Positions 1 to 64,000 of a stretch of DNA of 64,000 nt are shown one piece after another. Both the position numbers and the translations under genes were made by a program. The notes under the pieces are model-generated. The model made no database searches, was not told the DNA's origin, and was given only the letters and a program-made list of their open reading frames with translations. The stretch covers positions 65,748 through 129,747 of the forward strand of contig CAWGRP010000015.1 of NCBI GenBank assembly GCA_963825005.1, written 5' to 3'. How positions within the stretch are numbered: the stretch's first letter is position 1; every line of letters starts with the position of its first letter. Origin of the DNA: an uncultured delta proteobacterium (GTDB taxonomy: Bacteria > Desulfobacterota > Syntrophorhabdia > Syntrophorhabdales > WCHB1-27).

Positions 1-380
1 GATATCAGTAACGCATTTGGCTCCGTCACGAAGCCCGGAGTGTTGCTCGCGTAGATGTTGTTGAATATGATCCGCCAGCCGTCCGACCTTTCCCACATAA
101 CGCGCTGGATGATGTCCAGCTGGCGATCGGCTTCCGCGCCGGAAGTGCCGGCGGAGATCAGGCGGGAACGGTATTGATTAAATAGCATTCGGGGGCGATC
201 GACCGGCGGAGCGCTCGGCAGCCATTCCAAGAACTGCTGCCAGACCGCCTCGTTGGATGGCTGTGCCTGGATCTGGCCCGAGAGCACTTTCGATTCCTGC
301 GCGTTCGCGTGGTGGAGAGGAGTGATGAAAAGACTGGAAAGAATAGCCACAACGAAGAGCAGACTCTTAAGCCTAAACAT
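1..380 (-). CDS. exported protein of unknown function, N-terminal part only (gene continues beyond left edge)
   Basis: Own translation: reverse-strand ATG at 378-380, frame open to base 1 (absent from ORF track because no stop in window). MFRLKSLLFVVAILSSLFITPLHHANA/QESKVLSGQIQ... = signal peptide plus soluble domain. Confidence 0.5.
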   Translation of the reverse strand, partial: MFRLKSLLFVVAILSSLFITPLHHANAQESKVLSGQIQAQPSNEAVWQQFLEWLPSAPPVDRPRMLFNQYRSRLISAGTSGAEADRQLDIIQRVMWERSDGWRIIFNNIYASNTPGFVTEPNALLI

Positions 381-626
381 GTTTGGCCTCCTTGCTGGCT
401 CTATATGCAGTCCGGTAGCTATACCGGTTCTTGCGAAATTTCTTCGATTTATCTCCTTTGACCTATTCCGTCCTTGTGGGTGTATAAAAATGTTAATCTC
501 CTGAAAACGGTACGTCTTGAAGACAGAAATTACGATAAAGCCTCCAAAAAACAGGGGTCTCCTCTGGAGGCCTTATCGGTGCCTCTCCATGAAATGCATC
601 GCACGGCCTCGTTCTTGAACCACCAT

Positions 627-1092
627 CTACTCTACTTTCTCCCACACCTGTCGAGAGATGACCGTTTTGGACGGATCTCTGGGGAAAGGCTGCGGGTCGG
701 CCGTCAATGTGAGACGGTTGCCGAAGAGCTCCCATTTACGGACCTGATCTTTTCCATTCCAGTTGTCAACCCATGAAACATCTACTCTTACTATGAGTTT
801 ATTTCCCTCGATACGGTACACGCCTGACCAACCGGTCAGCGTGTCGAAGAGCGCGGCTTTCTCAGCCACAGAGGTGCCGAATTGCCTTCTTTCTGCTGTA
901 AAGAATGAGACAACACGGGTTGGCGTTACCACAAGGTACCCCTTTGGAGCCTTCCCCATGTTTTCGGTCAACGTCCCCTCTATATCGAGGATATTTGAAA
1001 CCATCTTGTAGGTTCCAACGAGGGATTGCTGCCCCAAAGCTTGGACAGGCAACCAACAGGACCAGGAAAAGACCACAAATCAATCGAATCAT
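627..1092 (-). pseudogene. lipocalin-like-domain exported protein, frame broken between signal peptide and mature domain
   Basis: SD GAGGAGG + ATG at 1092 gives signal peptide MIRLICGLFLVLLVACPSFG (frame of ORF 862-1197). The mature part QQSLVGTYKMVSN...RKWELFGNRLTL lies in the frame of ORF 627-1076. The switch is at a C4 run near 1032-1035. Confidence 0.55.
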
Positions 1093-1290
1093 TTGCACCT
1101 CCTCGGGTAGTGCGCATATGGTGACATCGGACGCCGCTACGCACAGCGCGACGGCCAACGTGCAATCCAGGTGATTGCAAGGTACTTCCAGGCTCACCCT
1201 CTCGTCGGGCTCCCTCCTTCGTGTATTATGGTGTCACTATGTACTGGCCATAGACTCTGGTGCATGGCTCATATCGCCACCTCTTTTTGC

Positions 1291-1479
1291 TCACGTAGCC
1301 ACGTTGGCGTGGCTGTTCCGCACAGACGTCGACGGGCTTGCCTTTGCCGCGCTGAAAAACTGTCTTATTTTACGAAGCAGATAACCGGAGCATCGGGATG
1401 CAAGAAAGGCCACGAAGGCCACTCCGATCAGACCTAGAAGCACGAACAAGCTGCCATTGACGGCAAGGAATCTTCCCAT
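1291..1479 (-). CDS. small membrane protein (62 aa), unknown function
   Basis: GGAGG 5 nt upstream of ATG; one hydrophobic helix (SLFVLLGLIGVAFVAFLA); no family recognised. Confidence 0.35.
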   Translation of the reverse strand: MGRFLAVNGSLFVLLGLIGVAFVAFLASRCSGYLLRKIRQFFSAAKASPSTSVRNSHANVAT

Positions 1480-1587
1480 GATATCCTCCTTCTTTGCTTC
1501 GGCTTCAGGGTGAGGTTCTCGTTAGTACAATCGTTGCTCACACTTCCCTTTGAGGATTCTTGACGGTCCTCACACGCCTATCCTGCA

Positions 1588-1773
1588 TTAGCCGAAAAGC
1601 TCGTTGTGACCTGATAGCCGTCGCGCCCGCTTTGCAGTGGCAGCGTTGAAACGATCCCGCGATTTATGAGGCAGCGAGGTGAACCAGTGGATGAAAGCAA
1701 GCATACCCGGGAATACGATGCGCTGAGCCGCAACAAATAACAGGCCACCCTTCATTTCATGAGCACTTACCAT
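1588..1773 (-). CDS. small hypothetical protein (61 aa)
   Basis: GGAGG about 7 nt upstream of ATG; one hydrophobic segment; no family recognised. Confidence 0.3.
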   Translation of the reverse strand: MVSAHEMKGGLLFVAAQRIVFPGMLAFIHWFTSLPHKSRDRFNAATAKRARRLSGHNELFG

Positions 1774-1959
1774 AAAGCACCTCCTTCCTTCCTTTATTTG
1801 AAAGCATTTCGCTCTCCTACCATGTCCTCCCGTGAAATGTTTTCATAATAATTCTCGCATATGGTAGGATAGCTCATGATTCGAACCGTGAGACTTTGTT
1901 CATAGTCTGTAACTTGCCGATACCGCTCGTTTATTTTTTGATGACGTAGCGAATCAAAA

Positions 1960-3936
1960 ATGGAAGAAAGAGCGAAACAGTCCATAAGAATCGATCTGGC
2001 CCAGTTCAAACTCCATATCCACCTCAAATCCAAGACTGAATTAACCCTCTATTTCGATTCACCCTCGCGGAGGTTCTATTTCTCGGTCATAGCCCTGGTG
2101 ATCAACGAGATGAAGAAAGCGCGGCAGATTACGTCCATCCCGCTGGAAACCCATACTGACCAGCTTATGCTTCTTAACGAAACCGTTGGAGACTCCGCAG
2201 GATCGTCGGAGAACCTGATCCCCCGGATTTACCGAAAATGGAAGGACGTTCTTCCCGACCTGGAGAACGCCCCACTTTTCAAAGTTATGGGAAGAAAGAA
2301 GGAGGAAGACGGAACCGGAAAAACTTACCGGTTCTCGGAGGCGGAAAAAGACCTCTGGGCCAATCTCTTTGAATACAAGGGCAGCGAAGAGCATGTCAGG
2401 CTCAGGTTCTCGATAGACAAATTAGGGGCTGGTTTGGATGATGTGGTCGTCGTCTATGAGGACTCCCTTAATGGAGACGCGTGGGAGCGGTTTATCGCAA
2501 GTCTTAAAGCCAAGCCGGACGAAAGGCTTGTACCAGAACCTTATGTCACAATCCCTGAGGCCTCTTCGGTTTCGACTACCGGCGGTGAAAACGAGCAGGC
2601 TGAGGCTCATACCTCACCAGCGGGCTGCCCTTATTGCCATACTGGCAGTGGCCGTGGGAATTGCTTCCTTCGTGACGTGGCACGCCTATGGGCGTGCGAA
2701 TAACCGCGCCTCGATCGAGAAGATGGCCTTTCCCCTGCCTGATAAACCGTCAATTGCCGTGCTTCCTTTTGTGAACATGAGCAAGGACCCTGAACAGGAC
2801 TACTTCTGTGACGGAATGACCGACCAGATCATCACGAGCCTGTCCATCATCCCACGCCTTTTTGTCATTGCCAGGGAGTCCACGTTCGTGTACAAGGGCA
2901 AAGCCGTCAAGGTACAGAAGGTGGCCGAGGACATGGGAGTGCGCTACGTGCTGGAGGGCAGCGTTCAGAAATCACAAGACAGGGTTCGCGTCCTGGTCCA
3001 GCTCATCGATGCGATAAAGGGGGTTCATCTCTGGTCGGAACGCTACGACAAGGACCTCAAGGATCTCTTTGCCCTGCAGGATGAGATCGCACGGCACGTT
3101 ATGACAGCCCTTCAAGTGAAATTGACGGAAGGCGATTATGCGAGCGGGATAGCCGGAACTACTTCCAATCTCAAGGCCCTCGAATGCTTCTGGCGTGCCG
3201 AGGAGCATTTTTTCAAGTTCTCGAAAGAGGATAATGCTGTCTGCCCGTACAGTGGGCGGAAAAAGCCGTTGAGCTGGACCCGAACTTTGCCGGGGCATGG
3301 GCGATTCTGGGTTTTACGCATTTTTCGGATGCGATGTTCGGTTATGTGAAGACCCCTGCCCAATCGATAAAGCTGGCAGAGGAATGCGGACAAAAGGCGA
3401 TATCAATTAATGATTCCTGTGCCAAGGGTCATGGTTGTCTGGCCCGAACACGCAACGTTCAGGGCAGGTATGATGAGGCTGTCGAACACGGTGAGAAGGG
3501 CCTCGCTGTCAATCCCAACGATCCTGGCATGATGGTCATCTTAGCGACTGTCATCCAAAGTGTTGGAAGATTCGACGAGGCAATCGCACTCTTAAGAAAG
3601 CGATGCGCATATCCCCGTACTACCCGGCCTTTTGGCTGGACCGTATCGCCTTGGCATACCTCTCAACCGGACGCTACCAGGAGGCGATCGAAGCATGCGA
3701 GCTCATGCTTGACCGAAGCCGTAAAGGTGAGGTCAACCCCTTTTTCGCACATCTTTACCTGGCTGAGGCTTACGCAGGGCTCGGTCAGATAGATAAAGCC
3801 AAGGCCCAAGCTAAAGAAGTGGTGAAGATAAAGCCCAATTTTTCCCTGGAGGGCGAGAAACTCCTGGCAGCTTACAAAGACCCGGCGCACAAAGAACATC
3901 ATTTCGCTTGCACTGCGCAAGGCAGGGCTCAATTAA
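1960..3936 (+). pseudogene. membrane-anchored TolB-like/TPR protein with unknown N-terminal domain, at least four frame changes
   Basis: One protein is spread over ORFs 1960-2703, 2438-3349, 3334-3792 and 3603-4037 (frames 1,2,1,3). Parts: unknown ~200-aa N-domain, TM helix AALIAILAVAVGIASFVTW, TolB-N-like module PDKPSIAVLPFVNMS..DYFCDGMTDQIITSLS..GVRYVLEGSVQ, TPR repeats. A further shift near 3897 restores a typical ...IISLALRKAGLN* end at 3936. Confidence 0.7.
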
Positions 3937-4248
3937 GAATAGGCTCCTCATGCACATTTTCGTCCGTAATCGTTAGTCTCGGAAGTTATCGCAAGGTGAG
4001 CAGTTGTGTCTTCAATAAATCGCGCGGGCTCACCTGATCCTTCCTGAAACATGCAGTCTGCCCTTCTGTTAAAATTGGGGAACATTTGAGATGGCAATCT
4101 TGACTCCTGGTCTGACAACGCGAAAGTTCCGCTATGCTCAGGAGTGCATGGTAATTACCAAAAATTGCTTGACAGAACAGTAGCACAATCGTAACAGTAT
4201 AGCGACACATCCACCACATCCCTCAGAATTGGAGTTAGTAGGAAATAT

Positions 4249-4737
4249 ATGAGGTTTGCTATAAAGAGTATAGTGAGATTGGCAATAATCATGAATGTAT
4301 TTGTGTTTCTATTTTCATGTGCGACGGCTCCAGACGTTAGTGTTTCGCCGGCAGTGGATCAAAAAATCGTTCCGCCAGGCGAAAATGTTCCGGCAGACAT
4401 TCGCGCCGCTTTCGGACCAACAGGTAGGTGGGGTGGTGCGGATGGAAGTGACGGCATCTGGTTTGGCACAGATGCCATGAATATCATGTCCAGAGTTCCT
4501 GGTAAACTCACAATTTTTGAACTCACCTCTTCTGAAGCAATTGTTCAAATAAATTATGGAAAACAAATATATATTCGGAGGGCTGTGGTTATTAAACGGT
4601 CCGAACAGATTTGCCTTCAAGTTGAAAAACTTGGTTTTAATTCACCCACTTTTTGCTATCAAGCAGACGGGAAAATTATCGGAACATGGAACGCAAGAGG
4701 CGGTGGAGTTTTTATTTCCTTAGTTCCTGTTGATTAA
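4249..4737 (+). CDS. lipoprotein, unknown function
   Basis: Signal peptide ending in lipobox-like FLFS/C, then soluble domain; AGGA upstream of ATG. Confidence 0.55.
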   Translation: MRFAIKSIVRLAIIMNVFVFLFSCATAPDVSVSPAVDQKIVPPGENVPADIRAAFGPTGRWGGADGSDGIWFGTDAMNIMSRVPGKLTIFELTSSEAIVQINYGKQIYIRRAVVIKRSEQICLQVEKLGFNSPTFCYQADGKIIGTWNARGGGVFISLVPVD

Positions 4738-4813
4738 ACCATGAAGTAGGATCTTTATTCTGACGAGGGATTTCTCAGAACCGGAGTTATAGGAAATCGA
4801 TAGGAGGAGTGAA

Positions 4814-5227
4814 ATGAGAAGAATCGCAGCAGTTATTACATTATTATTGTTCTTTGGTATCGGTTTTTGCTCCCTTCTTCAAGCCGAAGACGGCAAGTGC
4901 GTCCCTCTTTCTATGGGATCTTATAGGGGAGTCTTTGCGACAAATTTTGCTAAGGCCACAGATTCCGTCATCAAGATTGACCGCGTCGATGGGGATCAGA
5001 TTGAAGGATCCTTCACCCGTTTTTTCGGTGAGGATAGCACTCCTTTCGTCTCCAAACTGGAGAAGACTAGTGGAGGCGACAAATTCACTTTCACAAGCAA
5101 GCTCTGGAGCGGAAGCTTTGAGTGCCGTGGGCTGGAAGACGGTAATCTAAAATGTCTGAGAGACGGAGGCAGGAGAGGGGATTTCAGTGAAGCCATTTTC
5201 AAGAAGACAAACTGGGGTCGGCAATAG
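4814..5227 (+). CDS. exported protein, unknown function
   Basis: SD GGAGGAG just upstream of ATG; signal peptide LLLFFGIGFCSLLQA/ED. The last codons and the stop lie inside the first REP-like repeat. Confidence 0.55.
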   Translation: MRRIAAVITLLLFFGIGFCSLLQAEDGKCVPLSMGSYRGVFATNFAKATDSVIKIDRVDGDQIEGSFTRFFGEDSTPFVSKLEKTSGGDKFTFTSKLWSGSFECRGLEDGNLKCLRDGGRRGDFSEAIFKKTNWGRQ

Positions 5228-5324
5228 GGACGCCCATAAGATTATAATATTTACATACACGAGCCTTTCTGGGGTCGGCAATAGGGACGCCATAAGATTA
5301 TAATATTTACATACACGAGCCCTT
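5212..5324. repeat. two tandem copies of a 56-57-bp REP-like unit
   Basis: ctggggtcggcaatagggacgcccataagattataatatttacatacacgagcctttct repeated head-to-tail (5212-5268, 5269-5324), differing by one indel and about one substitution. Confidence 0.85.
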
Positions 5325-5340
5325 CTGTTACACTTGACGT

Positions 5341-6351
5341 ATGCCGCGCAAGTCCAGAATAGACACTGCAGGCGCACTCCATCACCTCATAGTCCGCGGT
5401 ATTGAACGACGGCGTATTTTCCGGGACGATGTTGATCGAGACAGGTTCCTTGACCGGCTGGGCGCCCTGCTCAAGGAGTCACGAACGATCTGTTATGCCT
5501 GGGCGATTCTTCCGAATCACGTTCATCTTCTCCTGCGCACGGGCGTTGTGCCGTTGGCCACCTTCATGCGTCGACTTCTTACCGGATATGCCGTCTCATT
5601 TAACAAAAGACACCGACGGCATGGCCACCTTTTTCAGAATCGGTATAAATCGATCCTTTGTGAAGAAGACTCCTATTTCCTGGAACTGGTGCGCTACATC
5701 CATTTAAATCCGGTCCGTGCCCGAATCGTCTCCGGCGTAGAGGGACTCGATCATTATTGCTATGCGGGCCATATGGCGCTTGTGGGCAATGCAGTAAGGG
5801 ATTGGCAGATTACGCAGGATGTGCTGACACACTTCAGTCCCCATCTCAAAAAAGCCCGGATGCTCTACCGAACATTTGTGGAAAAAGGCGCATCCCGGGG
5901 CCGAAGGAAGGATCTTACCGGTGGTGGCGTCATCCGTAGCACTAAGGGATGGCATCCTGCGAAGGGCGAGTCTGTGCGACCAAAAGGTGACGAACGCATC
6001 CTCGGCAGCAGCGCGTTTGTCCTGAAGGCACTGACCGCTGCGAAGGAAGTCTGGGAGCGCGCCTACACTCTGCGAGCACACGGTGTCGATTTCAAGCAGC
6101 TTCTTGAGCACGTAGCGCAGATCTGCAATCTCACCGCTGAGGACGTGCTGTCGCCAGGCAAACAGCGACAGCGGGTTCGCGCACGAAGCGTGCTCTGCTT
6201 CTGGGCAGTGAGGGAATTGGGAATGACAGAAACCGCTCTTTCGAGGGAACTTGGAGTTTCACAGCCGGCCGTGAGTAACGCTGTCAGCAGGGGCGAGAGG
6301 ACGGTCAGGAGTGAGGCTCTCTCTATAGGCGAATTGGCAGGAAAGTTATGA
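5341..6351 (+). CDS. IS200/IS605-type Y1 (HUH) transposase of the REP-associated (RAYT-like) kind, with C-terminal DnaA-C-like HTH
   Basis: HUH motif LPNHVHLLL; catalytic Tyr region LVRYIHLNPVRA; C-terminal HTH LCFWAVRELGMTETALSRELGVSQPAVSNAVSRGE. Confidence 0.85.
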   Translation: MPRKSRIDTAGALHHLIVRGIERRRIFRDDVDRDRFLDRLGALLKESRTICYAWAILPNHVHLLLRTGVVPLATFMRRLLTGYAVSFNKRHRRHGHLFQNRYKSILCEEDSYFLELVRYIHLNPVRARIVSGVEGLDHYCYAGHMALVGNAVRDWQITQDVLTHFSPHLKKARMLYRTFVEKGASRGRRKDLTGGGVIRSTKGWHPAKGESVRPKGDERILGSSAFVLKALTAAKEVWERAYTLRAHGVDFKQLLEHVAQICNLTAEDVLSPGKQRQRVRARSVLCFWAVRELGMTETALSRELGVSQPAVSNAVSRGERTVRSEALSIGELAGKL

Positions 6352-6375
6352 TCTTATGGGCGTCCCTATTGGCCT
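6347..6375. repeat. inverted copy of the REP-like core
   Basis: ttatgatcttatgggcgtccctattggcc is the reverse complement of the core caatagggacgcccataagat(t/c)ataa present in both left-hand units. It overlaps the transposase stop codon. Confidence 0.8.
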
Positions 6376-6536
6376 ACTGGGTTTGTGTTTTGCGTTCCGA
6401 CCTTGTTTAGATCACTGAGAGATTACCAGTGATGAACCAAAAAAGACAGTTGACGGCCTCCAGTGCGGTCGCTATACTTGTTAAGAGGCAGGGTCGTCTG
6501 GTTTTTCCCGCAAAGCATATCATCAGGAGGATGATC

Positions 6537-8523
6537 ATGGCTGTGACACGCACCTGTATCCGAACGATGGCGTGCCTGACTCTTCTCTTTGTTATTCTCA
6601 TTCTCGATCACGGTGTAAGTCAAGCCCAGAGTTACCACTTTGTGACACAGTGGGTTTCTTACGGCGCTCGTGGCGTGGCCGTGCGACACGTCGGGCAATG
6701 TTTACGTGGCGGGCTATGAGTACGATCGCATCCAGAAGTTCACGTCGACAGGCGCTTTCGTGACCGAGTGGGGTACGCATGGGGCTGGACCAGGGGAGTT
6801 CAACAAACCCGCCGGCGTGGCCGTCGACACGTCGGGTAATGTTTATGTGGCGGACACCGGCAACGGCCGCATCCAGAAGTTCACGTCGACAGGCGCTTTC
6901 GTGACGGCCTGGGGTTCGGGAGGGGCGGGGAACGGGCAGTTCAACCTTCCCCGTGGTTTGGCCGTCGACACGTCGGGTAATGTTTACGTGGCGGACGACA
7001 ACAACGGCCGCATCCAGAAGTTCACGTCGGCTGGCGCCTTCGTGACCTCCTGGGGTTCTCCTGGGACGGGGAATGGCCAGTTCAACGTTCCCAATGGTGT
7101 GGCCGTCGACACGTCGGGCAATGTCTACGTGGCGGACACCGGCAACTATCGCATCCAGAAGTTCACGTCGACCGGGGCCTTCGTGACCTCCTGGGGTACT
7201 CCTGGGACCGCGGATGGGCCGTTCGCTCCCACTGGTGTGGCCGTCGACACCCTGGGGTACATCTATGCGGCGGATGGCATCAACAATCGCATTCAGAAGT
7301 TCACGTCCACAGGGGGCCTCGTGACCTCCTGGGGTACTTATGGGCTGCAGTTCTATGGTCCCTATGGTGTGGCCGTCGACACGTCGGGCAATGTCTACGT
7401 GGCGGACACCAACATCCAGGTCTTCACGCCTGGGGGAACTTTCATCGATGGCCAGTGCGGCCCCTCGAATGGCGGCACGTTTGCCACGGCGCCGACCACC
7501 AACCTATGCAGTGTAGGCACACCCAGTGGCATCACGGTTGTAGGCCAACCCACCAACCTCTCGGCAGGTATCTGGACGTGGACGTGTGCAGGGCTGAACG
7601 GCGGCTACACGGCGACGTGTTCGGCCGTGTCTCGTCTCGTCCTGTACACCGCCTTTGTTGATTACCCTGGTCAAAACGGTACTTATTTCTGGGGTGGCAG
7701 CTACGACTCCGACTGGTGGAGGCTCACCCCCTCGATTGCGCAGAACATGGTGGCCGCTGGTCCATACCTCTACGCCGATTTTGGGTCTGGCGGTACCTGG
7801 TTATGGAGTGGCATCACCTGGAGCGAGCTCGCCTCGTCGAGTCCACAGAACATGGTGGCCTCGGAATCGCTCTTCTATGCCAACTTCGGGTCAGCCGGTT
7901 TGTGGCCCAACTTCGGGTCAGCCGGTCTGTGGCTGTATAACGGCAGCACCTGGAGCAAGCTCACCCCCTCGATTGCGCAGAAGATGGTGGCCTCGGGATC
8001 ACTCCTCTATGCCGACTTCGGGTACGACGGTATCTGGCTCTGGAACGGCACCACCTGGAGGAAGCTCACTTCTTCAAACCCCGAGAACATGGTTGCCTCT
8101 GGATCACTCCTCTATGCCGATTTTGGCTACGACGGTACCTGGCTCTGGAACGGCACCACCTGGAGGAAGCTCACTTCTTCAAACCCCGAGATCATGGTAG
8201 CCTCGGAAGCCTTCCTCTATACCGACTTCGGGTATGACGGTATCTGGCTCTGGAACGGCAGCACCTGGAGGAAGCTCACCTCCTCGAATGCGCAGAACAT
8301 GGTAGCCTCTGGATCACTCCTCTATGCCGATTTTGGTAATGACGGTACCTGGCTCTGGAACGGCAGCATCTGGAGGAAGCTCACTTCTTCAAACCCCGAC
8401 AACATGGTGGCCGCTGGTCCATACCTCTACACCGATTTTGGTAATGAGGGTACCTGGTTCTGGAATGGCAATGACTGGAGCAAGCTCGATACGAGGAGTC
8501 CACAGATTATGGTGGTTCCTTGA
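6537..8523 (+). pseudogene. secreted NHL-repeat / beta-propeller-repeat protein, one frame change near the 5' end
   Basis: SD AGGAGG + ATG 6537 gives signal peptide MAVTRTCIRTMACLTLLFVILILDHGVSQA (frame of ORF 6429-6719). The body is in ORF 6670-8523: six NHL-type units (GVAVDTSGNVYVAD..RIQKFTSTGAFVT.WG), then eight ~39-aa units (LWNGxxWxKLTSSNPxNMVASGSLLYADFGxDG). An extra G at ~6683 (gccgtGcgacacg versus gccgtcgacacg in sister repeats) causes the shift. Confidence 0.7.
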
Positions 8524-8681
8524 AGTGCGGAACGCTAAGCATGACTGACACGGGTCTGGGGACTCGGAGTCACCCTAGCTGCCTCTTTACCATGCCATTC
8601 ATTTCAATTGGTAACCCGTTACCTTGGCTAATAGACGTAGCGCTCGATTTGTAGGTGCTTAACGTCGTTGGTTCATTGGCC

Positions 8682-8703
8682 GTTCCTCGGAAGGAACCTT
8701 TTC
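8682..8703 (+). terminator. weak intrinsic terminator candidate
   Basis: GTTCCT-CGGA-AGGAAC hairpin followed by CTTTTC; the stem is only 6 bp. Confidence 0.25.
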
Positions 8704-8793
8704 ATGGTGATTGCTGAAGAGAAGGTGTGAAGAGAGCCACTCCGTTCCTTTCCGGAGCTTTTTCAAGCCCTGATCTCCGCATATCTCTCAATA

Positions 8794-10156
8794 TTACGCT
8801 TCGCTGCCGTGAGTGCTGGCAGCGGCGCTCCTGCGGGCCTCCGTCTCCGAGCCCATTCCGTGAAAATAAGCGTTCAGGATGACGGCCGAGATGGCCGCAA
8901 GCAGGATGCCGCTGTGGAGCAGAGGCGACAGCGTCTTCGGCATGTTCTGGAAGAACTTGCTCGAGATCAGCGGGATCATGCCCATGCCAACGCTGATTGC
9001 CACCACGTACAGGTTCTGGCGTTGCTTCTCGAAATCGACGCGGCTCAGGATGCGGATGCCGGTTGCTGCCACCATGCCGAACATCACGATGCCGGCGCCG
9101 CCCAGCACGAACTGGGGCACCGAGGCCACTACGTGGCCCATCTTGGGAAATAGACCGAACACGACCAGGATCACGCCGCCGGTGGCTGTCACCCAGCGGC
9201 TGCGCACGCCGGTCACGCCAACCAGGCCGACATTCTGCGAAAACGAGGTGTAAGGGAAGGTGTTGAAGATTCCACCGATCAGCGTACCGAGGCCGTCGGT
9301 CCGCAAGCCCACGGGTAAGGTCCTCCCGGCCAACGTGCCTGTCGGTGATCTCGCCGAGGGCGAGGAACATGCCGGTCGATTCGATCATTACCACGATCAT
9401 CACCAGACACATGGAGAGAATGGCGATAATATCGAACTTCGGCATGCCGAACTGAAACGGATAGACTAATGCGATCCATTTGGCCTCTGCCACGCCGCCA
9501 AAATTGACCTTGCCCATGACCATCGCGATGATGAAGCCGACGATGATGCCCAGGAGTACCGCAATATTGGCAAAGAAGCCTTTAACATACTTGATGATAA
9601 GCAGGATCACGAGCAGCACAATAAATGCTACTCCAAGATGCAGCGGGGCGCCATAATCAGGGGAGGTGGGCAGCCCGCCCGCAGCCCAGTTGATCCCCAC
9701 GCCCATGAGTGATATCCCGATCACCGAGATGATTGTGCCGGTGACCACCGGCGGAAATAGCGGCAATAGTCGGCTGATCAGCGGCGCAACGAGAATCCCG
9801 AAGATACCTGCCGTTATAACCGATCCGTAAATCCCGAGCAGTCCTATCTCCGGATTCACGGCCATTGCCATCATCGGGCTGACAGAGGCGAAGGTAACAC
9901 CCATCATGACGGGAAGCCGTATGCCGAATTTCCATATGCCGACCGACTGGATCAGCGTGACGACGCCGCAGGCGAACAGGTCGGCGCTGATGAGCAACGC
10001 GACTTGGTCTTTCGGCAGCTTCATGACGCCGCCGAGGATGAGCGGGACTGCGACGGCACCGGCGTACATCACCAGCACGTGCTGCAGACCGAGCAGAAAC
10101 AGTTTGCCTCCCGGCAATACCTCGTCTACCTGGTGAACGACTGTTTTGTTCGACAT
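8794..10156 (-). pseudogene. NCS2-family xanthine/uracil/urate permease, single frame change
   Basis: SD GGAGGAGG + ATG 10156 (MSNKTVVHQVDEVLPGGK...). The first ~285 aa are in ORF 8702-10189; the C-terminal ~175 aa (RTDGLGTLIGGIFNTFPYTSFSQNVGLVGVTGVRSR...) are in ORF 8794-9333. The junction ...REDLTRGL/RTDGLG... at ~9298-9306 needs removal of one base. Confidence 0.8.
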
Positions 10157-10180
10157 GGCCTCCTCCTGCGTAACATTATT

Positions 10181-10249
10181 GGGGCTCACGTCGCCCCCTC
10201 CAGTGGCAAAGCCACGTGGAGCCTCCCCCTCTCGCGAGCCGTGCTCGCT
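10181..10249 (-). repeat. ~68-nt two-hairpin repeat in the permease 5' leader (partner at 37767-37834)
   Basis: Read in gene direction: agcgagcacggctcgcgagagggggaggctccacgtggctttgccactggagggggcgacgtgagcccc. About 85% identical to 37767-37834. Ends 24 nt before the permease ATG. Confidence 0.75.
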
Positions 10250-10334
10250 ATTGTGGGGTCTCGATGCTCATACGTCATTTCTCGTTTTCATGGAAAGTTT
10301 GACATAACGATCGATTGTCTTGAGAAAGTTCGCA

Positions 10335-13300
10335 TTAACGCTCCGGGTCCCCCGTTACAGCCAGCGGCAGCACGTGCTGAACAACCTGCGAAAGGATCGC
10401 CATTTCCACAGCATGACGCAGGCTGACAGCAGCATCACCATCCACCTTCAGATCAGCCTTCTGCGCGGTATAGTTCTTGTCCAGAAAGGTTCTTACTTCA
10501 TCGTTCTCATACATGTATCCGTCAGGAGTGATATCGAGGCTGGCAAAGCGGCCGTCGCGCTTATACTCAAGACGGTTGCGACTGATGAAACAGTAACCGA
10601 ATCGTGCAGAAGCGAAGCTTTCGCGACTGACGTGGAATTTAGGCTTGTCCAGGTAGGGCGCGCCGCTGGTGGGACAGAACGTGGCGCAATTGCCGCATTC
10701 GTTGCAGTAATCACCGATATTGATTATCTGGGGCCTCTGTTCTATGCGATAGGTCTCCAGGTCGGAAATCTCAATCTTGTTGCCAACTCGTTTCACCTGC
10801 TGAACTTTCATCTCCATGGGTTCCAGGGTGAATCCAACATTGGCCCTGTTGGGACAGACGGTTACACAGACCCAGCAGAGCTCATCACATTGGAGACAGC
10901 GGCTGGCCTCTTCGTGCGCCGTCTTCTCGTCAAGGGTGTTCACCACAAGATCGAACGCGCCGCGTTTGTCGAGGGCGGCTTCCTGAACGCGAGCGCCCCT
11001 TTGACGGCGGGCTTTTCGCTTCATCAAATCTTCGAGATCCGATACTTTGGTGACAACGCTGGCCTTGATAGCGAGTGATTTCAGAGCACGCTTGGTGATC
11101 GATCCGGCTGCACGTTTGCCGTCCCCGATTGCTTTGATGAGAGTGGACGCGCCGCGGACAGCATCGCCTCCGGAGAAAACGTTTTCGATCTGGGTCTCTT
11201 GGGTTTCCGGGTTGATTTTCAATTGCTGCTCAGGAAAGAACTCGAGGTTTACGCGCTGCCCGATCGCCGCAATTACAGTGTCCACATTCATTTCGAATAG
11301 AGAGCCTTCTATCTTGATCGGGCGTGGACGGCCGCTGGCGTCCTTTTCACCGAGTTGCATACGGTAGCACGCGATTGATTTCACCCTGCCATTTGTCTCT
11401 ATAACGCGTTCGGGGGCAGTGAGTTCCACGAGTTTGATGCCCTCATCCAGCATGGCCTCAACTTCTTCTGAAGCAGCAGGCATCTCTTTTCTGGTTCGCC
11501 GATAGAGCACCGTGACCTCTCCATCCTTACCCAGCAGACGTTTGGCCGCGCGAGCCGCGTCCATGGCCGAATTTCCGCCGCCGATCACGGCCACTCTTTT
11601 CCCCAGATCCGGCCGCTCTCCCCGGCGCACAGCGCTCAGAAATCGCAACTGATCCATGACCCCCACCGCATGCTCGCCGGGAACCCCCAGGGGCATTCCC
11701 TCCTGTGCTCCCACAGCAACGTACACGTAATCAAACTGCTTGCGCAACGCTTCGAACTTTTCACGATCGACTCGTGCGCCGCAGTGTATGGTGACACCGA
11801 GAGCCAGAATGGCATCGATATCTTTCCTGATGCTCAATGCATCGAGCCGGAACTCCGGGATGGCATCCGAAGCCCAGCCACCGGCAAAGGTCTTCTGCTC
11901 GAACACCTGTACCTGGAATCCTTCCAGAGCAAGGAAGTGGGCACAGGAGAGGCCTGACGGCCCCGCACCGATGATCGCCACCTTGATCCCATTCGAAGGT
12001 AAACTCTTCGGAACGAGAGGGCCCTTAAATTTTTGCGCGATGAATCGTTTGATCTCTCTGATCAATAACGGGCTGTCGTAATTGATTCTCGTGCACTTGG
12101 TCTCACACTGGTGATCGCAGACCATTCCCTGGACGTTTGGAAAGGGGTTGGTCTCCATGATCACCTGAAACGCCCGCGCATAATCCCCACTGGCCGTGTA
12201 GTACATGTAGGCCGGAATGTTTTGGCTGACAGGGCAGGTCGCCATACACGGTGCGTGAATGCAATCAAATGTTTTCAGTTCCTTCGGGGTCTTGATGTTA
12301 TCGTAAGGAAACCGGCGCTTTCGGTAGTCTTCATTCGTGATCACCGATTTCGCGTACGCCTCTAGATTCTTGAGGCTGGCCTGTATATGGCTTTCACCGT
12401 TTCCGCTGCGGGCCCTGGCGTACTCTTCGAGTGTTATCGCGCCCGCAGCCTGCAAGGCTTTGCGTGCCTCCTCAAGATATTGCGACAGACGGCCGTAGCC
12501 TCCGGGCTTTAGAACATCTGAACAGACCGTCACCGGCTTCAGGTTGCACGCGAGGACCTCGGCAATGTTGAAGCAATCGGTGCCTGCCGAGAAAGAGATC
12601 TCCAGCGCTCCCTCGAATTCCTTTTGCAGACGGGCGGCCAGGTTGATGCTGATAGGGTGCAGGGACCGGCCGCTCATGTAAACCATTTTTTCATTCTTCG
12701 GGAGATTTTGCTCTTGGTTGCTGGTCTCGAGCGTATTGGTCAGCTTGATGTTGAAAGTCACACCGCTCTTCTTAGCGCTTTGAAGCAGCGATCTAATCAG
12801 AGCCACTGCGTCAGGGTATTTCAAATCGTGTTCGAAGGCAATGTCCGGCACCTGGGTTTCGAATTCCAGTTTGTTGTTCAGAATGTCGCGCACAGCTTCG
12901 GATCCCAGCAGGGTAGGGTTGAGCTTAATCGTGGTATTGAGTTTGCGTTCTTCCACGAAGTAGCGCCCGATCTTCTCCACTTCATCGGGCGGGCAGCCAT
13001 GCATGGTGGAAATAGTGACGTTGTCTGATATACAATCCGCAATACGCAGCTCCTTGAGTCGGGGGTAGAGCCTTGCCAACCGATCGATCTTCTCGGCTTT
13101 TTCGTCAGGGCAGTTCTGCATCTTGTCCAGGAAGCGCTGTACTGCCGGGCTCAGAATGCCTTCCATATTGTACCCGACGCTCATGTTGAAGATGAAACCG
13201 GGTTCCCCTGAAGGTCCCCAGCCGAACTTATCCTTGAGGATGTGCAGCACGATCCAGGCATTCAGGTATTCATCAAAGGATTGCCCGAGCTTTAGTTCCT

Positions 13301-13637
13301 GTGACCATTCGCAGTTATAACCCTCATCCGTGATGTCGATGCAGGGCTTGGTCACCTCCAGCTCGTCCAGCACCTGAACGGTTTTCAGCTCGAGATAGCG
13401 GGCCCCGGTCAGCCAGGCGCTGATCAGGTTCTGAGAAAGCTGTGTGTGCGGACCGGCTGCAACGCCGAGCGGCGTCTCCAGGAGTTGTCCATAGCGGCGC
13501 ATCTGGAAAGGATCCGTTTCGCGAGGGATGAAGAAAAGCTCCTTGCGAATCCCGAAGATCTGCCCATGCTTCTCTTCCTCCAGAATCCACCTGAGCAGAG
13601 TCTCTATACCGCAGGGCCAGAACTTGTCGCTGCTCAT
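10335..13637 (-). CDS. ygfK: YgfK-type Fe-S/flavin oxidoreductase (putative selenate reductase subunit YgfK family)
   Basis: ~1100 aa. GltD-like dinucleotide folds IIGAGPSGLSCAHFLA and VAVIGGGNSAMDAARAA; C-terminal ferredoxin motifs CLQCDELCWVCVTVCP and CNECGNCATFCP. ATG 13637 preceded by AAGGAG and overlapping the hydantoinase stop (ATGA). Confidence 0.85.
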   Translation of the reverse strand: MSSDKFWPCGIETLLRWILEEEKHGQIFGIRKELFFIPRETDPFQMRRYGQLLETPLGVAAGPHTQLSQNLISAWLTGARYLELKTVQVLDELEVTKPCIDITDEGYNCEWSQELKLGQSFDEYLNAWIVLHILKDKFGWGPSGEPGFIFNMSVGYNMEGILSPAVQRFLDKMQNCPDEKAEKIDRLARLYPRLKELRIADCISDNVTISTMHGCPPDEVEKIGRYFVEERKLNTTIKLNPTLLGSEAVRDILNNKLEFETQVPDIAFEHDLKYPDAVALIRSLLQSAKKSGVTFNIKLTNTLETSNQEQNLPKNEKMVYMSGRSLHPISINLAARLQKEFEGALEISFSAGTDCFNIAEVLACNLKPVTVCSDVLKPGGYGRLSQYLEEARKALQAAGAITLEEYARARSGNGESHIQASLKNLEAYAKSVITNEDYRKRRFPYDNIKTPKELKTFDCIHAPCMATCPVSQNIPAYMYYTASGDYARAFQVIMETNPFPNVQGMVCDHQCETKCTRINYDSPLLIREIKRFIAQKFKGPLVPKSLPSNGIKVAIIGAGPSGLSCAHFLALEGFQVQVFEQKTFAGGWASDAIPEFRLDALSIRKDIDAILALGVTIHCGARVDREKFEALRKQFDYVYVAVGAQEGMPLGVPGEHAVGVMDQLRFLSAVRRGERPDLGKRVAVIGGGNSAMDAARAAKRLLGKDGEVTVLYRRTRKEMPAASEEVEAMLDEGIKLVELTAPERVIETNGRVKSIACYRMQLGEKDASGRPRPIKIEGSLFEMNVDTVIAAIGQRVNLEFFPEQQLKINPETQETQIENVFSGGDAVRGASTLIKAIGDGKRAAGSITKRALKSLAIKASVVTKVSDLEDLMKRKARRQRGARVQEAALDKRGAFDLVVNTLDEKTAHEEASRCLQCDELCWVCVTVCPNRANVGFTLEPMEMKVQQVKRVGNKIEISDLETYRIEQRPQIINIGDYCNECGNCATFCPTSGAPYLDKPKFHVSRESFASARFGYCFISRNRLEYKRDGRFASLDITPDGYMYENDEVRTFLDKNYTAQKADLKVDGDAAVSLRHAVEMAILSQVVQHVLPLAVTGDPER

Positions 13638-15046
13638 CTTGCGTTCTCCTTGTTGGGAGCCGTTTCTGACGTAAGCCGACGAGGCACGTACGCTCCCCAT
13701 CCTTTTTCCGCGAGAAGCCGGCCATGCTGCATGACCACCTTGCCGCGTACCAGAGTTGCAACAGGCCAGCCGCGCACTCGCATTCCTTCATACGGCGAAT
13801 AATCGGCGTTGTGAAAAAGGGTTTCCGGCGAAATCACCTTCTCCGCATTTGGATCGAAGATGACTACATCGCCATCAGAACCCGGACCAAGCGTACCTTT
13901 GCGTGGATACAAGCCCATTATTTTCGCAGGTGCAGTCGATGCGACCTCGACGAAGCGGGTGAGCGAGAGTCGGCCCTTCAAAACACCTTCAGAGAAAAGG
14001 AGCGGCAGCCTCGTCTCGACACCGGGAACACCCCCGGGACAAAGCGTGAAATCTGAGCTGCCAAACTTGAGCTTGTCGGCAAAGCTAAAAGAGCAGTGAT
14101 CAGTGGCGACCACGTCGATGGAGCCGGCAGCCAGTCCCTGCCATAAGGCGGTGCAGTCTTCTTTCTTCCTTAGCGGCGGCGCCATGATGAATTTGAGCCC
14201 TGCGTTTCCAGACTGCGCGTAACAGGAATCGTCCAGGAGCAGGTGCTGCGGGCATACTTCGGCTAAGACCGGCAGGCCTTCTTGTCGTGCAGCTTCTATT
14301 ACGCGCAGCCCCGATGCCGTCGACAGGTGGACGATGTAGACGGGCACATTGCCTACTGCCTTGGCAAGATGGACAATCCTCTGAATCGCTTCAGCTTCGC
14401 TGTAATCGGGACGGCTGAGGGGATGGTAGATCGGGCTCAGCTTGCCCTCGGTCCTGAACTTTTCGCGCAGGAATGTCACGATCGCATCATTCTCGGCGTG
14501 GAATGTGGCCATAAGTCCCGCGCTGCGTGCACGCTCCAGCACCCGGAGGATTTGATATTCCGTCAGCCTGCCGTCGTACGTGAGATAGATCTTGCCGGTG
14601 GGCACGCCCATCGAGATGAGATCTTGAAGCCTGTCCAGAAGGTCCCCGTCCGTGTGCTGAAAAACGGCGTGAAATCCGTAATCGACCACAGCTTCGTCCG
14701 CGGCTTCTTCCTGATACTGCTTCACCTGATGTTGCAGCGAACAGCCGGCGGGTCCGAAACCGGGATGCTCTACAACGCAGGTGGTTCCACCGAATGCGGC
14801 TGCCGCGGTTCCTCCGAAAAAGCCATCGCACACTTTGACACCGTTTACCGTCAGATTGAGATGCGTGTGCACATCTACGCCGCCGGGGAGCACGTAACAG
14901 CCGACCGCATCAATTACCTGCGCGCCGGGATATTCAAGATCGGACCCTATTTCGGTGACAAAGCCTCTATCGATCAGCACGTCTGACTTGAACGTATCGT
15001 CCGCTGTTGCTACAGTTCCATTCTTTATAAGAATCCGTTCCATCAC
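13634..15046 (-). CDS. hyuA: D-hydantoinase / dihydropyrimidinase-type cyclic amidohydrolase
   Basis: 470 aa; metal motif GGVDVHTHLNL; full-length amidohydrolase fold sequence; position as in the E. coli ygeZ/hyuA context. Confidence 0.85.
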   Translation of the reverse strand: MMERILIKNGTVATADDTFKSDVLIDRGFVTEIGSDLEYPGAQVIDAVGCYVLPGGVDVHTHLNLTVNGVKVCDGFFGGTAAAAFGGTTCVVEHPGFGPAGCSLQHQVKQYQEEAADEAVVDYGFHAVFQHTDGDLLDRLQDLISMGVPTGKIYLTYDGRLTEYQILRVLERARSAGLMATFHAENDAIVTFLREKFRTEGKLSPIYHPLSRPDYSEAEAIQRIVHLAKAVGNVPVYIVHLSTASGLRVIEAARQEGLPVLAEVCPQHLLLDDSCYAQSGNAGLKFIMAPPLRKKEDCTALWQGLAAGSIDVVATDHCSFSFADKLKFGSSDFTLCPGGVPGVETRLPLLFSEGVLKGRLSLTRFVEVASTAPAKIMGLYPRKGTLGPGSDGDVVIFDPNAEKVISPETLFHNADYSPYEGMRVRGWPVATLVRGKVVMQHGRLLAEKGWGAYVPRRLTSETAPNKENAR

Positions 15047-15074
15047 TAACCAATCACCGCCGACAGTCGATCGA

Positions 15075-16367
15075 TCATTGTGCGCGCCGTTTCATCGCGG
15101 CCCAGAGCTTCTTGCCCATCTCACGGGCATGCTCCAGTACTTCGGTTTCGTCTACTGTCGTGACGCGGCCGTCCTCCACGATCACTTTTCCCTTGCAGAT
15201 GACTGTGGTCACGTGACGGGAATCGATACCGAAGACGAAGTGGCCCAAAAAGTTGTCCGAGGTTACTTCGGTGGGTGAATCATAGTTGAGGACAACCAGG
15301 TTGTTATCAGTGTCACCGCGAAGCCCGAATTCGCGGACGTAACGGTGCACGTTGCGGAAACGCGTGTAGATTTCGTCAAACCCGATAGCTTCTGTGGCCT
15401 GGCCTGCCAGAAAGGCCGCTTTGGCGCTGCGCAGCATATCACTGTGCATGCCGTCAGTGCCCAGAAGAACGTTATCGGTAATCGATTTGTAGCTGGCCAG
15501 ACCCACGTTGTTGTTCTGGTTGCTCTCGACATTCTGGGCCACCCAGACTCCTGACTTTCGTAGGAGCTCTTTTTCGCGCTCCGAAAGATGGATGCAGTGA
15601 GAGAGGATCGATTTCTTGAGATCCAATGCTCCTGCCTGCTGCAGACGCTCGACGACCCGTTTGCCGTATCTCGCCACTGTTTCTTCCTGGTCCGCGAGAT
15701 CTTCGGCCACGTGCATGTGGAGGCCGGTGTTGTGCTTTTTGGCAAGGGCGATGGCTTTGTGCAGGAGATCGTCGCCTACGGTGAAAGAGGCGTGCAGACC
15801 CACGTGGCCCTGATAGCCTGCTGCCAGAAAGGCGTCTGTCTCGGCGAGACCGGCGTCCCTCGCGGCCTCTCCGTCTCTATCGGAGATCTCGTAGCAGAGA
15901 AGATGGGAGATGCCCACACGGTCGAAGGCCTTCGCAATGGTGAACAACGAATCCTTGATCGCAAAAGGCGACGCGTGGTGATCGACGATCAGGGTGACGC
16001 CGTTCTTGGCGCAATAGATGGCCGATGCCAGGGCGCTCGCTTCGATCATCTCCAGATCGAGGCACTTATCGAGGTGCCACCATATGTACTTCAGGATCTC
16101 CACGAAATTGACAGGGGACTTCTGCGGTGCGGGCATGCCCCTGGCCAGCGTAGAGTAAATGTGATGATGGCCGCAGCCGAAGGACTTTGTGACGAGCCTT
16201 CCCGCACAGTCCACTATGCGGTCTCCGGGCGCTAGTTTGTCAGGGAGCGGCACCGACAGCGCGAAAGAAATCCCGCCTTGTGTCCCTTCTTGCACGACCA
16301 CGCACGTTTTCCTGATCTCGAATGTGTTCCAGTCCAGAAACGTCGCATCTTTCAGATAGAGTGTCAT
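15075..16367 (-). CDS. ssnA: SsnA-type aminohydrolase (chlorohydrolase/deaminase family)
   Basis: 430 aa; GCGHHHIYSTLARGM and HMHVAEDLADQEE motifs typical of SsnA-like amidohydrolases. Confidence 0.8.
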   Translation of the reverse strand: MTLYLKDATFLDWNTFEIRKTCVVVQEGTQGGISFALSVPLPDKLAPGDRIVDCAGRLVTKSFGCGHHHIYSTLARGMPAPQKSPVNFVEILKYIWWHLDKCLDLEMIEASALASAIYCAKNGVTLIVDHHASPFAIKDSLFTIAKAFDRVGISHLLCYEISDRDGEAARDAGLAETDAFLAAGYQGHVGLHASFTVGDDLLHKAIALAKKHNTGLHMHVAEDLADQEETVARYGKRVVERLQQAGALDLKKSILSHCIHLSEREKELLRKSGVWVAQNVESNQNNNVGLASYKSITDNVLLGTDGMHSDMLRSAKAAFLAGQATEAIGFDEIYTRFRNVHRYVREFGLRGDTDNNLVVLNYDSPTEVTSDNFLGHFVFGIDSRHVTTVICKGKVIVEDGRVTTVDETEVLEHAREMGKKLWAAMKRRAQ

Positions 16368-16437
16368 CAGCCCGTCCTTCTCAAGCTTCTAGAAAACTGC
16401 AAACTAGTTTGATCCAAACTGAATCCGCAAAACAAAG

Positions 16438-16674
16438 CCTTATCGCAGATAAAATCGGATAAGGGACATGATGAACGCAGATAATTTAGTTTTGACCGCC
16501 TGTGTGATAAAGCGACACAGCCGGCCAACTCCGATCCGCCTACGGCGGAGGGGTAGAACCACGCGGGAGCGTCAGAGTGTAAGCAGCATTGTCGCCTTAT
16601 CACAATGCTGCTTACAGGCACGCTTATCTGCGAAGATCTCTCTTTGCCTTTATCTGCCTTTATCTGCGATGAAA
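16438..16674 (+). repeat. ~240-bp TIR-bounded, hairpin-rich MITE-like element (partner, inverted, at 34779-35030)
   Basis: Termini atcgcagataaa / tttatctgcgat (12-bp perfect inverted repeat). Contains 6-7 copies of the octamer GCAGATAA/TTATCTGC. Internal hairpins ctgtgt-gataaagcg-acacag and gtaagcagcattgt-N9-acaatgctgcttac. Confidence 0.8.
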
Positions 16675-16692
16675 ATTGTTTTGTTGTTCTTT

Positions 16693-19259
16693 TCATGTCC
16701 TTCTCTTGGGAGGGGTTAACGGTAAAGAATAGCGCCGCATGCCGTCGTACTGATAATAGGCGTTGGCAATGGCGGGCGCAGTGGGAATCGTACCTATCTC
16801 ACCAATGCCCTTGGCGCCGAAGGGCCCGACCGGGTCAAGGCATTCTACTCCGATCACCTTGATCTCGGGCACATCCTTGGCCTTGAGTAAACCCAGTTTG
16901 GACATGCGATCAGAAGTCAGACGTCCTCTTTCAAGCGGTAGTTTCTCACTCAGCGCGTAGCCCATGCCCATGACCACGCCACCTTCAATCTGGCTTTCGA
17001 AAAGGGCCCGGTTGATGATCCGGCCACCGTCGTGCGCGGCGTATATGGTTTCCACCTTACCATTCTCATCGAGTATCGCCAGATGCGTTGCGAATGCGTA
17101 GGAAAAATGACTTCTGATTTCGCCTTCCACATCGTGGCTCGTTGTCCAATCGACTACGTAACGGCCGAAGTATTCCTTGCCGACGAGGTCGGCGAGCGTA
17201 CGCCCCTTCAGGTCATTCTTAAGTTTTTCGGCAGCATCAATCACAGAATGGCCAAGCAATGGCGTGCCGCGACTCGCAGTGGTCATCCCTCCCATTACTC
17301 CGGTGTCGGTCGAGCACCTGATGTCTACCTTCACCGATCCGTCCAGACCCGAGCACCTCGCAGAGCACCTGACGCGCCACAGTGTTAACGCCCTGACCCA
17401 TTTCAGTCCATCCGTGCTGGAGTTCGATACGATCGGAGGCAAGGACTTTCAGCCGGGTCTCGCTGACCTCTTCTATACCGTTGCCGATGCCTGAATTCTT
17501 GATGGCGCAGGCAAGGCCTGCAAAGCGGGCTTTTGAGAAGGCTTCCCGCACTGCATTAAGGCAGTCACGCAAGCCTACTCCTTCCCCCAGCACATGGCCG
17601 GTGGTCGTCATTCTGCCGGCGGTTACCGCGTTGTCGTAGCGGAATTGCCAGCGATCGAAACCGCCTTTGACGCAGAGCTCGTCCACCAGGCTCTCCATGG
17701 CAAAAGTCGCCTGATTTACGCCGAATCCACGGAAAGCCCCGGCGGGTGGATTATTGGTGTAGTAGGCACTCGCAATCACATCCACGCCGGGTACGTGATA
17801 CGCTCCGGCTGCGTGGGTGCCGGTGCGGGCCACCACCTCACCGCCCACCGACGCATAGGCACCACCATCACCTGTTATCCGCGCCCGGAGCGCGGTGAGA
17901 ATGCCTTTCTCGTCGCACGCCAATTTGTAATCCATTTTCATCCGGTGCCGTTTGGGATGCATGCGTATGGACTCGGCACGGTTCAGACGAACCTTGACTG
18001 GGCGCTGCAGAATCATACTGTAAAGCGCGGCATGATGCTGAACGCTGAGATCTTCTTTACCGCCGAAACCGCCGCCTGCAGAGACCTGGATGACATTGAC
18101 CTTCTCTTGCGGAAGATTAAGTACGGACGCTATCTGCTCACGATCTTTGAAGATGCCCTGACCCTGCGAGTAAACCGTGACGCCGCCACCGCCGTCAGGC
18201 AATGCAATGCAGGCTTCCGTTTCCAGGAACGCGTGCTCGACGAAGGGGGTTTCAAAGATACCTTCTACTATATGCGCCGAACGGGAAAAGATCTGATCCA
18301 CAGGTTCGCCCCGACGGATGACTGTCTCTTTCAGAAGATTGCCGTGCTCGTGGATCCGTATGGGGCTTGTTTGCGCGTCAGTAACTTCGGTGAGCGGCTC
18401 CAGCACGTCGTATTGCACTTGGATTGCTTCTGCCGCGCGCCGCGCCATATCCTCGCTCTGGGCTACCACGCCAACGATAACGTCGCCGATGCAGCGCGTC
18501 TCCTCGCCGAGCGCAACCATCATAGGCCAATCTTTTACGAGCAGTCCCTGGTAGCGTTTGCCAGGGATATCCTGTGCATCGAAGACCCGGATCACTCCAG
18601 GCAGTTTCTCGAGAGCGGAAGTGTCGATCTTAAGCAGTCGTGCCCGCGGGTGTTCACTGAACTTCAACACCCCGTACGACCATGCCCTCGAACTTCATGT
18701 CATTGACGTAGGGGCTCAGGCCAAGGGCTTTTTCGTAACCCTCATATTTCGGATAGGAGTAGCCGATGCCGGTCCTTTCCTCCCAAGCGATTTCTTTGTT
18801 TTCACGCAGCGCCTGGGCCGCAAGCAGCACAGCATCGATGATCTTCACATATCCGGTGCAGCGGCACAGATTGATGTTGATGGCCTTTACCACATCCTCG
18901 CGGCTGGGGGCCGGGGTAGTTTCCAGGAGTATCTTCGCGCGGGAGAGTATGCCCGGCGTACAATAGCCGCATTGCACCGCGCCTTTAGCGACGAAAGCTC
19001 TGGCCAGCGTACGGCGCACGTTCTCCGGGAATCCATCGATGGTTATCACTTCTTTGCCCGCTACTCTCTTCATGGGAGTGGAGCAGGCGAGGGCAGGTTT
19101 GCCTTCCAGTTCTATCAGGCAGGCTCCGCAGGCAGCCTGCCCCGAGCAGCCATCCTTAACTGAAGTTATCCCCCTCTCTTCGCGCAGGAATGTCAAAAGA
19201 GTAGCGGTTTCATCGCCCGAATACTCAACCTTCCGACCGTTCAGCGAAAAGGAAATCAT
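16693..19259 (-). pseudogene. xdhD: fused [2Fe-2S]/molybdopterin-binding hydroxylase (XdhD / selenium-dependent molybdenum hydroxylase type), two frame changes
   Basis: ORF 18654-19259 carries both 2Fe-2S motifs (CSGQAACGACLIELEGKPALAC; QCGYCTPG..CRCTGY) and runs into the Mo-subunit N-terminus (..YVNDMKFEGM). It continues in ORF 17237-18670 (..SAGGGFGGKEDLS..) after a shift at a C4 run ~18670-18673, then in ORF 16693-17442 after a shift at ~17345-17352 (..QVLCEVLG/LDGSVKVDIRCSTDTG..). Confidence 0.8.
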
Positions 19260-19342
19260 GGTACCCCCTGATTCTCCAACACTGCGTTTAGTCGCGCCAC
19301 AGGGGGCGCACGCGCGCCTTCCGTGGCAAACTCGACGCCTTC

Positions 19343-19723
19343 TCAGAGCACAGCGATGGCCTCGATTTCCACCAGCACGTCCTTGGGCAGTCGATCTACC
19401 GCAACGCAGGAGCGCCCTGGCGGATTATCTTTGAAGTACTCTGCATAGACTTCGTTGAACTGAGCGAAGTCATTCATGTCGTTCAGGAAGCAGGTAGTTT
19501 TGACCACATTTCCGAGACCGGCACCCCCGGCGATTAAAACTTCCTTAAGGTTTTCCAGGGCCTGTTTTGTCTGTGCTCGAATCCCGCCTTGCACGACCTG
19601 GCCGGAATGCGGGTCGAGTGGGATCTGGCCCGACGTGAAAAGCATGTTCCCCGATTTTATTGCCTGACTGTAAGGGCCGATCGCGGCTGGAGCCTTATCT
19701 GAGAATACAATCTTCTTTTCCAT
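19343..19723 (-). CDS. ridA: RidA/YjgF-family reactive-intermediate deaminase
   Basis: 126 aa; [28 protein letters not shown]...[21 protein letters not shown]. Confidence 0.85.
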
Positions 19724-19748
19724 GGCAAACCTCTCTCGTCCTTTTAGT

Positions 19749-20948
19749 TCATTGAAAGATTCTTGGATTGGCCTTCTCGAGCAACCTACCCAGAGTATCA
19801 GCAGGATTCTTCACTTTGCTCAGCAGGATCATGGCCGCAATGATGTAAGGCTTGTAGCTTGCCTCTCTATACATGGGAACGCGGTAACGGTCGAAGACGC
19901 TCGCTTCCACCTCGCCCTGGGCACAACTGACGTCCGTGATATCAGCCGGAAGGCAGTGCATGTACAAAGCCTTTTGCTCATGGCTGGTGGCCATCAACTT
20001 CTCGGTGCACTCCCACGCCTTGTGTTTGGCATTCTGGGCCAAAAGCTGCTTCTCCAACGTTTTGATGCCTTCAAAGTCGCCCTTGCCGTACAGGTCCGTG
20101 CGGGTCTCCATAGCTCCAAAGGGTGCCCAGCTCTTCGGGTACACCACGTGCGCGCCTTCAAAGGCTTCAGCCATGGAATTGCTCTTGGTAAAACTGCCGC
20201 CGCTTCTTGCCGCATTGAGCTTGGCCACCTGCTCCACCTCGGGCATGACCTCATATCCCTTGGGATGAGCCAAGACCACGTTCATGCCAAAACGAGTCAT
20301 GAGGCCGATCACTCCCTGAGGCACGGACAGAGGCTTTCCGTAGGAAGGGCTGTAGGCCCAGGTCATGGCTATCTTCTTTCCCCTGAGATTCTCCACGCCG
20401 CCAAAGCTGTTGATCAGGTGCAGCATGTCTGCCATGCTCTGGGTAGGATGGTCGATGTCGCACTGCAGATTGACTAAGGTCGGTCTCTGTTCCAGCACCC
20501 CTTCGAGGAATCCTTCTTTTACAGCCTGCGCCACTTCCACCATGTACGTGTGTCCCTTGCCGATGTACATGTCATCGCGGATTCCGATCACGTCAGCCAT
20601 GAAGGAGACCATGTTGGCGGTCTCGCGCACGGTCTCGCCGTGAGCTACCTGAGACTTGCCTTCGTCCAGATCCTGCACCTCCAAACCCAATAAATTGCAG
20701 GCACTGGCAAAGCTGAAGCGGGTGCGGGTAGACTGGTCCCGGAACAGGGATACGCCGAGCCCGCTATCAAACAGACGGCTGGAGATATTGTTGCGTCTGA
20801 GCCCCCGCAGGATTTCAGCGACGGTAAAGGTCGCAGCAATCTCGTCATCACTCTTGTCCCACGTGAGAAGAAAATCATTGAGGTACATATCGTGATAGTC
20901 AAGCCGTGCGAGCCGCTTGATGAGTTCTCTGATTTTTACGACGTCCAT
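19749..20948 (-). CDS. ygeW: knotted carbamoyltransferase YgeW
   Basis: Long stretches recognisably near-identical to E. coli YgeW (FLLTW..., [77 protein letters not shown]). AGGGAGGG + ATG at 20948 preferred over the track start 20981. Confidence 0.9.
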
Positions 20949-21067
20949 GGTGCCCTCCCTTTTAGATTCTTTCATCCGCAAGTCTGAGAATTTTGTTCTA
21001 ACATTTTTGCCGGACTTTGCTTTTCCCTCAACCTCAATCTTAACCTTACGTTGTTAGACTTCTCGCT

Positions 21068-22018
21068 TTATGGCACGATATGCGTGCCTCTGCCGCTGAC
21101 CACCGCATCTTTCAGGCGTTCCGGTGAAGTGATGATGACTTCGCGCCCTCCGCCTCTCAAAAAACGCAGGGCTGCCTCAACCTTGGGTAACATGCTGCCC
21201 GGGGCAAAGTGCCCTTCCGCCTCGTATTGCTCGGCCTCGCGAACCGTCATCTTGTTGATAGACCTCTGATTCGGCTTGCCAAAGTTCAGGGCGACTTCTT
21301 CCACCTCTGTCGAAATAATGAAAAGAGGGACATCCAACTGGATGGCCAGCAGGCTGCTCGCCAGGTCTTTATCGATCACGGCGTCCACACCTTCCAGACC
21401 GTGGTTTGTTCTGACAACCGGGATGCCACCGCCCCCAACGGTTACAACGTGGTACCCGCTCTGCAGCAAGGCCACGACTACTTGCTTTTCGACCACTTCC
21501 CGCGGCTCCGGCGAGGGCACTACGCGGCGCCAGCCACGTCCTGCGTCCTGAACAAGTGTCCAGTCCGGATTATCCTGGCGGATGGCTCCTATCTGCCCAT
21601 CGTCAAAGAACTCGCCCACCGGTTTGGACGGATTCTGAAAGCCCGGGTCGTCTTTGTCCACCACTACCTGCGTAACCACAGTGACGCACTGTCCCTTTAC
21701 CGAGCGCCTTGCCAGCTCGTTATTCAACGACTGCTGAATCTGGTAACCGATGGAGCCCTGGGTGTCGGCTACCACGTTGACGAGCGGAACCGGATGCAGT
21801 CCGGTCAGGCGGCGTGCAACCTCGGATCGACGCAGGATGAATCCCACCTGGGGGCCGTTGCCATGAGAGATCACCAGTTGAAAGCCATGCTCGATCAGAT
21901 CCGCAAAGTGAAGAATCGTCTCCCGAATAGCCTGATGCTGATCTTCAACTCTCTTCAGTTCCTTGCTCTTGATGAGCGAGTTGCCGCCGATAGCAACGAA
22001 TATCAGCTTTTCGTTCAT
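21068..22018 (-). CDS. arcC: carbamate kinase
   Basis: MNEKLIFVAIGGNSL..., VISHGNGPQVG, typical length (~316 aa) when started at 22018. Confidence 0.85.
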   Translation of the reverse strand: MNEKLIFVAIGGNSLIKSKELKRVEDQHQAIRETILHFADLIEHGFQLVISHGNGPQVGFILRRSEVARRLTGLHPVPLVNVVADTQGSIGYQIQQSLNNELARRSVKGQCVTVVTQVVVDKDDPGFQNPSKPVGEFFDDGQIGAIRQDNPDWTLVQDAGRGWRRVVPSPEPREVVEKQVVVALLQSGYHVVTVGGGGIPVVRTNHGLEGVDAVIDKDLASSLLAIQLDVPLFIISTEVEEVALNFGKPNQRSINKMTVREAEQYEAEGHFAPGSMLPKVEAALRFLRGGGREVIITSPERLKDAVVSGRGTHIVP

Positions 22019-22026
22019 GGCGTCGA

Positions 22027-23242
22027 TTAGCCTCCGCTTTTGTTCAGGTATATAAGAGGCAACGCGGCGTAAAAGGCGGCGCAACGCACCAGATCAGCTT
22101 TCCAGGTCCTTTCATCCGGCGCATGAGCTTGCGATTCTTTGCCAGGGCCAAAGCCAACGACAGGGATGCCGAACATACCCATGATGGAGACGCCGTTGGT
22201 GGAGAAGGTCCACTTGTCGACCCTTGGCTGCTCCTTGAAAAGAGAGGTGTACGTCTCGACTGCCGACCGTGTCACCACGTGGTCCTCGGGAAGGACCCAT
22301 GTCGGGAAATAGCAATCGGTCTTGTAGACAAGCCCGGTGTAGGAAGGCCTGTCGTAGCCGTACAAAGATACCTCAGCCTGAGCTGCCTTGACGGCGGGAA
22401 GGTCTCTGATCTGCTTGAGGGCAAGTTCGCGGTCCTCACCCACGGTCAGCCGGCGGTCGATAGAGATGGTACAGCTGTCGGCAACCGCACAGCGCGATGG
22501 TGAGGTAAAGAAAATCTCCGAGACGGTTAGAGAGCCTTTACCCAGAAACGGATCCGTCTTCAGCCGTCCGTGCAAAGCTTCGAGTTCGCCCAGAATGCGG
22601 CCCATCTTGTAGATCGCGTTGTCGCCACGCTCGGGGGCAGACCCGTGGGCGCTTCTGCCGCTCACCTTCACCTTGATCTCCATGCGGCCCACGCTGACCG
22701 CGGTAGATGCCTCCGTCGGTGGGCTCTGTGGAGACGACAAACTCAGGCCTCATGCCCAACTCCTTGATGATATACTGCCAGCACAAACCGTCGCAGTCTT
22801 CTTCCTGGACGGTCCCGACCACTACCAGGGTGTAGTCGCCTTCCAGCCGCAGATCCTTCATGATCTTGCCTGCGTAGACCATGGAGGCCATGCCGCCCTC
22901 CTGGTCACTGGCCCCGCGGCCGATAATGATCTCATCGTCCTCAAAGCCTTCGTACGGATCGTACGTCCAATTGTCCTTGTTGCCCAAGCCTACGGTGTCG
23001 ATGTGCGCATCCATGGCGATCAAGTGTTTGCCGGTGCCGATGTAGCCGAGAACGTTGCCCATGGGATCGATCACCACCTTGTCGAATCCTACTTTTTCCA
23101 TCTCCTGCTTGATGCGTTCGACAACCGTTTTTTCGTCGCAGCTTTCGCTGGGAAGCCGGATCATGTCACGGAGGAATCGGGTCATATCGGGTTTGTAGCG
23201 CTCAGCCAGTTCCTTAATCTTTGCAAAGTCTAGAGACCCCAT
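22027..23242 (-). pseudogene. ygeY: YgeY-type M20 peptidase/hydrolase (selenium-metabolism-linked), single frame change
   Basis: N-half in ORF 22538-23242 ([16 protein letters not shown]). C-half in ORF 22027-22740 ([24 protein letters not shown]...). The junction [14 protein letters not shown] at ~22685-22690 needs removal of one C. Confidence 0.8.
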
Positions 23243-23268
23243 AAGTCAAACCCTCCCTGAATTAGACG

Positions 23269-24489
23269 TTAAAACGGCGACGGATATTTTCCGTGCCAGA
23301 TAATCTCACGGTAGTTGTCAGGATCAGTAGCGCCTTCGGTGTTAAAAAAGAGCAGGGTCGAATCGGGACCTATTTCCAGCTGCTCTTTCAGCTCTTTAAA
23401 TTTACTGGTGTTGCAGAACAGGTCCAGCAATCCCATGCCCACCGACCCCGACTCTCCGGACTCCACGCGGGTATCTCCTTCCAGGGGATTGGCAAGGATA
23501 CGAACCCCATTAGCAGCCACAAAGTCATCACAGCTCACGTAACAGCTGCAGAAGTCACGCAGTATCTCCCAGCCGATGGGGTTGGGTTCGCCGCACGCGA
23601 GCCCGGCCATCGCGGTGTTCAAACTACCGCTGACTGCATGAGGTCGTCCGTCTCCCGCGGCCGCGGATGCGAAAACGCATGCCGCGTTAGTAGGTTCCAT
23701 GGTTACGAACTTGGGCGGATTATCCTTGAACCTGTTAAGCAAGTATCCAACGACCGCTCCGGCTAGTGCCCCGACGCCGACCTGCACAAAAACGTGGGTG
23801 GGTGAAGCGCTCTCCTGTTTCATCTGGTTTACGGCTTCGTGGCACATGGTCAGATATCCCTGCATGATCCACAGCGGGATCTCGGTGTAGCCCTCCCATG
23901 AGGTATCCTGGATCACATACCAACCAAGTTCTTGCGCCGTGCGAAACGCAACACGGACTGCGTCATCGTAGTTCAGGTCGGTCACAATCACCTTTGCCCC
24001 GTGAGAACGGATGTTCTCGACCCTTGACCGGGCTGCGCCCTTGGGCATGTATATGATGGCCTTCTGGCCAAGCTGCTCGGCAGCCCAGGCAATGCCGCGG
24101 CCGTGGTTGCCGTCAGTGGCCATGGTCAAGGTAATCTCTCCGATGCTTTTCCGGGCTTCGTCGCTCACGAGGTAGGCGAAATCAATCTCGTCCAGGCTCT
24201 TACCTAACTTCTGGCACATGAGACGAGCAACGGCGTAGCTGCCGCCAAGGACTTTGAAAGCCTTGAGATTGAATCGTGTGGACTCGTCTTTTATAAATAC
24301 ATTTTTGAGTCCCCACGCCTTGGCAAGATTGCTCCAGCGTACCAGTGCGGTAGGCTCATACCCTGGAAGCTGCCGATGAAAGCGCTCAACCGTATGAGCC
24401 ACCTCTTCAGAAAAATCCACGGGCAGAGAACCACCCTTTGGAGCCTGGATAAGACACTTAAAACCATATTCCTCAATCTCCTTGATCAT
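23269..24489 (-). CDS. dpaL: diaminopropionate ammonia-lyase (PLP-dependent)
   Basis: KDESTRFNLKAFKVLGGSYA (PLP lysine), TATDGNHGRGIAWAA, IMAGLACGEPNPIGWEILR. Collinear with E. coli YgeX when started at MIKEIEE (24489). Confidence 0.9.
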   Translation of the reverse strand: MIKEIEEYGFKCLIQAPKGGSLPVDFSEEVAHTVERFHRQLPGYEPTALVRWSNLAKAWGLKNVFIKDESTRFNLKAFKVLGGSYAVARLMCQKLGKSLDEIDFAYLVSDEARKSIGEITLTMATDGNHGRGIAWAAEQLGQKAIIYMPKGAARSRVENIRSHGAKVIVTDLNYDDAVRVAFRTAQELGWYVIQDTSWEGYTEIPLWIMQGYLTMCHEAVNQMKQESASPTHVFVQVGVGALAGAVVGYLLNRFKDNPPKFVTMEPTNAACVFASAAAGDGRPHAVSGSLNTAMAGLACGEPNPIGWEILRDFCSCYVSCDDFVAANGVRILANPLEGDTRVESGESGSVGMGLLDLFCNTSKFKELKEQLEIGPDSTLLFFNTEGATDPDNYREIIWHGKYPSPF

Positions 24490-24508
24490 AAGCGCACCTT
24501 TCTTTCGT

Positions 24509-25159
24509 CTACCTGACGCTACGTACTTCCTTAAGGTAGTTGTAAATAGTGTAGCGGGACGCACCGAATACTTTGGCCACGTAGTCGACCGATCCTTTGA
24601 TCATGAACACACCGGACCGATCCAGTTTTCTGATAAGATCCTTTCTCTCCAGCTTGTCCATGGTGGCCGGCAACTTGCCGCACTCTGCAACCGTTGTGTC
24701 GATCACGGACTCCATGGTTTCTGAGAAGCTCTTGGTGTAATGTTCTTGGGGTGTGAAAGCCAGTTCACGGTCTGAGGTCTGGTTCAATGAACTGAAATCA
24801 GAAAAGCCCGTTGAAAGAAAAACGAAATCGGTGACATCGAAGTTAATACAGAGGCAACCCTCGACCTTGCCCTTCGTGTCGCGTACAAAGATAGTCGAGC
24901 ATTTAAGAAACTTGCCGTTGCCTGCCGTGTTTTTGTAGCCGACCTTGTCAGGGACTTTGTTCCCGAACTCTTTGAGCAGCCTGAAGGGCAGGTCCGTGAT
25001 GGGCGCTCCAACGGAGCGATTGGTGACGTTGCCCGCGATATAAACTACAGATCTGGCCATGTCGCTGAAATCATGAATCACCGCTTCGCACCGGTCACCG
25101 AAAACACCTACGATGCCGTCAGCCAAGCGCTTTAAGGATTCGAAGGTGGCCTTATGCAT
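24509..25159 (-). CDS. YheO-like PAS + HTH transcriptional regulator
   Basis: 216 aa; N-terminal YheO-type sensor region (CEAVIHDFSD...VVYIAGNVTNRSVGAPITD); C-terminal HTH (GSVDYVAKVFGASRYTIYNYLKE). First gene of the minus-strand cluster. Confidence 0.7.
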   Translation of the reverse strand: MHKATFESLKRLADGIVGVFGDRCEAVIHDFSDMARSVVYIAGNVTNRSVGAPITDLPFRLLKEFGNKVPDKVGYKNTAGNGKFLKCSTIFVRDTKGKVEGCLCINFDVTDFVFLSTGFSDFSSLNQTSDRELAFTPQEHYTKSFSETMESVIDTTVAECGKLPATMDKLERKDLIRKLDRSGVFMIKGSVDYVAKVFGASRYTIYNYLKEVRSVR

Positions 25160-25493
25160 GTCACAGTGTAAACGTAAAAAATTTTGTATGTCAACAAAAA
25201 AATTGTTTGCCGCGTATAAAAATATTTTAAGTGACCATTTTAATAAGTAACTGATCGACAGGTCATCTGTCTATAAGACTTTGGTCCTACGCGAGACATT
25301 ACCTCCGACGAATATACGTATGAGAGCGACGAGGTGACGGTGATTCTGAAAAAAGATTATACTGTTCCTAGAGCGGAGCTTAAAGGTAAAGGCGACACCA
25401 GCGTCGGTCTGCGCCATGCGGTAGTGATGGCGATCCTGTGATGAGTGCCGGCCTGTTGTTACCGCAGGCTTCTGCGTTGCAGGATTGAATTAC

Positions 25494-25793
25494 ATGGCAA
25501 TGCTGAGAATAGTATCTGGCGCAGATGAGGAAGGGACGGACAGGTTAGTACCCATGCCGTACGAGCAGATATCCGTGGAGCGTTACAGCGGCTTCAAGGC
25601 CGACGAACGCCCTGTGGCGTTCACCTTCCAGGAACGGCGCTGGGAGATTGCAGAAATTATCGATCGCTGGTATGAAGGGGGTCTCAAGGCGGGAAGTCCT
25701 CAGGCGAACTATTTCAAAGTCAGAACTACCGAAGGCACTCTTTTTCTTCTTCGCTACCTTTCACTTTTCGACGCCTGGTCCATCAAAACATAA
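25494..25793 (+). CDS. small conserved hypothetical protein
   Basis: ~100 aa ORF (..ERPVAFTFQERRWEIAEIIDRWYEGG...YFKVRTTEGTLFLLRY..); family not recognised. Confidence 0.4.
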   Translation: MAMLRIVSGADEEGTDRLVPMPYEQISVERYSGFKADERPVAFTFQERRWEIAEIIDRWYEGGLKAGSPQANYFKVRTTEGTLFLLRYLSLFDAWSIKT

Positions 25794-25817
25794 AGAGCCG
25801 CCAGCGAAAACAGTTAC

Positions 25818-25963
25818 CTGTGCATGTTTGTATTCTGCTGGAGACCGAGGCGGCAGCGAGGAGCCATCACCCGCAAGGCGGGTACCCGAGGCGTACTATA
25901 AGTACGTCGAGGAGCGCGACGCAGCGACAACGAAGGTATACGGCAGAATACAAACATGCACAG
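25818..25963. repeat. 146-bp element bounded by a perfect 21-bp inverted repeat; core shared with 49086-49160
   Basis: ctgtgcatgtttgtattctgc ... gcagaatacaaacatgcacag. The inner core ggcggcagcgaggag...aggcgtactataagtacgtcgaggagcgcgacgcagcgacaacgaaggtata recurs at 49086-49160. Confidence 0.8.
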
Positions 25964-26244
25964 GAGGAAAAAGCATACTGTCTTTTCAGGTTGACAGGGA
26001 CAGCATTCGCTGCTACCCTTAAAATACCCCTATTACGGCGACTCTCGTTATTTCCTGCTCAGGGGTGGGATATCCCCATGGAGCAATCGAGAAAAATCAT
26101 CCACCTCGGCCAGTCCATTCACAACTACAAATCCATACTCAAGACCCTCTTGGACCTACAGCAGATGGTGCGCGCGTTGTTCCTGAATAGAGCGCCCGAC
26201 AGGAAGAAAGCCGCTTACACAGCGTAAGCTCAAGGTACTGTGCT

Positions 26245-28110
26245 ATGAAAGCGCAAGCCGGAGTGCGAGGCCCGAAAAGCCACAATGAGGCCCTTCCCAA
26301 AAAGGGCACGGCGCAGGCGCCATCTCGCGCATGCGAAGAAAAGATTCTGCTGCACCAGGCCGGCCTGCGCAAAAAGGCAGAGAACCTGGCCCGGAAGGAT
26401 GTGACAACCGGCCACACCTTTGCATCGCAGCCTACACTTACACTCGAACATGAGCTTTCCGTTCACCAGATCGAGCTGGAGATGCAGAACGACGAGCTGC
26501 GCAAAATCAAGTGTGAGCTTGAGGCTTCGCAGGAAAAATATTTCGACTTCTATGACGGTGCGCCGGTGGGCTATATCACCCTCAATAGACACGGTTTAAT
26601 AGCTGACGCCAACCTCACCGCTGCTTCTCTGCTCGGTGTAGAGCGCAATGAGCTCATTAATAAGCCGTTCTTTTTGTTCATAGATCGTGACTGTCGCGAC
26701 GCCTTCTACCTGCACAAGCAGCAAGTACAGTACTCCCGCTGTGCACAGACGTGCAGGCTCGTGGTCAGGAGAAAAGACGGCTCGTTGTTCCATGCAGAAC
26801 TGGAGAGCGTCGCATCTGGTGCTGAGGGACACCCGGCCATGCGCACGCTGTTCTCCGACATCACTGAGCGCAAGCTCGCCCAAGAGGCGCTTGAAAAGGC
26901 GAATGATGCGCTCGAACAGCGCGAGCAGCAACGGACGGTCGAGCTGCAAAAAGCCTATCGGGCGCTTCAGCTTGAAGTGATACAGCGAAGGAAAGTGGAA
27001 TACGAGCTGCGAAACCTCACAGCCGCGATGGAGCAGGCGGTCGAAGGGGTCTTTGTCAATGCACCTGACGGCACTCTCCTCTATGTTAACAGCGCCTTCT
27101 GCCGCATGCTCGGTTATCGCGAGGAGGAGTTGCTGGACCGCTATGTCTGGGATACACGCGCCTGTGATCCTCACCAGGAGTCAGCGCATATCCGCGCGAT
27201 GGCAAACACCGGCAACATCTGGACCGGGCGTGTCACAAGACGGAGAAAAGACGGTACGCAGATTGAAACGGAGACGTCGGTCGGCCCGGTGAGGGACGCT
27301 GGCGGCACGATAATCAACCATGTCGGTGTCTGTAGAGACATCACGGCTCAGCTTCTCCTGGAGGAGCGGGTGCGCCAGTCGCAGAAGATGGAAGCTATCG
27401 GCACGCTCGCCGGCGGCATTTCCCATGACTTCAACAATATCCTGGCGGCCATCATCGGTTTTACCGAGCTGGTCATCGATGACGCGCCGGAAGGCAGCAC
27501 GATCAAGCGGAATATGAATCAGGTGCTGATAGCGGGCATGAGGGGGAAGGATCTGGCAAAACAGATTCTCACCTTCAGCCGCAAGAGAGACCCCGAGAGG
27601 GCTCCCCTTCACCTTACCCCGGCGGTTCTGGAAACGTTCAACCTGCTCAGATCATCGCTTCCCACAACCATCACCATGGATATTGTCACACAGGCCACGT
27701 CCGATGTGGTGTTTTCCGAACCCACAGAAATTACGCAACTCCTCATGAACCTGAGCCTGAATGCTGCCTACGCGATGCGGGAGAAAGGAGGCCGACTCGA
27801 GATTTCACTCGGCGATGCAGAATTCGGTCCGCACAAGTCCCATTCAGCCATTGCGCCTGGAGCATACCTTCAGATTCGGGTAAAGGACACCGGGTGCGGT
27901 ATGGATGAGGCAACAAGGAGCCGGATCTTCGAGCCGTTCTTTACAACGAAAGCGCGCGGTGAAGGCACGGGGCTTGGCCTTGCCGTGGTCCATGGCATTG
28001 TGGAGAGCCTCAAAGGGGTCATCGAAGTATCGAGCGAGCAAGGCAAAGGAACCACGTTCACCATCTTTTTGCCGAAGATCAGCCGCAGCAAAAAAGAGAA
28101 GGCAGGCTGA
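26245..28110 (+). CDS. PAS-domain sensor histidine kinase (orphan, cytoplasmic)
   Basis: Coiled-coil plus two PAS regions; H-box GISHDFNNILAAIIG; N-box LMNLSLNAAYAM; G-boxes DTGCGMD and GTGLGLAVV. Confidence 0.85.
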   Translation: MKAQAGVRGPKSHNEALPKKGTAQAPSRACEEKILLHQAGLRKKAENLARKDVTTGHTFASQPTLTLEHELSVHQIELEMQNDELRKIKCELEASQEKYFDFYDGAPVGYITLNRHGLIADANLTAASLLGVERNELINKPFFLFIDRDCRDAFYLHKQQVQYSRCAQTCRLVVRRKDGSLFHAELESVASGAEGHPAMRTLFSDITERKLAQEALEKANDALEQREQQRTVELQKAYRALQLEVIQRRKVEYELRNLTAAMEQAVEGVFVNAPDGTLLYVNSAFCRMLGYREEELLDRYVWDTRACDPHQESAHIRAMANTGNIWTGRVTRRRKDGTQIETETSVGPVRDAGGTIINHVGVCRDITAQLLLEERVRQSQKMEAIGTLAGGISHDFNNILAAIIGFTELVIDDAPEGSTIKRNMNQVLIAGMRGKDLAKQILTFSRKRDPERAPLHLTPAVLETFNLLRSSLPTTITMDIVTQATSDVVFSEPTEITQLLMNLSLNAAYAMREKGGRLEISLGDAEFGPHKSHSAIAPGAYLQIRVKDTGCGMDEATRSRIFEPFFTTKARGEGTGLGLAVVHGIVESLKGVIEVSSEQGKGTTFTIFLPKISRSKKEKAG

Positions 28111-28153
28111 GGCCGACCGGTAGATTAGTATAAGCCCTCTGCAAGAGCCGCTG

Positions 28154-28864
28154 TCACGTTCCCAGATAAGACTGTTTCACTTTATCGTCGTTCATCAGGC
28201 TCTCTCTGGGCCCTGTCAGGACGACGCTTCCCGTTTCGAGCACATAGCCGCGGTCTGCAATCCGCAGGGATTCGGCGGCATTCTGTTCAACGAGAAGAAT
28301 TGCTGTTCCCCGCCGCTTGATCTCCAGGAGGGTGTCCATGATATTCATGACCACCAGGGGAGCAAGCCCGAGGGAAGGCTCATCGAGCATGAGCAGACGA
28401 GGCCTCGACATCAGCGCTCTTCCTATGGCCACCATCTGCTGCTCGCCGCCGGACATGGTGCCGGCAATCTGTTTTCTTCTCTCTCTGAGCCGGGGAAAGA
28501 GTTCGTACACCTCATTCCGTGTTGCTTCTATGAGCGAGCCGTCTCTCCTGTGCACATACGCGCCGAGTTCGAGATTTTTCTGCACGGTCATTTCGGGAAA
28601 AAGCATTCTTCCTTCAGGGCAATGGGAAACCCCGCGCCTTACAATGATGTCAGGCGCAACCCTGTCGAGCCGTTCTCCATTGAACAGTATGATCCCTGAT
28701 GCAGGCGAGACGAGGCCTGATATGGTTCTGAGGAGCGTTGTCTTGCCGGAGCCGTTTGCACCGAGAATGGTGACTAGCTCTCCGGCGTCTACCGCGAGCG
28801 TAATGGAGCGAAGGGCCTGGAAGCTCCCGTAGCAGGTCTCTATTCCGTCAAGACTAAGCAACAC
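28154..28864 (-). CDS. livF: branched-chain amino acid ABC transporter ATP-binding protein (LivF type)
   Basis: Walker A GANGSGKTT, signature MSGGEQQM, Walker B LLMLDEPS. Confidence 0.85.
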   Translation of the reverse strand: MLLSLDGIETCYGSFQALRSITLAVDAGELVTILGANGSGKTTLLRTISGLVSPASGIILFNGERLDRVAPDIIVRRGVSHCPEGRMLFPEMTVQKNLELGAYVHRRDGSLIEATRNEVYELFPRLRERRKQIAGTMSGGEQQMVAIGRALMSRPRLLMLDEPSLGLAPLVVMNIMDTLLEIKRRGTAILLVEQNAAESLRIADRGYVLETGSVVLTGPRESLMNDDKVKQSYLGT

Positions 28865-30620
28865 GCCGCGCCCCCAGGTAAGCTTTGATTACCTCCTCGT
28901 TGCTTGCAACCTCGGCTGGTGTACCCTCCGCAATGTTGGTGCCGTAATTAAGAACGACGATGTGATCCGACATGCTCATGACCATGCGCATCTTGTGCTC
29001 GATGAGACAGACCGTGACACCAGATCGCTGAATTTGTTTGACCAGTTCAATGAGACCGCCGATCTCTTCCAGGTTGACGCCTCCGGTAGGCTCGTCAAGG
29101 AGCAGCAGTTTCGGTTCTGCTGCGAGGACCATGGCAATCGAGAGCCGTTTCTGCGCTTCTTCCGTCAGCTGTCCGGCGAGTCTCTCTTCCCTATGAGCCA
29201 GGCCCACAAACGCGAGCAGGGAGCGGGCCTTTTCCCTGACCTTCTCCTCTTCGCGCCGTACGCCCGCGGTTCGCAGTACCGCGCCCAAGACGCCCGTTTT
29301 GAGTCGAAGGGTTTGGCCTATGATCACGTTATCGAGCACGGTCTCGCTACCGAAAACAGTGGTCTTCTGGAAGGTGCGTCCGATGCCGCGGCGAGCTGCC
29401 TGGAACGGTTTGCATCCGGCGATATCATTACCTTCAAAGAGTATCGCTCCTGCTGTTGGCCGGTAAATTCCCGTGAGCAGGTTAAAGAGCGTGGTCTTTC
29501 CCGCGCCGTTCGGACCGATGATGCTGACGAGTTGCCCCTTCTCGATGCTGAAGGAGAGCCCGCTCACCGCCATGAGCCCGCCGAATGCCTTACTCAGGTT
29601 CGATACTTCAAGCAGCGCCATAGCGTCCTGCCTCTCTGATTTTTTTGCGCGGGCTCCAGTTCCGCCGAGAAGGCGAAGGGACCTCTTGAATCCGCCCATG
29701 ATGCCTGCCGGCAAGAAGACGATAAAGAGCAGCAGTATGATGCCATTGATGAAGGTCTTGAGGGAAGGCACGATCTGCAAACCTTCAGGTATGGCCATCA
29801 TCACGAACGTTCCCACGATAGGTCCTGCCATGGTCCCTGCTCCCCCGACGATCAGGCAGGCGAGAACGTCCATGCCACGCGCAAAATAAGCAAGGTCCGG
29901 GCTTATCACCACGTTGTACGACGCGTACAGAGAGCCCGCCACCCCGCAGAATATAGCGCTGATCGTGAAACTGATCAGCTTCTGACGCATGGTGTTGATG
30001 CCGAGAGATTCGGCCAGATTCTCATCGTGCGAGATGGCAATGAAGGTGCGCCCGACCAGCGAGTGCACGAGCCGATGACATATCGCGGTTATCAACACCA
30101 GAAAAAAAAGAATGAAATAGTACATGCTGAGCAGTGAATCAAACCGGAGCCGGCCACCCCAGGGGAACGGAATCGCATTCGGTCTCGGCATGCCGGCGAG
30201 ACCGTTGGCACCGCCTGTAAAGTCTACCCACGCAAGTATGATTACGCCTACTATAGCTGCAAAGCCGAGGGTTACCAGCACAAAGTAAGGCCCGCGCAGC
30301 TTGAGTGCAGGGATGCCGATCAGAAAACCAAACAGGCCGCTGATTGCAGTGGCCGCAAAGAACGCAGGCCAGAAACCCACGTGCAGCTTGATTGCGATGA
30401 GACCGAGCGCGTAGGCGCCTATTCCCAGAAAGGCGGAATGGCCCAGCGAAAGCTGGCCCGTATAGCCGTAGAGCAGGTTGAGGCTTATGGCAACGATCGA
30501 CCATATGGCAATGAGGAGAAGAATGCTCGTCAGGTATTCTCCCATGACGAGGGGAAGGAATATTGCCAGCGCCAGAGTCAGGAACCAGCCGATCCTTCCC
30601 GCGGAAAATAGTTTTTTCAC
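28854..30620 (-). CDS. fused LivM-type permease / LivG-type ATPase
   Basis: GTG 30620 (SD GGAGG; GTGA overlap with livH stop). ~330-aa permease (LSLGHSAFLGIGAY...) followed in frame by an ABC ATPase (GPNGAGKTT, LLLLDEPTGG). The upstream 171 codons of the track ORF are an out-of-frame read-through of livH. Confidence 0.8.
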   Translation of the reverse strand: MKKLFSAGRIGWFLTLALAIFLPLVMGEYLTSILLLIAIWSIVAISLNLLYGYTGQLSLGHSAFLGIGAYALGLIAIKLHVGFWPAFFAATAISGLFGFLIGIPALKLRGPYFVLVTLGFAAIVGVIILAWVDFTGGANGLAGMPRPNAIPFPWGGRLRFDSLLSMYYFILFFLVLITAICHRLVHSLVGRTFIAISHDENLAESLGINTMRQKLISFTISAIFCGVAGSLYASYNVVISPDLAYFARGMDVLACLIVGGAGTMAGPIVGTFVMMAIPEGLQIVPSLKTFINGIILLLFIVFLPAGIMGGFKRSLRLLGGTGARAKKSERQDAMALLEVSNLSKAFGGLMAVSGLSFSIEKGQLVSIIGPNGAGKTTLFNLLTGIYRPTAGAILFEGNDIAGCKPFQAARRGIGRTFQKTTVFGSETVLDNVIIGQTLRLKTGVLGAVLRTAGVRREEEKVREKARSLLAFVGLAHREERLAGQLTEEAQKRLSIAMVLAAEPKLLLLDEPTGGVNLEEIGGLIELVKQIQRSGVTVCLIEHKMRMVMSMSDHIVVLNYGTNIAEGTPAEVASNEEVIKAYLGARRVA

Positions 30621-31465
30621 GGCCTCCAGACCTCCCTGCCGAGCAACCCTTTCGGACGGAAGAGAAGCATGACTATCATGATGCCGAAGACAAAGATCAG
30701 GCTGTACGTCGCGCTGATGTAGCCTGATGCGAGACTTTCTACCACGCCGAGGATTATAGCGCCGAGCATGGCTCCCGCTACGCTGCCGAGTCCGCCGAAA
30801 ATGATGGCGGAGAAGGCTACAAGGAGCGGCCCCATCCCCATCGTAGGCATGAGGAGTACGGCGGGACCTATAAGTACCCCTGCAAACCCGGCGAGCGCTG
30901 TGCCAACGACAAATGCCATGGCAGAAATGCGGCTTACCTTTATTCCGCAGAGCAGCGCACCCTCCCTGTGTTGGGCCGTTGCTTCCAGCGCTGCGCCCAG
31001 GGCAGTTTTCTTGATGAAGATCCAGAGCGCGCTCATCACAACGATCGTTCCCGCAATCACGATGAGACGCTGCACCTGGAGTGTCAGATCGCCCACAGAA
31101 AGCACGCTTCGACTCCAGGGAATAAGGAACCATTTGGTTTCCGTTCCGAAGAGGTAGAGCGCTCCTCCTTCAAGAATCATGAGCAGAGCCATGGCTCCTA
31201 CGAAGAGATTGACCTCGGGCGCGTTCCTTATCGGGTAAAAAACCAGAAAGTAGACTATCAATCCGAGGATTCCCAGGGCGAACGTGGCGAGCACAAGGGC
31301 AAGCCAGTAATTCATGGAATACGACATGACCATGTAGAAGCCCAGGTATGCGGCTACCATGTACAGATGCCCCTGGGCAAAATTGGGCACGTTGAGAATG
31401 CCGAATATGATCGTGAGGCCCGATGCCAGGAGCACGTAGACGCACCCCTGCGAGATGCCGTTCAA
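30617..31465 (-). CDS. livH: branched-chain amino acid ABC transporter permease (LivH type)
   Basis: 282 aa polytopic; FAQGHLYMVAAYLGF, GSVAGAMLGAIILG. Confidence 0.85.
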   Translation of the reverse strand: MNGISQGCVYVLLASGLTIIFGILNVPNFAQGHLYMVAAYLGFYMVMSYSMNYWLALVLATFALGILGLIVYFLVFYPIRNAPEVNLFVGAMALLMILEGGALYLFGTETKWFLIPWSRSVLSVGDLTLQVQRLIVIAGTIVVMSALWIFIKKTALGAALEATAQHREGALLCGIKVSRISAMAFVVGTALAGFAGVLIGPAVLLMPTMGMGPLLVAFSAIIFGGLGSVAGAMLGAIILGVVESLASGYISATYSLIFVFGIMIVMLLFRPKGLLGREVWRP

Positions 31466-31514
31466 GAGATACTGAGCCAGTTCGACCGTAGTAAGCCCCG
31501 CCCTTTGAGTCCTT

Positions 31515-32756
31515 CTACTCGACTAGTTCCTTCGGTACACGCAATTCCTTTACCAGCGTGTACTGGCCTCCTTTTACTTCCAGGAGTAACTCGGGCGCAC
31601 CGACCATGAGTCCATTCTTCAGCACATCGTTGTTCGGAAAGAGGAGCGGCAGCTTGCCTTCCTGAAGGGCTTTTGCGCAGGCGGCGCGGATCGCGTAAGG
31701 ATCGCTGACGCTACCGCTTATTTCCATGGCCCGCGCAAACATGAGAGCGGGATCGTAGACTGAGACGCCCGGCTGAGCGTAGTCTTCCTTATACAGTTCC
31801 CGGTACTTGTTTACAAAAGCCGTCACATAGCCTCTCTTGTCCTGGTTTGGATACCTTCTGTAAAATGTGTGTATCATGGCCTGGACCATTGAGCCTTCAA
31901 TCCGTTCCAGGCCTACAATTTTTTCGGCCTTGTTCCCCCACTCGGACGTGTACAGGAACTTGCCCTTGTAGCCGACGTCAAGCGCATGGTTGGTGGCCAG
32001 CGCGCTTGGCTCTTCGTATGCTGATATAAAAATGATGTCAGGATTCTTCGATTTCATGCTCGTCATTATTGAGTGGTAATCGGTGGTGTTCTTAATATCA
32101 ATGCTTTCAAAGGCGACAACCTGCCCGCCGAGGCTTTCGAATTTCTGGCTGAACCTCTTGCCCCACGACTGATAGGCTTCATTAATATCAGTCAGCACGG
32201 CTGCCTTCTTGAAGCCTTTGTCGATACAGGCCTGGGCCATGGGATCACCGAAATAGAGCCCGGGCACGCGCTCCTGTATATAGAGAGGGTTACCCTTCTT
32301 GCGCGACTGGTCGGAAGCTGAAAGCCCATTGAAGAGCACCTTGAGTCCTACGTTAATCTCCTGACATGCCCACACCTGGGGCGTGCCAAAGGGGCCCAAG
32401 ACCACCGATACCTTGTGCATCTCAACAAGTTTCCTCATCCCGGCGACGCTCTTTGCCGGGTCGGCGGAATCGTCGTAACTTACCACTTCCAGTTTGTACC
32501 GCTGGCCCCCGACGAGGATGCCCGGTCCGCTCCCTGTGGTTCCCTTTTCATTTATATTCCTGAACGCAAGCTCCACTCCCCTGAGCATGCTCACGCCGTA
32601 AAAGGTCACAGGGCCGCTCTGAGGACTGATGACGCCGATCTTGAGGCTCTTCATCGCGGCGTCTGATTTGGCACCCACCTGCGCATGAGCCGCACAAAAG
32701 ATTGAACTTACCAGGAAACCTACGACGAGCGAAAGAACAACATATTTGCTACGCAT
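31515..32756 (-). CDS. periplasmic substrate-binding protein of the Liv/ABC type I family
   Basis: Signal peptide, then type-1 periplasmic binding fold sequence (KIGVISPQSGPVTFYG...). First gene of the liv operon. Confidence 0.75.
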   Translation of the reverse strand: MRSKYVVLSLVVGFLVSSIFCAAHAQVGAKSDAAMKSLKIGVISPQSGPVTFYGVSMLRGVELAFRNINEKGTTGSGPGILVGGQRYKLEVVSYDDSADPAKSVAGMRKLVEMHKVSVVLGPFGTPQVWACQEINVGLKVLFNGLSASDQSRKKGNPLYIQERVPGLYFGDPMAQACIDKGFKKAAVLTDINEAYQSWGKRFSQKFESLGGQVVAFESIDIKNTTDYHSIMTSMKSKNPDIIFISAYEEPSALATNHALDVGYKGKFLYTSEWGNKAEKIVGLERIEGSMVQAMIHTFYRRYPNQDKRGYVTAFVNKYRELYKEDYAQPGVSVYDPALMFARAMEISGSVSDPYAIRAACAKALQEGKLPLLFPNNDVLKNGLMVGAPELLLEVKGGQYTLVKELRVPKELVE

Positions 32757-32908
32757 AAACTTCCTCCTCCCTTTTTTCTTTCGTAAAGCCGGATCCCCAC
32801 TGGCGACAATATCAGACCAGAGTATAAGAGAGAGATTCTTTTGTCAAGGAGTATGTGATTGCGTTTACCTTGTGGCGCCGGGAGACTTATGCAATAGTAT
32901 ATTCGCAG

Positions 32909-33370
32909 ATGCCGACAATACTTGTTCTCTTCCACTCGCAGACGGGTAACACAGAGAAGCTGGCCAGGGCTGTCGCGCAAGGTGTGGATGAGACGGGCCA
33001 TGCGAAGGCGATGCTTAAAAGGGCGAATGACGCGGTCGCTCAGGATGTGAGGGAATGTGCTGCTCTCATTATCTGTTCTCCGGAATATTTCGGTTACATG
33101 GCAGGCGCAGTAAAAGACTTTTTCGACAGAACCTATGAAGAACTGAAGGATGATGCAGCGGTAAACAAGAAGCCATATGCTGTTGTTATCAGTGCGGGCA
33201 ATGACGGATCGGGCGCGCTGATGCAGATCGAAAGGATCTGTAAAGGGTACCGCTTCAGGAAGGTTCAGAAGCCGATTCTCTGCAAGGGCAGGGTAACGGG
33301 AGAAATACTCTCTCAATGCTCTGAACTCGGCAGCACGATCGCCGAAGGAGTTAACGCAGGAATATTTTAG
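32909..33370 (+). CDS. flavodoxin-like / NAD(P)H-dependent FMN reductase-like protein
   Basis: MPTILVLFHSQTGNTEKLA... flavodoxin-type FMN loop; ~153 aa from ATG 32909. Confidence 0.7.
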   Translation: MPTILVLFHSQTGNTEKLARAVAQGVDETGHAKAMLKRANDAVAQDVRECAALIICSPEYFGYMAGAVKDFFDRTYEELKDDAAVNKKPYAVVISAGNDGSGALMQIERICKGYRFRKVQKPILCKGRVTGEILSQCSELGSTIAEGVNAGIF

Positions 33371-33585
33371 GAAAGGCGCGCGGGGTCATGCCTTGACATA
33401 GGAACCGAAATCTTCATGCGTCACCGGAGTGAGCCGAGCTTTTCTGGCGGCTAGCCCTTCTCTGACGCGCCAGCCGGGATATCCTTGCATATCCATTTCC
33501 CGACCGGATGGCCGATGAGTCCCCGGGCACCGACACGGCGCGATCATCAATCGTCAGCTTGATTTCCGCCATCTTGCCTCCTTTA

Positions 33586-33625
33586 CCGTCACTAAAATCG
33601 ACCGAGTTCCGTCACTAAAATCGAC
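33586..33625. promoter_or_regulatory. perfect 17-bp direct repeat x2 (candidate regulator binding site)
   Basis: ccgtcactaaaatcgac at 33586-33602 and 33609-33625, 6-bp spacer. Lies in the 470-bp gap upstream of the molybdoenzyme locus. Confidence 0.4.
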
Positions 33626-33734
33626 TTTGTCTGAAATGGAACAGATTTATTTCTGGTCCCCGGGCAGACTGTTTATGCCAAATATGACATAACAAAGTGC
33701 CTGTTGTCAATGTTGGATTGTTCCTCGAACCTTC

Positions 33735-33763
33735 TTGATATTACGTCGATGGTAGCATAAAAT
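33735..33763 (+). promoter_or_regulatory. sigma70-type promoter candidate for the molybdoenzyme locus
   Basis: TTGATA-N17-TAAAAT, about 80 nt upstream of ATG 33843. Confidence 0.4.
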
Positions 33764-33842
33764 AGTCAACCCTGTAGGTTCCGGAGCGAGAAGCTAAGGA
33801 TGTACAAGGGGAAGACGTAGAAACGGAAGAGGAGAGGCGATC

Positions 33843-34766
33843 ATGCTAACCAGTTTACCCGACTTTGAACATCATTTCTGTGCCACAGTTGGAGAAGCCT
33901 GTTCGCTTCTTGCAGCGTACAAGGGTGAAGCGAAGGTACTTGCCGGAGGCACAGACCTGCTGGTGAAGATGAAGCACAGGCGGATACTGCCCCGCTACCT
34001 CGTCAATATAAAAAGGGTGCCAGACCTTGACTATATTCGGTATGACGAAGCTGAAGGGCTTAAGATAGGGGCACTGACTACAATGCAGGCCATAAGAAAC
34101 TCCTCGCTCGTCATGAAGAAGTTTTCGTCTTTGGGTCAGGCTGCAGGTGTATTAGGGACGCCCCACGTCCGAAATATAGCAACACTTGGAGGCAATTTGT
34201 GCAATGCCTCTCCTGCCGCCGAATGCGCGCCTGCCCTGCTGACCTTAGGAGCGAAGGCCAAACTCGCCAGCCTCGAAGGAGAACGTGTTGTTCAGATGGA
34301 AGACTTCTTCTGCGGTCCCGGTAAGAGCATCCTCAATGAAAACGAGATCCTGACCGAGATACAGGTCCCGAATCTTCCTCAGTGGACTGCCAGCGTGCAC
34401 CTGAAATACGGTTCGCGAAGAGTAGATGTTGCGGTTGTGGGGGCCAGCATAGTGATGACGGTTGACGGCTGGAAATGTAAGGACGTGAAAATCGCGCTGA
34501 GCGCTGTGGGCCCTACACCCTTTCGGGCGAAGCGAGCCGAAAGTCTCCTCAGGGGGGAAATGCTCAACGGCGCGAAGGAGAGTTTGATTGAAAAAGTGGC
34601 CCAGGCGGCGATGGAGGAGTCATCGCCCATTGATGACATACGAGGGCATGCGGACCACAGGAGACATCTGGTCAAGTCACTGGTGGCGGATGGGGTTGAG
34701 CGGTTGATTTCCCAGATGATCTACCAGAGCGCAAGTTCTCGACCGTCTGTCGTGAAACTCAACTAA
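33843..34766 (+). CDS. FAD-binding subunit of the xanthine-oxidase/CO-dehydrogenase family (CoxM/XdhB type)
   Basis: 307 aa; VLAGGTDLLVKMK, ATLGGNLCNASPAAE, C-terminal CO-DH flavoprotein domain (DIRGHADHRRHLV). Confidence 0.85.
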   Translation: MLTSLPDFEHHFCATVGEACSLLAAYKGEAKVLAGGTDLLVKMKHRRILPRYLVNIKRVPDLDYIRYDEAEGLKIGALTTMQAIRNSSLVMKKFSSLGQAAGVLGTPHVRNIATLGGNLCNASPAAECAPALLTLGAKAKLASLEGERVVQMEDFFCGPGKSILNENEILTEIQVPNLPQWTASVHLKYGSRRVDVAVVGASIVMTVDGWKCKDVKIALSAVGPTPFRAKRAESLLRGEMLNGAKESLIEKVAQAAMEESSPIDDIRGHADHRRHLVKSLVADGVERLISQMIYQSASSRPSVVKLN

Positions 34767-34778
34767 ATGACGAAATTT

Positions 34779-35030
34779 TTGTCGCAGATGTACGCAGATA
34801 ACAGCAAAGAGAGATGTACACAGATGAGCATATTCTGTGTTCAGCATTGCGAGTGCGCAGCCTCCTTTAGGGTACTGCGTCAATGCTGAACACACAGTCG
34901 CGCTGCGCGGCTAGAGGGTTACCCCACCGGAGGTGCGGGGAATGACCGGCTGTGCCGCTCTATCGCACAGGCGGTCAAAATAACTATCCGCACTGATCAC
35001 TGCCTTTATCCGCTCTTATCTGCGATGAAA
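34779..35030 (-). repeat. second copy of the ~240-bp MITE-like element (inverted relative to 16438-16674)
   Basis: The reverse complement aligns with 16438-16674: same termini (..cgcagata.. / ttatctgcgat), same block gaccgcctgtg(t/c)gata(a/g)agcg(a/g)cacagccgg, equivalent long hairpin gtgttcagcattg...caatgctgaacac. Confidence 0.8.
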
Positions 35031-35062
35031 GGCCAGTGGCTGTGAGGCAGGAGGATACAAGT

Positions 35063-37465
35063 ATGAAGCATCAGATTCATATAACGGTCAACGGCGAACA
35101 GCGCGATGTCACGGTAGAGTCGTCGCAAACCCTTCTTGATGTACTCAGAGATGAATTCAAGTTTTCAAGGACAAAAGAGGGCTGCGGCATAGGCGAGTGC
35201 GGAGCGTGTGCTGTTTCACTCGACAAGAAAATGGTGCCGTCCTGCATAGTGTTAGCCATTGATGCCGACAATAAGCAGGTGATCACGATGGAGGGTCTGT
35301 CCACCGATGCCCGGTTCGATCCGGTGATGGAATCGTTCATGCATCCGCAGCGCGGCGCCATGCACGCCAGCCACTCCAGACCGGGGACAAGAAAGAAACA
35401 CGAGGTGTTTACTTTTTGCCACGTCTGTCCGGGTCACTGCAGTATCAGGGCCATTGTAGAAGATGGGAAGCTGATCGATATAGAGCCTGACATGGAGAGC
35501 GGGTTGTGGAGCGAACAGTGCCCGGTGAAGAAAGGACGCTTCATCATACCGGATGTGCTTTCTCACGAAGACCGTCTGCTGTATCCAATGAAGAGGGTAG
35601 GGGCCAGAGGCGAGGGCAAGTGGCAGCGCATATCCTGGGATGAAGCGCTTGATACCATTGCAACGAAGTTCAGCCAGATCAAGGAGAAGTACGGGCCGGA
35701 AGCTGTTGCGTTCGGATTAGGCGAGCCGAAGGGCATGGAATTCGCCTATGGTCAGCGATTCGCTTCCGCCTTTGGTACGCCGACCGTGGTAACGCCCGCG
35801 TGGTTCTGCGGGGTCGCCGAACTGCAAGGTCAAGTGGCCACGTACGGCTGGAGCTCGGTCCCTGATGATCACCACACGCCCGAGGTGATAGTCATGTGGG
35901 GCTGCAACGCCAATCACACATCAGGCGCAATGAGGAGAGAGACGCTCGGTGCTAATATTCAGAAAGGCTCCAAACTCATCGTGGTCGATCCCATGAAGAC
36001 CGACTCCGCACGGGTGGCCGAGATCTGGATGAGACTGAAGCCGGGAAGCGACCTTGCTCTTGCCATGGGTATTTTAAAAGTCGTGGTTGAGGAGAAGCTG
36101 TACGATGAAGACATAGTTGCAAATTGGACAGTGGGATTCGACAAGCTGAAAGAGCATCTGGGAACGTTCTCCCTTGACGATGTTGAAAAAGTGACCTGGG
36201 TTCCAAGAAAACAGATCCAGGAATTTGCGAGACTCTACGGTCGGGCCGGATCGGCGGTAATCCAGGTGGGAAACGCCGTTGACATGCAGACCAACGGATT
36301 CCAAACCGTCAGGGCCATATCGATTTTGCGTGGCATTACCAATAACCTGAACGTTCGCGGCGGGGACGTATATGTTACGCCGGCGGGCTTCAGGCGGTTC
36401 GGCCATTTCTACCTGTTGAATAAATATCGTAGAAGAACGGACAAGATCCTTGGAGACAAATTCAAGATGTGTCAACGGATGGGCCTTATCCCGTCTCACA
36501 CGCTGGTTGATGCGATCCTGGATGAGAAGCCATATCCGGTCAAGGCTGCCTACTTTATCCTTACGAATCCACTCGTGAGTTGGCCTGATTCGAAGAGGAC
36601 GTATGAAGCGCTCATGAAGCTTGACTTCATCGTAACGCCTGAACTTTTCATGACGCCTACGGCAGCGCTTGCCGATATTGTCCTTCCGGCGGCCTGGGGT
36701 ATGGAGTGCGATGAACTCGGGTACTGGCCCGGATGGTACGGGGAGCTGAGAGCTCACCCCAAAGTTGTGGAGCCGCGCGGTGAATGCTGGTCGAATACGA
36801 AGATACTCAACGAGTTGGCCAAGCGGCTCGGCATGGGTGAGGATTTCTGGGAGGATGATGAAGAGGGCCTTGACGACATGGTCGAGCCCCTCGGCATGAC
36901 CTTTGAGCAGTTCAAAGATGAAAAAAGAACGATCATTCCGGAGCGGGAGTACGAGCAACATTTTTATACCACCCGCTCGGGCAGGCTGGAAATCTACTCT
37001 TCCCAGCTTGAGAGTATGGGTTACTCTCCCATGCCGCGGTTCGAAGAAGCGGTCGCCGGAACGCCTGTTGCGTCCGATGAATATCCGTTGCTCATGACGA
37101 ACGCGAAGGAAGAGGTGTACATGGGATCATCCTATTACCACGTCGCCTCGATTCGCAATATGAGGCCCTTTCCGGTCGTGGAGATGAACCCCGAAACAGG
37201 GCGCGAGAAAGGTCTCAAGGAGGGCGACTGGGTAACAATCGAAACAGCGGTGGGAAAGTGCAGGCAGAAGTTATCGTACAACAAGGACATCGATCCGAGG
37301 GTGGTTCTCGCTACGTTCTGCGCCTGGACACCCGAGAAGCCGGATGATGATTACGGCTGGCACACCGTAAACCTGAACATGGTCACCCCGAGCGGACCGG
37401 ATTACGACCCGCTCACAGGTGCGGTGACGTTGAGAGGCGTGCCGTGCAGGGTTGTACGTTCATAA
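35063..37465 (+). CDS. chimeric oxidoreductase: CoxS-type [2Fe-2S] domain fused to a bis-MGD molybdopterin (DMSO-reductase-family) catalytic subunit
   Basis: SD GGAGGA + ATG 35063. Residues 1-~90: MKHQIHITVNGEQRDV...EGCGIGECGACAV..VPSC (plant-type 2Fe-2S). The second-cluster motif is degraded (GAMHASHSRPG where GAxQCGxCTPG is expected). Then the MopB 4Fe-4S motif FCHVCPGHCSI...EQCP, RISWDEALDTIATKFSQIKEKYGPEAVAF, KLIVVDPMKTDSA, and the C-terminal MopB beta-barrel. Confidence 0.85.
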   Translation: MKHQIHITVNGEQRDVTVESSQTLLDVLRDEFKFSRTKEGCGIGECGACAVSLDKKMVPSCIVLAIDADNKQVITMEGLSTDARFDPVMESFMHPQRGAMHASHSRPGTRKKHEVFTFCHVCPGHCSIRAIVEDGKLIDIEPDMESGLWSEQCPVKKGRFIIPDVLSHEDRLLYPMKRVGARGEGKWQRISWDEALDTIATKFSQIKEKYGPEAVAFGLGEPKGMEFAYGQRFASAFGTPTVVTPAWFCGVAELQGQVATYGWSSVPDDHHTPEVIVMWGCNANHTSGAMRRETLGANIQKGSKLIVVDPMKTDSARVAEIWMRLKPGSDLALAMGILKVVVEEKLYDEDIVANWTVGFDKLKEHLGTFSLDDVEKVTWVPRKQIQEFARLYGRAGSAVIQVGNAVDMQTNGFQTVRAISILRGITNNLNVRGGDVYVTPAGFRRFGHFYLLNKYRRRTDKILGDKFKMCQRMGLIPSHTLVDAILDEKPYPVKAAYFILTNPLVSWPDSKRTYEALMKLDFIVTPELFMTPTAALADIVLPAAWGMECDELGYWPGWYGELRAHPKVVEPRGECWSNTKILNELAKRLGMGEDFWEDDEEGLDDMVEPLGMTFEQFKDEKRTIIPEREYEQHFYTTRSGRLEIYSSQLESMGYSPMPRFEEAVAGTPVASDEYPLLMTNAKEEVYMGSSYYHVASIRNMRPFPVVEMNPETGREKGLKEGDWVTIETAVGKCRQKLSYNKDIDPRVVLATFCAWTPEKPDDDYGWHTVNLNMVTPSGPDYDPLTGAVTLRGVPCRVVRS

Positions 37466-37530
37466 CGTTCGACGATCATCGATTGGAGTTCGTACCGTTC
37501 AATGAAATCGCTCGGAGAAATCTCTGACAG

Positions 37531-37574
37531 GATAGATTTCCTACGGGCAAGCCCGTGACCCGTGGAAATCTATC
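37531..37574. repeat. palindromic unit (11-bp stem), copy 1
   Basis: gatagatttcc-N22-ggaaatctatc. Sister copy at 37729-37764 (gaatagattttt...ggaaatctatc). Confidence 0.7.
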
Positions 37575-37577
37575 TAG

Positions 37578-37714
37578 TGTAGTGTTACAACAACGGCTTT
37601 ACAATGGTTTGAGGGCCGTCATTCCAGCGAAAGCTGGAATCCAGGTTGAAAAGACTGGATTCCGGATCAAGTCCGGAATGACACAGTGCCTAAAGTCATT
37701 CCTGTAACACTACA
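37578..37714. mobile_element. 137-bp MITE with 12-bp perfect TIRs and CTAG flanks
   Basis: tgtagtgttaca...tgtaacactaca flanked by CTAG on both sides. The sister palindromic unit shows the uninterrupted site atctatCTAGcgagc. The interior is a cruciform of gtcattccagcgaaagctggaatccag and ctggattccggatcaagtccggaatgac. Confidence 0.7.
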
Positions 37715-37766
37715 CTAGCGAGCCCCGGGAATAGATTTTTACGGGCAAGTCTGTGGAAATCTATCT

Positions 37767-37834
37767 AGCGAGCACGGCGAGCGAGAAGGGGAGGCTCCGG
37801 CGGCTTTGCCGCAGGAGGGGGCGACGCGAGCCCC
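37767..37834 (+). repeat. ~68-nt two-hairpin repeat in the leader of the accessory cassette (partner at 10181-10249)
   Basis: agcgagcacggcgagcgagaaggggaggctccggcggctttgccgcaggagggggcgacgcgagcccc. Ends 16 nt before ATG 37851. Confidence 0.75.
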
Positions 37835-37850
37835 GGGAATAGAGGGACAG

Positions 37851-38123
37851 ATGGAAGCACATGAACAGATATGTCTGCGTATACCAGAAGAAGTCGAGCA
37901 TCTCATGGAGCAACGGGGTATTCTGAAGCAGGACGTGCAGAAGGCAATTCACCATGCGGAGACAACCGGCGCAAAGTTCAATAACCCCTCCAACGGCCAT
38001 TGTCTCACATCGTACCGGCCGGACAGGGTTACGTACTGGGTGGAATACAGCCGCACCGATAACGAGTATCAGGTCCACAGCGCCTACTCCCATAGAATGG
38101 AAATGAAGAGAGGGCGTGGGTGA
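37851..38123 (+). CDS. small protein of unknown function (90 aa)
   Basis: MEAHEQICLRIPEEVEHLMEQRGILKQDVQKAIHHAETTG...YRPDRVTYWVEY...VHSAYSHRMEM. Stop overlaps the next start (TGATG). The track start 37806 lies inside the repeat, so ATG 37851 is preferred. Confidence 0.5.
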   Translation: MEAHEQICLRIPEEVEHLMEQRGILKQDVQKAIHHAETTGAKFNNPSNGHCLTSYRPDRVTYWVEYSRTDNEYQVHSAYSHRMEMKRGRG

Positions 38124-38335
38124 TGGCGGAAGGGGACAAATCAGGCGCTCAGGGCGAGTGGATATGTAACCTGTGCGGGATGCCGGCGAAGGTTCAAACC
38201 GTCAGACTGCAATATCTCAGGACCATATTTGCCCTCGATCTTCCTGCGTGTCCGCAATGCGGCATGATAATCATCGACGAAGAATTGGCAGTGGGAAAGA
38301 TGGCCGAGGCAGAGCAGACCCTCGAAGACAAGTAG
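38123..38335 (+). CDS. zinc-ribbon protein (YgiT-type CxxC...CxxC), 70 aa
   Basis: WICNLCG...(22 aa)...CPQCGMIIIDEELAVGKM. Translationally coupled to the upstream ORF. Confidence 0.55.
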   Translation: MAEGDKSGAQGEWICNLCGMPAKVQTVRLQYLRTIFALDLPACPQCGMIIIDEELAVGKMAEAEQTLEDK

Positions 38336-38359
38336 CCCTGACGGGTCGCCAGAGACTTG

Positions 38360-39085
38360 ATGATCGATTATCCGTTTACGTGCAAGGATCTTCGTCGCGC
38401 TGCGGGAAAATGCATGAGGCCCGGCGGAATAGTGCTTACTCAGAGGGCGCTCGATATTTGCAGCCTCTCTGACGGCTCCTCTGTAGCAGATATCGGCTGT
38501 GGCACCGGCGGAACCCTTACACACCTGGAACGGTCCGGCATTCACCGCCTGGTTGGAATTGACTTATCGGGCGACATGCTCTTAGAAGCTCTCCCGCAGA
38601 TGATCTCCGGGCAACTGGTAAAAGGTCGAGCACAGATTCTCCCTTTCAGAAATAGTTCATTCGATGCCCTCTTCTGTGAGTGCGTCCTTTCGCTTCTCGA
38701 CGACAAGGCCGCGGCAGTGCGAGAATCTGCCCGCGTGCTCAAAGATGGGGGATACCTTGTTCTGAGTGATCTCTTCGATGCCGGCGCCTCGGAAAGCCAA
38801 GCCGAGGGCTCTCATTCTCGGGGACCGGAGATGACGAAAGCATTCCCTTCAAAGGAATGCCTCCTCGATACGCTGTCACAGTTCGGGTTAGCACTTGTCC
38901 TGTGGGAGGAGCATGAACAATATCTCAGAGAATTCGTCGCTCGTCTGATTTTAGCCGGCGAATGGCTGACGGGTTTGCCATGCGGACAGGAACATCGCCG
39001 GAGAATCAGCTACTTTCTCCTGGTCGCCAGGAAGTCGGCCACACCTTTTCAGTCGGTAGCAACTGAAGGAGACGCTATGTCATGA
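38360..39085 (+). CDS. class I SAM-dependent methyltransferase
   Basis: Motif I VADIGCGTGGTL; post-I/II regions FDALFCECVLSLL, LKDGGYLVLSDL. Stop overlaps the next start (ATGA). Confidence 0.8.
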   Translation: MIDYPFTCKDLRRAAGKCMRPGGIVLTQRALDICSLSDGSSVADIGCGTGGTLTHLERSGIHRLVGIDLSGDMLLEALPQMISGQLVKGRAQILPFRNSSFDALFCECVLSLLDDKAAAVRESARVLKDGGYLVLSDLFDAGASESQAEGSHSRGPEMTKAFPSKECLLDTLSQFGLALVLWEEHEQYLREFVARLILAGEWLTGLPCGQEHRRRISYFLLVARKSATPFQSVATEGDAMS

Positions 39086-39525
39086 ATGATATGATCTTAC
39101 GCCTGGTGAGCCTGAAGGCCAAAGGGTTCTGCTGCGCTCAGGCCATCTTGATACTCGGACTGGAAGCGCAAGGTAAGGTTAACGTCGATCTGGTGAGATC
39201 CATGGCCGGCCTCTGTTACGGTATCAACTGGAGCGGCGAAGTCTGCGGAGCTCTCTCCGGGGGCGCCTGTCTTCTCTCGCTTTACTCAGGTAAGGGTACC
39301 TACCAGGAGGCGGCCAGCGACCAGCACACGAAAATGTTAGGCGAACTCGTGGAATGGTTTACGAGAGCGGCCGACGACCAGTACGGCGGCACGCGCTGCC
39401 ACGAAATTCTGGAAAAATTCCCCGATCGTAGTATGTGCGCCAAGATCGCAGCAGACACTTACAAGAAGTGTATGGATATCCTCGTGAGCCATGGGTTCGA
39501 TCCTGCTGTCGCCAAGGGGGAGTGA
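39082..39525 (+). CDS. C_GCAxxG_C_C family protein
   Basis: KGFCCAQAIL..., EVCGALSGGACLL, ...TRCHEIL...SMCAKIAADTYKKCMDIL (family-defining Cys pattern). Confidence 0.8.
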   Translation: MNDMILRLVSLKAKGFCCAQAILILGLEAQGKVNVDLVRSMAGLCYGINWSGEVCGALSGGACLLSLYSGKGTYQEAASDQHTKMLGELVEWFTRAADDQYGGTRCHEILEKFPDRSMCAKIAADTYKKCMDILVSHGFDPAVAKGE

Positions 39526-39530
39526 TCTTC

Positions 39531-40949
39531 ATGGATCAGGCGTACCCAAGTGACACCGAAAGTCTCTGCCCCGTGTGCCTCAGGAGAATTAAAGCAACAC
39601 GACTGCTCCGGGGAGACGAGGTGTCTCTCGTCAAGACATGCGGACATCACGGTTCCTTCAGCACCGTGATATGGCGCGGAGAGCCATCCATGGCACAATG
39701 GCAGAGAGCGAAGGATACTGTTCATCCAGACCTTTGCTACGGTACAGTTGAAAAGGGCTGCCCTTTCGACTGCGGCCTCTGCGCCGCCCATGAGCAGCTT
39801 CCCTGTTCAGTGCTGCTTGAGGTGACCGATCGCTGTAACTTGCGTTGCCCGGTCTGCTTCGCAGATTCTGGCTCAGCACCAAAACAAGAACCTTCATTAG
39901 AGAAGATCTCGTGGCTGCTTGAACGGGCAATGGCCTCCGCAGGACCGACCAATCTCCAGCTGTCGGGGGGTGAACCCACGCTGCGCGAGGATCTTCCCCA
40001 GATCGTGGAACGCGCGCGGCGCGTCGGCTATTCGTTCATTCAGCTCAATACAAACGGTCTCCTTCTTGCCTCTGATAGAAGCTACGCAAGAAGGCTCCAT
40101 GATGCCGGTCTGTCATCGGTCTTCCTTCAGTTCGATGGCGTGGACGATACTGTCTACCAGGCTCTGCGAGGGCGAGTCCTCTTTGAAGAAAAACTGAAGG
40201 CCATCCGGAACTGCGGGGAGAGCGGTCTTGGTGTTGTGTTAGTCCCCACACTGGTGGCAGGAGTAAACACCGGATCCATTGGCGCGATACTACGCCAAGC
40301 CCTGCACTTGGCACCTGTCGTGCGTGGCATTCATTTCCAGCCGGTGAGCTATTTCGGCCGCTTTCCGACCAAGGGTGGCGATCAAGATCGGTTCACGCTC
40401 CCGGAACTGATGAGAAGCCTTGAGGAACAGACAGAAGGCTTGGTCAGGGTAGCGGACTTTTCTCCTCCTGGCTGCGAGCATGCTCATTGCTCCTTCCACG
40501 CTACGTATGTGCGCTCCGCCAGGGGCGAATTGAAAGCACTAGGTGCGGCTAAGGATGATAGCTGCTGTTCGGCAGGGGTAAATACAGGAGGAGTAAGGAA
40601 AACGGTAGAGACAGTCTCACGCCGTTGGAGCTTGCCTTCCACATCGGCAACCGTCAAGGGGTTTATGTTGAAAGACGGGGCCGCAGCCTCCTGCTGCGAT
40701 CAGAGCAAACCTGACGCGGCGCGACACGACGGCGCTCTTGATCTGGATCTTTTTCTCCAGGAAGTCGCCTTACGAAGTTTTACCATATCTGCCATGGCTT
40801 TCCAGGATGCGGACAACCTCGATATGGAAAGGCTCAAGGGCTGCTGCATATCAGTCATATCTCCCGACGGCAGGCTGATCCCGTTCTGCGCGTATAATCT
40901 CACCAGCAGAGACGGAAGGAGTCTCTATCGCCGGCGAAACGGGTCATGA
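39531..40949 (+). CDS. radical SAM enzyme with N-terminal zinc ribbon and Cys-rich C-terminal extension
   Basis: CPVCLRR...CGHHG ribbon; GCPFDCGLC; radical SAM motif DRCNLRCPVCFA; SGGEPTL; C-terminal FTISAMAFQDADNLDMERLKGCCISV..DGRLIPFCAYN. Confidence 0.8.
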   Translation: MDQAYPSDTESLCPVCLRRIKATRLLRGDEVSLVKTCGHHGSFSTVIWRGEPSMAQWQRAKDTVHPDLCYGTVEKGCPFDCGLCAAHEQLPCSVLLEVTDRCNLRCPVCFADSGSAPKQEPSLEKISWLLERAMASAGPTNLQLSGGEPTLREDLPQIVERARRVGYSFIQLNTNGLLLASDRSYARRLHDAGLSSVFLQFDGVDDTVYQALRGRVLFEEKLKAIRNCGESGLGVVLVPTLVAGVNTGSIGAILRQALHLAPVVRGIHFQPVSYFGRFPTKGGDQDRFTLPELMRSLEEQTEGLVRVADFSPPGCEHAHCSFHATYVRSARGELKALGAAKDDSCCSAGVNTGGVRKTVETVSRRWSLPSTSATVKGFMLKDGAAASCCDQSKPDAARHDGALDLDLFLQEVALRSFTISAMAFQDADNLDMERLKGCCISVISPDGRLIPFCAYNLTSRDGRSLYRRRNGS

Positions 40950-40953
40950 CCTG

Positions 40954-42285
40954 ATGATCGCCATCACTCCACTTGAGCAATGGATCAGAAGAAAAGCGCA
41001 TATCACCTCAGAATTGGAAGGCCGTTCCTTTCTGAAAGCGCTTTCAGATTACCAGCTCCAGCGAGTGAACGAAACCATCAGCTACGCACGTCACAACAGC
41101 GCTTTTTACAGGCGTCATCTGGCTTCTTGCGCGACTGCGCCCCTGGCTACTCTTTCAGACATCGATCAAATTCCTTTTACCACTGCTTCAGATCTGACCC
41201 GAGATCCCTTTCGTTTCCTCGCGGTTCGTCAGGACGATGTAGCACGAATTGTCACTCTCCGCACATCAGGGAGCACAAGTGATCCCAAGCGCCTCTTTTT
41301 TTCTGACGACGATCTGGAGCTGACGATTGACTTCTTTCATCACGGCATGTCGACTATCGTTCGACCGGGGCAGAAAGTAGCAGTACTCCTTCCCAGCGAA
41401 CAAACCGACAGCGTGGGAGATCTTCTTATCAGGGGCCTTGGAAGAATGGACGTTGCCGCCCTTGCGTACGGGCCTGTCAAGGATCCTCTCCAGGCCATCC
41501 GCGACGTTGCCTCTTTTGGCGCCGATTGCGTGGTGGGTATCCCAACGCAGGTGCTCGCAATGGCCCGCTCATCACTGGGGCCGATCGGGAAAGGCTGCAT
41601 AGAAAGCGTTCTTTTGAGCACGGACTATGTCCCGCACGCGATCGTACGATCTCTGGAGGAGGTCTGGGGTTGCAGAGTATTCAATCATTACGGTATGACC
41701 GAGATGGGACTCGGAGGCGGGGTAGAGTGTGAGGCACTTGACGGATATCACCTCAGGGAGGGAGATCTCTACTTCGAGGTGGTCGATCATGAAACAGGCG
41801 CCAGGTGTCCCGACGGTGTGATGGGCGAGGTAGTCTTTACGACCCTCACGAGACGAGCCATGCCTCTCGTACGATACAGGACCGGCGACATGGGGCGGAT
41901 TATCCGCGAGTCCTGCCCCTGCGGCAGCGCTCTGAGGAGGATGGAGCGCGTCAAGGGCAGGTGGGATGGCGCTTTTCGCCTGGGTCCTGAATCTACTCTG
42001 ATGCTCTCCGATATGGATGAAGCGCTGTTCCGGCTTCCGGACCTGCTCGATTACCGGGTTACACTCTCAGAATGCAAGGACGGAAGGTTCCGGCTTCATA
42101 TCGATGTATGCAGGGCAGAAGATGGCAACACAACTTCCCGCGAAATCCTGCAAATGCTCAGCGAGGTCGACGCGATACAAAAAGCTATTACCACTGCGAA
42201 CCTGGAGATACCCCTCGTGCGTTTCTCGGAAGAGGGACGCTCGACCAGTAATGGCGTAGTGAAAAGAAAGCTACGTTGTGTATAA
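40954..42285 (+). CDS. PaaK / coenzyme-F390-synthetase-type adenylate-forming ligase
   Basis: 443 aa; RTSGSTSDPKRLFFS (AMP-binding P-loop), NHYGMTEMG, YRTGDMGR, C-terminal small domain. Confidence 0.8.
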   Translation: MIAITPLEQWIRRKAHITSELEGRSFLKALSDYQLQRVNETISYARHNSAFYRRHLASCATAPLATLSDIDQIPFTTASDLTRDPFRFLAVRQDDVARIVTLRTSGSTSDPKRLFFSDDDLELTIDFFHHGMSTIVRPGQKVAVLLPSEQTDSVGDLLIRGLGRMDVAALAYGPVKDPLQAIRDVASFGADCVVGIPTQVLAMARSSLGPIGKGCIESVLLSTDYVPHAIVRSLEEVWGCRVFNHYGMTEMGLGGGVECEALDGYHLREGDLYFEVVDHETGARCPDGVMGEVVFTTLTRRAMPLVRYRTGDMGRIIRESCPCGSALRRMERVKGRWDGAFRLGPESTLMLSDMDEALFRLPDLLDYRVTLSECKDGRFRLHIDVCRAEDGNTTSREILQMLSEVDAIQKAITTANLEIPLVRFSEEGRSTSNGVVKRKLRCV

Positions 42286-42295
42286 GTAAATATAA

Positions 42296-42503
42296 CGGTG
42301 GTTGATAGTCAAGGATATTTCTATCCGCATCAGGAGAAAATTATGGAAGCTCTCCAGTCCGATGTGGTACTGTCAACGGGCGGCGTATCGATGGGGAAGT
42401 ACGATTTCGTTAAAGATACGTATTCCGATCTGGATGTCGAGATGTGGAACTGAATGCAGGAGAGAAAGTCGCTATTCAATTGATCGATCATGACGAGATA
42501 TAG
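42296..42503 (+). pseudogene. moeA: moeA relic (about 50 codons of domain III plus about 20 codons of the C-terminal domain; the rest deleted)
   Basis: Own translation: ..HQEKIMEALQSDVVLSTGGVSMGKYDFVKDTYSDLDVEMWN* (frame 1). It is then joined out of frame to ..ELNAGEKVAIQLIDHDEI*. The canonical MoeA GGVSxGxxD motif is present. Confidence 0.6.
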
Positions 42504-42536
42504 GCAGGGCATTATGTTTTTCGGAACGAGGCCATC

Positions 42537-43778
42537 ATGAAAGAAATGTCTCTTGGTTTAGCCGAGGCGTTGCGAATGACGCTCCAGGCCATAAGCCCGC
42601 TTCCCGCCGAGAGCGTTTCCCTGGTTGAAAGTGTAGACCGGGTGGCTGCCTCAGACCTTTACGCACTCGTGGATTCCCCCTCCACGGATGTCTCCCTCAA
42701 AGATGGCTATGCAGTGCTATCCCGTGACATAGACCATGCGACTCCCGAAAATCCGGTGCGGCTGCCGCTCATTGGTTCTATAGCCGCAGGAAGTGCAACG
42801 GAGATTCAGATCAGGCCGGGGACGGCGGTAAGGGTATTGTCAGGAGCACGCATCCCTTCCGGTGCTGACGCTGTGGTGGCCGAAGAATTTGTTAAACGGC
42901 CGGATGGTAATCTGCAGGATGTGCTGGTAGAGACCTTTGCTGAACCCGGAAGGAATATCCTGCCGCGCGCCAGTGACGTGGCATTGCGGGAATGTATTCT
43001 CCGGTCAGGCCAACCAATATCGCCGGCCATGGCCGGTCTTCTCGCCGCTGCGGGACACAGCGCGATACCTGTCTTCAGAAATCCGGTCGTGGGGATTATC
43101 GGAACCGGGGACGAAATCGTTGAGGCGGGCGAGCCTGCCGCGGAAGGCAAGCTCTATGCGAGTAATATCGTTACCGTGGCAGGGTGGTGCAAGAAATATA
43201 ACATGGAACCTCACATGATAGTTAGCCGAGATGATCCTGATGCCATCTTGAGCGCTCTGAAAACCGTCTCCGACGAGACGGACGCTGTGATAACGAGCGG
43301 AGGGGCGTGGACTGGAGACCACGACGTAGTGGCCAGGGTGCTTAAAGAAATCGGATGGAAACAGGTCTTCCACCGCATCCGCATAGGGCCGGGCAAGGCA
43401 GTCGGCTTCGGCATGCTGCATAAGAAACCGGTTTTTATTCTGCCTGGCGGGCCTCCCTCGAATCTGATGGCTTTTCTGCAGATCGCCTTGCCCGGCCTCC
43501 TTGCACTCTCCGGCCACAAAGAGCAGGGCTTGCCCGTAATTAATGCAAGGCTCGCCTCCGAACTCAAAGAGGGTGATCCCGCGTGGACCGATTTTTTCTT
43601 CGGCATTGTTGAATCTACTGAAGGACTGCCGATTTTTCACCCTATGAAAAAGCGCACGCGATTGAGCTTGATCGCCGAGGCTACGGCAATCGCGTCGATA
43701 CCGGAAGGAGAAGATTCTCTACCGGAGGGATCCGTGATTACTATTCAATTACTGAAGCAGACAGTCGGTGGATGTTGA
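42537..43778 (+). CDS. moeA: molybdopterin molybdenumtransferase MoeA paralogue (divergent)
   Basis: 413 aa; SLKDGYAV, RVLSGARIPSGADAVV, IIGTGDEIV, SGGAWTGDHD (variant of GGVSxGxxD), IGPGKAVGFG, FILPGGPPS. Confidence 0.85.
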   Translation: MKEMSLGLAEALRMTLQAISPLPAESVSLVESVDRVAASDLYALVDSPSTDVSLKDGYAVLSRDIDHATPENPVRLPLIGSIAAGSATEIQIRPGTAVRVLSGARIPSGADAVVAEEFVKRPDGNLQDVLVETFAEPGRNILPRASDVALRECILRSGQPISPAMAGLLAAAGHSAIPVFRNPVVGIIGTGDEIVEAGEPAAEGKLYASNIVTVAGWCKKYNMEPHMIVSRDDPDAILSALKTVSDETDAVITSGGAWTGDHDVVARVLKEIGWKQVFHRIRIGPGKAVGFGMLHKKPVFILPGGPPSNLMAFLQIALPGLLALSGHKEQGLPVINARLASELKEGDPAWTDFFFGIVESTEGLPIFHPMKKRTRLSLIAEATAIASIPEGEDSLPEGSVITIQLLKQTVGGC

Positions 43779-43807
43779 TCTTTGACGTGGCAAAGGGCCG
43801 GAAGTAA

Positions 43808-44269
43808 GTGCTGATGCAGAACCTTACGACCAGAGGAACAGTAGAAGCCATCTGGATTAAGAGAGGTAAAGGTGAGCCCATGGATTCGGTTCCATCGGCC
43901 AAGCTCATTGCCGGGCGAGGTATTGCCGGCAACGCCGACCAGGGCGGGAAAAGGCAGGTTACCATAATCGAGCAAGAGGTCTGGGATCAATTAATGGAGC
44001 AGGTCGGAGGCTCACAACCTGCAAGCGCGCGACGCGCTAACCTCATGGTCAGTGGCATCCGCCTCGTCGACAGCCAGGACAGGATTCTACGAGTGGGCTC
44101 CTGCCGGATAAGAATACACGGAGAGACAAAACCGTGCCGAAGGATGGAGGATACAGTTGAAGGATTGCGGGGAGCAATGGAGGACGGAGGATGGAAGGGC
44201 GGTGCTTATGGAGAAGTGATTGAGGGTGGAGAAATATCAGTCGGCGATCCGGCCTTCTGGGAAGAATAG
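43808..44269 (+). CDS. MOSC-domain protein (Moco sulfurase C-terminal domain family)
   Basis: ~150 aa; RQVTIIEQE, ARRANLMVSG, RIHGETKPCRRME (conserved Cys). Confidence 0.75.
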   Translation: MLMQNLTTRGTVEAIWIKRGKGEPMDSVPSAKLIAGRGIAGNADQGGKRQVTIIEQEVWDQLMEQVGGSQPASARRANLMVSGIRLVDSQDRILRVGSCRIRIHGETKPCRRMEDTVEGLRGAMEDGGWKGGAYGEVIEGGEISVGDPAFWEE

Positions 44270-44500
44270 TAACACGAGAAAGCTCTTTCGCGTGTAACAT
44301 CGAAGATAGTTTCTGATCGGCGCATCACCTTATCCCGTGAGTCTGGCAACCTTGAACAGGCGCGGCGCAGGTCCTATATTAAGCGCGAGGGGGTGAAGAT
44401 CATGCACATATCACGTCTGCAATTCCTGAAGGCATGCGTATCGGCCCGGGCTGCTTATCGCTAACAAAGACAGGATCGGGTTATAACAAGGAGCATAGTC

Positions 44501-44833
44501 ATGGCTGAATATTATGAGAAGAAGGATCTTGAAGATTTCGTAAACATCGGGGAGTACGCGCCGGAATTAGGAAAGAAATATTTCGACTATTACGGCGAGG
44601 CCATGAAGGCGGGTGCGCTCAGCGAGCGGGAAAAGACGCTCATTGCGCTGGTGGTGGCGACGACGCAGAAATGCCCGTACTGCATCGACGCGTACACGAA
44701 CCAGTGTTTATCTCTGGGCATAACGCGGCAGGAAATGATGGAAGCCGAGCACGTAGGCGCGGCCATGGTGGCAGGCATCGTACTGGCTCACACCACGCAG
44801 ATGCGCAAAATAGTCAAGAAGAAGGAGATGTGA
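44501..44833 (+). CDS. AhpD-like / carboxymuconolactone-decarboxylase-family CxxC protein (the type paired with ArsS-like radical SAM enzymes)
   Basis: SD AAGGAG; 110 aa; LSEREKTLIALVVATTQKCPYCIDAY. Confidence 0.75.
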   Translation: MAEYYEKKDLEDFVNIGEYAPELGKKYFDYYGEAMKAGALSEREKTLIALVVATTQKCPYCIDAYTNQCLSLGITRQEMMEAEHVGAAMVAGIVLAHTTQMRKIVKKKEM

Positions 44834-44835
44834 GC

Positions 44836-45783
44836 GTGAGTTTTTCCTTCGCAGATCGGGTATCACCACCGCTTACGGCTGAGGAGATCAGTATTCTCCA
44901 GGTCAATGTCGGGTACCGTTGCAACCTGGCGTGCAGGCATTGCCATATCAACGCGGGCCCGCAGCGGCGCGAGATGATGTCGAAGGAGGTAATGGAGCAG
45001 TGCCTCAGGATCCTGAAGAGTCATCCCATACCCGCAATCGATATTACGGGCGGGAGTCCCGAGATGCATCCCCGGATCGAATGGTTCCTCAAGGAGTGCG
45101 CGGCTCTGAAGCGTCGGCTGCTCGTGAGAACGAACGGAGTGATTCTGCTGGAGAAGGATTACGAATCTTTCATCGATCTTTACGCCGACAATCGGATAGA
45201 GGTCGTGATATCCTTGCCGCACATGGATCCTCATGTGACGGACCGCCAGAGGGGAGAGGGTGTCTTCCCGAAACTGATTGAGGCGATCCGCAGGCTCAAC
45301 GTGCGAGGCTACGGGCAGTCCGGGAGCGGTCTTCTCCTCGATCTGGTCCATAACCCCGGCGGTGCGTACCTGCCCGGTTCACAGGCCGCACTGGAGGCTT
45401 CGTATCGCCGTACACTCGAGGCCAGGCACGGGGTTACATTTAATCATCTCTTCTGTATAACGAATATGCCGATCGGCCGTTATCTGGATTACCTGTGGAA
45501 GACGGACAATTACGAGGAGTACATGACAGCCCTGGTGAATGCTTTCAATCCAGCCGCCCTGGGCAAGGTGATGTGCAGGACAACGCTTTCCGTTGCCTGG
45601 GATGGAAGACTCTACGACTGCGACTTCAATCAGGTGCTTGGTCTCCCCATCTGTCACAGCGCTCCCGGCCATGTTTCCGCCTTTGACCTGCACGAACTGG
45701 CGCACCGCCGGATATCAACCGGCGACCACTGTTACGGCTGCACTGCGGGCGCGGGAAGTTCGTGCCAGGGAGAAGTTGCCTGA
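44836..45783 (+). CDS. ArsS-type radical SAM / Cys-rich-domain protein
   Basis: GTG start about 8 nt after GGAG; VGYRCNLACRHCH; ITGGSPEMHP; C-terminal DHCYGCTAGAGSSCQG motif. Confidence 0.8.
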   Translation: MSFSFADRVSPPLTAEEISILQVNVGYRCNLACRHCHINAGPQRREMMSKEVMEQCLRILKSHPIPAIDITGGSPEMHPRIEWFLKECAALKRRLLVRTNGVILLEKDYESFIDLYADNRIEVVISLPHMDPHVTDRQRGEGVFPKLIEAIRRLNVRGYGQSGSGLLLDLVHNPGGAYLPGSQAALEASYRRTLEARHGVTFNHLFCITNMPIGRYLDYLWKTDNYEEYMTALVNAFNPAALGKVMCRTTLSVAWDGRLYDCDFNQVLGLPICHSAPGHVSAFDLHELAHRRISTGDHCYGCTAGAGSSCQGEVA

Positions 45784-45932
45784 TGACGGGCGGGATTGAA
45801 CTTTCGCGCTTGCCTTTTTCGCGCACCAATACCGTAGTTCTTGTGCGGCAGAAAGAAACGGATGCTCAAAGGTGGAATGAAGAAGGTGCGGCGAAGGTGT
45901 TGCGGATTTCCTGAGGGACAGGGCAGGGGAAT

Positions 45933-46817
45933 TTACGCTTTTCCGATATCGTTCCCCATTATTTTCCAGAATATCTCTTCCATTTCAGAAGTCAGGTGTG
46001 CCGTCCCTTCCGCATCCATGGATCGGATACGCATGTCGTACACGTTCTCAAGTTGAGGCAGCAGGATCTTAACCTCCGTGGAATTTTCAACTTTTTCCTC
46101 GACCATTTTACGCTGTTCCAGGGCCTTTTCGAAATCTTGCTTATCGACCGGTATATTGTAAAGCATGTTCAAGATCTCCATCAGCCTCAACTTTCCCAGG
46201 TAATCTTCCTCAAGCACAACGTACTGCGGCAGAGAGGCGATGAAGACGAGTGTCTCAATGCCTGATTCGGCTGCCTTTTGTGTGATCAGGTTCGCCATGG
46301 TGGAAGGGCCGTGATACGTGATGGGCAGCGCTCCCACTCTTTTCACTTCCTGGCGTGCGGTCTCCCCCATGCCGTATCCGCTGACCAGCAGCGGCCGGGT
46401 GTGGGGTACGGTATCGTACATGCTTCCAAGAAGAATATATCTCTTCGCCTTGAACGTTGTGAGAAGTTTCAAGACGGAACTGATATAGTACTCTGCATGG
46501 ACATGCGGTTCCAGGAGCCTCAGCAGGAGCAGATCGTTCTGTCCTTCCCTTTTCGCAAGATGGATTGAAGTATTGGGAATGGAGAAGTCGCGGATGCCCT
46601 CTTCGATGTGGACAGTGGGCCGGTACCTCGTAAAGTCGTAGAAGTTTCCCGGCTTAGCCAGTGTGCCCAGCTCCACGGCCTCGAATCGTGACTCCAATTC
46701 GTTGAGGACAAGGGTCCCGACATTGTTGACGTCGATCCAGGGGCGAAGCGTGGCCACAACGTACGGCTCATTGCACTCAGGCAACGGTTCCAGCAACTGA
46801 AATCCACCTATTCTCAC
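45933..46817 (-). CDS. PAC2-family protein
   Basis: 294 aa; GGGAGG + GTG start; N-terminal ..YVVATLRPWIDVNNVGTLVLNELE.. and overall pattern typical of bacterial PAC2 (proteasome-assembly-chaperone-like) proteins. Confidence 0.6.
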   Translation of the reverse strand: MRIGGFQLLEPLPECNEPYVVATLRPWIDVNNVGTLVLNELESRFEAVELGTLAKPGNFYDFTRYRPTVHIEEGIRDFSIPNTSIHLAKREGQNDLLLLRLLEPHVHAEYYISSVLKLLTTFKAKRYILLGSMYDTVPHTRPLLVSGYGMGETARQEVKRVGALPITYHGPSTMANLITQKAAESGIETLVFIASLPQYVVLEEDYLGKLRLMEILNMLYNIPVDKQDFEKALEQRKMVEEKVENSTEVKILLPQLENVYDMRIRSMDAEGTAHLTSEMEEIFWKIMGNDIGKA

Positions 46818-46890
46818 GGAAAATTCCTCCCGTACGATTATCTCAACACATTACCACAAGACGGAAGATTTATCATGTTTTCCATGGCAT

Positions 46891-48468
46891 TCAGCGTGTC
46901 GCCGGCTTCTCTGGGTCATCGTCACGTTCCGGGTAATCTGTGAGCACCCCTGCTTCAAAAAGTTCCTGATGCGATGGTTTCCACATCTGACTGCCCGGTG
47001 CCGCAAAGGCTTTATTAACGAAAGCCGTGGCAATACCGCGGCTCAACCAGTCCTGTTTGTCCTTCTCGTACTCGGCTCGAAACGCACTGCCTTCTACTCC
47101 CGGGAACGAGTATTGATGGAAACCGAGCGCTGCGCCTCTCGCAATGAGGCGCGTGCGGCCGCCGATGAAAGCGAGCGTGCATGCACTGAGACAGCCCGAG
47201 GCCGTGTATGTTGTCAATCTTCTGGAGGCGATCAGGTCACGCAGTCTTCGGGCCTCATTAATCCGGCCACCGATGCTGTTAAGATGAATGATGCGAATAG
47301 AGCGATTGGCATCAAGCGTCAGACGCACCTGTTCGGTTAGCCCTACGGACATAGGTCCGGTAATCGCGAGTTTAGTGCCATCTCGGGACACACGAAGTTG
47401 ATAGCTTCCGAGAGCGTCTTTTCCGGCCGCCATAGCAACGTATTCCTTGAACTGCGGTATTCCGACTGAAACAAACTCCATTGATCCGGCCAGCAAACCG
47501 AGTATGACCGCCACCCTGGCGAGGTTTCCCCAGAGTTGCGGCCTGCCTTGCTCTATATACCTCGTGGCAGAGCGCCACACACCAACAAACTGCCAGACGG
47601 ATATCGTCGCCATGGTAAGCCAGAGGCTGATAAGTAAGATCGAGAAGGTTTGAGGGGTCTTAATACCGAGATCAGTCCAGGGTGCTGCCGAGAAGCCAAC
47701 CATCAGACACAAAGTCATCAGCACGGTGTTGCCCCAGTACGCTAATGGGAGGGTTATTTCTCCTTGCCAATGGCGAACGATGTACCATGCATGGCGCCCC
47801 GTGCGTATGTGCCGGGCTTCCTGCGGCGCGTCGTCCGGGAGAAGAGAAGCGTCGGCGTCCTCCGATCTTGATCGACTGCCTCCCTCGCTGTTATTTGTCA
47901 GCCAGACTGCCCTCACCCCGATGATCACGCCGGCAAGGGCGAGTACGTAGCAGAGATAAATGACCCCAGTTCCTCCCGATTGCTGCGTGAAGCCGTATAG
48001 CGCCAGCGTGAATCCTACGAAGGACAAAGAGGCCGGGCTTTGAGGGAAAATTCTTCTGATGGGTTTCCTGTAAAGGTAGGAGCCGGTCGATAGGGCGAGA
48101 AGGAAAGAAAAGATTGCCCCGACAAGATATCCGGTATCATGTTTCACCCAGCAGGAGAGCAGATAGGGTAATCCCCTTAAGAGCAGGATATAACTCGATG
48201 CCAATCCGAAGTTTCGTCCCCACCCGCGCTTGTGCCACAATCCGATGCCGCCTATCAGCGAGAAGAGGGGAATCGCACCGTAGATGGAAGGATATTCGAG
48301 GCATTGGCCGGACAGCCACACACGGGCGATATCATAAAAGATCCAGAGAGCGTCCAGAATGAAAAATGCAGCAATGATTCGAATGCCGGGATATCGCCCA
48401 GGGGGTTTCTCCGCGATAAGTTCTTCTTCGGGCATGCATGCGTGCGTGGTATGGGTGCAGTCTTCCAC
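46891..48468 (-). CDS. polytopic membrane protein with C-terminal ClpP/SppA-like (COG3904-like) domain
   Basis: About 10 hydrophobic helices, then ..IRIIHLNSIGGRINEARRLRDLIASRRLTTYTASGCLSACTLAFIGG... Confidence 0.5.
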   Translation of the reverse strand: MEDCTHTTHACMPEEELIAEKPPGRYPGIRIIAAFFILDALWIFYDIARVWLSGQCLEYPSIYGAIPLFSLIGGIGLWHKRGWGRNFGLASSYILLLRGLPYLLSCWVKHDTGYLVGAIFSFLLALSTGSYLYRKPIRRIFPQSPASLSFVGFTLALYGFTQQSGGTGVIYLCYVLALAGVIIGVRAVWLTNNSEGGSRSRSEDADASLLPDDAPQEARHIRTGRHAWYIVRHWQGEITLPLAYWGNTVLMTLCLMVGFSAAPWTDLGIKTPQTFSILLISLWLTMATISVWQFVGVWRSATRYIEQGRPQLWGNLARVAVILGLLAGSMEFVSVGIPQFKEYVAMAAGKDALGSYQLRVSRDGTKLAITGPMSVGLTEQVRLTLDANRSIRIIHLNSIGGRINEARRLRDLIASRRLTTYTASGCLSACTLAFIGGRTRLIARGAALGFHQYSFPGVEGSAFRAEYEKDKQDWLSRGIATAFVNKAFAAPGSQMWKPSHQELFEAGVLTDYPERDDDPEKPATR

Positions 48469-48532
48469 TGATCACATTATCGGCACCTGAGACTGCTACT
48501 TAATCTGTTTGAATTTCTGCAGAAGGCGCGGG

Positions 48533-49054
48533 TTACTGCCGCGATGAAGAGTGCGCCTGCGCACCGAGAGGTTTCGTTTCAACACCCCACGTGCTCAATC
48601 GTTGCGCGACTGCCGCGATGATTGCTTCCAGACGGTCTTGCAGAACGTCCGTTAATTCGATACCAATGTCGATCGATTTTGGCTGGATGCCGACGAGGTA
48701 GATTTCGGACGGTAGCGTATCGCTTATCTTTGCGGCAAACAATAGATCGGCGAGCCCCACGTGGTGCACCGAACCTTGTGCGCTCAGAAAGGAAGGGAGC
48801 TCATTCCCTTCCATGAGCACAATTTCTCCGGGCGACTCTCCGGCATCGACTGCGTCCACAAAGATCACCCTTTCGTAAAGATCCATTACCGGGAGCAGAT
48901 CGAGTCCTGCTGTGCCTCCGTCGATCAGATCGATGTGCGGTTGAAAGCGGTACAGCTTCTCCATCGCTTCTATAGTGCGAATGCCGACAGCGTCATCTTG
49001 CATGAGGAGGTTGCCCAGCCCGATAACGCAGATCTCATATCGATTTGTATTCAT
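48533..49054 (-). CDS. [NiFe] hydrogenase maturation endopeptidase (HyaD/HybD type)
   Basis: From MNTNRYEICVIGLGNLLMQDDAVG...; FVDAVD; GSVHHVGL. The track start 49150 lies inside a repeat. Confidence 0.85.
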   Translation of the reverse strand: MNTNRYEICVIGLGNLLMQDDAVGIRTIEAMEKLYRFQPHIDLIDGGTAGLDLLPVMDLYERVIFVDAVDAGESPGEIVLMEGNELPSFLSAQGSVHHVGLADLLFAAKISDTLPSEIYLVGIQPKSIDIGIELTDVLQDRLEAIIAAVAQRLSTWGVETKPLGAQAHSSSRQ

Positions 49055-49085
49055 GTGGACGACCCAGCCTTCGGCCGGGTGCCCC

Positions 49086-49160
49086 GGGCGGCAGCGAGGA
49101 GTTGACGCAGGCGTACTGTAAGTACGTCGAGGAGAACGACGCAGCGACAACGAAGGTATG
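49086..49160. repeat. second copy of the core shared with 25818-25963
   Basis: gggcggcagcgaggagttgacgcaggcgtactgtaagtacgtcgaggagaacgacgcagcgacaacgaaggtatg. Sits between the cytochrome b stop and the protease start. Confidence 0.75.
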
Positions 49161-49180
49161 CACGTGAAGACAAATCGATA

Positions 49181-49855
49181 TTATTCTTCACGGCAGGTCT
49201 TGTGGCCTGAGAATATCGAACTCATCACGCAGTTATCTTCCACCAGGTCGGTTGTCCAGCCGATGTACATGTGGACGATAGGGAAGACGATCAGGAACCA
49301 CATGATGAAGTGGTGAACAAGCCGAACCTCCTGGACAGGGAAATAGGGGAGTATCCAGCCGCCCACGATTTTCCAGAAAAGCCCCACGTGACTCTGCGAC
49401 ATCAGCGCAAAGCCGGTCAGTATGGAAACGAGATAACCAAGAAAGAGCACCATATACGATATTCCGGCGAGGACCGAATGGCCCAGGACGAAAGGCGGAC
49501 GGTCATTCAGAAGGAAATAGAACCGAAGATCGTAGTAAAGTTCCCTGATGCGTTCCCTGTTGTAAGGGATCAGGGCGCTCCAGCGCGCGTACCGGTTGCC
49601 CACAAAACCCCAGTAGATCCTGAGCAGGACTCCCATGGCGAAGACATATCCCGCCGAAAAGTGTATCAGCCTCATCCAGCCCATGACGAACTGATTGTTT
49701 GGATTGGCGCCGTAGAACAACGGGGATACGCTGTCTATGTACGGGTGACCTATGTAGTAGCCGGTAAAACTCAAAATTATGAGACAGGCTGCATTCACCC
49801 AGTGGGACAGGCGGACCGGCAGTTCCCAGATATAAACGTCGGTCAGCTTTAACAT
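49181..49855 (-). CDS. [NiFe] hydrogenase b-type cytochrome subunit
   Basis: 224 aa, four TM helices; LSHWVNA...; position after the large subunit. Confidence 0.85.
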   Translation of the reverse strand: MLKLTDVYIWELPVRLSHWVNAACLIILSFTGYYIGHPYIDSVSPLFYGANPNNQFVMGWMRLIHFSAGYVFAMGVLLRIYWGFVGNRYARWSALIPYNRERIRELYYDLRFYFLLNDRPPFVLGHSVLAGISYMVLFLGYLVSILTGFALMSQSHVGLFWKIVGGWILPYFPVQEVRLVHHFIMWFLIVFPIVHMYIGWTTDLVEDNCVMSSIFSGHKTCREE

Positions 49856-49858
49856 CGG

Positions 49859-51568
49859 TCAGGTTCCCCTTGCCGTTGTTTTGGGCCTTCCCTTCACGTC
49901 GGTCACGTGGACCGCGCAGGCCATGCATGGATCAAAGGAATGGACTGTCCTGAGGATCTCGAGCGGTCTGTCCGGATCTGCCACAGGTGTCCCGATGAGC
50001 GAGGCTTCTACGGGTCCTCTTATTCCCTTCGCATCCCTCGGAGAGAGATTCCAGGTGGACGGCACAACAGCCTGGTAATTGGTGATCTTTCCGTCCCTGA
50101 TCCCCACCCAGTGGCCCAGGGCCCCGCGAGGCGCGTCATGGAAGCCGTACCCTTTTGCCTCCTTGGGCCAGGTGCCCGGTTCCCATTTCTCATTCTGACA
50201 TATGCGGAAATCGCCTTTCTTGATGGTGGAAACAAGCTCTCCTATAAAACCCGGTATCATCTCCGCTATAATCAGTGTTTCTATGGCGCGCGCCGCGACT
50301 CGACCCAGTGTCGAAAAAAGCGCATCCGGCGTGATCTGAAGCTTTTGCAGCACCATGTCAACGGTTTCTTTGATTTGTTTGTGGCCTGTCGCGTATGCAA
50401 CAAGCACGCGAGCAAGGGGACCCACCTCGATCGCCATCTCTTCGTAACGGGGTGTCTTGAGCCAGCTGTACTTCGCCTGCGTGTCGAGATGCTCATACGG
50501 AGGCTTGGGTCCGGTATACGCCGGCTTTGTCTCACCATCCCACGGGTGCTTTCCCTTTTGATCGCCGTCTTGATAGTCGTACCATGAGTGGGTCACGTAC
50601 TCCGCGATCTTCTTCTGATCAACCGGCAGGATCCTGGTCAGATCTCTTTGAAGGATGATCCCTTTCGGCAGTTGAACGTTATCGGTGTTGCTCCGGTTGT
50701 CTCTCGGAAACTCGCCGTACGTCATGTAATTGCCGACGCCGCCGCCGTAGCCGGCCCAGTCTTTGTAATAGGAAGCTATGGCAATAACGTCAGGAATGTA
50801 GACCTTGCTGACAAAGTCGATGGCCTGTTGTGCGACCTGGGACATGAGCGCAATCGCATCGGCATTGATGGCGTTCTGACTCGCGGGATCGACGGGTCGT
50901 GCTATTCCTCCCACGAGGTACGTCTGCAGGTGCGGGTTCTTCGATCCGAGGAGGGCATGCACTTTGACGACGCCTCTTTGCCACTCGAGGGCTTCAAGAT
51001 AGTGAGCCACGCCGAGCAGATTCACTTCGGGCGGTAGCTTGTATGCGGGATGTCCCCAGTAGCCGTTCGCAAAGGGGCCGAGCTGCCCTGTATCGACCAG
51101 GCCCTTCACGCGTTTCTGCACTATCGTGAAAAAGGCGGCGCCTGAGTTCGGCCAGTCTGACAATGACTGAGCAATGGATGCTGTCTTCGCAGGATCCGCC
51201 TTTAAGGCGCTTACAATATCGATCCAGTCGAGTCCGTGGAGATGGTAGAAGTGGATCACGTGATCCTGCACGTACTGCACGGCGGCGATGATGTTGCGTA
51301 TGATGCGCGCATTGTCAGGAATCGTCATACCCAGCGCGTCTTCCACTGCGCGGACAGAGGCAAGCGCGTGAACCGTCGTGCAGACACCGCAGATCCTCTG
51401 GCAGAAGAGCCAGGCATCCCTCGGATCGCGGTCCTTGAGCACGATCTCGATGCCTCTGAACATGGTGCTCGACGACCATGCATCAACCACTTTTCCGTTC
51501 TCAACCTGTGCCTCGATGCGCAGGTGGCCTTCCAGACGCGTTACAGGATCAATGACTATTCGTGCCAT
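49859..51568 (-). CDS. group-1 [NiFe] hydrogenase large subunit
   Basis: [35 protein letters not shown]-terminal DPCMACAVH + 15-aa extension (Cys, not Sec). ATG 51568 preceded by GGAAGGG and overlapping the small-subunit stop. Confidence 0.95.
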
Positions 51569-52689
51569 TGCGGACCCTTCCATTCTTTTTTGGGTTGAGC
51601 CTTTGTCGGTTCTTTCGCCTCTTCTTTGGGCTTGCGGACCCGCTTGAGCAGCCTTGCTGCGGTGTGGATAAGGATACCGCCCACTGTTGCGGAAGTGACC
51701 GCGAGGCCTACTTTGTCCGCGGTTGTTTCCACGGTGATGCCGAAAGGCTGCGGAAGCCTCCTGTAGAAGGGAGTCATCTGATCCCAGAAGTCGGGTGCGG
51801 CGCACGCGATGCACCCGTGCCCGGATTGCACGGGCCAGCTGGTGCGCTCATTGTATTTGACGGTGGGACAGTTCTGATAGGCTTCGGGTCCTTTGCACCC
51901 CATGTAGTAGAGGCACCAGCCGAGACGATGTCCATCGTCGCCCCATTGCCTTACATACTGTCCTGCATCGAAATGGGAGCGTCTCTCGCAATTGTCATGA
52001 ATCCTCTTGCCGTAAGCAAAAAGCGGCCGTCCCAGAGCATCCAGCGCAGGAAGTACACCGAATGTGAGATAGTAAACGATCGCGGCAGTTATGTTCTCAG
52101 CGTTGACAGGACAGCCGGCGAGATTGATGACGGTTGCTCCGGGCACTGCATCGCGCACGCCCACAGCGCCTGTGGGATTGGGGTGTGCTTTCGGGATGCC
52201 TCCGAACGTGGCGCAGGTTCCCATGGCGAAGGTGGCAATGGCGCTCCCGCAGACTTCCCGGACGATATCGACGGAGCTGCGGCCTCCGATACAGCAATAG
52301 GCACCGTTTTCTCCGAGAGGAATCGAGCCCTCGACCGCGGCGAAGTAATTCCCTTTGTGATTTTTAAGCACGTCGGCAAGGGACTTCTCAGCCTGTTTGC
52401 CGGCCGCAGCCATGATGGTCTCGCTGTAGTCGAGGGAGAGCACGTCAAGGATCAGCTCGCTTGCAGTCGGTTTTGAAGCCCTGAGCAGCGCTTCCGTATC
52501 GCCTGTGCAGCTCTGACACTCAATCCAGACAAGGATCGGTTTCTTCTTTGTCTCAAGTGCGTTGGCAATCCTGGGGACGTAGCTTGAAGAGAGCCCGAGC
52601 ACGGCGGCACAAGCCGTGCAATATTTGAGAAAATCCCTGCGGTTGACACCCCGGTCGAGCAGTTCTGCGAGCAGATTATCAACGGCCAT
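51556..52689 (-). CDS. group-1 [NiFe] hydrogenase small subunit (Tat-exported, C-terminal anchor)
   Basis: Tat motif NRRDFLK; [15 protein letters not shown]; C-terminal helix [27 protein letters not shown] before ATG 52689. Confidence 0.95.
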
Positions 52690-52734
52690 CGACCCTCCTC
52701 TCTCAGCTGCCACTGATTGAACTCAATTAAAAAA

Positions 52735-52762
52735 ATATAATGTCGCAGGGGCGGATGCGCAA
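52735..52762 (-). promoter_or_regulatory. sigma70-type promoter candidate for the hydrogenase operon
   Basis: Reverse strand TTGCGC-N16-TTATAT, about 45 nt upstream of the small-subunit start. Confidence 0.3.
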
Positions 52763-52780
52763 TGGCGCGCGTAAAAATGT

Positions 52781-53677
52781 TCAGGCAGGCGTTATCAGGA
52801 AGGGGCCCTTCGGATCGTGTGAGCTTCTATTTTTTTGGGCCTCAAGCTTGTTGGACGCGGCATAGCAGTAAACGCAACCATGCGTGCAGGTGCTGTACGC
52901 TCCTATGTCCTGGCTTTCCACGCAGAGGCAATTTTCCCGCTGGTATTTATCCTTTCTGTCTGATACGTCGATTCCGAAGATTCTTCTTATAAACCTGTCG
53001 TCGATGCATGTGCCGTGCGCGACACCTGCATCCGTCAGGTCGAGCTTTTCAGCACAGCTCGTAATCTCGATGGAATGTGCGTGAGCGATCTCGGCCAGTG
53101 CAACGGCTATCCTCTGAACCTGCTCTGCGCTCCGCGCGCCGTCATAGAACCTGACGCCTCTTTCTTTTTCGACTCGTTGCAGATTCCGGATGACGCTGCG
53201 GTACGGGTGGACGAAACTGATCACGACTCGTCCGGTTGAGCCGCGAAGCCCCCGTACGAGCCTCCGGAACGTGTCGATGATCTTCTGTTCGGGCGTTATA
53301 TCTGAAAGAATAATGGGGTCGAACCGCCATATCATTTTGTCGGCGCCGATCTTGCCGCTCAAGGTCTTGAAGGCGTGCACCAGTTCGCGCTCGGGAGGAA
53401 CGAAGGGCTCGATGATTTTCGGATGAGCCGTGAGAGTGAAATGGAAGTAGTACCGGTATCCGCGGCCGTCGAGCTCGTCAAGACAGCCGAGCATCGGCTG
53501 CGGGTTCTTGGTCCAGAAGACTATCACGTCGACGTTGTGTGGCGATAGATCGACCCTTTTGACCTGATTCGAATTGAATGGATTCCGGACAAAGCAATAG
53601 CCCTCCCTGATCCGGTTCATAAACCATTCAGGGTATAAGGCAGGGATATCGGTCCGTCTGCTGGCGCTTATGATCAT
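52781..53677 (-). CDS. DUF1848-family protein
   Basis: From MIISASRRTDIPALYPEWFMNRIREGY...; C-terminal Cys cluster CLCVESQDIGAYSTCTHGCVYCYA. The track N-terminus (53678-53740) lies inside a MITE-like repeat. Confidence 0.75.
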   Translation of the reverse strand: MIISASRRTDIPALYPEWFMNRIREGYCFVRNPFNSNQVKRVDLSPHNVDVIVFWTKNPQPMLGCLDELDGRGYRYYFHFTLTAHPKIIEPFVPPERELVHAFKTLSGKIGADKMIWRFDPIILSDITPEQKIIDTFRRLVRGLRGSTGRVVISFVHPYRSVIRNLQRVEKERGVRFYDGARSAEQVQRIAVALAEIAHAHSIEITSCAEKLDLTDAGVAHGTCIDDRFIRRIFGIDVSDRKDKYQRENCLCVESQDIGAYSTCTHGCVYCYAASNKLEAQKNRSSHDPKGPFLITPA

Positions 53678-53687
53678 GCCGACACTT

Positions 53688-53845
53688 CCTACTACTAACT
53701 TGCGAATTAAGTGGTCATGCTTTGATGTCTTTGTTGTCATTCCGGCGAAGGCCGGAATCCAGATTCTATAAGGATTTCTGGACCCCGGTTTTCACCGGGG
53801 TGACGACTTTCAAGAATGCAAGAACTTACGCAAGTTGGTACTACC
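53688..53845. repeat. 158-bp MITE-like element with imperfect 17-bp TIRs
   Basis: cctactactaacttgcg ... cgcaagttggtactacc (13/17). Core gtcattccggcgaaggccggaatccag shared with the MITE at 37578-37714. Confidence 0.65.
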
Positions 53846-53901
53846 ACCATGCAGACGCTTGTTCAACACGCTGAGGGTCGATCGTATGCTTTAGCTCGCT
53901 T

Positions 53902-54306
53902 CTAAAAAAGCGGCAGCACCTTCGGGGCGCCGGTAAACGAGTAGAGTGTTGCTACCGCGTCAGTGAAATAGAAGGTTATAAAAAGTTCGTCATCCGCGCC
54001 TTTGTTATATCTCTTCAGAAGATCCGGGTTCTCCACAAAGACCTGCGCTTTCGAGTCCCGGGTTTCGTCAAAGGCAATCCGCCCTCTCACCCGCAGCCAG
54101 GTGCCATCGGCTCCCACCGACGAAATCTCGATGTCCGGGTTCTGGAAGAGCTGCTTGTACACGTCCTTGGTTTTGTTCGTGCAGAAATAGAGCGCGTTAT
54201 TCCTCTTCATTACGAAGGCGAACGGCCGCACCCTTGCCTTTGATCCTTCCACCGTGGCGATATGAAAAACGCGGTTGGCTTTGAGAAACTCAATAGCTGT
54301 ATCCAT
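53902..54306 (-). CDS. pyridoxamine-5'-phosphate-oxidase-like flavin-binding protein
   Basis: 134 aa; RVFHIATVEGSKARVRPF...LYFCTNKTKDVYKQL..NPDIEIS. Confidence 0.65.
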   Translation of the reverse strand: MDTAIEFLKANRVFHIATVEGSKARVRPFAFVMKRNNALYFCTNKTKDVYKQLFQNPDIEISSVGADGTWLRVRGRIAFDETRDSKAQVFVENPDLLKRYNKGADDELFITFYFTDAVATLYSFTGAPKVLPLF

Positions 54307-54344
54307 AAGAACCTCCTCAAGAATGTTTTGGTACTGTCAAAATC

Positions 54345-54573
54345 CGCCCTGGCGGAAACCATTCCTTCGCTCGCTAGGTGCTCCGCCTCATCACCCTTCT
54401 AAGGTCTCCTTCCGCTTGCCTGCGGAACTCGCGCACGCCTGCTGAGGTCAGCAGGCTTACCGCTCAGACAGTCCTCGGCATGCGCCTTACAGGGCGCACC
54501 GCTCCCTCCGACCATAAGAAGGGTCCCGAGAGGCTCCCGCAATGCTTCGCTCAGGAAAGGTTTCCGCCAGGCG
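54345..54573. repeat. 229-bp element bounded by ~28-bp imperfect inverted repeats
   Basis: cgccctggcggaaaccattccttcgctc ... gcttcgctcaggaaaggtttccgccaggcg. Internal perfect 8-bp hairpin gcctgctg-aggt-cagcaggc. Confidence 0.65.
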
Positions 54574-54776
54574 CCGTATGACGTCGCATGGCGGCAGCGC
54601 TTTCTTCTTGCTTTTTTCAGCAAGCTATTGCAGGATACTATAGCAGGAGAGATAAATGTGCAAGAGGCTGAGGAGCGTTTCCTTTCATGGTGTCGCGTTA
54701 ATGTATTTAGGGAAAAAGCCGAAAATTACCTTAGTGGAGGATTTCGAGAAACAATGCCGCATAGCATCAGGGAAAG

Positions 54777-56000
54777 ATGATTAGAGGGATTGTTTCACCC
54801 GCTGTAGCAGCGCTATTCTTTGTCTTTCTGAGCTACAATACCGGTACTGACGCGAGTAAGCAGACACGCCTCGAAAACAGCATACCGTCTGAGAACAGCA
54901 TACTCTTTAAATCGAAAGGCAAGGGCGGTGATGCAATTACGTTCGATATCAGGGATGATATCAGGCGGGGGCAGGAATTCTTAAAGGACAAGATTGCCGG
55001 TTACTCAGTGGTGAAGGAGGAAAAGAGGGTAATCGTTTATAACAGGAAGGGCAAAAAGAAAGAGAAGGTCGTGCGGGAAAAAGTCATGAAGCCGAATTTT
55101 CTCCTGGCGGTTGAGGACGTCAAGGACAGGAAGATCATGCAGGTACGAATTACCGACAAGGGCTGCGCAACGGAAGGTTTTGAAGTGACGAAGCTCCGGG
55201 AGAACGGCGTCGGCTCGAAATTTGAGGTAACGTATCCGGAGAATATGGCTGTCCTGGCGTTACGTACCACCGTCCGATCGGGCAAAAACAGTTTCAGGGA
55301 AGTCGTATACACTGCCTACACGCCGGAAATCGACACGTGGCAGGTGCGCAGGGCCGGGCTCGATTACCTGGAGCGGCAGATCGAACTGGCCCGAAGGGAC
55401 CTCGAAGAGAAAGACGTGAGCCTCAGGGGTTTTAACGGTCTGGACGATGAAGTCCTGCCCACGGAAGTTGCCCTGGTACTTTCGATTATCGAGCATATCG
55501 ACCCGACGAGGTTTAAGAATTGCCGTGAAGATGACAGGGTAAATCTGGTGCACGAGGTGCTCACTATTGTCGGCGCCAATACGACGAATGCTTATGCTTA
55601 CAGCAGATCCCCTGCAGGAGCCATGGGCCTTTTTCAGCTGGTTCCCGATACGTACAGACGACTTCGCAACAAGTATGCGCGAGCGGGTCTCATGAAAGAT
55701 TTTGTTCCGGGTTGCACCGATCATCTCAATGCTGCCAAAGCCTCATTGCTGCTTTTTGATTCTGATCTGGCGGACCTATCCAGAGACCGATTAGCGGCCA
55801 TAAGAAATAACGCCCGGGCGGCCGGCAAATATCTGGCCGCTGCGTACAATTGCGGCTCCGGACGGGTCGGAAAGTCAGCCAAGAAATGCGGCAGCGAGTG
55901 GGCATGTCAGCTGCCGGAAGAAACCAAGACCTACCTGAAGAAGTTTGATGTAGTCTGGGACCTCAGGGAAACGCTCTCTTCGCCGGTTTTTCCTCACTGA
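54777..56000 (+). CDS. exported protein with C-terminal lytic-transglycosylase (SLT)-like domain
   Basis: Signal peptide; C-terminal ..SPAGAMGLFQLVPDTY... and ..AAAYNCGSGRV.. resemble SLT motifs. N-terminal 250 aa unknown. Confidence 0.5.
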   Translation: MIRGIVSPAVAALFFVFLSYNTGTDASKQTRLENSIPSENSILFKSKGKGGDAITFDIRDDIRRGQEFLKDKIAGYSVVKEEKRVIVYNRKGKKKEKVVREKVMKPNFLLAVEDVKDRKIMQVRITDKGCATEGFEVTKLRENGVGSKFEVTYPENMAVLALRTTVRSGKNSFREVVYTAYTPEIDTWQVRRAGLDYLERQIELARRDLEEKDVSLRGFNGLDDEVLPTEVALVLSIIEHIDPTRFKNCREDDRVNLVHEVLTIVGANTTNAYAYSRSPAGAMGLFQLVPDTYRRLRNKYARAGLMKDFVPGCTDHLNAAKASLLLFDSDLADLSRDRLAAIRNNARAAGKYLAAAYNCGSGRVGKSAKKCGSEWACQLPEETKTYLKKFDVVWDLRETLSSPVFPH

Positions 56001-56144
56001 CCGTGCCATCTCAATCTTGTGTTCGTTGATTTAAACCAATCAACCAATCTAACTAATTAAACCAATTGAACCGAGTAAGCGGCGTGCATTAAATTCTTGA
56101 CCCCACTCAGCACATCGAGTAGACTCCATCCGGATCGTTCCGCA

Positions 56145-57515
56145 ATGCGTCGCTACCTCGTCTTCATTACCGCCTCTTTAGGCCTTCTCATGTACGCCAT
56201 CGACAGTACGGTGGTGGCGGTTGCCTTTCCGCGGCTTATAGAGGATCTGGGTACCAATCTCCTCTGGGCGGGATGGACCATCTCCATATATTACATCGGC
56301 GTCACGACGGCCATGCCTCTGGCGGGGAATTTGAGCGACAGCTTCGGACGCAAGAAAGTCTTTGTGATCTCGCTTGTAGTCTTCACAATCAGCTCACTCT
56401 TATGCGGCCTTGCTCCCAACATCTACACGTTGATACTATGCAGGTTCCTTCAGGGCGTGGGAGGGGCGAGCTTTCTTCCAACTGCATCCGGTATTGCAAC
56501 GGATCTCTTCCCCGAAAGCCGGGAACGGGTCATAGGATTACTCTCCAGCGTCTTCAACGCGGGAAGTATCATAGGACCGAACCTCGGCGGTTGGATAGTG
56601 AGCCGCTATTCCTGGCGTTATGTTTTCTACATCAATCTGCCTATCGGCGTGGGCTTGATCGCTCTGATCATGCTGCTTCTCAAAGGCTCAACGTCGCAAG
56701 TCAGGCCGCACATAGATTTGAAAGGCGCCTTCTATTTCAGTGCCGCCGTGCTCTTTCTGATGTTCGGTGTGAATCTCATCGGAGAAAGCTTTGCTTTGCA
56801 TTCCCTGGTTACTGCCGGAATCCTGCTGTTTCTCAGCCTTTCTCTGGCCTTGCTGTTTCTTCGGCAGGAAAAGAATGAGAGCAGGCCGATTCTCGATCCT
56901 GTATTGTTAAAGTCAAGGCCGTTTCTGGCGGCAAATATCGTCAACATGGTTATGGGTGCCGGCTTTTTCGGACTCTTTGCTTCTGTTCCGCTCTATGCAA
57001 CTTCAGTGCACAGGCTTTCAACCCTGATGAGCGGCATGATACTGACTCCGCGCTCTCTGGGCGTTATTTCTGCTTCGATAGTCACGAGCTTCCTGCTCAA
57101 GCGATGGGGTTACCGCCGGCCCCTCATCGTTGGGCTCGGCATCGTCTCCTGTGCAACGATCCTCCTCGCGCCCGTTCTGCCGGTCATCGCAATTATGCAA
57201 ACGAAATTGGATATTGGCGAAATACTTGCATTCCTGATACTCTTTTGCGGCATCGGTGCAGGCATGGCAAATCCTGCTGCCAACAACGCGTGCATCGAAT
57301 TGATGCCTGAGAAGGTCGCCACCATTACGGGCCTTCGCGGCATGTTCAGAACGGTTGGAGGAGCCCTCGGTATCTCAGTGATCACGTTTATCCTGCACGT
57401 AAGCTCCACTCCGTCGAACGGCTTCAGCGTGATCTTTATCTTGTTCGGCCTCGCGCTCGCGTCCGTTATTCCGCTGGTTTTCCTCATGCCTTCGGGAAGA
57501 AGGTCGTGGGCATAA
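56145..57515 (+). CDS. MFS transporter (14-TMS DHA2/EmrB-like)
   Basis: MRRYLVFITASLGLLMYAIDSTVV...GNLSDSFGRKKVF...; about 14 hydrophobic segments. Confidence 0.8.
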   Translation: MRRYLVFITASLGLLMYAIDSTVVAVAFPRLIEDLGTNLLWAGWTISIYYIGVTTAMPLAGNLSDSFGRKKVFVISLVVFTISSLLCGLAPNIYTLILCRFLQGVGGASFLPTASGIATDLFPESRERVIGLLSSVFNAGSIIGPNLGGWIVSRYSWRYVFYINLPIGVGLIALIMLLLKGSTSQVRPHIDLKGAFYFSAAVLFLMFGVNLIGESFALHSLVTAGILLFLSLSLALLFLRQEKNESRPILDPVLLKSRPFLAANIVNMVMGAGFFGLFASVPLYATSVHRLSTLMSGMILTPRSLGVISASIVTSFLLKRWGYRRPLIVGLGIVSCATILLAPVLPVIAIMQTKLDIGEILAFLILFCGIGAGMANPAANNACIELMPEKVATITGLRGMFRTVGGALGISVITFILHVSSTPSNGFSVIFILFGLALASVIPLVFLMPSGRRSWA

Positions 57516-57534
57516 GACTTCTGAGAATAGAAGG

Positions 57535-58140
57535 GTGCACAGCTTGAAAACCAGATGCAGGTGGGCAGAGAACGATGAGCTTTTGAAAAAGTACCACGAC
57601 GAGGAGTGGGGCGTCCCGCTCCATGATGACACAAAGCTCTTTGAATTTCTGATTCTGGAAGGGGCCCAGGCAGGATTGAGCTGGCTCACCGTGCTCAGAA
57701 AAAGAGAGAACTACAGGCGCGCATTCGATGGGTTCGATGCAGAAAAGATTGCCTTGTATAAAGATGACAGGGTAGGGCGCCTTATGCAGAACGAAGGGAT
57801 CATCCGTAACAGATTAAAGATTGAGGCCGCTATTCTCAACGCCCGTACATTTCTCAAAATACGCGAGGAGTGGGGGAGCTTCGATGCCTACATCTGGCAA
57901 TTCACTGAAGGCAAGCCGAAACAAAATTGTTGGAGAACACCGGAAGAGGTTCCGACAAAGACAGCTGAGTCGGATGCCATGAGTAAAGACCTTGTCAAAA
58001 GAGGATTTAAATTCGTTGGTAGCACGATCTGCTATGCGTTCATGCAGGCCGTCGGCATGGTGAACGATCACACGATTGATTGCTTCAGGTGTAGTGCGCT
58101 GCGACGAGTTATCCGTATGACAAAGAATAAGCTTGCATGA
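57535..58140 (+). CDS. tag: DNA-3-methyladenine glycosylase I
   Basis: RCRWAEND..YHDEEWGVP.HDD.KLFEFLILEGAQAGLSWLTVLRKRENYR...FKFVGSTICYAFMQAVGMVNDH, collinear with E. coli Tag. Confidence 0.9.
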   Translation: MHSLKTRCRWAENDELLKKYHDEEWGVPLHDDTKLFEFLILEGAQAGLSWLTVLRKRENYRRAFDGFDAEKIALYKDDRVGRLMQNEGIIRNRLKIEAAILNARTFLKIREEWGSFDAYIWQFTEGKPKQNCWRTPEEVPTKTAESDAMSKDLVKRGFKFVGSTICYAFMQAVGMVNDHTIDCFRCSALRRVIRMTKNKLA

Positions 58141-58190
58141 GATATGCGAAATCTTCAGCTTCATGAAACAACTATGAAAGGAGTCTCTCC

Positions 58191-58883
58191 ATGGCACATA
58201 TGACAAGCGACGAAGAAAAACAGGAAGCGGCCAGAAGAAGTCTCGCCTTTGTTAAAGACGGTGATGTTGTCGGTTTGGGAACGGGTTCAACCGCTTCTCA
58301 TGCCATCCGTTTTCTCGGAGACCGGGTTCGGCAAGGGCTCAAGATTGTCGGTATCCCAACGTCCGTCCAGTCACGCGATCTCGCTCTGAAGCTCGGCATC
58401 CCTCTCACCGATTTCGAGCGGTCTCCCAGTATTGACGTGACGATCGACGGCGCCGACGAGATAAGCCCGGCGCTTGAACTGATCAAAGGCGGAGGCGGCG
58501 CCTTGTTGCGGGAAAAGATCGTGGCTTCTGCTTCGCGCATGGTCGTGATCATAGCCGATTCAGCCAAGCAGGTCCCGACACTCGGAAAATTTCCCCTGCC
58601 GATCGAAATAATTCCTTTCGCGGAAATGTTGCTGATCAGGCGTATTGAGGCGCTCGGCGCCCGTGCCGTAGTGCGGAAGATTCCTGGCGGTGCGCCGTTT
58701 GTGACTGATGAGGGGCACCACATCCTTGACTGCAGCTTTGGAACTATTCCCGATCCCGGGCGGCTGGCCGCGGAACTCGACCGCATGTCCGGAGTAGTGG
58801 AGCACGGTCTCTTTATAGGCCTTGCCAGGATTGCCTTGATCGGCAAAGAGATAGAGATTCGAGCGAGCGGACTGGCGGACTAA
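58191..58883 (+). CDS. rpiA: ribose-5-phosphate isomerase A
   Basis: VVGLGTGSTASHAI, DVTIDGADEI, LIKGGGGALLREKIVA. Confidence 0.9.
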   Translation: MAHMTSDEEKQEAARRSLAFVKDGDVVGLGTGSTASHAIRFLGDRVRQGLKIVGIPTSVQSRDLALKLGIPLTDFERSPSIDVTIDGADEISPALELIKGGGGALLREKIVASASRMVVIIADSAKQVPTLGKFPLPIEIIPFAEMLLIRRIEALGARAVVRKIPGGAPFVTDEGHHILDCSFGTIPDPGRLAAELDRMSGVVEHGLFIGLARIALIGKEIEIRASGLAD

Positions 58884-58901
58884 AGATCAGGCGCCGGTGA
58901 A

Positions 58902-60080
58902 ATGGGTCAAGGAATGGAACTTTCCTATCCCCTCCAGTCCACAGCCAATCGCAATGTAATCTCCATCTCCTTTTCGCAGTTTTGTGCAAACGCATCATTC
59001 AATTTTATTTACATTTTCCTGCCGTTCTATATAGCACGATCGAGCCCGTACGGATCACGAGGAACACTCCTGTGGACCGGGGCAATCATGGGTTCATCAG
59101 CCTTGTGCCTCGCAGTGACAGCACCTGCATTCGGATCATTGGCGCATCGTTATGCACCGAAATCGATCTATATGGCCGGTCTCATCTTCAACCTCCTCAC
59201 GATCCTTCCGATGGCCTTCACGCAGAATGTTCTGCTGCTTCTCATCCTCCGTATTCTGCAGGGGATCGGCGGGGGGGTATCCACCATCGGGCTCATTATT
59301 ACTGCGGTCTCTTCTTCTCCCGAGAACAGGGCGTATCACCTCGGCATTTTTCAATCCTGTATGGCGATGGGGCAACTCCTGGGACCTTTCCTCGGGGCGC
59401 TCTTCGTGGCCACTTTCGGCTACCAGGGAGCCTTTGCGGCTGCCTGCCTCATGGTATTCGTCTCCGTTGTATGCTGCTGGTTCGCGGTCGTGCCTCTGCC
59501 AGTCCTCCCGCCCAGCAATGAGGGCTCTGTGCGGTCTTTCCTTGACAAGCGCGTTATTGCAGGCTGGACGCTCTGCATTGCTGCCACGATCCATCTCATG
59601 TTCTCTCCCAGCATCCTTCCCCACATCTTTGGTCATTACGGACTCGGTCAGAATGTGGCCCTGCGCTGGGCAGGTACGGTGGTCATGCTCTACACGGCCA
59701 CTGCCATGATCGGGACGTACGTGTGGTGCCGCTTGTCGCGGAAGATCAGCACGAGAAAAATGATCCTCCTCCTCGCCTGTTGCGCTATCGTGCTCCAGCT
59801 TCTTCCCATGCTTACCAACTCGATGGTCGGCTTCACAGCTGTTATGATGCTTCTGACCAGTGTGGCAGCACCGATCCTGCCTCTCACCATGTCAATGCTG
59901 GCAACGGGGCAGAAGGGTAGCGTTATCGGCTTCTTGAATTCGGCCCGTTTTGTTGGTAACGCTCTCGGGCCGATGCTGGCAACATCAGTTCTCGCTTTTT
60001 ACAATCTTCCCGCGCTTTATCTCGTGATCAGCTGTGCAATGCTTTTCGCTCTGTGGGGTTTCAGGCGGTTCATCAGATGA
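58902..60080 (+). CDS. MFS transporter (12-TMS)
   Basis: 392 aa polytopic; ..LRILQGIGGGV..; specificity unknown. Confidence 0.7.
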   Translation: MGQGMELSYPLQSTANRNVISISFSQFCANASFNFIYIFLPFYIARSSPYGSRGTLLWTGAIMGSSALCLAVTAPAFGSLAHRYAPKSIYMAGLIFNLLTILPMAFTQNVLLLLILRILQGIGGGVSTIGLIITAVSSSPENRAYHLGIFQSCMAMGQLLGPFLGALFVATFGYQGAFAAACLMVFVSVVCCWFAVVPLPVLPPSNEGSVRSFLDKRVIAGWTLCIAATIHLMFSPSILPHIFGHYGLGQNVALRWAGTVVMLYTATAMIGTYVWCRLSRKISTRKMILLLACCAIVLQLLPMLTNSMVGFTAVMMLLTSVAAPILPLTMSMLATGQKGSVIGFLNSARFVGNALGPMLATSVLAFYNLPALYLVISCAMLFALWGFRRFIR

Positions 60081-60187
60081 CCCAAAGCAACAGGTCTTGC
60101 TAACCTTGCGTAGCGCGTCCAGAAGCCGATGCGAATGCCTCCTGAAACGGGCCACGGTATCCTGTGCGGGATACGGCGACGCACGCT

Positions 60188-60216
60188 ATTGACAATTGAC
60201 AGGCTATGTAATTAAA
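60188..60216 (+). promoter_or_regulatory. sigma70-type promoter candidate for gspG-gspD
   Basis: TTGACA-N17-TTAAAT about 20 nt upstream of the gspG start (coordinates +/-1, see rejected notes). Confidence 0.4.
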
Positions 60217-60236
60217 TAAGCAAAGGGGTTTCAGCA

Positions 60237-60659
60237 ATGCTGATCGAACGCAAACGTAATAAGAAGGGTTTTACCCTTGTCGAACTTCTCGTGGTCATGG
60301 CGATCATTGCGCTTCTCGCTGCTCTTGTCGGGCCGAAACTCTTTCCGAAACTGGGAAAGGGTAAACAGTCTGCAGCCAAAGCCCAGATTGAATTGATAGG
60401 CCAGGCACTGGATCAACTCAGGCTCGACGTAGGGAGATATCCCACAACCCAGGAAGGTCTGAACGCCCTTATGGTGAATCCGGGAATGGACAATTGGGAA
60501 GGGCCATACCTCAAGAAGGCCTTACCGCCGGATCCATGGGGTAAGCCGTACCAGTATATGTGTCCCGGCACTCACGGGGAATATGACATGTTCTCTTACG
60601 GACGGGACGGTAATCCTGGAGGTGATGGAGAAGATAAGGACGTCACCAGCTGGGAATAA
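60237..60659 (+). CDS. gspG: type II secretion system major pseudopilin GspG
   Basis: Prepilin leader + KGFTLVELLVVMAIIALLAALV; ..AKAQIELIGQALDQLRLDVGRYPT..; ..PDPWGKPYQY... Confidence 0.9.
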   Translation: MLIERKRNKKGFTLVELLVVMAIIALLAALVGPKLFPKLGKGKQSAAKAQIELIGQALDQLRLDVGRYPTTQEGLNALMVNPGMDNWEGPYLKKALPPDPWGKPYQYMCPGTHGEYDMFSYGRDGNPGGDGEDKDVTSWE

Positions 60660-60728
60660 CGGTCACTATTGGAGAGGCTCTTCGTGCAAGCATGTGAACG
60701 CAATGGTGATCCATCCGGGAATGTATAT

Positions 60729-63017
60729 ATGATCGGCTCATATGATCGTGAGAGGCGAGTCGGCTGCCGAATTCTCATCCTGGCATCGTTCCTGGCCTTT
60801 TTCTTCTGGCTGTGCCCGTGCGCACTTCTGGCGCAGAATGCAACGTCAACGGCCGCTCCTCCTGCTCCCCAGCCGTTGATGCAGCCGCAGCCGGCACCGT
60901 CAGCAGCGCCTGCGGCCCAGGCGCAAACTCCGTTGCCGGCGCCCGCGCCATCGCCGGTACCATCGACCGTGCCATCGAATGGCACGGCTCCCGCGATGCA
61001 GGCGCAACCTAATGGTCAACCAGCTTCAACACCAGAGCAGCCTGTCGTGCCGCCTTCGCCTGTTCCGGCCGCACCGCCTATTGTTTCTCCGCCACCTGTT
61101 GCGCCCGTGCAGCAGCCAACGGGACGGCAGCCCGCGCAGCCGCTAATCCAGCAACCGCAAAGAACGGCTCCGCCACAACGGCCGGGTGAACAAGCCATCC
61201 CGCAGGCCCAGCCGCCGGTGCAGCAACCTGTGACGCCTCCGGCTCCGATTCGACGCAGCCCTCAGATCCAGGGTGGGGGGCAGTCTATGACCGGTGGACA
61301 GTTCAGTTTCAATTTTGATGATGCCGATGTCTTTTCGGTGATTCAGACTATATTCGGCGACGTACTGAGAGTCAACTACGTGGTGGACCCAAAGGTCAAG
61401 GGACGCGTGACGTTCAGGTCGGTCGCACCGGTGCCCAGGGAGAACGTGCTGCCTTTGATGGAGGTCATCCTCAGGCTGAACGGCATAGCGGTTGTGGAAG
61501 AGGCCGGCCTTTACCGGATAATACCTCTATCTGATCTGGCGCGCGAGCCTTCAGGAGTGGCGTTTGGAAGGGACGCTCAAAAGATTGTCCTTACAGGTAA
61601 GGCGCTGCTTCAGGTCGTACCCATCAATTACATGTCGTCCTCGGAAATGGTCAAGCTGGTTACCCCCTTTCTCTCGACCAATGCCGTAGTGGTTGACGTT
61701 CCCAAGATCAACTACATCATCGTTGTCGATACGGATGCGAATGTAAAGCGTATCCTCTCTCTCGTGGATATTTTTGATAGCGAGCAGCAGAAGAAAAAAA
61801 GGCCTCAGGTCTTCGTATATGCTGTTCAGAATGGAAAATCAAAGGATATTACCCAGCTGCTCCAGCAGATTTTCCTGGGTGCCCGTGCCCCGATCCAGAG
61901 CGGCGTCACCACCACCGGTGGGACCACGCCCGGCGTTCCCCAACCGGCTCCGCCCCCGTCGCCGATGTTCGGGGCCACTCCGCAACTCCCCGGTACTCCC
62001 GGAAGTGCAACAGTGCTCATCGCACCGGATATCACACGTATCTTCTCTAATGATGTGACCAACTCCATCATGGTGCTCGCCATCCCGGAAGACTACCAGA
62101 TCATAAAGGAGACGATCGACAGGATCGATATTGTCCCGAGGCAGGTGATCATAGAGGGGCTCATTGCACAGGTTAACCTGACGGACAATTTGAGCCTGGG
62201 AGTCGCCTGGGCTCTGAAGACCAACATTATCGGGCTGGACGGGCTCTTGTCGTCCGGCGGTGATTTGCTCGCCGGCATTACCGATCCCACGAAGCCCTCG
62301 GGCACGGGCTTCACCTTCATCGGTTCCGACAGTGCGGGCAAGGTGCGGGCGCTCGTCAACGCGCTCGCGACCGAGTCTCGCGGCAAGGTGTTGGCCGCGC
62401 CGCACATCCTTGTATCCGATAACCGCGAAGCGAGGATCCAGGTCGGCCAGTCCGTGCCGCTGGTGACGGCCCAGACGTACGGCGCCGTGGGTGTTGCTCC
62501 CCAGCAGGTCGTCGAGTACAAAGATATAGGTATTATCCTCAAGGTCAAACCTCAGATAAATGAAGGCGGACTGGTGACCATGGAGCTTCATCAGGAGGTT
62601 TCCACATTCACCACTCAAACGCTCTTTTCTGCTTCCACTCAGATCATCATCAACAAGACTGAAGCAACGTCGAGCCTCGTGGTGCAGAGCGGTCAGACGA
62701 TCGTCATAGGAGGTCTCATTCGGGAGGATACGTCCAAGTCTCTCACTGGAATCCCGTATCTGAGCAAGATTCCCATCGTTGGCTACCTCTTCGGGGCAAA
62801 AGAGAAGGATATATCACGTACTGAGATCATCATGCTGCTGACGCCCCGCGTGCTCAGCAACCAAAAGGAAGCAAAGCAGGCGACCTCGGACCTCATCGAC
62901 AAATTTACCTCATCGGGGAGCGTTAATAAAGAGGAACTGCACTGGGCCAACCCGCCCGAGGGCACGGACATCGAAGGTGTACCGGGACAGATGAGAAGAA
63001 TGGAACAGGCTGAGTAA
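60729..63017 (+). CDS. gspD: type II secretion system secretin GspD with ~190-aa Pro/Gln/Ala-rich N-terminal spacer
   Basis: Signal peptide ILILASFLAFFFWLCPCALLA/Q; low-complexity P/A/Q tract (about 60850-61290); N-domains; secretin core VLAAPHILVSDNREARIQVGQSVP, IVIGGLI..., GIPYLSKIPIVGYLFG. Confidence 0.85.
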   Translation: MIGSYDRERRVGCRILILASFLAFFFWLCPCALLAQNATSTAAPPAPQPLMQPQPAPSAAPAAQAQTPLPAPAPSPVPSTVPSNGTAPAMQAQPNGQPASTPEQPVVPPSPVPAAPPIVSPPPVAPVQQPTGRQPAQPLIQQPQRTAPPQRPGEQAIPQAQPPVQQPVTPPAPIRRSPQIQGGGQSMTGGQFSFNFDDADVFSVIQTIFGDVLRVNYVVDPKVKGRVTFRSVAPVPRENVLPLMEVILRLNGIAVVEEAGLYRIIPLSDLAREPSGVAFGRDAQKIVLTGKALLQVVPINYMSSSEMVKLVTPFLSTNAVVVDVPKINYIIVVDTDANVKRILSLVDIFDSEQQKKKRPQVFVYAVQNGKSKDITQLLQQIFLGARAPIQSGVTTTGGTTPGVPQPAPPPSPMFGATPQLPGTPGSATVLIAPDITRIFSNDVTNSIMVLAIPEDYQIIKETIDRIDIVPRQVIIEGLIAQVNLTDNLSLGVAWALKTNIIGLDGLLSSGGDLLAGITDPTKPSGTGFTFIGSDSAGKVRALVNALATESRGKVLAAPHILVSDNREARIQVGQSVPLVTAQTYGAVGVAPQQVVEYKDIGIILKVKPQINEGGLVTMELHQEVSTFTTQTLFSASTQIIINKTEATSSLVVQSGQTIVIGGLIREDTSKSLTGIPYLSKIPIVGYLFGAKEKDISRTEIIMLLTPRVLSNQKEAKQATSDLIDKFTSSGSVNKEELHWANPPEGTDIEGVPGQMRRMEQAE

Positions 63018-63019
63018 AC

Positions 63020-63048
63020 CTGTGATGGCTCACAGTCGCTTTTATTTG
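63020..63048 (+). terminator. intrinsic terminator candidate between convergent gspD and gspB-like genes
   Basis: CTGTGA-TGGC-TCACAG hairpin followed by TCGCTTTTATTTG. The T tract overlaps the stop of the convergent gene. Confidence 0.4.
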
Positions 63049-63707
63049 ATGCCAACCCGAAAACGATAGCCCTCATAACTGAGCACCACGCCTTCAGGGG
63101 TGATCTCCTCCAGCTTGACACCGGTTGTCAAGGACTGACCCTCCCGGAGATTCATTTCGTTAATTCTCGTGAATCGTGCCTGTGGCTCGGCAGTGTAATA
63201 ATGAGCGGATATCTTAAAATCCGGCAAGTTGCTCTTTAACGCCGCAGGGAGCTCTTTGAGTTCGAGAATCCTCCCGTCTTTCGGTGGTCTAACTTTTTGA
63301 GATTCAGGCTTCTCCGTGGGAAGAGTCGACGAAGGAACAGGCTCAGATCGTGGTACTGCGGCTTCTTTCTGCCGGTCCACAGGTGTTGCGGCACTGCTCC
63401 TCGCAGGGATTGGTTGAGAGGGCTCCTTTACAACCGCAGGCTCTTCTTGCACCGGAGCCTGAGTGGAAGCGACAGCAGATGGGCCGGATGCGACAGGAGG
63501 GTTCATCGGCTGCCGGCCCGAAGGGCGAACCCACCACAGCATAACTCCCGCATTCAGAAGAAGGAGGAGAGCAAGAATGGAAAACAACCAGATCGGCCAT
63601 CTCTTGTGCTCGGAAGCCGGCTCTCCAGTAATCATCAGTAAACGGGAGGCCTGTTGCCGCTGCCGTTTCTGCTCAAGTTTTTTGAGAGCTTCGAAAATAT
63701 AGGACAT
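63042..63707 (-). CDS. gspB: GspB/ExeB-like type II secretion accessory protein
   Basis: From MSYIFEALKKLEQ...; one TM (WPIWLFSILALLLLLNAGVMLWW); Pro-rich linker; C-terminal ..ARFTRINEMNLREGQSLTTGVKLEEITPEGVVLSYEGYRFRV. Confidence 0.7.
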   Translation of the reverse strand: MSYIFEALKKLEQKRQRQQASRLLMITGEPASEHKRWPIWLFSILALLLLLNAGVMLWWVRPSGRQPMNPPVASGPSAVASTQAPVQEEPAVVKEPSQPIPARSSAATPVDRQKEAAVPRSEPVPSSTLPTEKPESQKVRPPKDGRILELKELPAALKSNLPDFKISAHYYTAEPQARFTRINEMNLREGQSLTTGVKLEEITPEGVVLSYEGYRFRVGIK

Positions 63708-63709
63708 GG

Positions 63710-64000
63710 TTACTTTCCGCCCCGGCTGCCACCGAGCACGGGTCCAGCATTCGCGGCATCGGATAGTCGCATCGTTGTCCACGGGCCTACGATGCCGTCA
63801 GGGTCGAGCCCTGCTGTGCGTTGAAATTCCTTGACCTTTCTCACCAGCTCTTCATCATAGACTGCCGTTCGTCGGGCGCGAATTCGCCTGCCCTGAGCGC
63901 GCGCCAGGTTACGCTCAACCCACGCCACGAAACTGCCCGATTCTCCCGGTTTTAGTTCGTTCCTGTACTCCGGGGGTGCCTGCCACAGAAGCAGATATTC
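63710..64000 (-). CDS. ExeA/GspA-like protein, C-terminal peptidoglycan-binding part only (gene continues beyond right edge)
   Basis: Frame open from base 64000: EYLLLWQAPPEYRNELKPGESGSFVAWVERNLARAQGR...VKEFQRTAGLDPDGIVGPWTTMRL (PG_binding_1-like). Confidence 0.65.
   Translation of the reverse strand, partial: EYLLLWQAPPEYRNELKPGESGSFVAWVERNLARAQGRRIRARRTAVYDEELVRKVKEFQRTAGLDPDGIVGPWTTMRLSDAANAGPVLGGSRGGK

Follow-up and report, generated by a model that had tools for sequence, protein, structure and literature searches.

The window analysed here is a 64-kb stretch of DNA, and all the genes that an earlier note had named between positions 33586 and 45783 were found at these positions on the + strand, including the relic of a moeA gene. 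The first gene (33843–34766) encodes a CoxM/XdhB-type FAD subunit of 307 aa (PF00941, PF03450), for which the top NCBIfam match is XdhB with 229 bits, under the cut-off of 310. Upstream of it lie a promoter-like site (33735–33763) and two exact 17-nt direct repeats (CCGTCACTAAAATCGAC; 33586–33625), 23 nt apart from start to start, which are possibly an operator. Following a gap that holds a dispersed repeat element (34767–35062; related copy at 16490–16674), the second gene (35063–37465) encodes the 800-aa catalytic subunit, Fer2-MopB, in which an N-terminal plant-type [2Fe-2S] domain (PF00111) is fused to a [4Fe-4S] bis-PGD MopB domain (Fe4S4 motif, PF00384 and PF01568) with a Cys metal ligand; C41/46/49/61, C119/122/126/153 and C249 are invariant. 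The 'CoxS-type domain' previously ascribed to this subunit holds for the first, plant-type [2Fe-2S] domain, but not for a second CoxS domain, and neither a PF01799 match nor a second Cys motif was found in Fer2-MopB. The N-terminus is the Fer2 domain itself and has no Tat signal, as the note had it. These two genes (module A, 33843–37465) would encode a cytoplasmic two-subunit Mo/W oxidoreductase, with electrons probably passing from metal-bisPGD(Cys) via the [4Fe-4S] and [2Fe-2S] clusters to FAD.

Fer2-MopB belongs to a large, uncharacterised acetylene-hydratase-like clade. Acetylene hydratase (PDB 2E7Z), a MopB-family enzyme, is the best structural relative of its MopB domain (313 bits), and Cys249 is aligned with the ligand cysteine of that enzyme. 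Both are cytoplasmic, lack a Tat signal, bind the metal through a Cys ligand and have the [4Fe-4S] motif. However, the window protein has a proline after the second cluster cysteine where acetylene hydratase has the catalytic Asp13, and, unlike acetylene hydratase, it has the fused [2Fe-2S] domain and an FAD subunit and is therefore a redox enzyme. With the xanthine-oxidase-family modules (CoxS/CoxM and XdhB/XdhC) module A shares the PF00941/PF03450 FAD subunit and a CoxS-like first [2Fe-2S] domain, whereas its catalytic domain is MopB rather than MoCoBD and the MopB [4Fe-4S] cluster stands in for the second [2Fe-2S] cluster. It also resembles 4-hydroxybenzoyl-CoA reductase in that its family occurs beside a CoA ligase. 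Among 85 Fer2-MopB loci, an FAD-subunit homologue lies immediately upstream in 62, and a 526-aa CoA ligase is found in 53, ECH in 20 and UbiD in 11. As members of the clade elsewhere occur with this acyl-CoA ligase and with UbiD/UbiX or enoyl-CoA hydratase, the substrate of module A is probably an aromatic or alicyclic acyl-CoA, which it would hydroxylate or reduce.

The next gap (37466–37850) contains a MITE-like element whose inverted arms are 28 nt long (37574–37601 and 37691–37718) and which is flanked by direct repeats, so that both gaps are repeat-filled, as had been described. It is followed by six genes (37851–42285) that we assign, as module B, to the named TrsS/DVU_1553–1557 cassette. 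The first is p90 (37851–38123), a 90-aa ORF which had been listed as an unknown; the gene is present, but its product corresponds to the C-terminal domain of DVU_1558 in standalone form (NF045663, model positions 672–758 of 759). The others are a DVU_1557-family CxxC...CxxC zinc ribbon (DUF7479; 38123–38335; PF24292; NF045645, 87 bits against a cut-off of 60) with a YgiT/MqsA-type finger (TIGR03831, 21.2 bits against 20.2), a DVU_1556-family SAM methyltransferase (38357–39085; NF045667, 187 against 155), a DVU_1555-family C_GCAxxG_C_C protein (39082–39525; PF09719; NF045669, 156 against 103) for which no PDB relative was found, the radical SAM enzyme TrsS (39531–40949; NF045646, 642 against 490) and a DVU_1553-family PaaK-like adenylating ligase (40954–42285; NF045666, 458 against 300; 130 bits to the PaaK structure 4r1l). 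TrsS has a Zn_ribbon_HMPTM domain and the radical SAM motif CNLRCPVC, and is the Cys form with no in-frame TGA. The junctions are as tight as first noted: neighbouring genes either overlap (TGATG, ATGA) or are 4 to 24 nt apart. Five cassette proteins thus exceed their NCBIfam cut-offs in the profile searches that the earlier note had called for, which bears out the resemblance to the DVU_1553–1557 families that it had named, but not its description of the system as undescribed, since the five families and TrsS are already curated NCBIfam models.

The moeA relic (42331–42500), of a second MoeA paralogue, consists of two fragments in different frames (42331–42444 and 42450–42500) with an internal deletion, which match residues about 252–288 and 409–425 of that paralogue in related loci with 62–78% identity (Pfam MoCF_biosynth, 25.5 bits). 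The relic is real, but it is distinct from the 63-aa ORF of the ORF list. The MoeA gene that follows (42537–43778) was fairly called divergent, falling below all equivalog cut-offs, and its orthologues (55–73% identity) adjoin AOR-type cassettes in three loci (L002, L012 and L013). Together with a MOSC-domain protein (43808–44269), relic and MoeA form module C (42331–44269), which is probably left over from the Moco-insertion genes found on the flanks of AOR-type cassettes. The next 231 nt are intergenic and contain a promoter-like site; they are followed by the genes for an AhpD-like protein (44501–44833; TIGR04169, 147 bits against a cut-off of 120) and an ArsS-type radical SAM enzyme (44836–45783; TIGR04167, 415 against 300), whose start lies 2 nt past the AhpD-like stop and which is followed by a terminator-like hairpin (45790–45807). 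This is a separate, already known pair; as in the arsenosugar-associated ArsS/TIGR04169 pair, both proteins score above cut-off and are translationally coupled, although the window has no adjacent ArsM. It would constitute an independent module D (44501–45783).

We examined the conservation of the cassette across 80 TrsS loci. Each of the five other cassette genes is present in 69 to 72 of them, in unchanged order, and the tie to Mo/W-pterin enzymes and Moco genes that had been proposed holds across phyla. In 52 loci the cassette is accompanied by a MOP-type (xanthine-oxidase-family) aldehyde oxidoreductase, and in 14 by an AOR-family enzyme with a ferredoxin; of the 14 partnerless loci, 11 end early at contig ends and the other three (L007, L015 and L055) lack most of the cassette too. 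Starting from the MOP side, the full 11-gene array was recovered for 3/3 MOP orthologues. This MOP is orthologous to PDB 1DGJ (1469 bits) and 1VLB (1379 bits), and the D. vulgaris Aor is DVU_1559. The Desulfovibrio MOP operon DVU_1551–DVU_1559 and the TrsS neighbourhood are covered by NF045645, NF045646 and NF045663–NF045669; PMC13188914 attributes TrsS itself to Haft & Tolstoy 2025, and a 2017 C. ljungdahlii paper had already described a set of MOP, FAD/CCG, 4-Cys and C_GCAxxG proteins.

The distribution of p90 follows the partner without exception: it is fused within DVU_1558 wherever the partner is MOP (52 loci) and stands alone wherever the partner is AOR plus ferredoxin (13 loci, plus L009, where it is fused to DUF7479). 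We have not found this pattern reported before. Overall, p90 is the C-terminal domain of a 760–830-aa oxidoreductase in 56/80 loci, and there are at least 120 clusters of standalone homologues. The window and the Desulfovibrio operon have in common the DVU_1557, DVU_1556, DVU_1555, TrsS and DVU_1553 homologues above cut-off, their order and their tight spacing. In contrast to that operon, the window has no MOP, keeps of DVU_1558 just the last 90 residues, encoded by a gene of their own, and is without the XdhC-like factor, the DVU_1551 NTP transferase/HD protein and the phosphatase; the partner in its own sub-clade is an AOR-family enzyme with ferredoxin and MoeA paralogues. The window cassette would thus be an AOR-type form with standalone p90 whose AOR and ferredoxin were lost or moved: even the AOR partner of its sub-clade is missing, with no AOR within the 64-kb window. 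As our view of the genome spans 64 kb, an AOR partner may exist elsewhere.

As to what the cassette does, our leading guess, tentative and only slightly favoured, is an enzyme-dedicated maturation or activation. Of the cassette proteins, p90 and DVU_1557 would dock, as an MqsR/MqsA-like pair, on the electron-transfer module of the enzyme. A carboxylate would be adenylated by the ligase, TrsS would catalyse radical chemistry of the C-C or C-S kind, and the methyltransferase would methylate. The crystal structures of MOP orthologues contain the ordinary MCD cofactor, which counts against pterin tailoring; the crystallised proteins were purified aerobically. The cassette might instead be a metabolic or electron-relay module, which we consider possible but somewhat unlikely. 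In this model, very low-potential electrons, or a carboxylate product, would come from the MOP or AOR. The electrons would run from the ferredoxin or DVU_1558 through p90:DVU_1557 and the C_GCAxxG protein to TrsS, and the acid, once activated by the PaaK-like ligase, would be converted by TrsS and the methyltransferase. The two main partners, although both aldehyde oxidoreductases, come from unrelated families with different pterin cofactors, which points to a common activity and not to a common cofactor. In addition, an Fe-S electron-transfer domain or protein always precedes p90, phenylacetate-CoA ligases are closest to the cassette ligase, and anaerobic phenylalanine degradation offers a precedent for the combination of AOR and phenylacetate-CoA ligase. 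In the 2017 paper, the proteins of the C. ljungdahlii set were upregulated on syngas, and the authors interpreted them as redox proteins. However, the cassette has no conserved transporter, regulator or additional catabolic enzyme alongside it, no substrate is evident, and the cassette is interleaved with XdhC, MocA/HD protein, phosphatase and MoeA genes.

The earlier note had treated the whole block as a single system, an orphan molybdoenzyme locus that brings its own cofactor-tailoring cassette. On this view the cassette proteins, together with MoeA, MOSC and AhpD/ArsS, would make or alter the pterin or the active-site ligand of the adjoining Fer2-MopB dehydrogenase. The genes are indeed co-directional, the MopB-to-p90 gap is just 385 nt and repeat-filled, Moco genes always surround the cassette, and its native upstream region is missing in the window. 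Moreover, the p90–DUF7479 fusion of L009, in Geobacter hydrogenophilus, lies immediately upstream of an acetylene-hydratase-like MopB that has CoxD/CoxE-like maturation ATPases beside it, and some coupling of p90/DVU_1557 to the window's MopB is therefore conceivable. Nevertheless, this reading fails the synteny comparison that the note itself proposed and is quite improbable: Fer2-MopB/FAD orthologues occur in 0/80 TrsS loci, and the cassette is absent from 84 of the 85 Fer2-MopB loci, relatives at 85%, 83% and 82% identity included, so that module A would not need it. The sole locus with both is a 90%-identical relative of the window, in which opposite-strand genes part the modules and the cassette retains its AOR. 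ArsS, AhpD-like and MOSC genes accompany the cassette in none of the 80 TrsS loci. The combined set is thus not conserved, whereas the cassette is.

The 12-kb block is instead probably a juxtaposition of four modules (A–D). In relatives at approximately 80% DNA identity, opposite-strand FdhA-like genes separate module A from module B, and downstream of the ligase there is an AOR gene; DNA homology to these loci (L081–83) stops at 37452 and 37838, and the MITE-like gap occupies the place of the FdhA-like genes and of the cassette's own upstream region. Given this opposite-strand pair in the nearest relatives, the adjacency of A and B in the window is a local rearrangement. The missing AOR and the broken moeA of the window agree with this. 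With its own upstream region gone, the window cassette may now depend on the MopB operon for its transcription.

That TrsS makes membrane-spanning lipids as a bacterial tetraether-synthase homologue, with the methyltransferase and ligase acting on fatty acids, appears very unlikely. TrsS is homologous to the tetraether lipid synthase GDGT-MAS/Tes (293 bits to PDB 7TOL, 337 to the Tes model), with which it shares the N-terminal metal ribbon, radical SAM core and C-terminal segment, and Zeng et al. 2022 proposed that bacterial Tes homologues may make brGDGTs. However, it forms a separate NCBIfam family, scoring 642 bits there against 337 for Tes, residues about 330–447 in the middle of the GDGT-MAS chain are unaligned, and its hosts are bacteria in which pterin enzymes are invariable neighbours and no lipid-synthesis genes are conserved nearby. 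Finally, a genuine MqsR/MqsA-type toxin–antitoxin pair merely stabilising the locus is extremely unlikely for p90 and DVU_1557: the toxin-first order with its TGATG overlap, the YgiT-type finger, the L009 fusion and the RelE/HigB/MqsR-like alpha-beta fold of the p90 AF2 model (mean pLDDT 89) recall such pairs, but the Foldseek match is weak (E 0.03, TM 0.42–0.52), the ribbon protein has no HTH or other DNA-binding domain, p90 is usually part of a large oxidoreductase, and the pair's operon position is fixed across phyla. We have not found this combination of a predicted RelE/MqsR-like fold with an MqsA-type zinc ribbon reported before.

The enzyme that usually accompanies the cassette is thus not the neighbouring Fer2-MopB, as had been supposed, but a MOP or an AOR, and the cassette is a named, conserved accessory of pterin-dependent aldehyde oxidoreductases.

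All of the genes that an earlier note had listed for this block were recovered on the + strand between 33.8 and 45.8 kb, and the block can be read as four modules. The first comprises a CoxM/XdhB-type FAD subunit (33843-34766, by Pfam/NCBIfam) and an 800-aa catalytic subunit, Fer2-MopB (35063-37465), in which an N-terminal plant-type [2Fe-2S] domain precedes a MopB core (PF00384, PF01568 and CxxCxxxC...C). The proposed CoxS-type fusion stands as far as the first [2Fe-2S] cluster, which is kept, but the second CoxS cluster is missing. The second module is a six-gene cassette (37851-42285) that includes the radical SAM enzyme TrsS. It is followed by a moeA relic, a divergent MoeA (42537-43778) and a MOSC protein (43808-44269), and finally by an AhpD-like protein (44501-44833) and an ArsS-type radical SAM enzyme (44836-45783), these last four genes also being assigned by Pfam/NCBIfam.

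The suggested resemblance of the cassette to DVU_1553-1557 of Desulfovibrio vulgaris proved correct, as five of its proteins exceed curated NCBIfam cut-offs: the DVU_1557 family (87 bits against a cut-off of 60), the DVU_1556 methyltransferase (187 against 155), the DVU_1555 C_GCAxxG_C_C protein (156 against 103), TrsS (NF045646, 641.9 against 490, model positions 2-441 of 441) and the DVU_1553 ligase (458 against 300). All six genes are intact and tightly packed, as had been described, with junctions formed by overlaps or 4-24 nt spacers. The sixth product, a 90-aa protein (p90, 37851-38123) previously set down as unknown, is the free-standing C-terminal domain of the DVU_1558-type family NF045663, which is itself absent at full length from the window (107.5 bits against a cut-off of 530, over the last 87 model positions only). 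TrsS has an N-terminal zinc ribbon (PF23545, 62.8 bits) and a radical SAM domain (PF04055, 84.1 bits) whose CxxxCxxC motif reads CNLRCPVC in the translation. No selenocysteine and no in-frame TGA were found within its ORF (39531-40949), and it is the Cys form that the family name, with its '(seleno)protein', permits. By sequence comparison the ligase is PaaK-like and TrsS is homologous to GDGT-MAS (7TOL, 293 bits); PDB sequence searches with p90 and the C_GCAxxG protein gave no matches.

TrsS has at least 559 relatives (one genome per species), of which the best 80 loci were analysed with 10-kb flanks. Among these best 80 of at least 559, p90, DVU_1557, the methyltransferase, the C_GCAxxG protein and the ligase each accompany TrsS in 69 to 72 loci, in a constant order that is also the order in the window. 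Clustering of the flanking ORFs followed by annotation yielded a canonical 11-gene array: a MoCF_biosynth protein, a xanthine-oxidase-family aldehyde oxidoreductase (MOP, NF045668) and DVU_1558 (NF045663, composed of a GltD-like part, a dicluster, CCG domains and p90); then DVU_1557, the methyltransferase, the C_GCAxxG protein, TrsS and the ligase; and lastly an XdhC-like protein (NF045664, labelled 'aldehyde oxidoreductase maturation factor'), the DVU_1551 NTP transferase/HD protein (NF045665) and a histidine phosphatase. The MOP of the array is orthologous to the crystallised Desulfovibrio enzymes (1DGJ, 1469 bits; 1VLB/1SIJ, 1379 bits), and the Aor of D. vulgaris is DVU_1559. When the D. 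gigas MOP sequence (1.28 Å structure, rebuilt from the PDB alignment) was used as the query, the D. gigas protein itself was not among the matches, the best of which was 79% identical. Searching from the MOP side returned the same array at three of three orthologues, from unrelated metagenomes.

The clade of the window represents a second cassette type, with TrsS 60-74% identical and p90 as a separate gene, whose partner is an AOR-family aldehyde oxidoreductase (AOR, AFOR_N/AFOR_C) together with a ferredoxin-like protein of ~180 aa and often two MoeA paralogues. Covariation in the 80 TrsS loci (best 80 of at least 559) was perfect: fused p90 went with MOP in 52 loci, and free p90 with AOR in 13 loci plus L009, a Geobacter locus described below. 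Fourteen TrsS loci were partnerless; 11 of them end early at contig ends, and the remaining three (L007, L015 and L055) also lack most of the cassette. L007 and L015, which come from one MAG, and L055 are reduced loci with the methyltransferase and TrsS or with TrsS alone; they have no pterin enzyme within 5-10 kb and are exceptions to an otherwise constant partnership. The surveys show the cassette locked to Moco-insertion genes and to aldehyde oxidoreductases from two families that are unrelated to each other.

In the window, p90 is standalone as in the AOR type, but neither an AOR nor the ferredoxin of ~180 aa adjoins it. No AOR (AFOR_N/AFOR_C) was found anywhere in the 64 kb, no MOP (NF045668) adjoins the cassette, and the XdhC-like NF045664 and NTP transferase NF045665 had no matches in the window; the sole xanthine-oxidase-type gene, at 16.7-19.3 kb, scored 94-98 bits in the search for MOP. 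The window holds an AOR-type variant of the cassette, with its partner missing and a MopB enzyme adjoining it.

That MopB enzyme has a distribution of its own. Relatives of Fer2-MopB number 3877 at E < 1e-20, in Beta- and Alphaproteobacteria, Verrucomicrobia and Desulfobacterota. The FAD gene lies immediately upstream in 62 of 85 loci, a 526-aa AMP-binding CoA ligase is nearby in 53, an enoyl-CoA hydratase in 20 and UbiD in 11. The gene-set synteny check suggested in the earlier note came out divided: the cassette is conserved in TrsS loci, but it lies near Fer2-MopB in only one of these 85, in the 90%-identical relative of the window. It is absent from all three relatives at 85, 83 and 82% identity, where the neighbours are instead the ligase, UbiD (twice), a UbiX-like flavoprotein, transporters, an FmdE-like protein and an old-yellow-enzyme homologue. 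Conversely, no FAD/Fer2-MopB orthologue was found in the 80 TrsS loci (best 80 of at least 559), the few MopB matches there being 22-31% identical. FAD/Fer2-MopB is a unit separate from, and independent of, the cassette.

How the two came to lie side by side is suggested by three contigs of ~80% DNA identity (L081-83), which align with the window across FAD, Fer2-MopB and the cassette, with homology breakpoints at 37452 and 37838. Between Fer2-MopB and p90 these relatives carry FdhA-like genes on the opposite strand (352 and 535 aa, ~3 kb in all); at that site the window has a MITE-like element (37500-37850) with 28-nt inverted arms, flanked by the direct repeats GTGGAAATCTATCTAG and GCGAGCCCCGGGAATAGA. 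The calling of the L081 FdhA-like gene (10712-13405, - strand) as these two products could reflect a selenocysteine TGA taken for a stop. A dispersed repeat element lies at 34943-35030, with a second copy (16490-16674) beside the xanthine-oxidase-type gene 18 kb away, and small repeat elements occupy both intergenic gaps of the Fer2-MopB region. The beginning of a short minus-strand ORF, MAEIKLTIDDRAVSVPGDSSAIRSG (about 33502-33576), aligns with the N-terminal end of the L081 FdhA-like protein (12/25 identical, E 1e-5); because the reading frame is lost after the match, it is probably the relic of an FdhA-like gene. L082, among the nearest relatives of the window, has an AOR gene just 3' of the ligase, where the window has instead a broken moeA, an intact MoeA and MOSC. 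With no AOR, a broken moeA, a MITE-like replacement and a probable FdhA-like remnant, the window copy looks rearranged and partly decayed, its cassette genes remaining intact. The idea of an undescribed integrated system is to be withdrawn, since the cassette has already been named, the Fer2-MopB unit is independent and their adjacency is, on these alignments, a local rearrangement.

Other features of the window were also recorded. The xanthine-oxidase-type gene belongs to a cluster (8702-24564, - strand) like the E. coli ygeW-ygfK purine-type selenium-dependent molybdenum hydroxylase region, with a xanthine/uracil permease, a 1121-aa YgfK-like protein, two amidohydrolases, a carbamoyltransferase-like protein, carbamate kinase and a PLP enzyme; the xanthine-oxidase-type catalytic part is split between overlapping ORFs (17237-18670 and 16693-17442), which could reflect a frameshift or a pseudogene. 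Long in-frame tandem repeats with 141-nt and 105-nt units fill 6663-8513 within a 617-aa ORF (6670-8523) and mark its product as a repeat protein. A NiFe hydrogenase operon (48533-52713, - strand) encodes small and large subunits, cytochrome b and a HycI-type protease; upstream of it lie a gene of the PAC2 family and one for a 525-aa protein that matches no family. A 66-nt direct repeat (86% identity) occurs 23 kb apart at 25889-25954 and 49109-49174, the second copy falling where the region of the hydrogenase maturation protease gene begins.

Fer2-MopB itself has the marks of the DMSO reductase (MopB) family, namely PF00384, PF01568, a C119/122/126/153 cluster motif and a Cys249 metal ligand, the last being invariant across the Fer2-MopB family. 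Among solved structures it comes closest to acetylene hydratase (313 bits; FdhH scores 176), but an acetylene hydratase was rejected as it has Pro, not Asp, beside the second cluster Cys, together with a fused Fer2 domain and a FAD subunit as redox partners. It lies far under every NCBIfam equivalog cut-off, among them those of formate dehydrogenase alpha (TIGR01591, 293 bits against 666), PhsA (273 against 694) and DmsA (233 against 778), and a formate dehydrogenase was likewise rejected. From gene context we infer that Fer2-MopB/FAD would be a cytoplasmic redox enzyme for aromatic or alicyclic acyl-CoA. Directly 3' of Fer2-MopB in two related loci (L172, 12504-13112; L173, 12571-12945) is the gene for an FmdE-like protein, which could serve Fer2-MopB as a dedicated accessory factor. 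In L173 the FAD/Fer2-MopB pair is present twice, in tandem.

The genes downstream of the cassette have separate affinities. MoeA has clear PF03453 and PF00994 domains and a weak PF03454 (19.6 against 22.1 bits), and falls under every equivalog cut-off (e.g. 239 against 440 bits); its orthologues (55-73% identity) flank AOR-type cassettes in three related loci (L002, L012 and L013). The moeA relic reported earlier is genuine, its fragments (42331-42444 and 42450-42500) corresponding to the middle and C-terminus of the second MoeA paralogue of related loci; the 63-aa ORF at 42302-42493 had no matches and was rejected as the relic, which lies in other frames. As such orthologues flank AOR-type cassettes, MoeA and the relic can be regarded as remnants of an AOR-type neighbourhood. 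MOSC, AhpD-like and ArsS genes were found beside TrsS in none of the 80 loci (best 80 of at least 559). The AhpD-like protein (TIGR04169, 147 bits against 120) and ArsS (415 against 300, NCBIfam) are a known coupled pair, encoded 2 nt apart. A 231-nt gap of its own, with a promoter-like site, precedes the pair, and a terminator-like hairpin follows it; both sites come from a scan whose match counts were not above those of shuffled sequence and in which individual sites are suggestive by position only.

Free-standing p90 homologues form at least 120 clusters. The predicted model of p90 (mean pLDDT 89) has two helices and then a four-stranded sheet, and its best PDB fold matches are the RelE, HigB, ParE and MqsR toxins, which are weak (E 0.03, match probability up to 0.96, TM 0.42-0.52). 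DVU_1557 passes the YgiT (MqsA N-terminal) zinc-finger model, and the gene order and TGATG overlap of the p90/DVU_1557 genes are like those of mqsR-mqsA. A true toxin-antitoxin pair was rejected on the survey of fused and free p90 in the 80 TrsS loci (best 80 of at least 559); p90 and DVU_1557 may form a complex that docks onto the pterin enzyme or onto its Fe-S partner. In L009 (229-4911, Geobacter hydrogenophilus DSM 13691), a 159-aa fusion of p90 and DUF7479, the domain of DVU_1557, is encoded directly upstream of a 722-aa acetylene-hydratase-like MopB, whose start it overlaps and which is 31% identical to that of the window; CoxD-like AAA and CoxE-like VWA proteins come next. Here the p90/zinc-ribbon module accompanies a pterin enzyme of a third kind, and in view of this fusion some link between p90/DVU_1557 and MopB enzymes is conceivable.

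As to function, the ligase would adenylate a carboxylate, TrsS would perform radical C-C or C-S chemistry and the methyltransferase would methylate. We tentatively read the cassette as serving maturation or activation of the partner enzyme, at somewhat less than an even chance: it is interleaved with XdhC, MocA/HD and MoeA genes, its linkage to the enzyme emerges from both search directions, and its composition recalls the Hcg pathway, which makes the [Fe]-hydrogenase cofactor. MOP crystal structures show the ordinary MCD cofactor, which weighs indirectly against tailoring of the pterin, although the crystallised enzymes were purified aerobically. A pathway or electron relay using the enzyme's electrons or acid product is possible but rather doubtful; the partners have a common activity and not a common cofactor, p90 comes after Fe-S modules, and the authors of a 2017 C. 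ljungdahlii paper, who noted part of the gene set, took it for redox proteins upregulated on syngas. It is improbable that the p90/DUF7479 pair and the TrsS block form an unrecognised general activation or maturation system for Mo/W-pterin enzymes, serving MOP, AOR and acetylene-hydratase-like MopB, installing a labile ligand or modification lost in aerobic purification, and re-targeted here to Fer2-MopB/FAD. A lipid synthase role for TrsS, as proposed for bacterial Tes homologues, is dismissed, as gene context gives it no support.

The TrsS cassette was named and published in 2025 (Haft & Tolstoy, as cited in PMC13188914), and the literature found on DVU_1553-1558 consists of proteomics tables only. 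In the sources consulted, where the 2025 publication is represented by the review citing it, we found no report of two partner types with p90 fission and fusion, of a toxin-antitoxin-like docking pair of p90 and DVU_1557, or of the Fer2-MopB/FAD and CoA ligase family. For the window the message is modest: a rearranged, partly decayed copy and not a new integrated system. Fer2-MopB/FAD is a widespread hybrid of a xanthine-oxidase-type electron-transfer module and a DMSO-reductase-type catalytic core and, given its CoA ligase and UbiD/UbiX neighbours, a candidate new enzyme of anaerobic aromatic-acid degradation. The cassette itself occurs in hundreds of anaerobes, with sulfate reducers, acetogens, syntrophs and Chloroflexota among them, and is locked to the classic aldehyde oxidoreductase of Desulfovibrio, an enzyme with 40 years of study behind it. 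The role of the cassette is made testable, in an organism as genetically tractable as D. vulgaris, by the two unrelated partner families, the switch of p90 between fused and free forms according to partner, and the resemblance of p90 and DVU_1557 to a docking pair.

Follow-up and report, generated by a model that had tools for sequence, protein, structure and literature searches.

What do six tightly packed genes, which encode among others a radical SAM enzyme, a methyltransferase and an adenylating ligase, contribute to a genome in which they lie beside a molybdopterin enzyme? In the window (by which we mean the whole stretch of 64,000 nucleotides that was analysed) the six genes are as follows.

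37851-38123, plus strand: g1, 90 aa, homologue of the C-terminal domain of the pyridine-nucleotide-disulfide oxidoreductase/dicluster protein NF045663, with a predicted RelE/DUF4258-like fold
38123-38335, plus strand: g2, 70 aa, DVU_1557-family/DUF7479 zinc-ribbon protein
38360-39085, plus strand: g3, DVU_1556-family class I SAM methyltransferase
39082-39525, plus strand: g4, 147 aa, DVU_1555-family C-GCAxxG-C-C protein, putatively redox or metal-binding
39531-40949, plus strand: g5, TrsS, Tes-like radical SAM enzyme, all-Cys form
40954-42285, plus strand: g6, DVU_1553-family PaaK-like adenylate-forming ligase

Direct inspection of the window placed all six reading frames and all five junctions exactly where the initial annotation had put them. 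The TGA of g1 (38121-38123) overlaps the ATG of g2 (38123-38125) to give TGATG, a gap of 24 nt (38336-38359) precedes the ATG of g3 at 38360, and the stop of g3 and start of g4 share ATGA (39082-39085). Only 5 nt separate g4 from g5, with GGGGGAG 10-16 nt 5′ of ATG 39531, and 4 nt separate g5 from the ATG of g6 at 40954. The domain calls were also right, namely a radical SAM enzyme with an N-terminal CxxC...CxxH ribbon, a class I methyltransferase and an adenylating ligase of the PaaK/F390 type. The description of two Cys-rich small proteins, however, holds for the 70-aa g2, with its four invariant Cys, but not for the 90-aa g1, which has no conserved Cys; the second such protein is g4, in which five Cys are conserved.

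This arrangement is not a product of chance, because the order g1, g2, methyltransferase, C-GCAxxG-C-C protein, TrsS, ligase recurs in about 70 of the 80 loci that we sampled for order and spacing from genomes of several phyla, and because the tight junctions are conserved as well (g1 and g2 overlap by 4 nt in 39 of 62 loci, and TrsS and the ligase lie within 10 nt of each other in 89% of 73). The six genes are best explained as one operon-like module, the TrsS/DVU_1553-1557 cassette, relatives of which occur in at least 582 species. Judged by profile matches, it belongs to a widespread gene set that is already catalogued, each part having its NCBIfam family. Five of the six proteins exceed the curated cut-offs of families centred on the DVU_1551-1557 neighbourhood of D. 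vulgaris: g2 scores 87 bits against NF045645 (cut-off 60), g3 187 against NF045667 (155), g4 156 against NF045669 (103), TrsS 642 against NF045646 (490) and g6 458 against NF045666 (300). Gene order is identical to that of the reference neighbourhood, from which the window nevertheless differs in several respects. Its proteins are all-Cys and lack Sec, g1 is a free protein rather than the tail of an NF045663 protein, there is no XdhC, DVU_1551 NTP transferase, CobC-like phosphatase or Mop, and the neighbouring enzyme is a [2Fe-2S]::bis-MGD protein instead of Mop or a BamB-like AFOR. TrsS has been described as a selenoprotein family (Haft & Tolstoy 2025, mSystems 10:e0141724, as cited in PMC13188914). 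In the literature we found no functional mention of D. vulgaris DVU1552-1558, nor of the cassette beside bamB in Geobacter.

A first indication of function comes from the genes on either side, which in the window are these.

33843-34766, plus strand: CoxM/XdhB-type FAD-binding subunit (FAD_binding_5, CO_deh_flav_C; XdhB 229 bits)
35036-37465, plus strand: XdhC/CoxS-type [2Fe-2S] domain fused to a bis-MGD (DMSO-reductase family) catalytic subunit (Fer2, Molybdopterin, Molydop_binding), with its likely start at ATG 35063
42298-42453, plus strand: MoeA/MoCF-type gene remnant, situated between g6 and an intact MoeA (PF00994, 27.5 bits, profile positions 47-80 only)
42537-43778, plus strand: MoeA molybdopterin molybdotransferase (MoeA_N, MoCF_biosynth, MoeA_C)
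43808-44269, plus strand: MOSC-domain protein (PF03473, E 7e-12)

The cassette is thus flanked by a bis-MGD enzyme on one side and by MoeA and the MOSC protein on the other. Among solved structures the bis-MGD enzyme is closest to acetylene hydratase, a tungsten enzyme (2e7z, E 3e-92). At the position of Sec in FDH-like genes the bis-MGD enzyme has Cys258, and fusions of this kind are widespread. Further downstream, at a distance of 2.5 kb, the window encodes ArsS, and it contains no Moco riboswitch. Adjacency in the window is weaker evidence than at other loci, because all three other genomes sampled have this enzyme family and no cassette with it, and because a spacer of 385 nt with a MITE-like element lies between the enzyme and g1.

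Elsewhere the association is far more regular. The suggestion that homologous cassettes might neighbour a molybdoenzyme was borne out almost everywhere: a Mo/W pterin enzyme is present at 46 of the 49 loci with full flanks, and the other three have XdhC, a MocA-like gene or ModC. Two contexts recur. In clade B the layout is fixed, with a MoeA-like gene, the Mop aldehyde oxidoreductase (NF045668) and an NF045663::g1 fusion ahead of the cassette, and an XdhC-family maturation factor (NF045664) and the MocA-like DVU_1551 NTP transferase after it. In clade A, TrsS is 59-73% identical to that of the window and the cassette adjoins a BamB-like tungsten AFOR, often together with MoeA (seven loci). 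The window belongs to clade A by sequence, yet adjoins the relative of acetylene hydratase. The operon of enzyme plus cassette is headed by a Moco riboswitch at loci L005, L012 and L052 and by a Moco-II RNA at L027. Clade B cassettes are embedded in XdhC/MocA/MoeA-type maturation operons of the xanthine-oxidase family. The six proteins themselves fall outside the known Moco biosynthesis families; TrsS, for example, reaches only 83-91 bits against MoaA models with cut-offs of 231-325. The reading that we favour, at about even confidence, is that the cassette is a dedicated accessory system of Mo/W pyranopterin oxidoreductases, acting in maturation of the cofactor or enzyme or in building or servicing a dedicated redox partner, and not a free-standing metabolic pathway.

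The ligase invites a different reading, in which the cassette would be a small-molecule route linked to what the neighbouring enzyme acts on and not to its cofactor: g6 would make an aryl-/acyl-CoA or acyl-AMP for transformation by the Mo/W enzyme or TrsS, and the other proteins would tailor the metabolite. The nearest relatives of g6 are indeed phenylacetate-CoA ligases (best PDB matches 4r1l and 2y27), and it conserves a P-loop-like TSGSTSDPK, K437 and a CPCG motif. The substrate of BamB is benzoyl-CoA, and the reactions of Mop and AOR run between aldehydes and acids. Moreover, an AMP-binding CoA ligase always precedes the [2Fe-2S]::bis-MGD enzyme in the other genomes sampled and is absent from the window. 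Against this, g6 scores only 125-146 bits where the PaaK models require 646-700, one cassette serves three unrelated enzyme families with differing substrates, maturation genes (XdhC and MocA-like) are interspersed with it in clade B, and no role is left for g1, g2 or the C-GCAxxG-C-C protein. We consider such a pathway rather unlikely.

What chemistry might an accessory system of this kind perform? By sequence, TrsS is paralogous to the tetraether lipid synthase Tes and not to a pterin enzyme. It aligns with GDGT-MAS (7tol, E 2e-86) over residues 8-312, throughout and with many identities, and again over residues 410-460. [quoted passage not shown] The initial annotation had named archaeal precedents acting on pterins and lipids, of which the lipids stand and the pterins do not, since the old pterin methylase annotation of MJ0619 could not be reproduced and MJ0619 is instead the lipid synthase GDGT-MAS/Tes (PMC9433317); the sole characterised relative of TrsS therefore acts on lipids. 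One could accordingly suppose that TrsS is a bacterial Tes orthologue and that membrane-spanning lipids, or lipids cross-linked in some other way, are the product of the cassette. TrsS stays below the Tes cut-off, however (337 versus 450 bits), its residues 313-409 form a Cys-rich insert that does not align with the lipid-pocket region of Tes (about 331-446) which it replaces, the strictly conserved catalytic-site Tyr459 is Val442, and the conserved neighbourhood holds Mo/W enzymes and no lipid genes. A lipid product is very unlikely.

The methyltransferase raises the further idea that the cassette serves to process a metalloid or to synthesise an organo-As/Se compound, as radical SAM enzymes paired with ArsM do (ArsS/ArsM, ArsL/ArsM), perhaps in protection of arsenite-sensitive Mo enzymes. 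g3 also matches Methyltransf_11 in Pfam. In NCBIfam, its own family is followed by ArsM-type families, which score about 50 bits. Invariant in the g3 family are the SAM motif DxGCGxG and a Cys109 in a motif after the SAM fold; 70% of its members have a second Cys 50 residues on. Selenoprotein forms are known for the TrsS and C-GCAxxG-C-C families (NCBIfam names; PMC13188914), and ArsS lies close by in the window. Yet g3 is no closer to ArsM than to BioC or UbiE, ArsM structures are absent among its PDB matches, the window protein has Met at the second Cys position, and ArsS is not a conserved neighbour. We consider a metalloid role very unlikely. For g4, which also matches PF09719, we found no relative with a solved structure.

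Of the first two proteins, g1 matches NF045663 at profile positions 674-758 only (E 2e-30) and nothing in Pfam, although 10 of 41 homologues match DUF4258. Its AF2 model (pLDDT 88) has an alpha-alpha-beta4 topology whose best Foldseek matches are the toxins RelE, HigB, ParE and MqsR (best E 0.016, TM 0.4-0.6), which weakly suggests a RelE-like fold; R22, D28, E37, W63, E65, Y66, Y79, H81 and R82 are conserved. g2 (PF24292) also matches the YgiT-type zinc finger, its ribbon being of the MqsA-N type with rubredoxin-like knuckles CxxCG...CPxCG. The pair therefore recalls MqsR/MqsA and DUF4258/YgiT-type modules, including the 4-nt overlap, in a weak, fold-level likeness, and might be taken for a toxin and antitoxin that landed beside the other four genes. 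This is extremely unlikely: g2 has no DNA-binding HTH domain in its NCBIfam and Pfam matches, the position of the pair is fixed within a biosynthetic operon in about 70 loci across phyla, g1 and g2 form a single protein in Geobacter, and in most genomes (clade B included) g1 is the C-terminal domain of an NAD(P)H/CCG-cluster oxidoreductase (NF045663) encoded beside the Mo enzyme.

The end of g2 deserves separate comment. The protein stops directly after LEDK in 70 of 72 loci and after IEDK in one, across sequences that are just 35-70% identical. LysW is a small zinc-ribbon amino-group carrier protein, and like the mycofactocin and PQQ precursors it has an invariant C-terminal tail and shares its gene neighbourhood with an ATP-dependent ligase, a radical SAM enzyme or both. 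By analogy rather than homology, g2 resembles these in tail and gene company, and might be a ribosomal precursor whose last residues TrsS, the ligase and the methyltransferase modify into a peptide-derived or protein-bound redox cofactor for the neighbouring oxidoreductases. Tight coupling of the radical SAM gene within the operon is in keeping with this, as is g1, a possible recognition domain. But TrsS is Tes-like and not a SPASM/RRE-type peptide maturase, the ligase is ANL-type and not ATP-grasp, the tail ends in Lys instead of Glu or Tyr, and the neighbourhood has no conserved peptidase. Modification of g2 is putative, and a plain electron-carrier role also accounts for its conservation, since the knuckles of this folded zinc ribbon are rubredoxin-like. 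We regard a precursor role as unlikely.

For an accessory system of Mo/W enzymes, a single cofactor-sized substrate that undergoes adenylation, radical chemistry and methylation, as the initial annotation had it, is hypothetical. In a working model, the g1 domain would dock g2, which may be a rubredoxin-like electron donor or else a carrier or substrate with its tail as the site of chemistry. The ligase would turn a carboxylate into an acyl-AMP, TrsS, like Tes, would remove hydrogen from an unactivated carbon and form a C-S or C-C bond with the help of its C-terminal auxiliary [4Fe-4S] cluster, g3 would cap the product, and g4 could supply or repair sulfur, electrons or a cluster. At high resolution, the structures of Mop from D. 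gigas and BamB from G. metallireducens, both natively purified, reportedly contain ordinary pterin cofactors, which makes covalent alteration of the mature cofactor unlikely. Given that the cassette lies almost always beside a Mo/W enzyme, it probably helps such enzymes to mature or to work.

The six-gene arrangement is real and non-random. When the coordinates are checked in the sequence, all six reading frames and the five junctions between them lie exactly where the initial annotation had placed them, and no promoter-like or terminator-like sites were found within the block (37851–42285). Taking a score above the curated NCBIfam cut-off as the mark of family membership, the genes are as follows.

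Genes of the cassette, with score and cut-off for each family
37851–38123, + strand: g1, 90 aa; overlaps g2 in TGATG
38123–38335, + strand: g2, 70 aa, DVU_1557 family/DUF7479 (87 bits, cut-off 60); then a 24-nt gap
38360–39085, + strand: g3, 241 aa, DVU_1556 methyltransferase (187 bits, cut-off 155); overlaps g4 in ATGA
39082–39525, + strand: g4, 147 aa, DVU_1555 C-GCAxxG-C-C protein (156 bits, cut-off 103); then a 5-nt gap, with GGGGGAG upstream of the next ATG
39531–40949, + strand: g5, 472 aa, radical SAM (seleno)protein TrsS, NF045646 (642.3 bits over residues 8–467, cut-off 490); then a 4-nt gap
40954–42285, + strand: g6, 443 aa, DVU_1553 AMP-dependent ligase (458 bits, cut-off 300)

Since five of the proteins fit NCBIfam families and TrsS is itself a listed family, the cassette is already catalogued; the four partners of TrsS (DVU_1553, DVU_1555, DVU_1556 and DVU_1557) all adjoin it in the window, each above its cut-off. 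TrsS is listed as a selenoprotein family and is credited to Haft and Tolstoy, 2025 (cited in PMC13188914). The window protein is a non-Sec form: in-frame TGA is absent from its gene and from the TrsS genes of 80 comparison loci in other genomes, and Cys forms are permitted by the family name. In the literature searched, the scope of which did not extend to Haft and Tolstoy, 2025, we found neither functional data under the locus tags DVU1552–1559 or Gmet_2088–2093 nor experimental work on the cassette. The window cassette is a further occurrence of a system that is known but uncharacterised, and its context is a variant one.

With one genome taken per species, a pattern scan gave at least 582 relatives of TrsS. 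We retrieved 80 loci, with Desulfobacterota, Firmicutes (Desulfosporosinus, Sporomusa, Pelosinus, Desulfotomaculum), Chloroflexota, Nitrospirota, Acidobacteriota and an alphaproteobacterial MAG among the source genomes. By tblastn and ORF clustering, the order g1, g2, methyltransferase, C-GCAxxG-C-C protein, TrsS, ligase is kept in about 70 of the 80; g1 and g2 overlap by 4 nt in 39 of 62 loci, and TrsS and the ligase are spaced by 10 nt or less in 89% of 73 loci. Loci L011, L055 and L060, which hold TrsS paralogues outside the cassette, were left out of this generalisation. Two genomic contexts part cleanly by TrsS identity to the window protein. Clade B (46–54%) has a fixed layout, which begins with a MoeA-like gene, a Mop-type aldehyde oxidoreductase (NF045668) and NF045663 with g1 as its C-terminal domain, continues through g2, the methyltransferase, the C-GCAxxG-C-C protein, TrsS and the ligase, and ends with an XdhC-family AOR maturation factor (NF045664), a DVU_1551 MocA-like NTP transferase (NF045665) and a CobC-like phosphatase, often with ModBC. 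Clade A (59–73%) comprises Geobacter, Syntrophorhabdaceae, Syntrophus and others; here g1 is free or fused to g2, and the cassette lies no more than 6 kb from a 656-aa AFOR with a BamC-like partner, with MoeA often inside that distance too. The cassette of G. pickeringii is directly upstream of a bamBCDEFGHI-like cluster.

The proposed link to molybdoenzymes was upheld by these neighbourhoods: 46 of the 49 loci with full flanks (at least 8 kb upstream and 6 kb downstream) contain a Mo/W enzyme, and the other three have XdhC with a MocA-like gene, or ModC. Moco riboswitch aptamers head the enzyme-plus-cassette operon in two clade A loci (L005 and L012, the latter with six aptamers in 19 kb) and a clade B locus (L052), and Moco-II RNA does so in a further locus, L027.

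RNA elements upstream of enzyme-plus-cassette operons
L005, 4160–4499: tandem Moco/Wco aptamers (RF01055)
L052, 1564–2218: tandem Moco/Wco aptamers (RF01055)
L012, 5376–5937: three Moco/Wco aptamers (RF01055) in tandem, plus three more
L027, 1799–1843: Moco-II RNA

The reading with the best support makes the cassette an accessory module for Mo/W pterin enzymes. It is unlikely, in our estimation, that it is instead a pathway for the substrate of the neighbouring enzyme.

By sequence, the window cassette belongs to clade A. No AFOR or Mop-type enzyme stands beside it, and within the 64 kb the xanthine-oxidase family is represented solely by a split Se-dependent XDH about 20 kb upstream.

Features flanking the window cassette
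33843–37465, upstream of the cassette: CoxM/XdhB-type FAD subunit next to a fusion enzyme (XdhC-type [2Fe-2S] domain joined to a bis-MGD subunit)
37574–37718, in the spacer before g1: MITE-like insertion with 28-nt terminal inverted repeats, 86% complementary
42298–42453, between the ligase and an intact MoeA: MoeA/MoCF_biosynth remnant of 51 codons

Together the FAD subunit and the fusion enzyme make up an electron chain that is a hybrid of two Mo-enzyme families; the fusion enzyme has lost the second [2Fe-2S] domain and has a MopB [4Fe-4S] domain in its place. Its best solved relative is the tungsten enzyme acetylene hydratase (E 3e-92), and its Cys258 occupies the alignment position of the Sec in FDH-like genes. 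Its apparent uniqueness in a representative-library search was refuted by a word-index search, which found the unnamed [2Fe-2S]::bis-MGD fusion family to be widespread (more than 120 full-length clusters). The proteins encoded with it elsewhere, an AMP-binding CoA ligase together with UbiD or enoyl-CoA hydratase, suggest that its substrate is an aryl- or acyl-CoA; in three other genomes it occurs in a CoA-ligase/FAD-subunit/enzyme trio without the cassette. Between the fusion enzyme and g1 there is a 385-nt spacer (37466–37850) bearing the MITE-like element, the core of which encodes a common 'PAKAGIQ' repeat ORF; the element is flanked by duplicated 16–18 nt segments and is the sole copy in the window. 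The adjacency of enzyme and cassette in the window agrees with the general rule, yet on its own it is the weaker evidence, because the fusion family occurs elsewhere without the cassette and because the MITE-bearing spacer intervenes. The pairing with a bis-MGD enzyme does recur, since a Geobacter MAG (L014), which also has a canonical cassette beside an AFOR, carries a partial second set (7589–11339, minus strand) consisting of a DVU_1553-like ligase, a 159-aa g1–g2 fusion with the LEDK end and a 685-aa bis-MGD enzyme 32% identical to that of the window. At the 3′ end of the cassette the MoeA/MoCF_biosynth remnant is a sign of past rearrangement, and downstream of it come the intact MoeA and a MOSC protein. 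Neither a Moco riboswitch nor any other Rfam family was found in the window.

Other loci in the window
8702–24564, minus strand: selenium-dependent molybdenum hydroxylase purine-catabolism cluster (xanthine permease, YgfK, D-hydantoinase, SsnA, Se-dependent XDH, Rid, YgeW, carbamate kinase, YgeY, diaminopropionate ammonia-lyase)
19250–18741, 18712–17597 and 17325–16705, minus strand: the three reading frames over which the Se-dependent XDH is split
44501–45783: arsenosugar-type pair of an AhpD-like 'peroxidase' (TIGR04169) and the radical SAM (seleno)protein ArsS (TIGR04167, Cys form)
48533–52713, minus strand: apparent [NiFe] hydrogenase operon

Only the C-terminal half of YgeY is found in one ORF, and together with the split XDH this points to frameshifts, pseudogenes or assembly errors. 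The ArsS pair, found 2.5 kb downstream of the cassette, does not recur as a conserved neighbour in other loci. The hydrogenase-like operon, read from translations only, has a small subunit with a Tat-like leader, a large subunit ending DPCMACAVH, a cytochrome b and a maturation protease.

The only characterised relative of TrsS is the tetraether lipid synthase GDGT-MAS/Tes (MJ0619; PDB 7TOL), matched over residues 8–312 and 410–460 with E 2e-86. Aligned to this structure, TrsS retains all four Tes metallocofactor sites: the rubredoxin-type CX2CX20CX2H site (C13/C16/C37/H40), the [4Fe-4S]N site (C77/C81/C84/H87), the radical SAM motif (C102/C106/C109) and the [4Fe-4S]C segment (M422, C438, C453), in which Met422 takes the place of the labile Tes Met439. 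Identity with Tes is nevertheless opposed by a score of 337.4 bits against the NF045702 cut-off of 450 over residues 9–328 only, by replacement of the lipid-pocket region with a non-aligning Cys-rich insert (313–409, bearing HCSFH, SCCS and CC motifs), and by an invariant Val442 where Tes has the strictly conserved Tyr459 beside the substrate. Lipid synthesis, which the kinship with Tes would favour and the lost pocket region would not, is a very unlikely role. The Tes authors pointed out bacterial homologues of unknown function, and TrsS is one group of these. Locus L055 (9968–12145) has a 725-aa protein in which a TrsS-like radical SAM part is fused to DUF5714; it has no cassette around it and represents a separate subfamily of bacterial Tes homologues. 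TrsS was also rejected as a MoaA (GTP 3′,8-cyclase), at 81–91 bits against equivalog cut-offs of 231–325 and over the radical SAM core only. The AF2 model of TrsS is poor (pLDDT 57). The initial annotation had seen a pterin precedent in this radical SAM architecture. That precedent falls, because the Pfam 'HMPTM zinc ribbon' and JGI 'pterin dimethyltransferase' labels trace back to an MJ0619 pterin-methylase annotation that could not be reproduced (PMC9433317), and we have dropped the pterin link via 'HMPTM'.

Throughout the DVU_1556 methyltransferase family a Glu-Cys pair (E108, C109) is invariant on the strand after the SAM-binding fold, and 70% of the family have a second Cys 50 residues further on, which is Met in the window protein. 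In its spacing this arrangement resembles the two Cys with which ArsM binds metalloids, but in sequence the likeness is only generic, and PDB matches give no support to an ArsM-like g3; a role in metalloid handling is highly improbable. The ligase shares fold and family with PaaK structures but is not PaaK, with 125–146 bits against equivalog cut-offs of 646–700.

No Pfam family was found for g1, and a profile search of the PDB for remote homologues returned only noise. It matches just the last 85 positions (674–758; 105 bits, cut-off 530) of NF045663, a 759-residue pyridine-nucleotide-disulfide oxidoreductase/dicluster protein, and is a free-standing copy of that C-terminal domain, lacking the full-length architecture of ~760 aa. 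Its predicted fold (AF2, pLDDT 88) has two helices and a four-stranded sheet; nearly all of the top 25 Foldseek matches are RelE, HigB, ParE and MqsR toxins, albeit weak ones (best E 0.016, TM 0.4–0.6), and 10 of 41 g1 homologues touch DUF4258 (best E 1.4e-4). Its partner g2 is a ribbon of YgiT (MqsA-N) type whose two knuckles resemble those of rubredoxin (WxCxxCG, CPxCG); their four Cys, C16, C19, C44 and C47, are invariant. The pair looks like a domesticated toxin–antitoxin-type docking pair; a plain toxin–antitoxin pair would account for the weak resemblance in fold, not for the fixed place of the two genes in the cassette, and is barely credible. In 70 of 72 loci the stop codon of g2 directly follows LEDK, and one further locus has IEDK; these sequences are only 35–70% identical. 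Such an invariant terminus suggests that the tail itself may enter an active site, as docking motif, carrier arm or substrate. A conserved C-terminus on a candidate precursor is also a mycofactocin-like trait, but the SPASM/RRE maturase and peptidase of a RiPP-type system were not found among the window profiles or in the conserved neighbourhood, and manufacture of a peptide-derived cofactor is distinctly unlikely.

For the accessory-module reading we can offer a hypothetical step-by-step chemical model, in which g1 would dock g2, the ligase would activate a carboxylate, TrsS would carry out Tes-like C–H activation with C–S or C–C bond formation, the methyltransferase would cap the product, and the C-GCAxxG-C-C protein might be a redox or sulfur helper. 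Structures of native Mop and BamB contain ordinary pterins, which argues against a covalent change to the mature cofactor. A speculative and rather improbable extension is that a new prosthetic group borne by g2 could be attached at its LEDK end or arise there by modification. The ligase, TrsS (forming a C–S or C–C bond at an unactivated carbon) and the methyltransferase would build the group, and the domesticated RelE-like g1 would dock it to a reductase or catalytic subunit in Mo/W enzymes such as Mop and those of BamB and acetylene-hydratase type. If true, anaerobic Mo/W enzymes would be served by a cofactor or 'swinging arm' that had not been recognised before.

Hundreds of species of anaerobes carry the cassette, among them sulfate reducers, Geobacter, syntrophs, Firmicutes, Chloroflexota and Nitrospirota. 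It forms part of the operons of Mo/W enzymes from three different families, one of them the tungsten benzoyl-CoA reductase type. Because TrsS is so close to Tes (E ~1e-86), it could be miscounted as a bacterial tetraether synthase in lipid-biomarker surveys. If the cassette is a maturation or partner-building system, it would be a missing piece of Mo/W enzyme biology, would likely be needed to produce such enzymes in heterologous hosts, and would provide a second, non-lipid substrate for Tes-type radical SAM chemistry.
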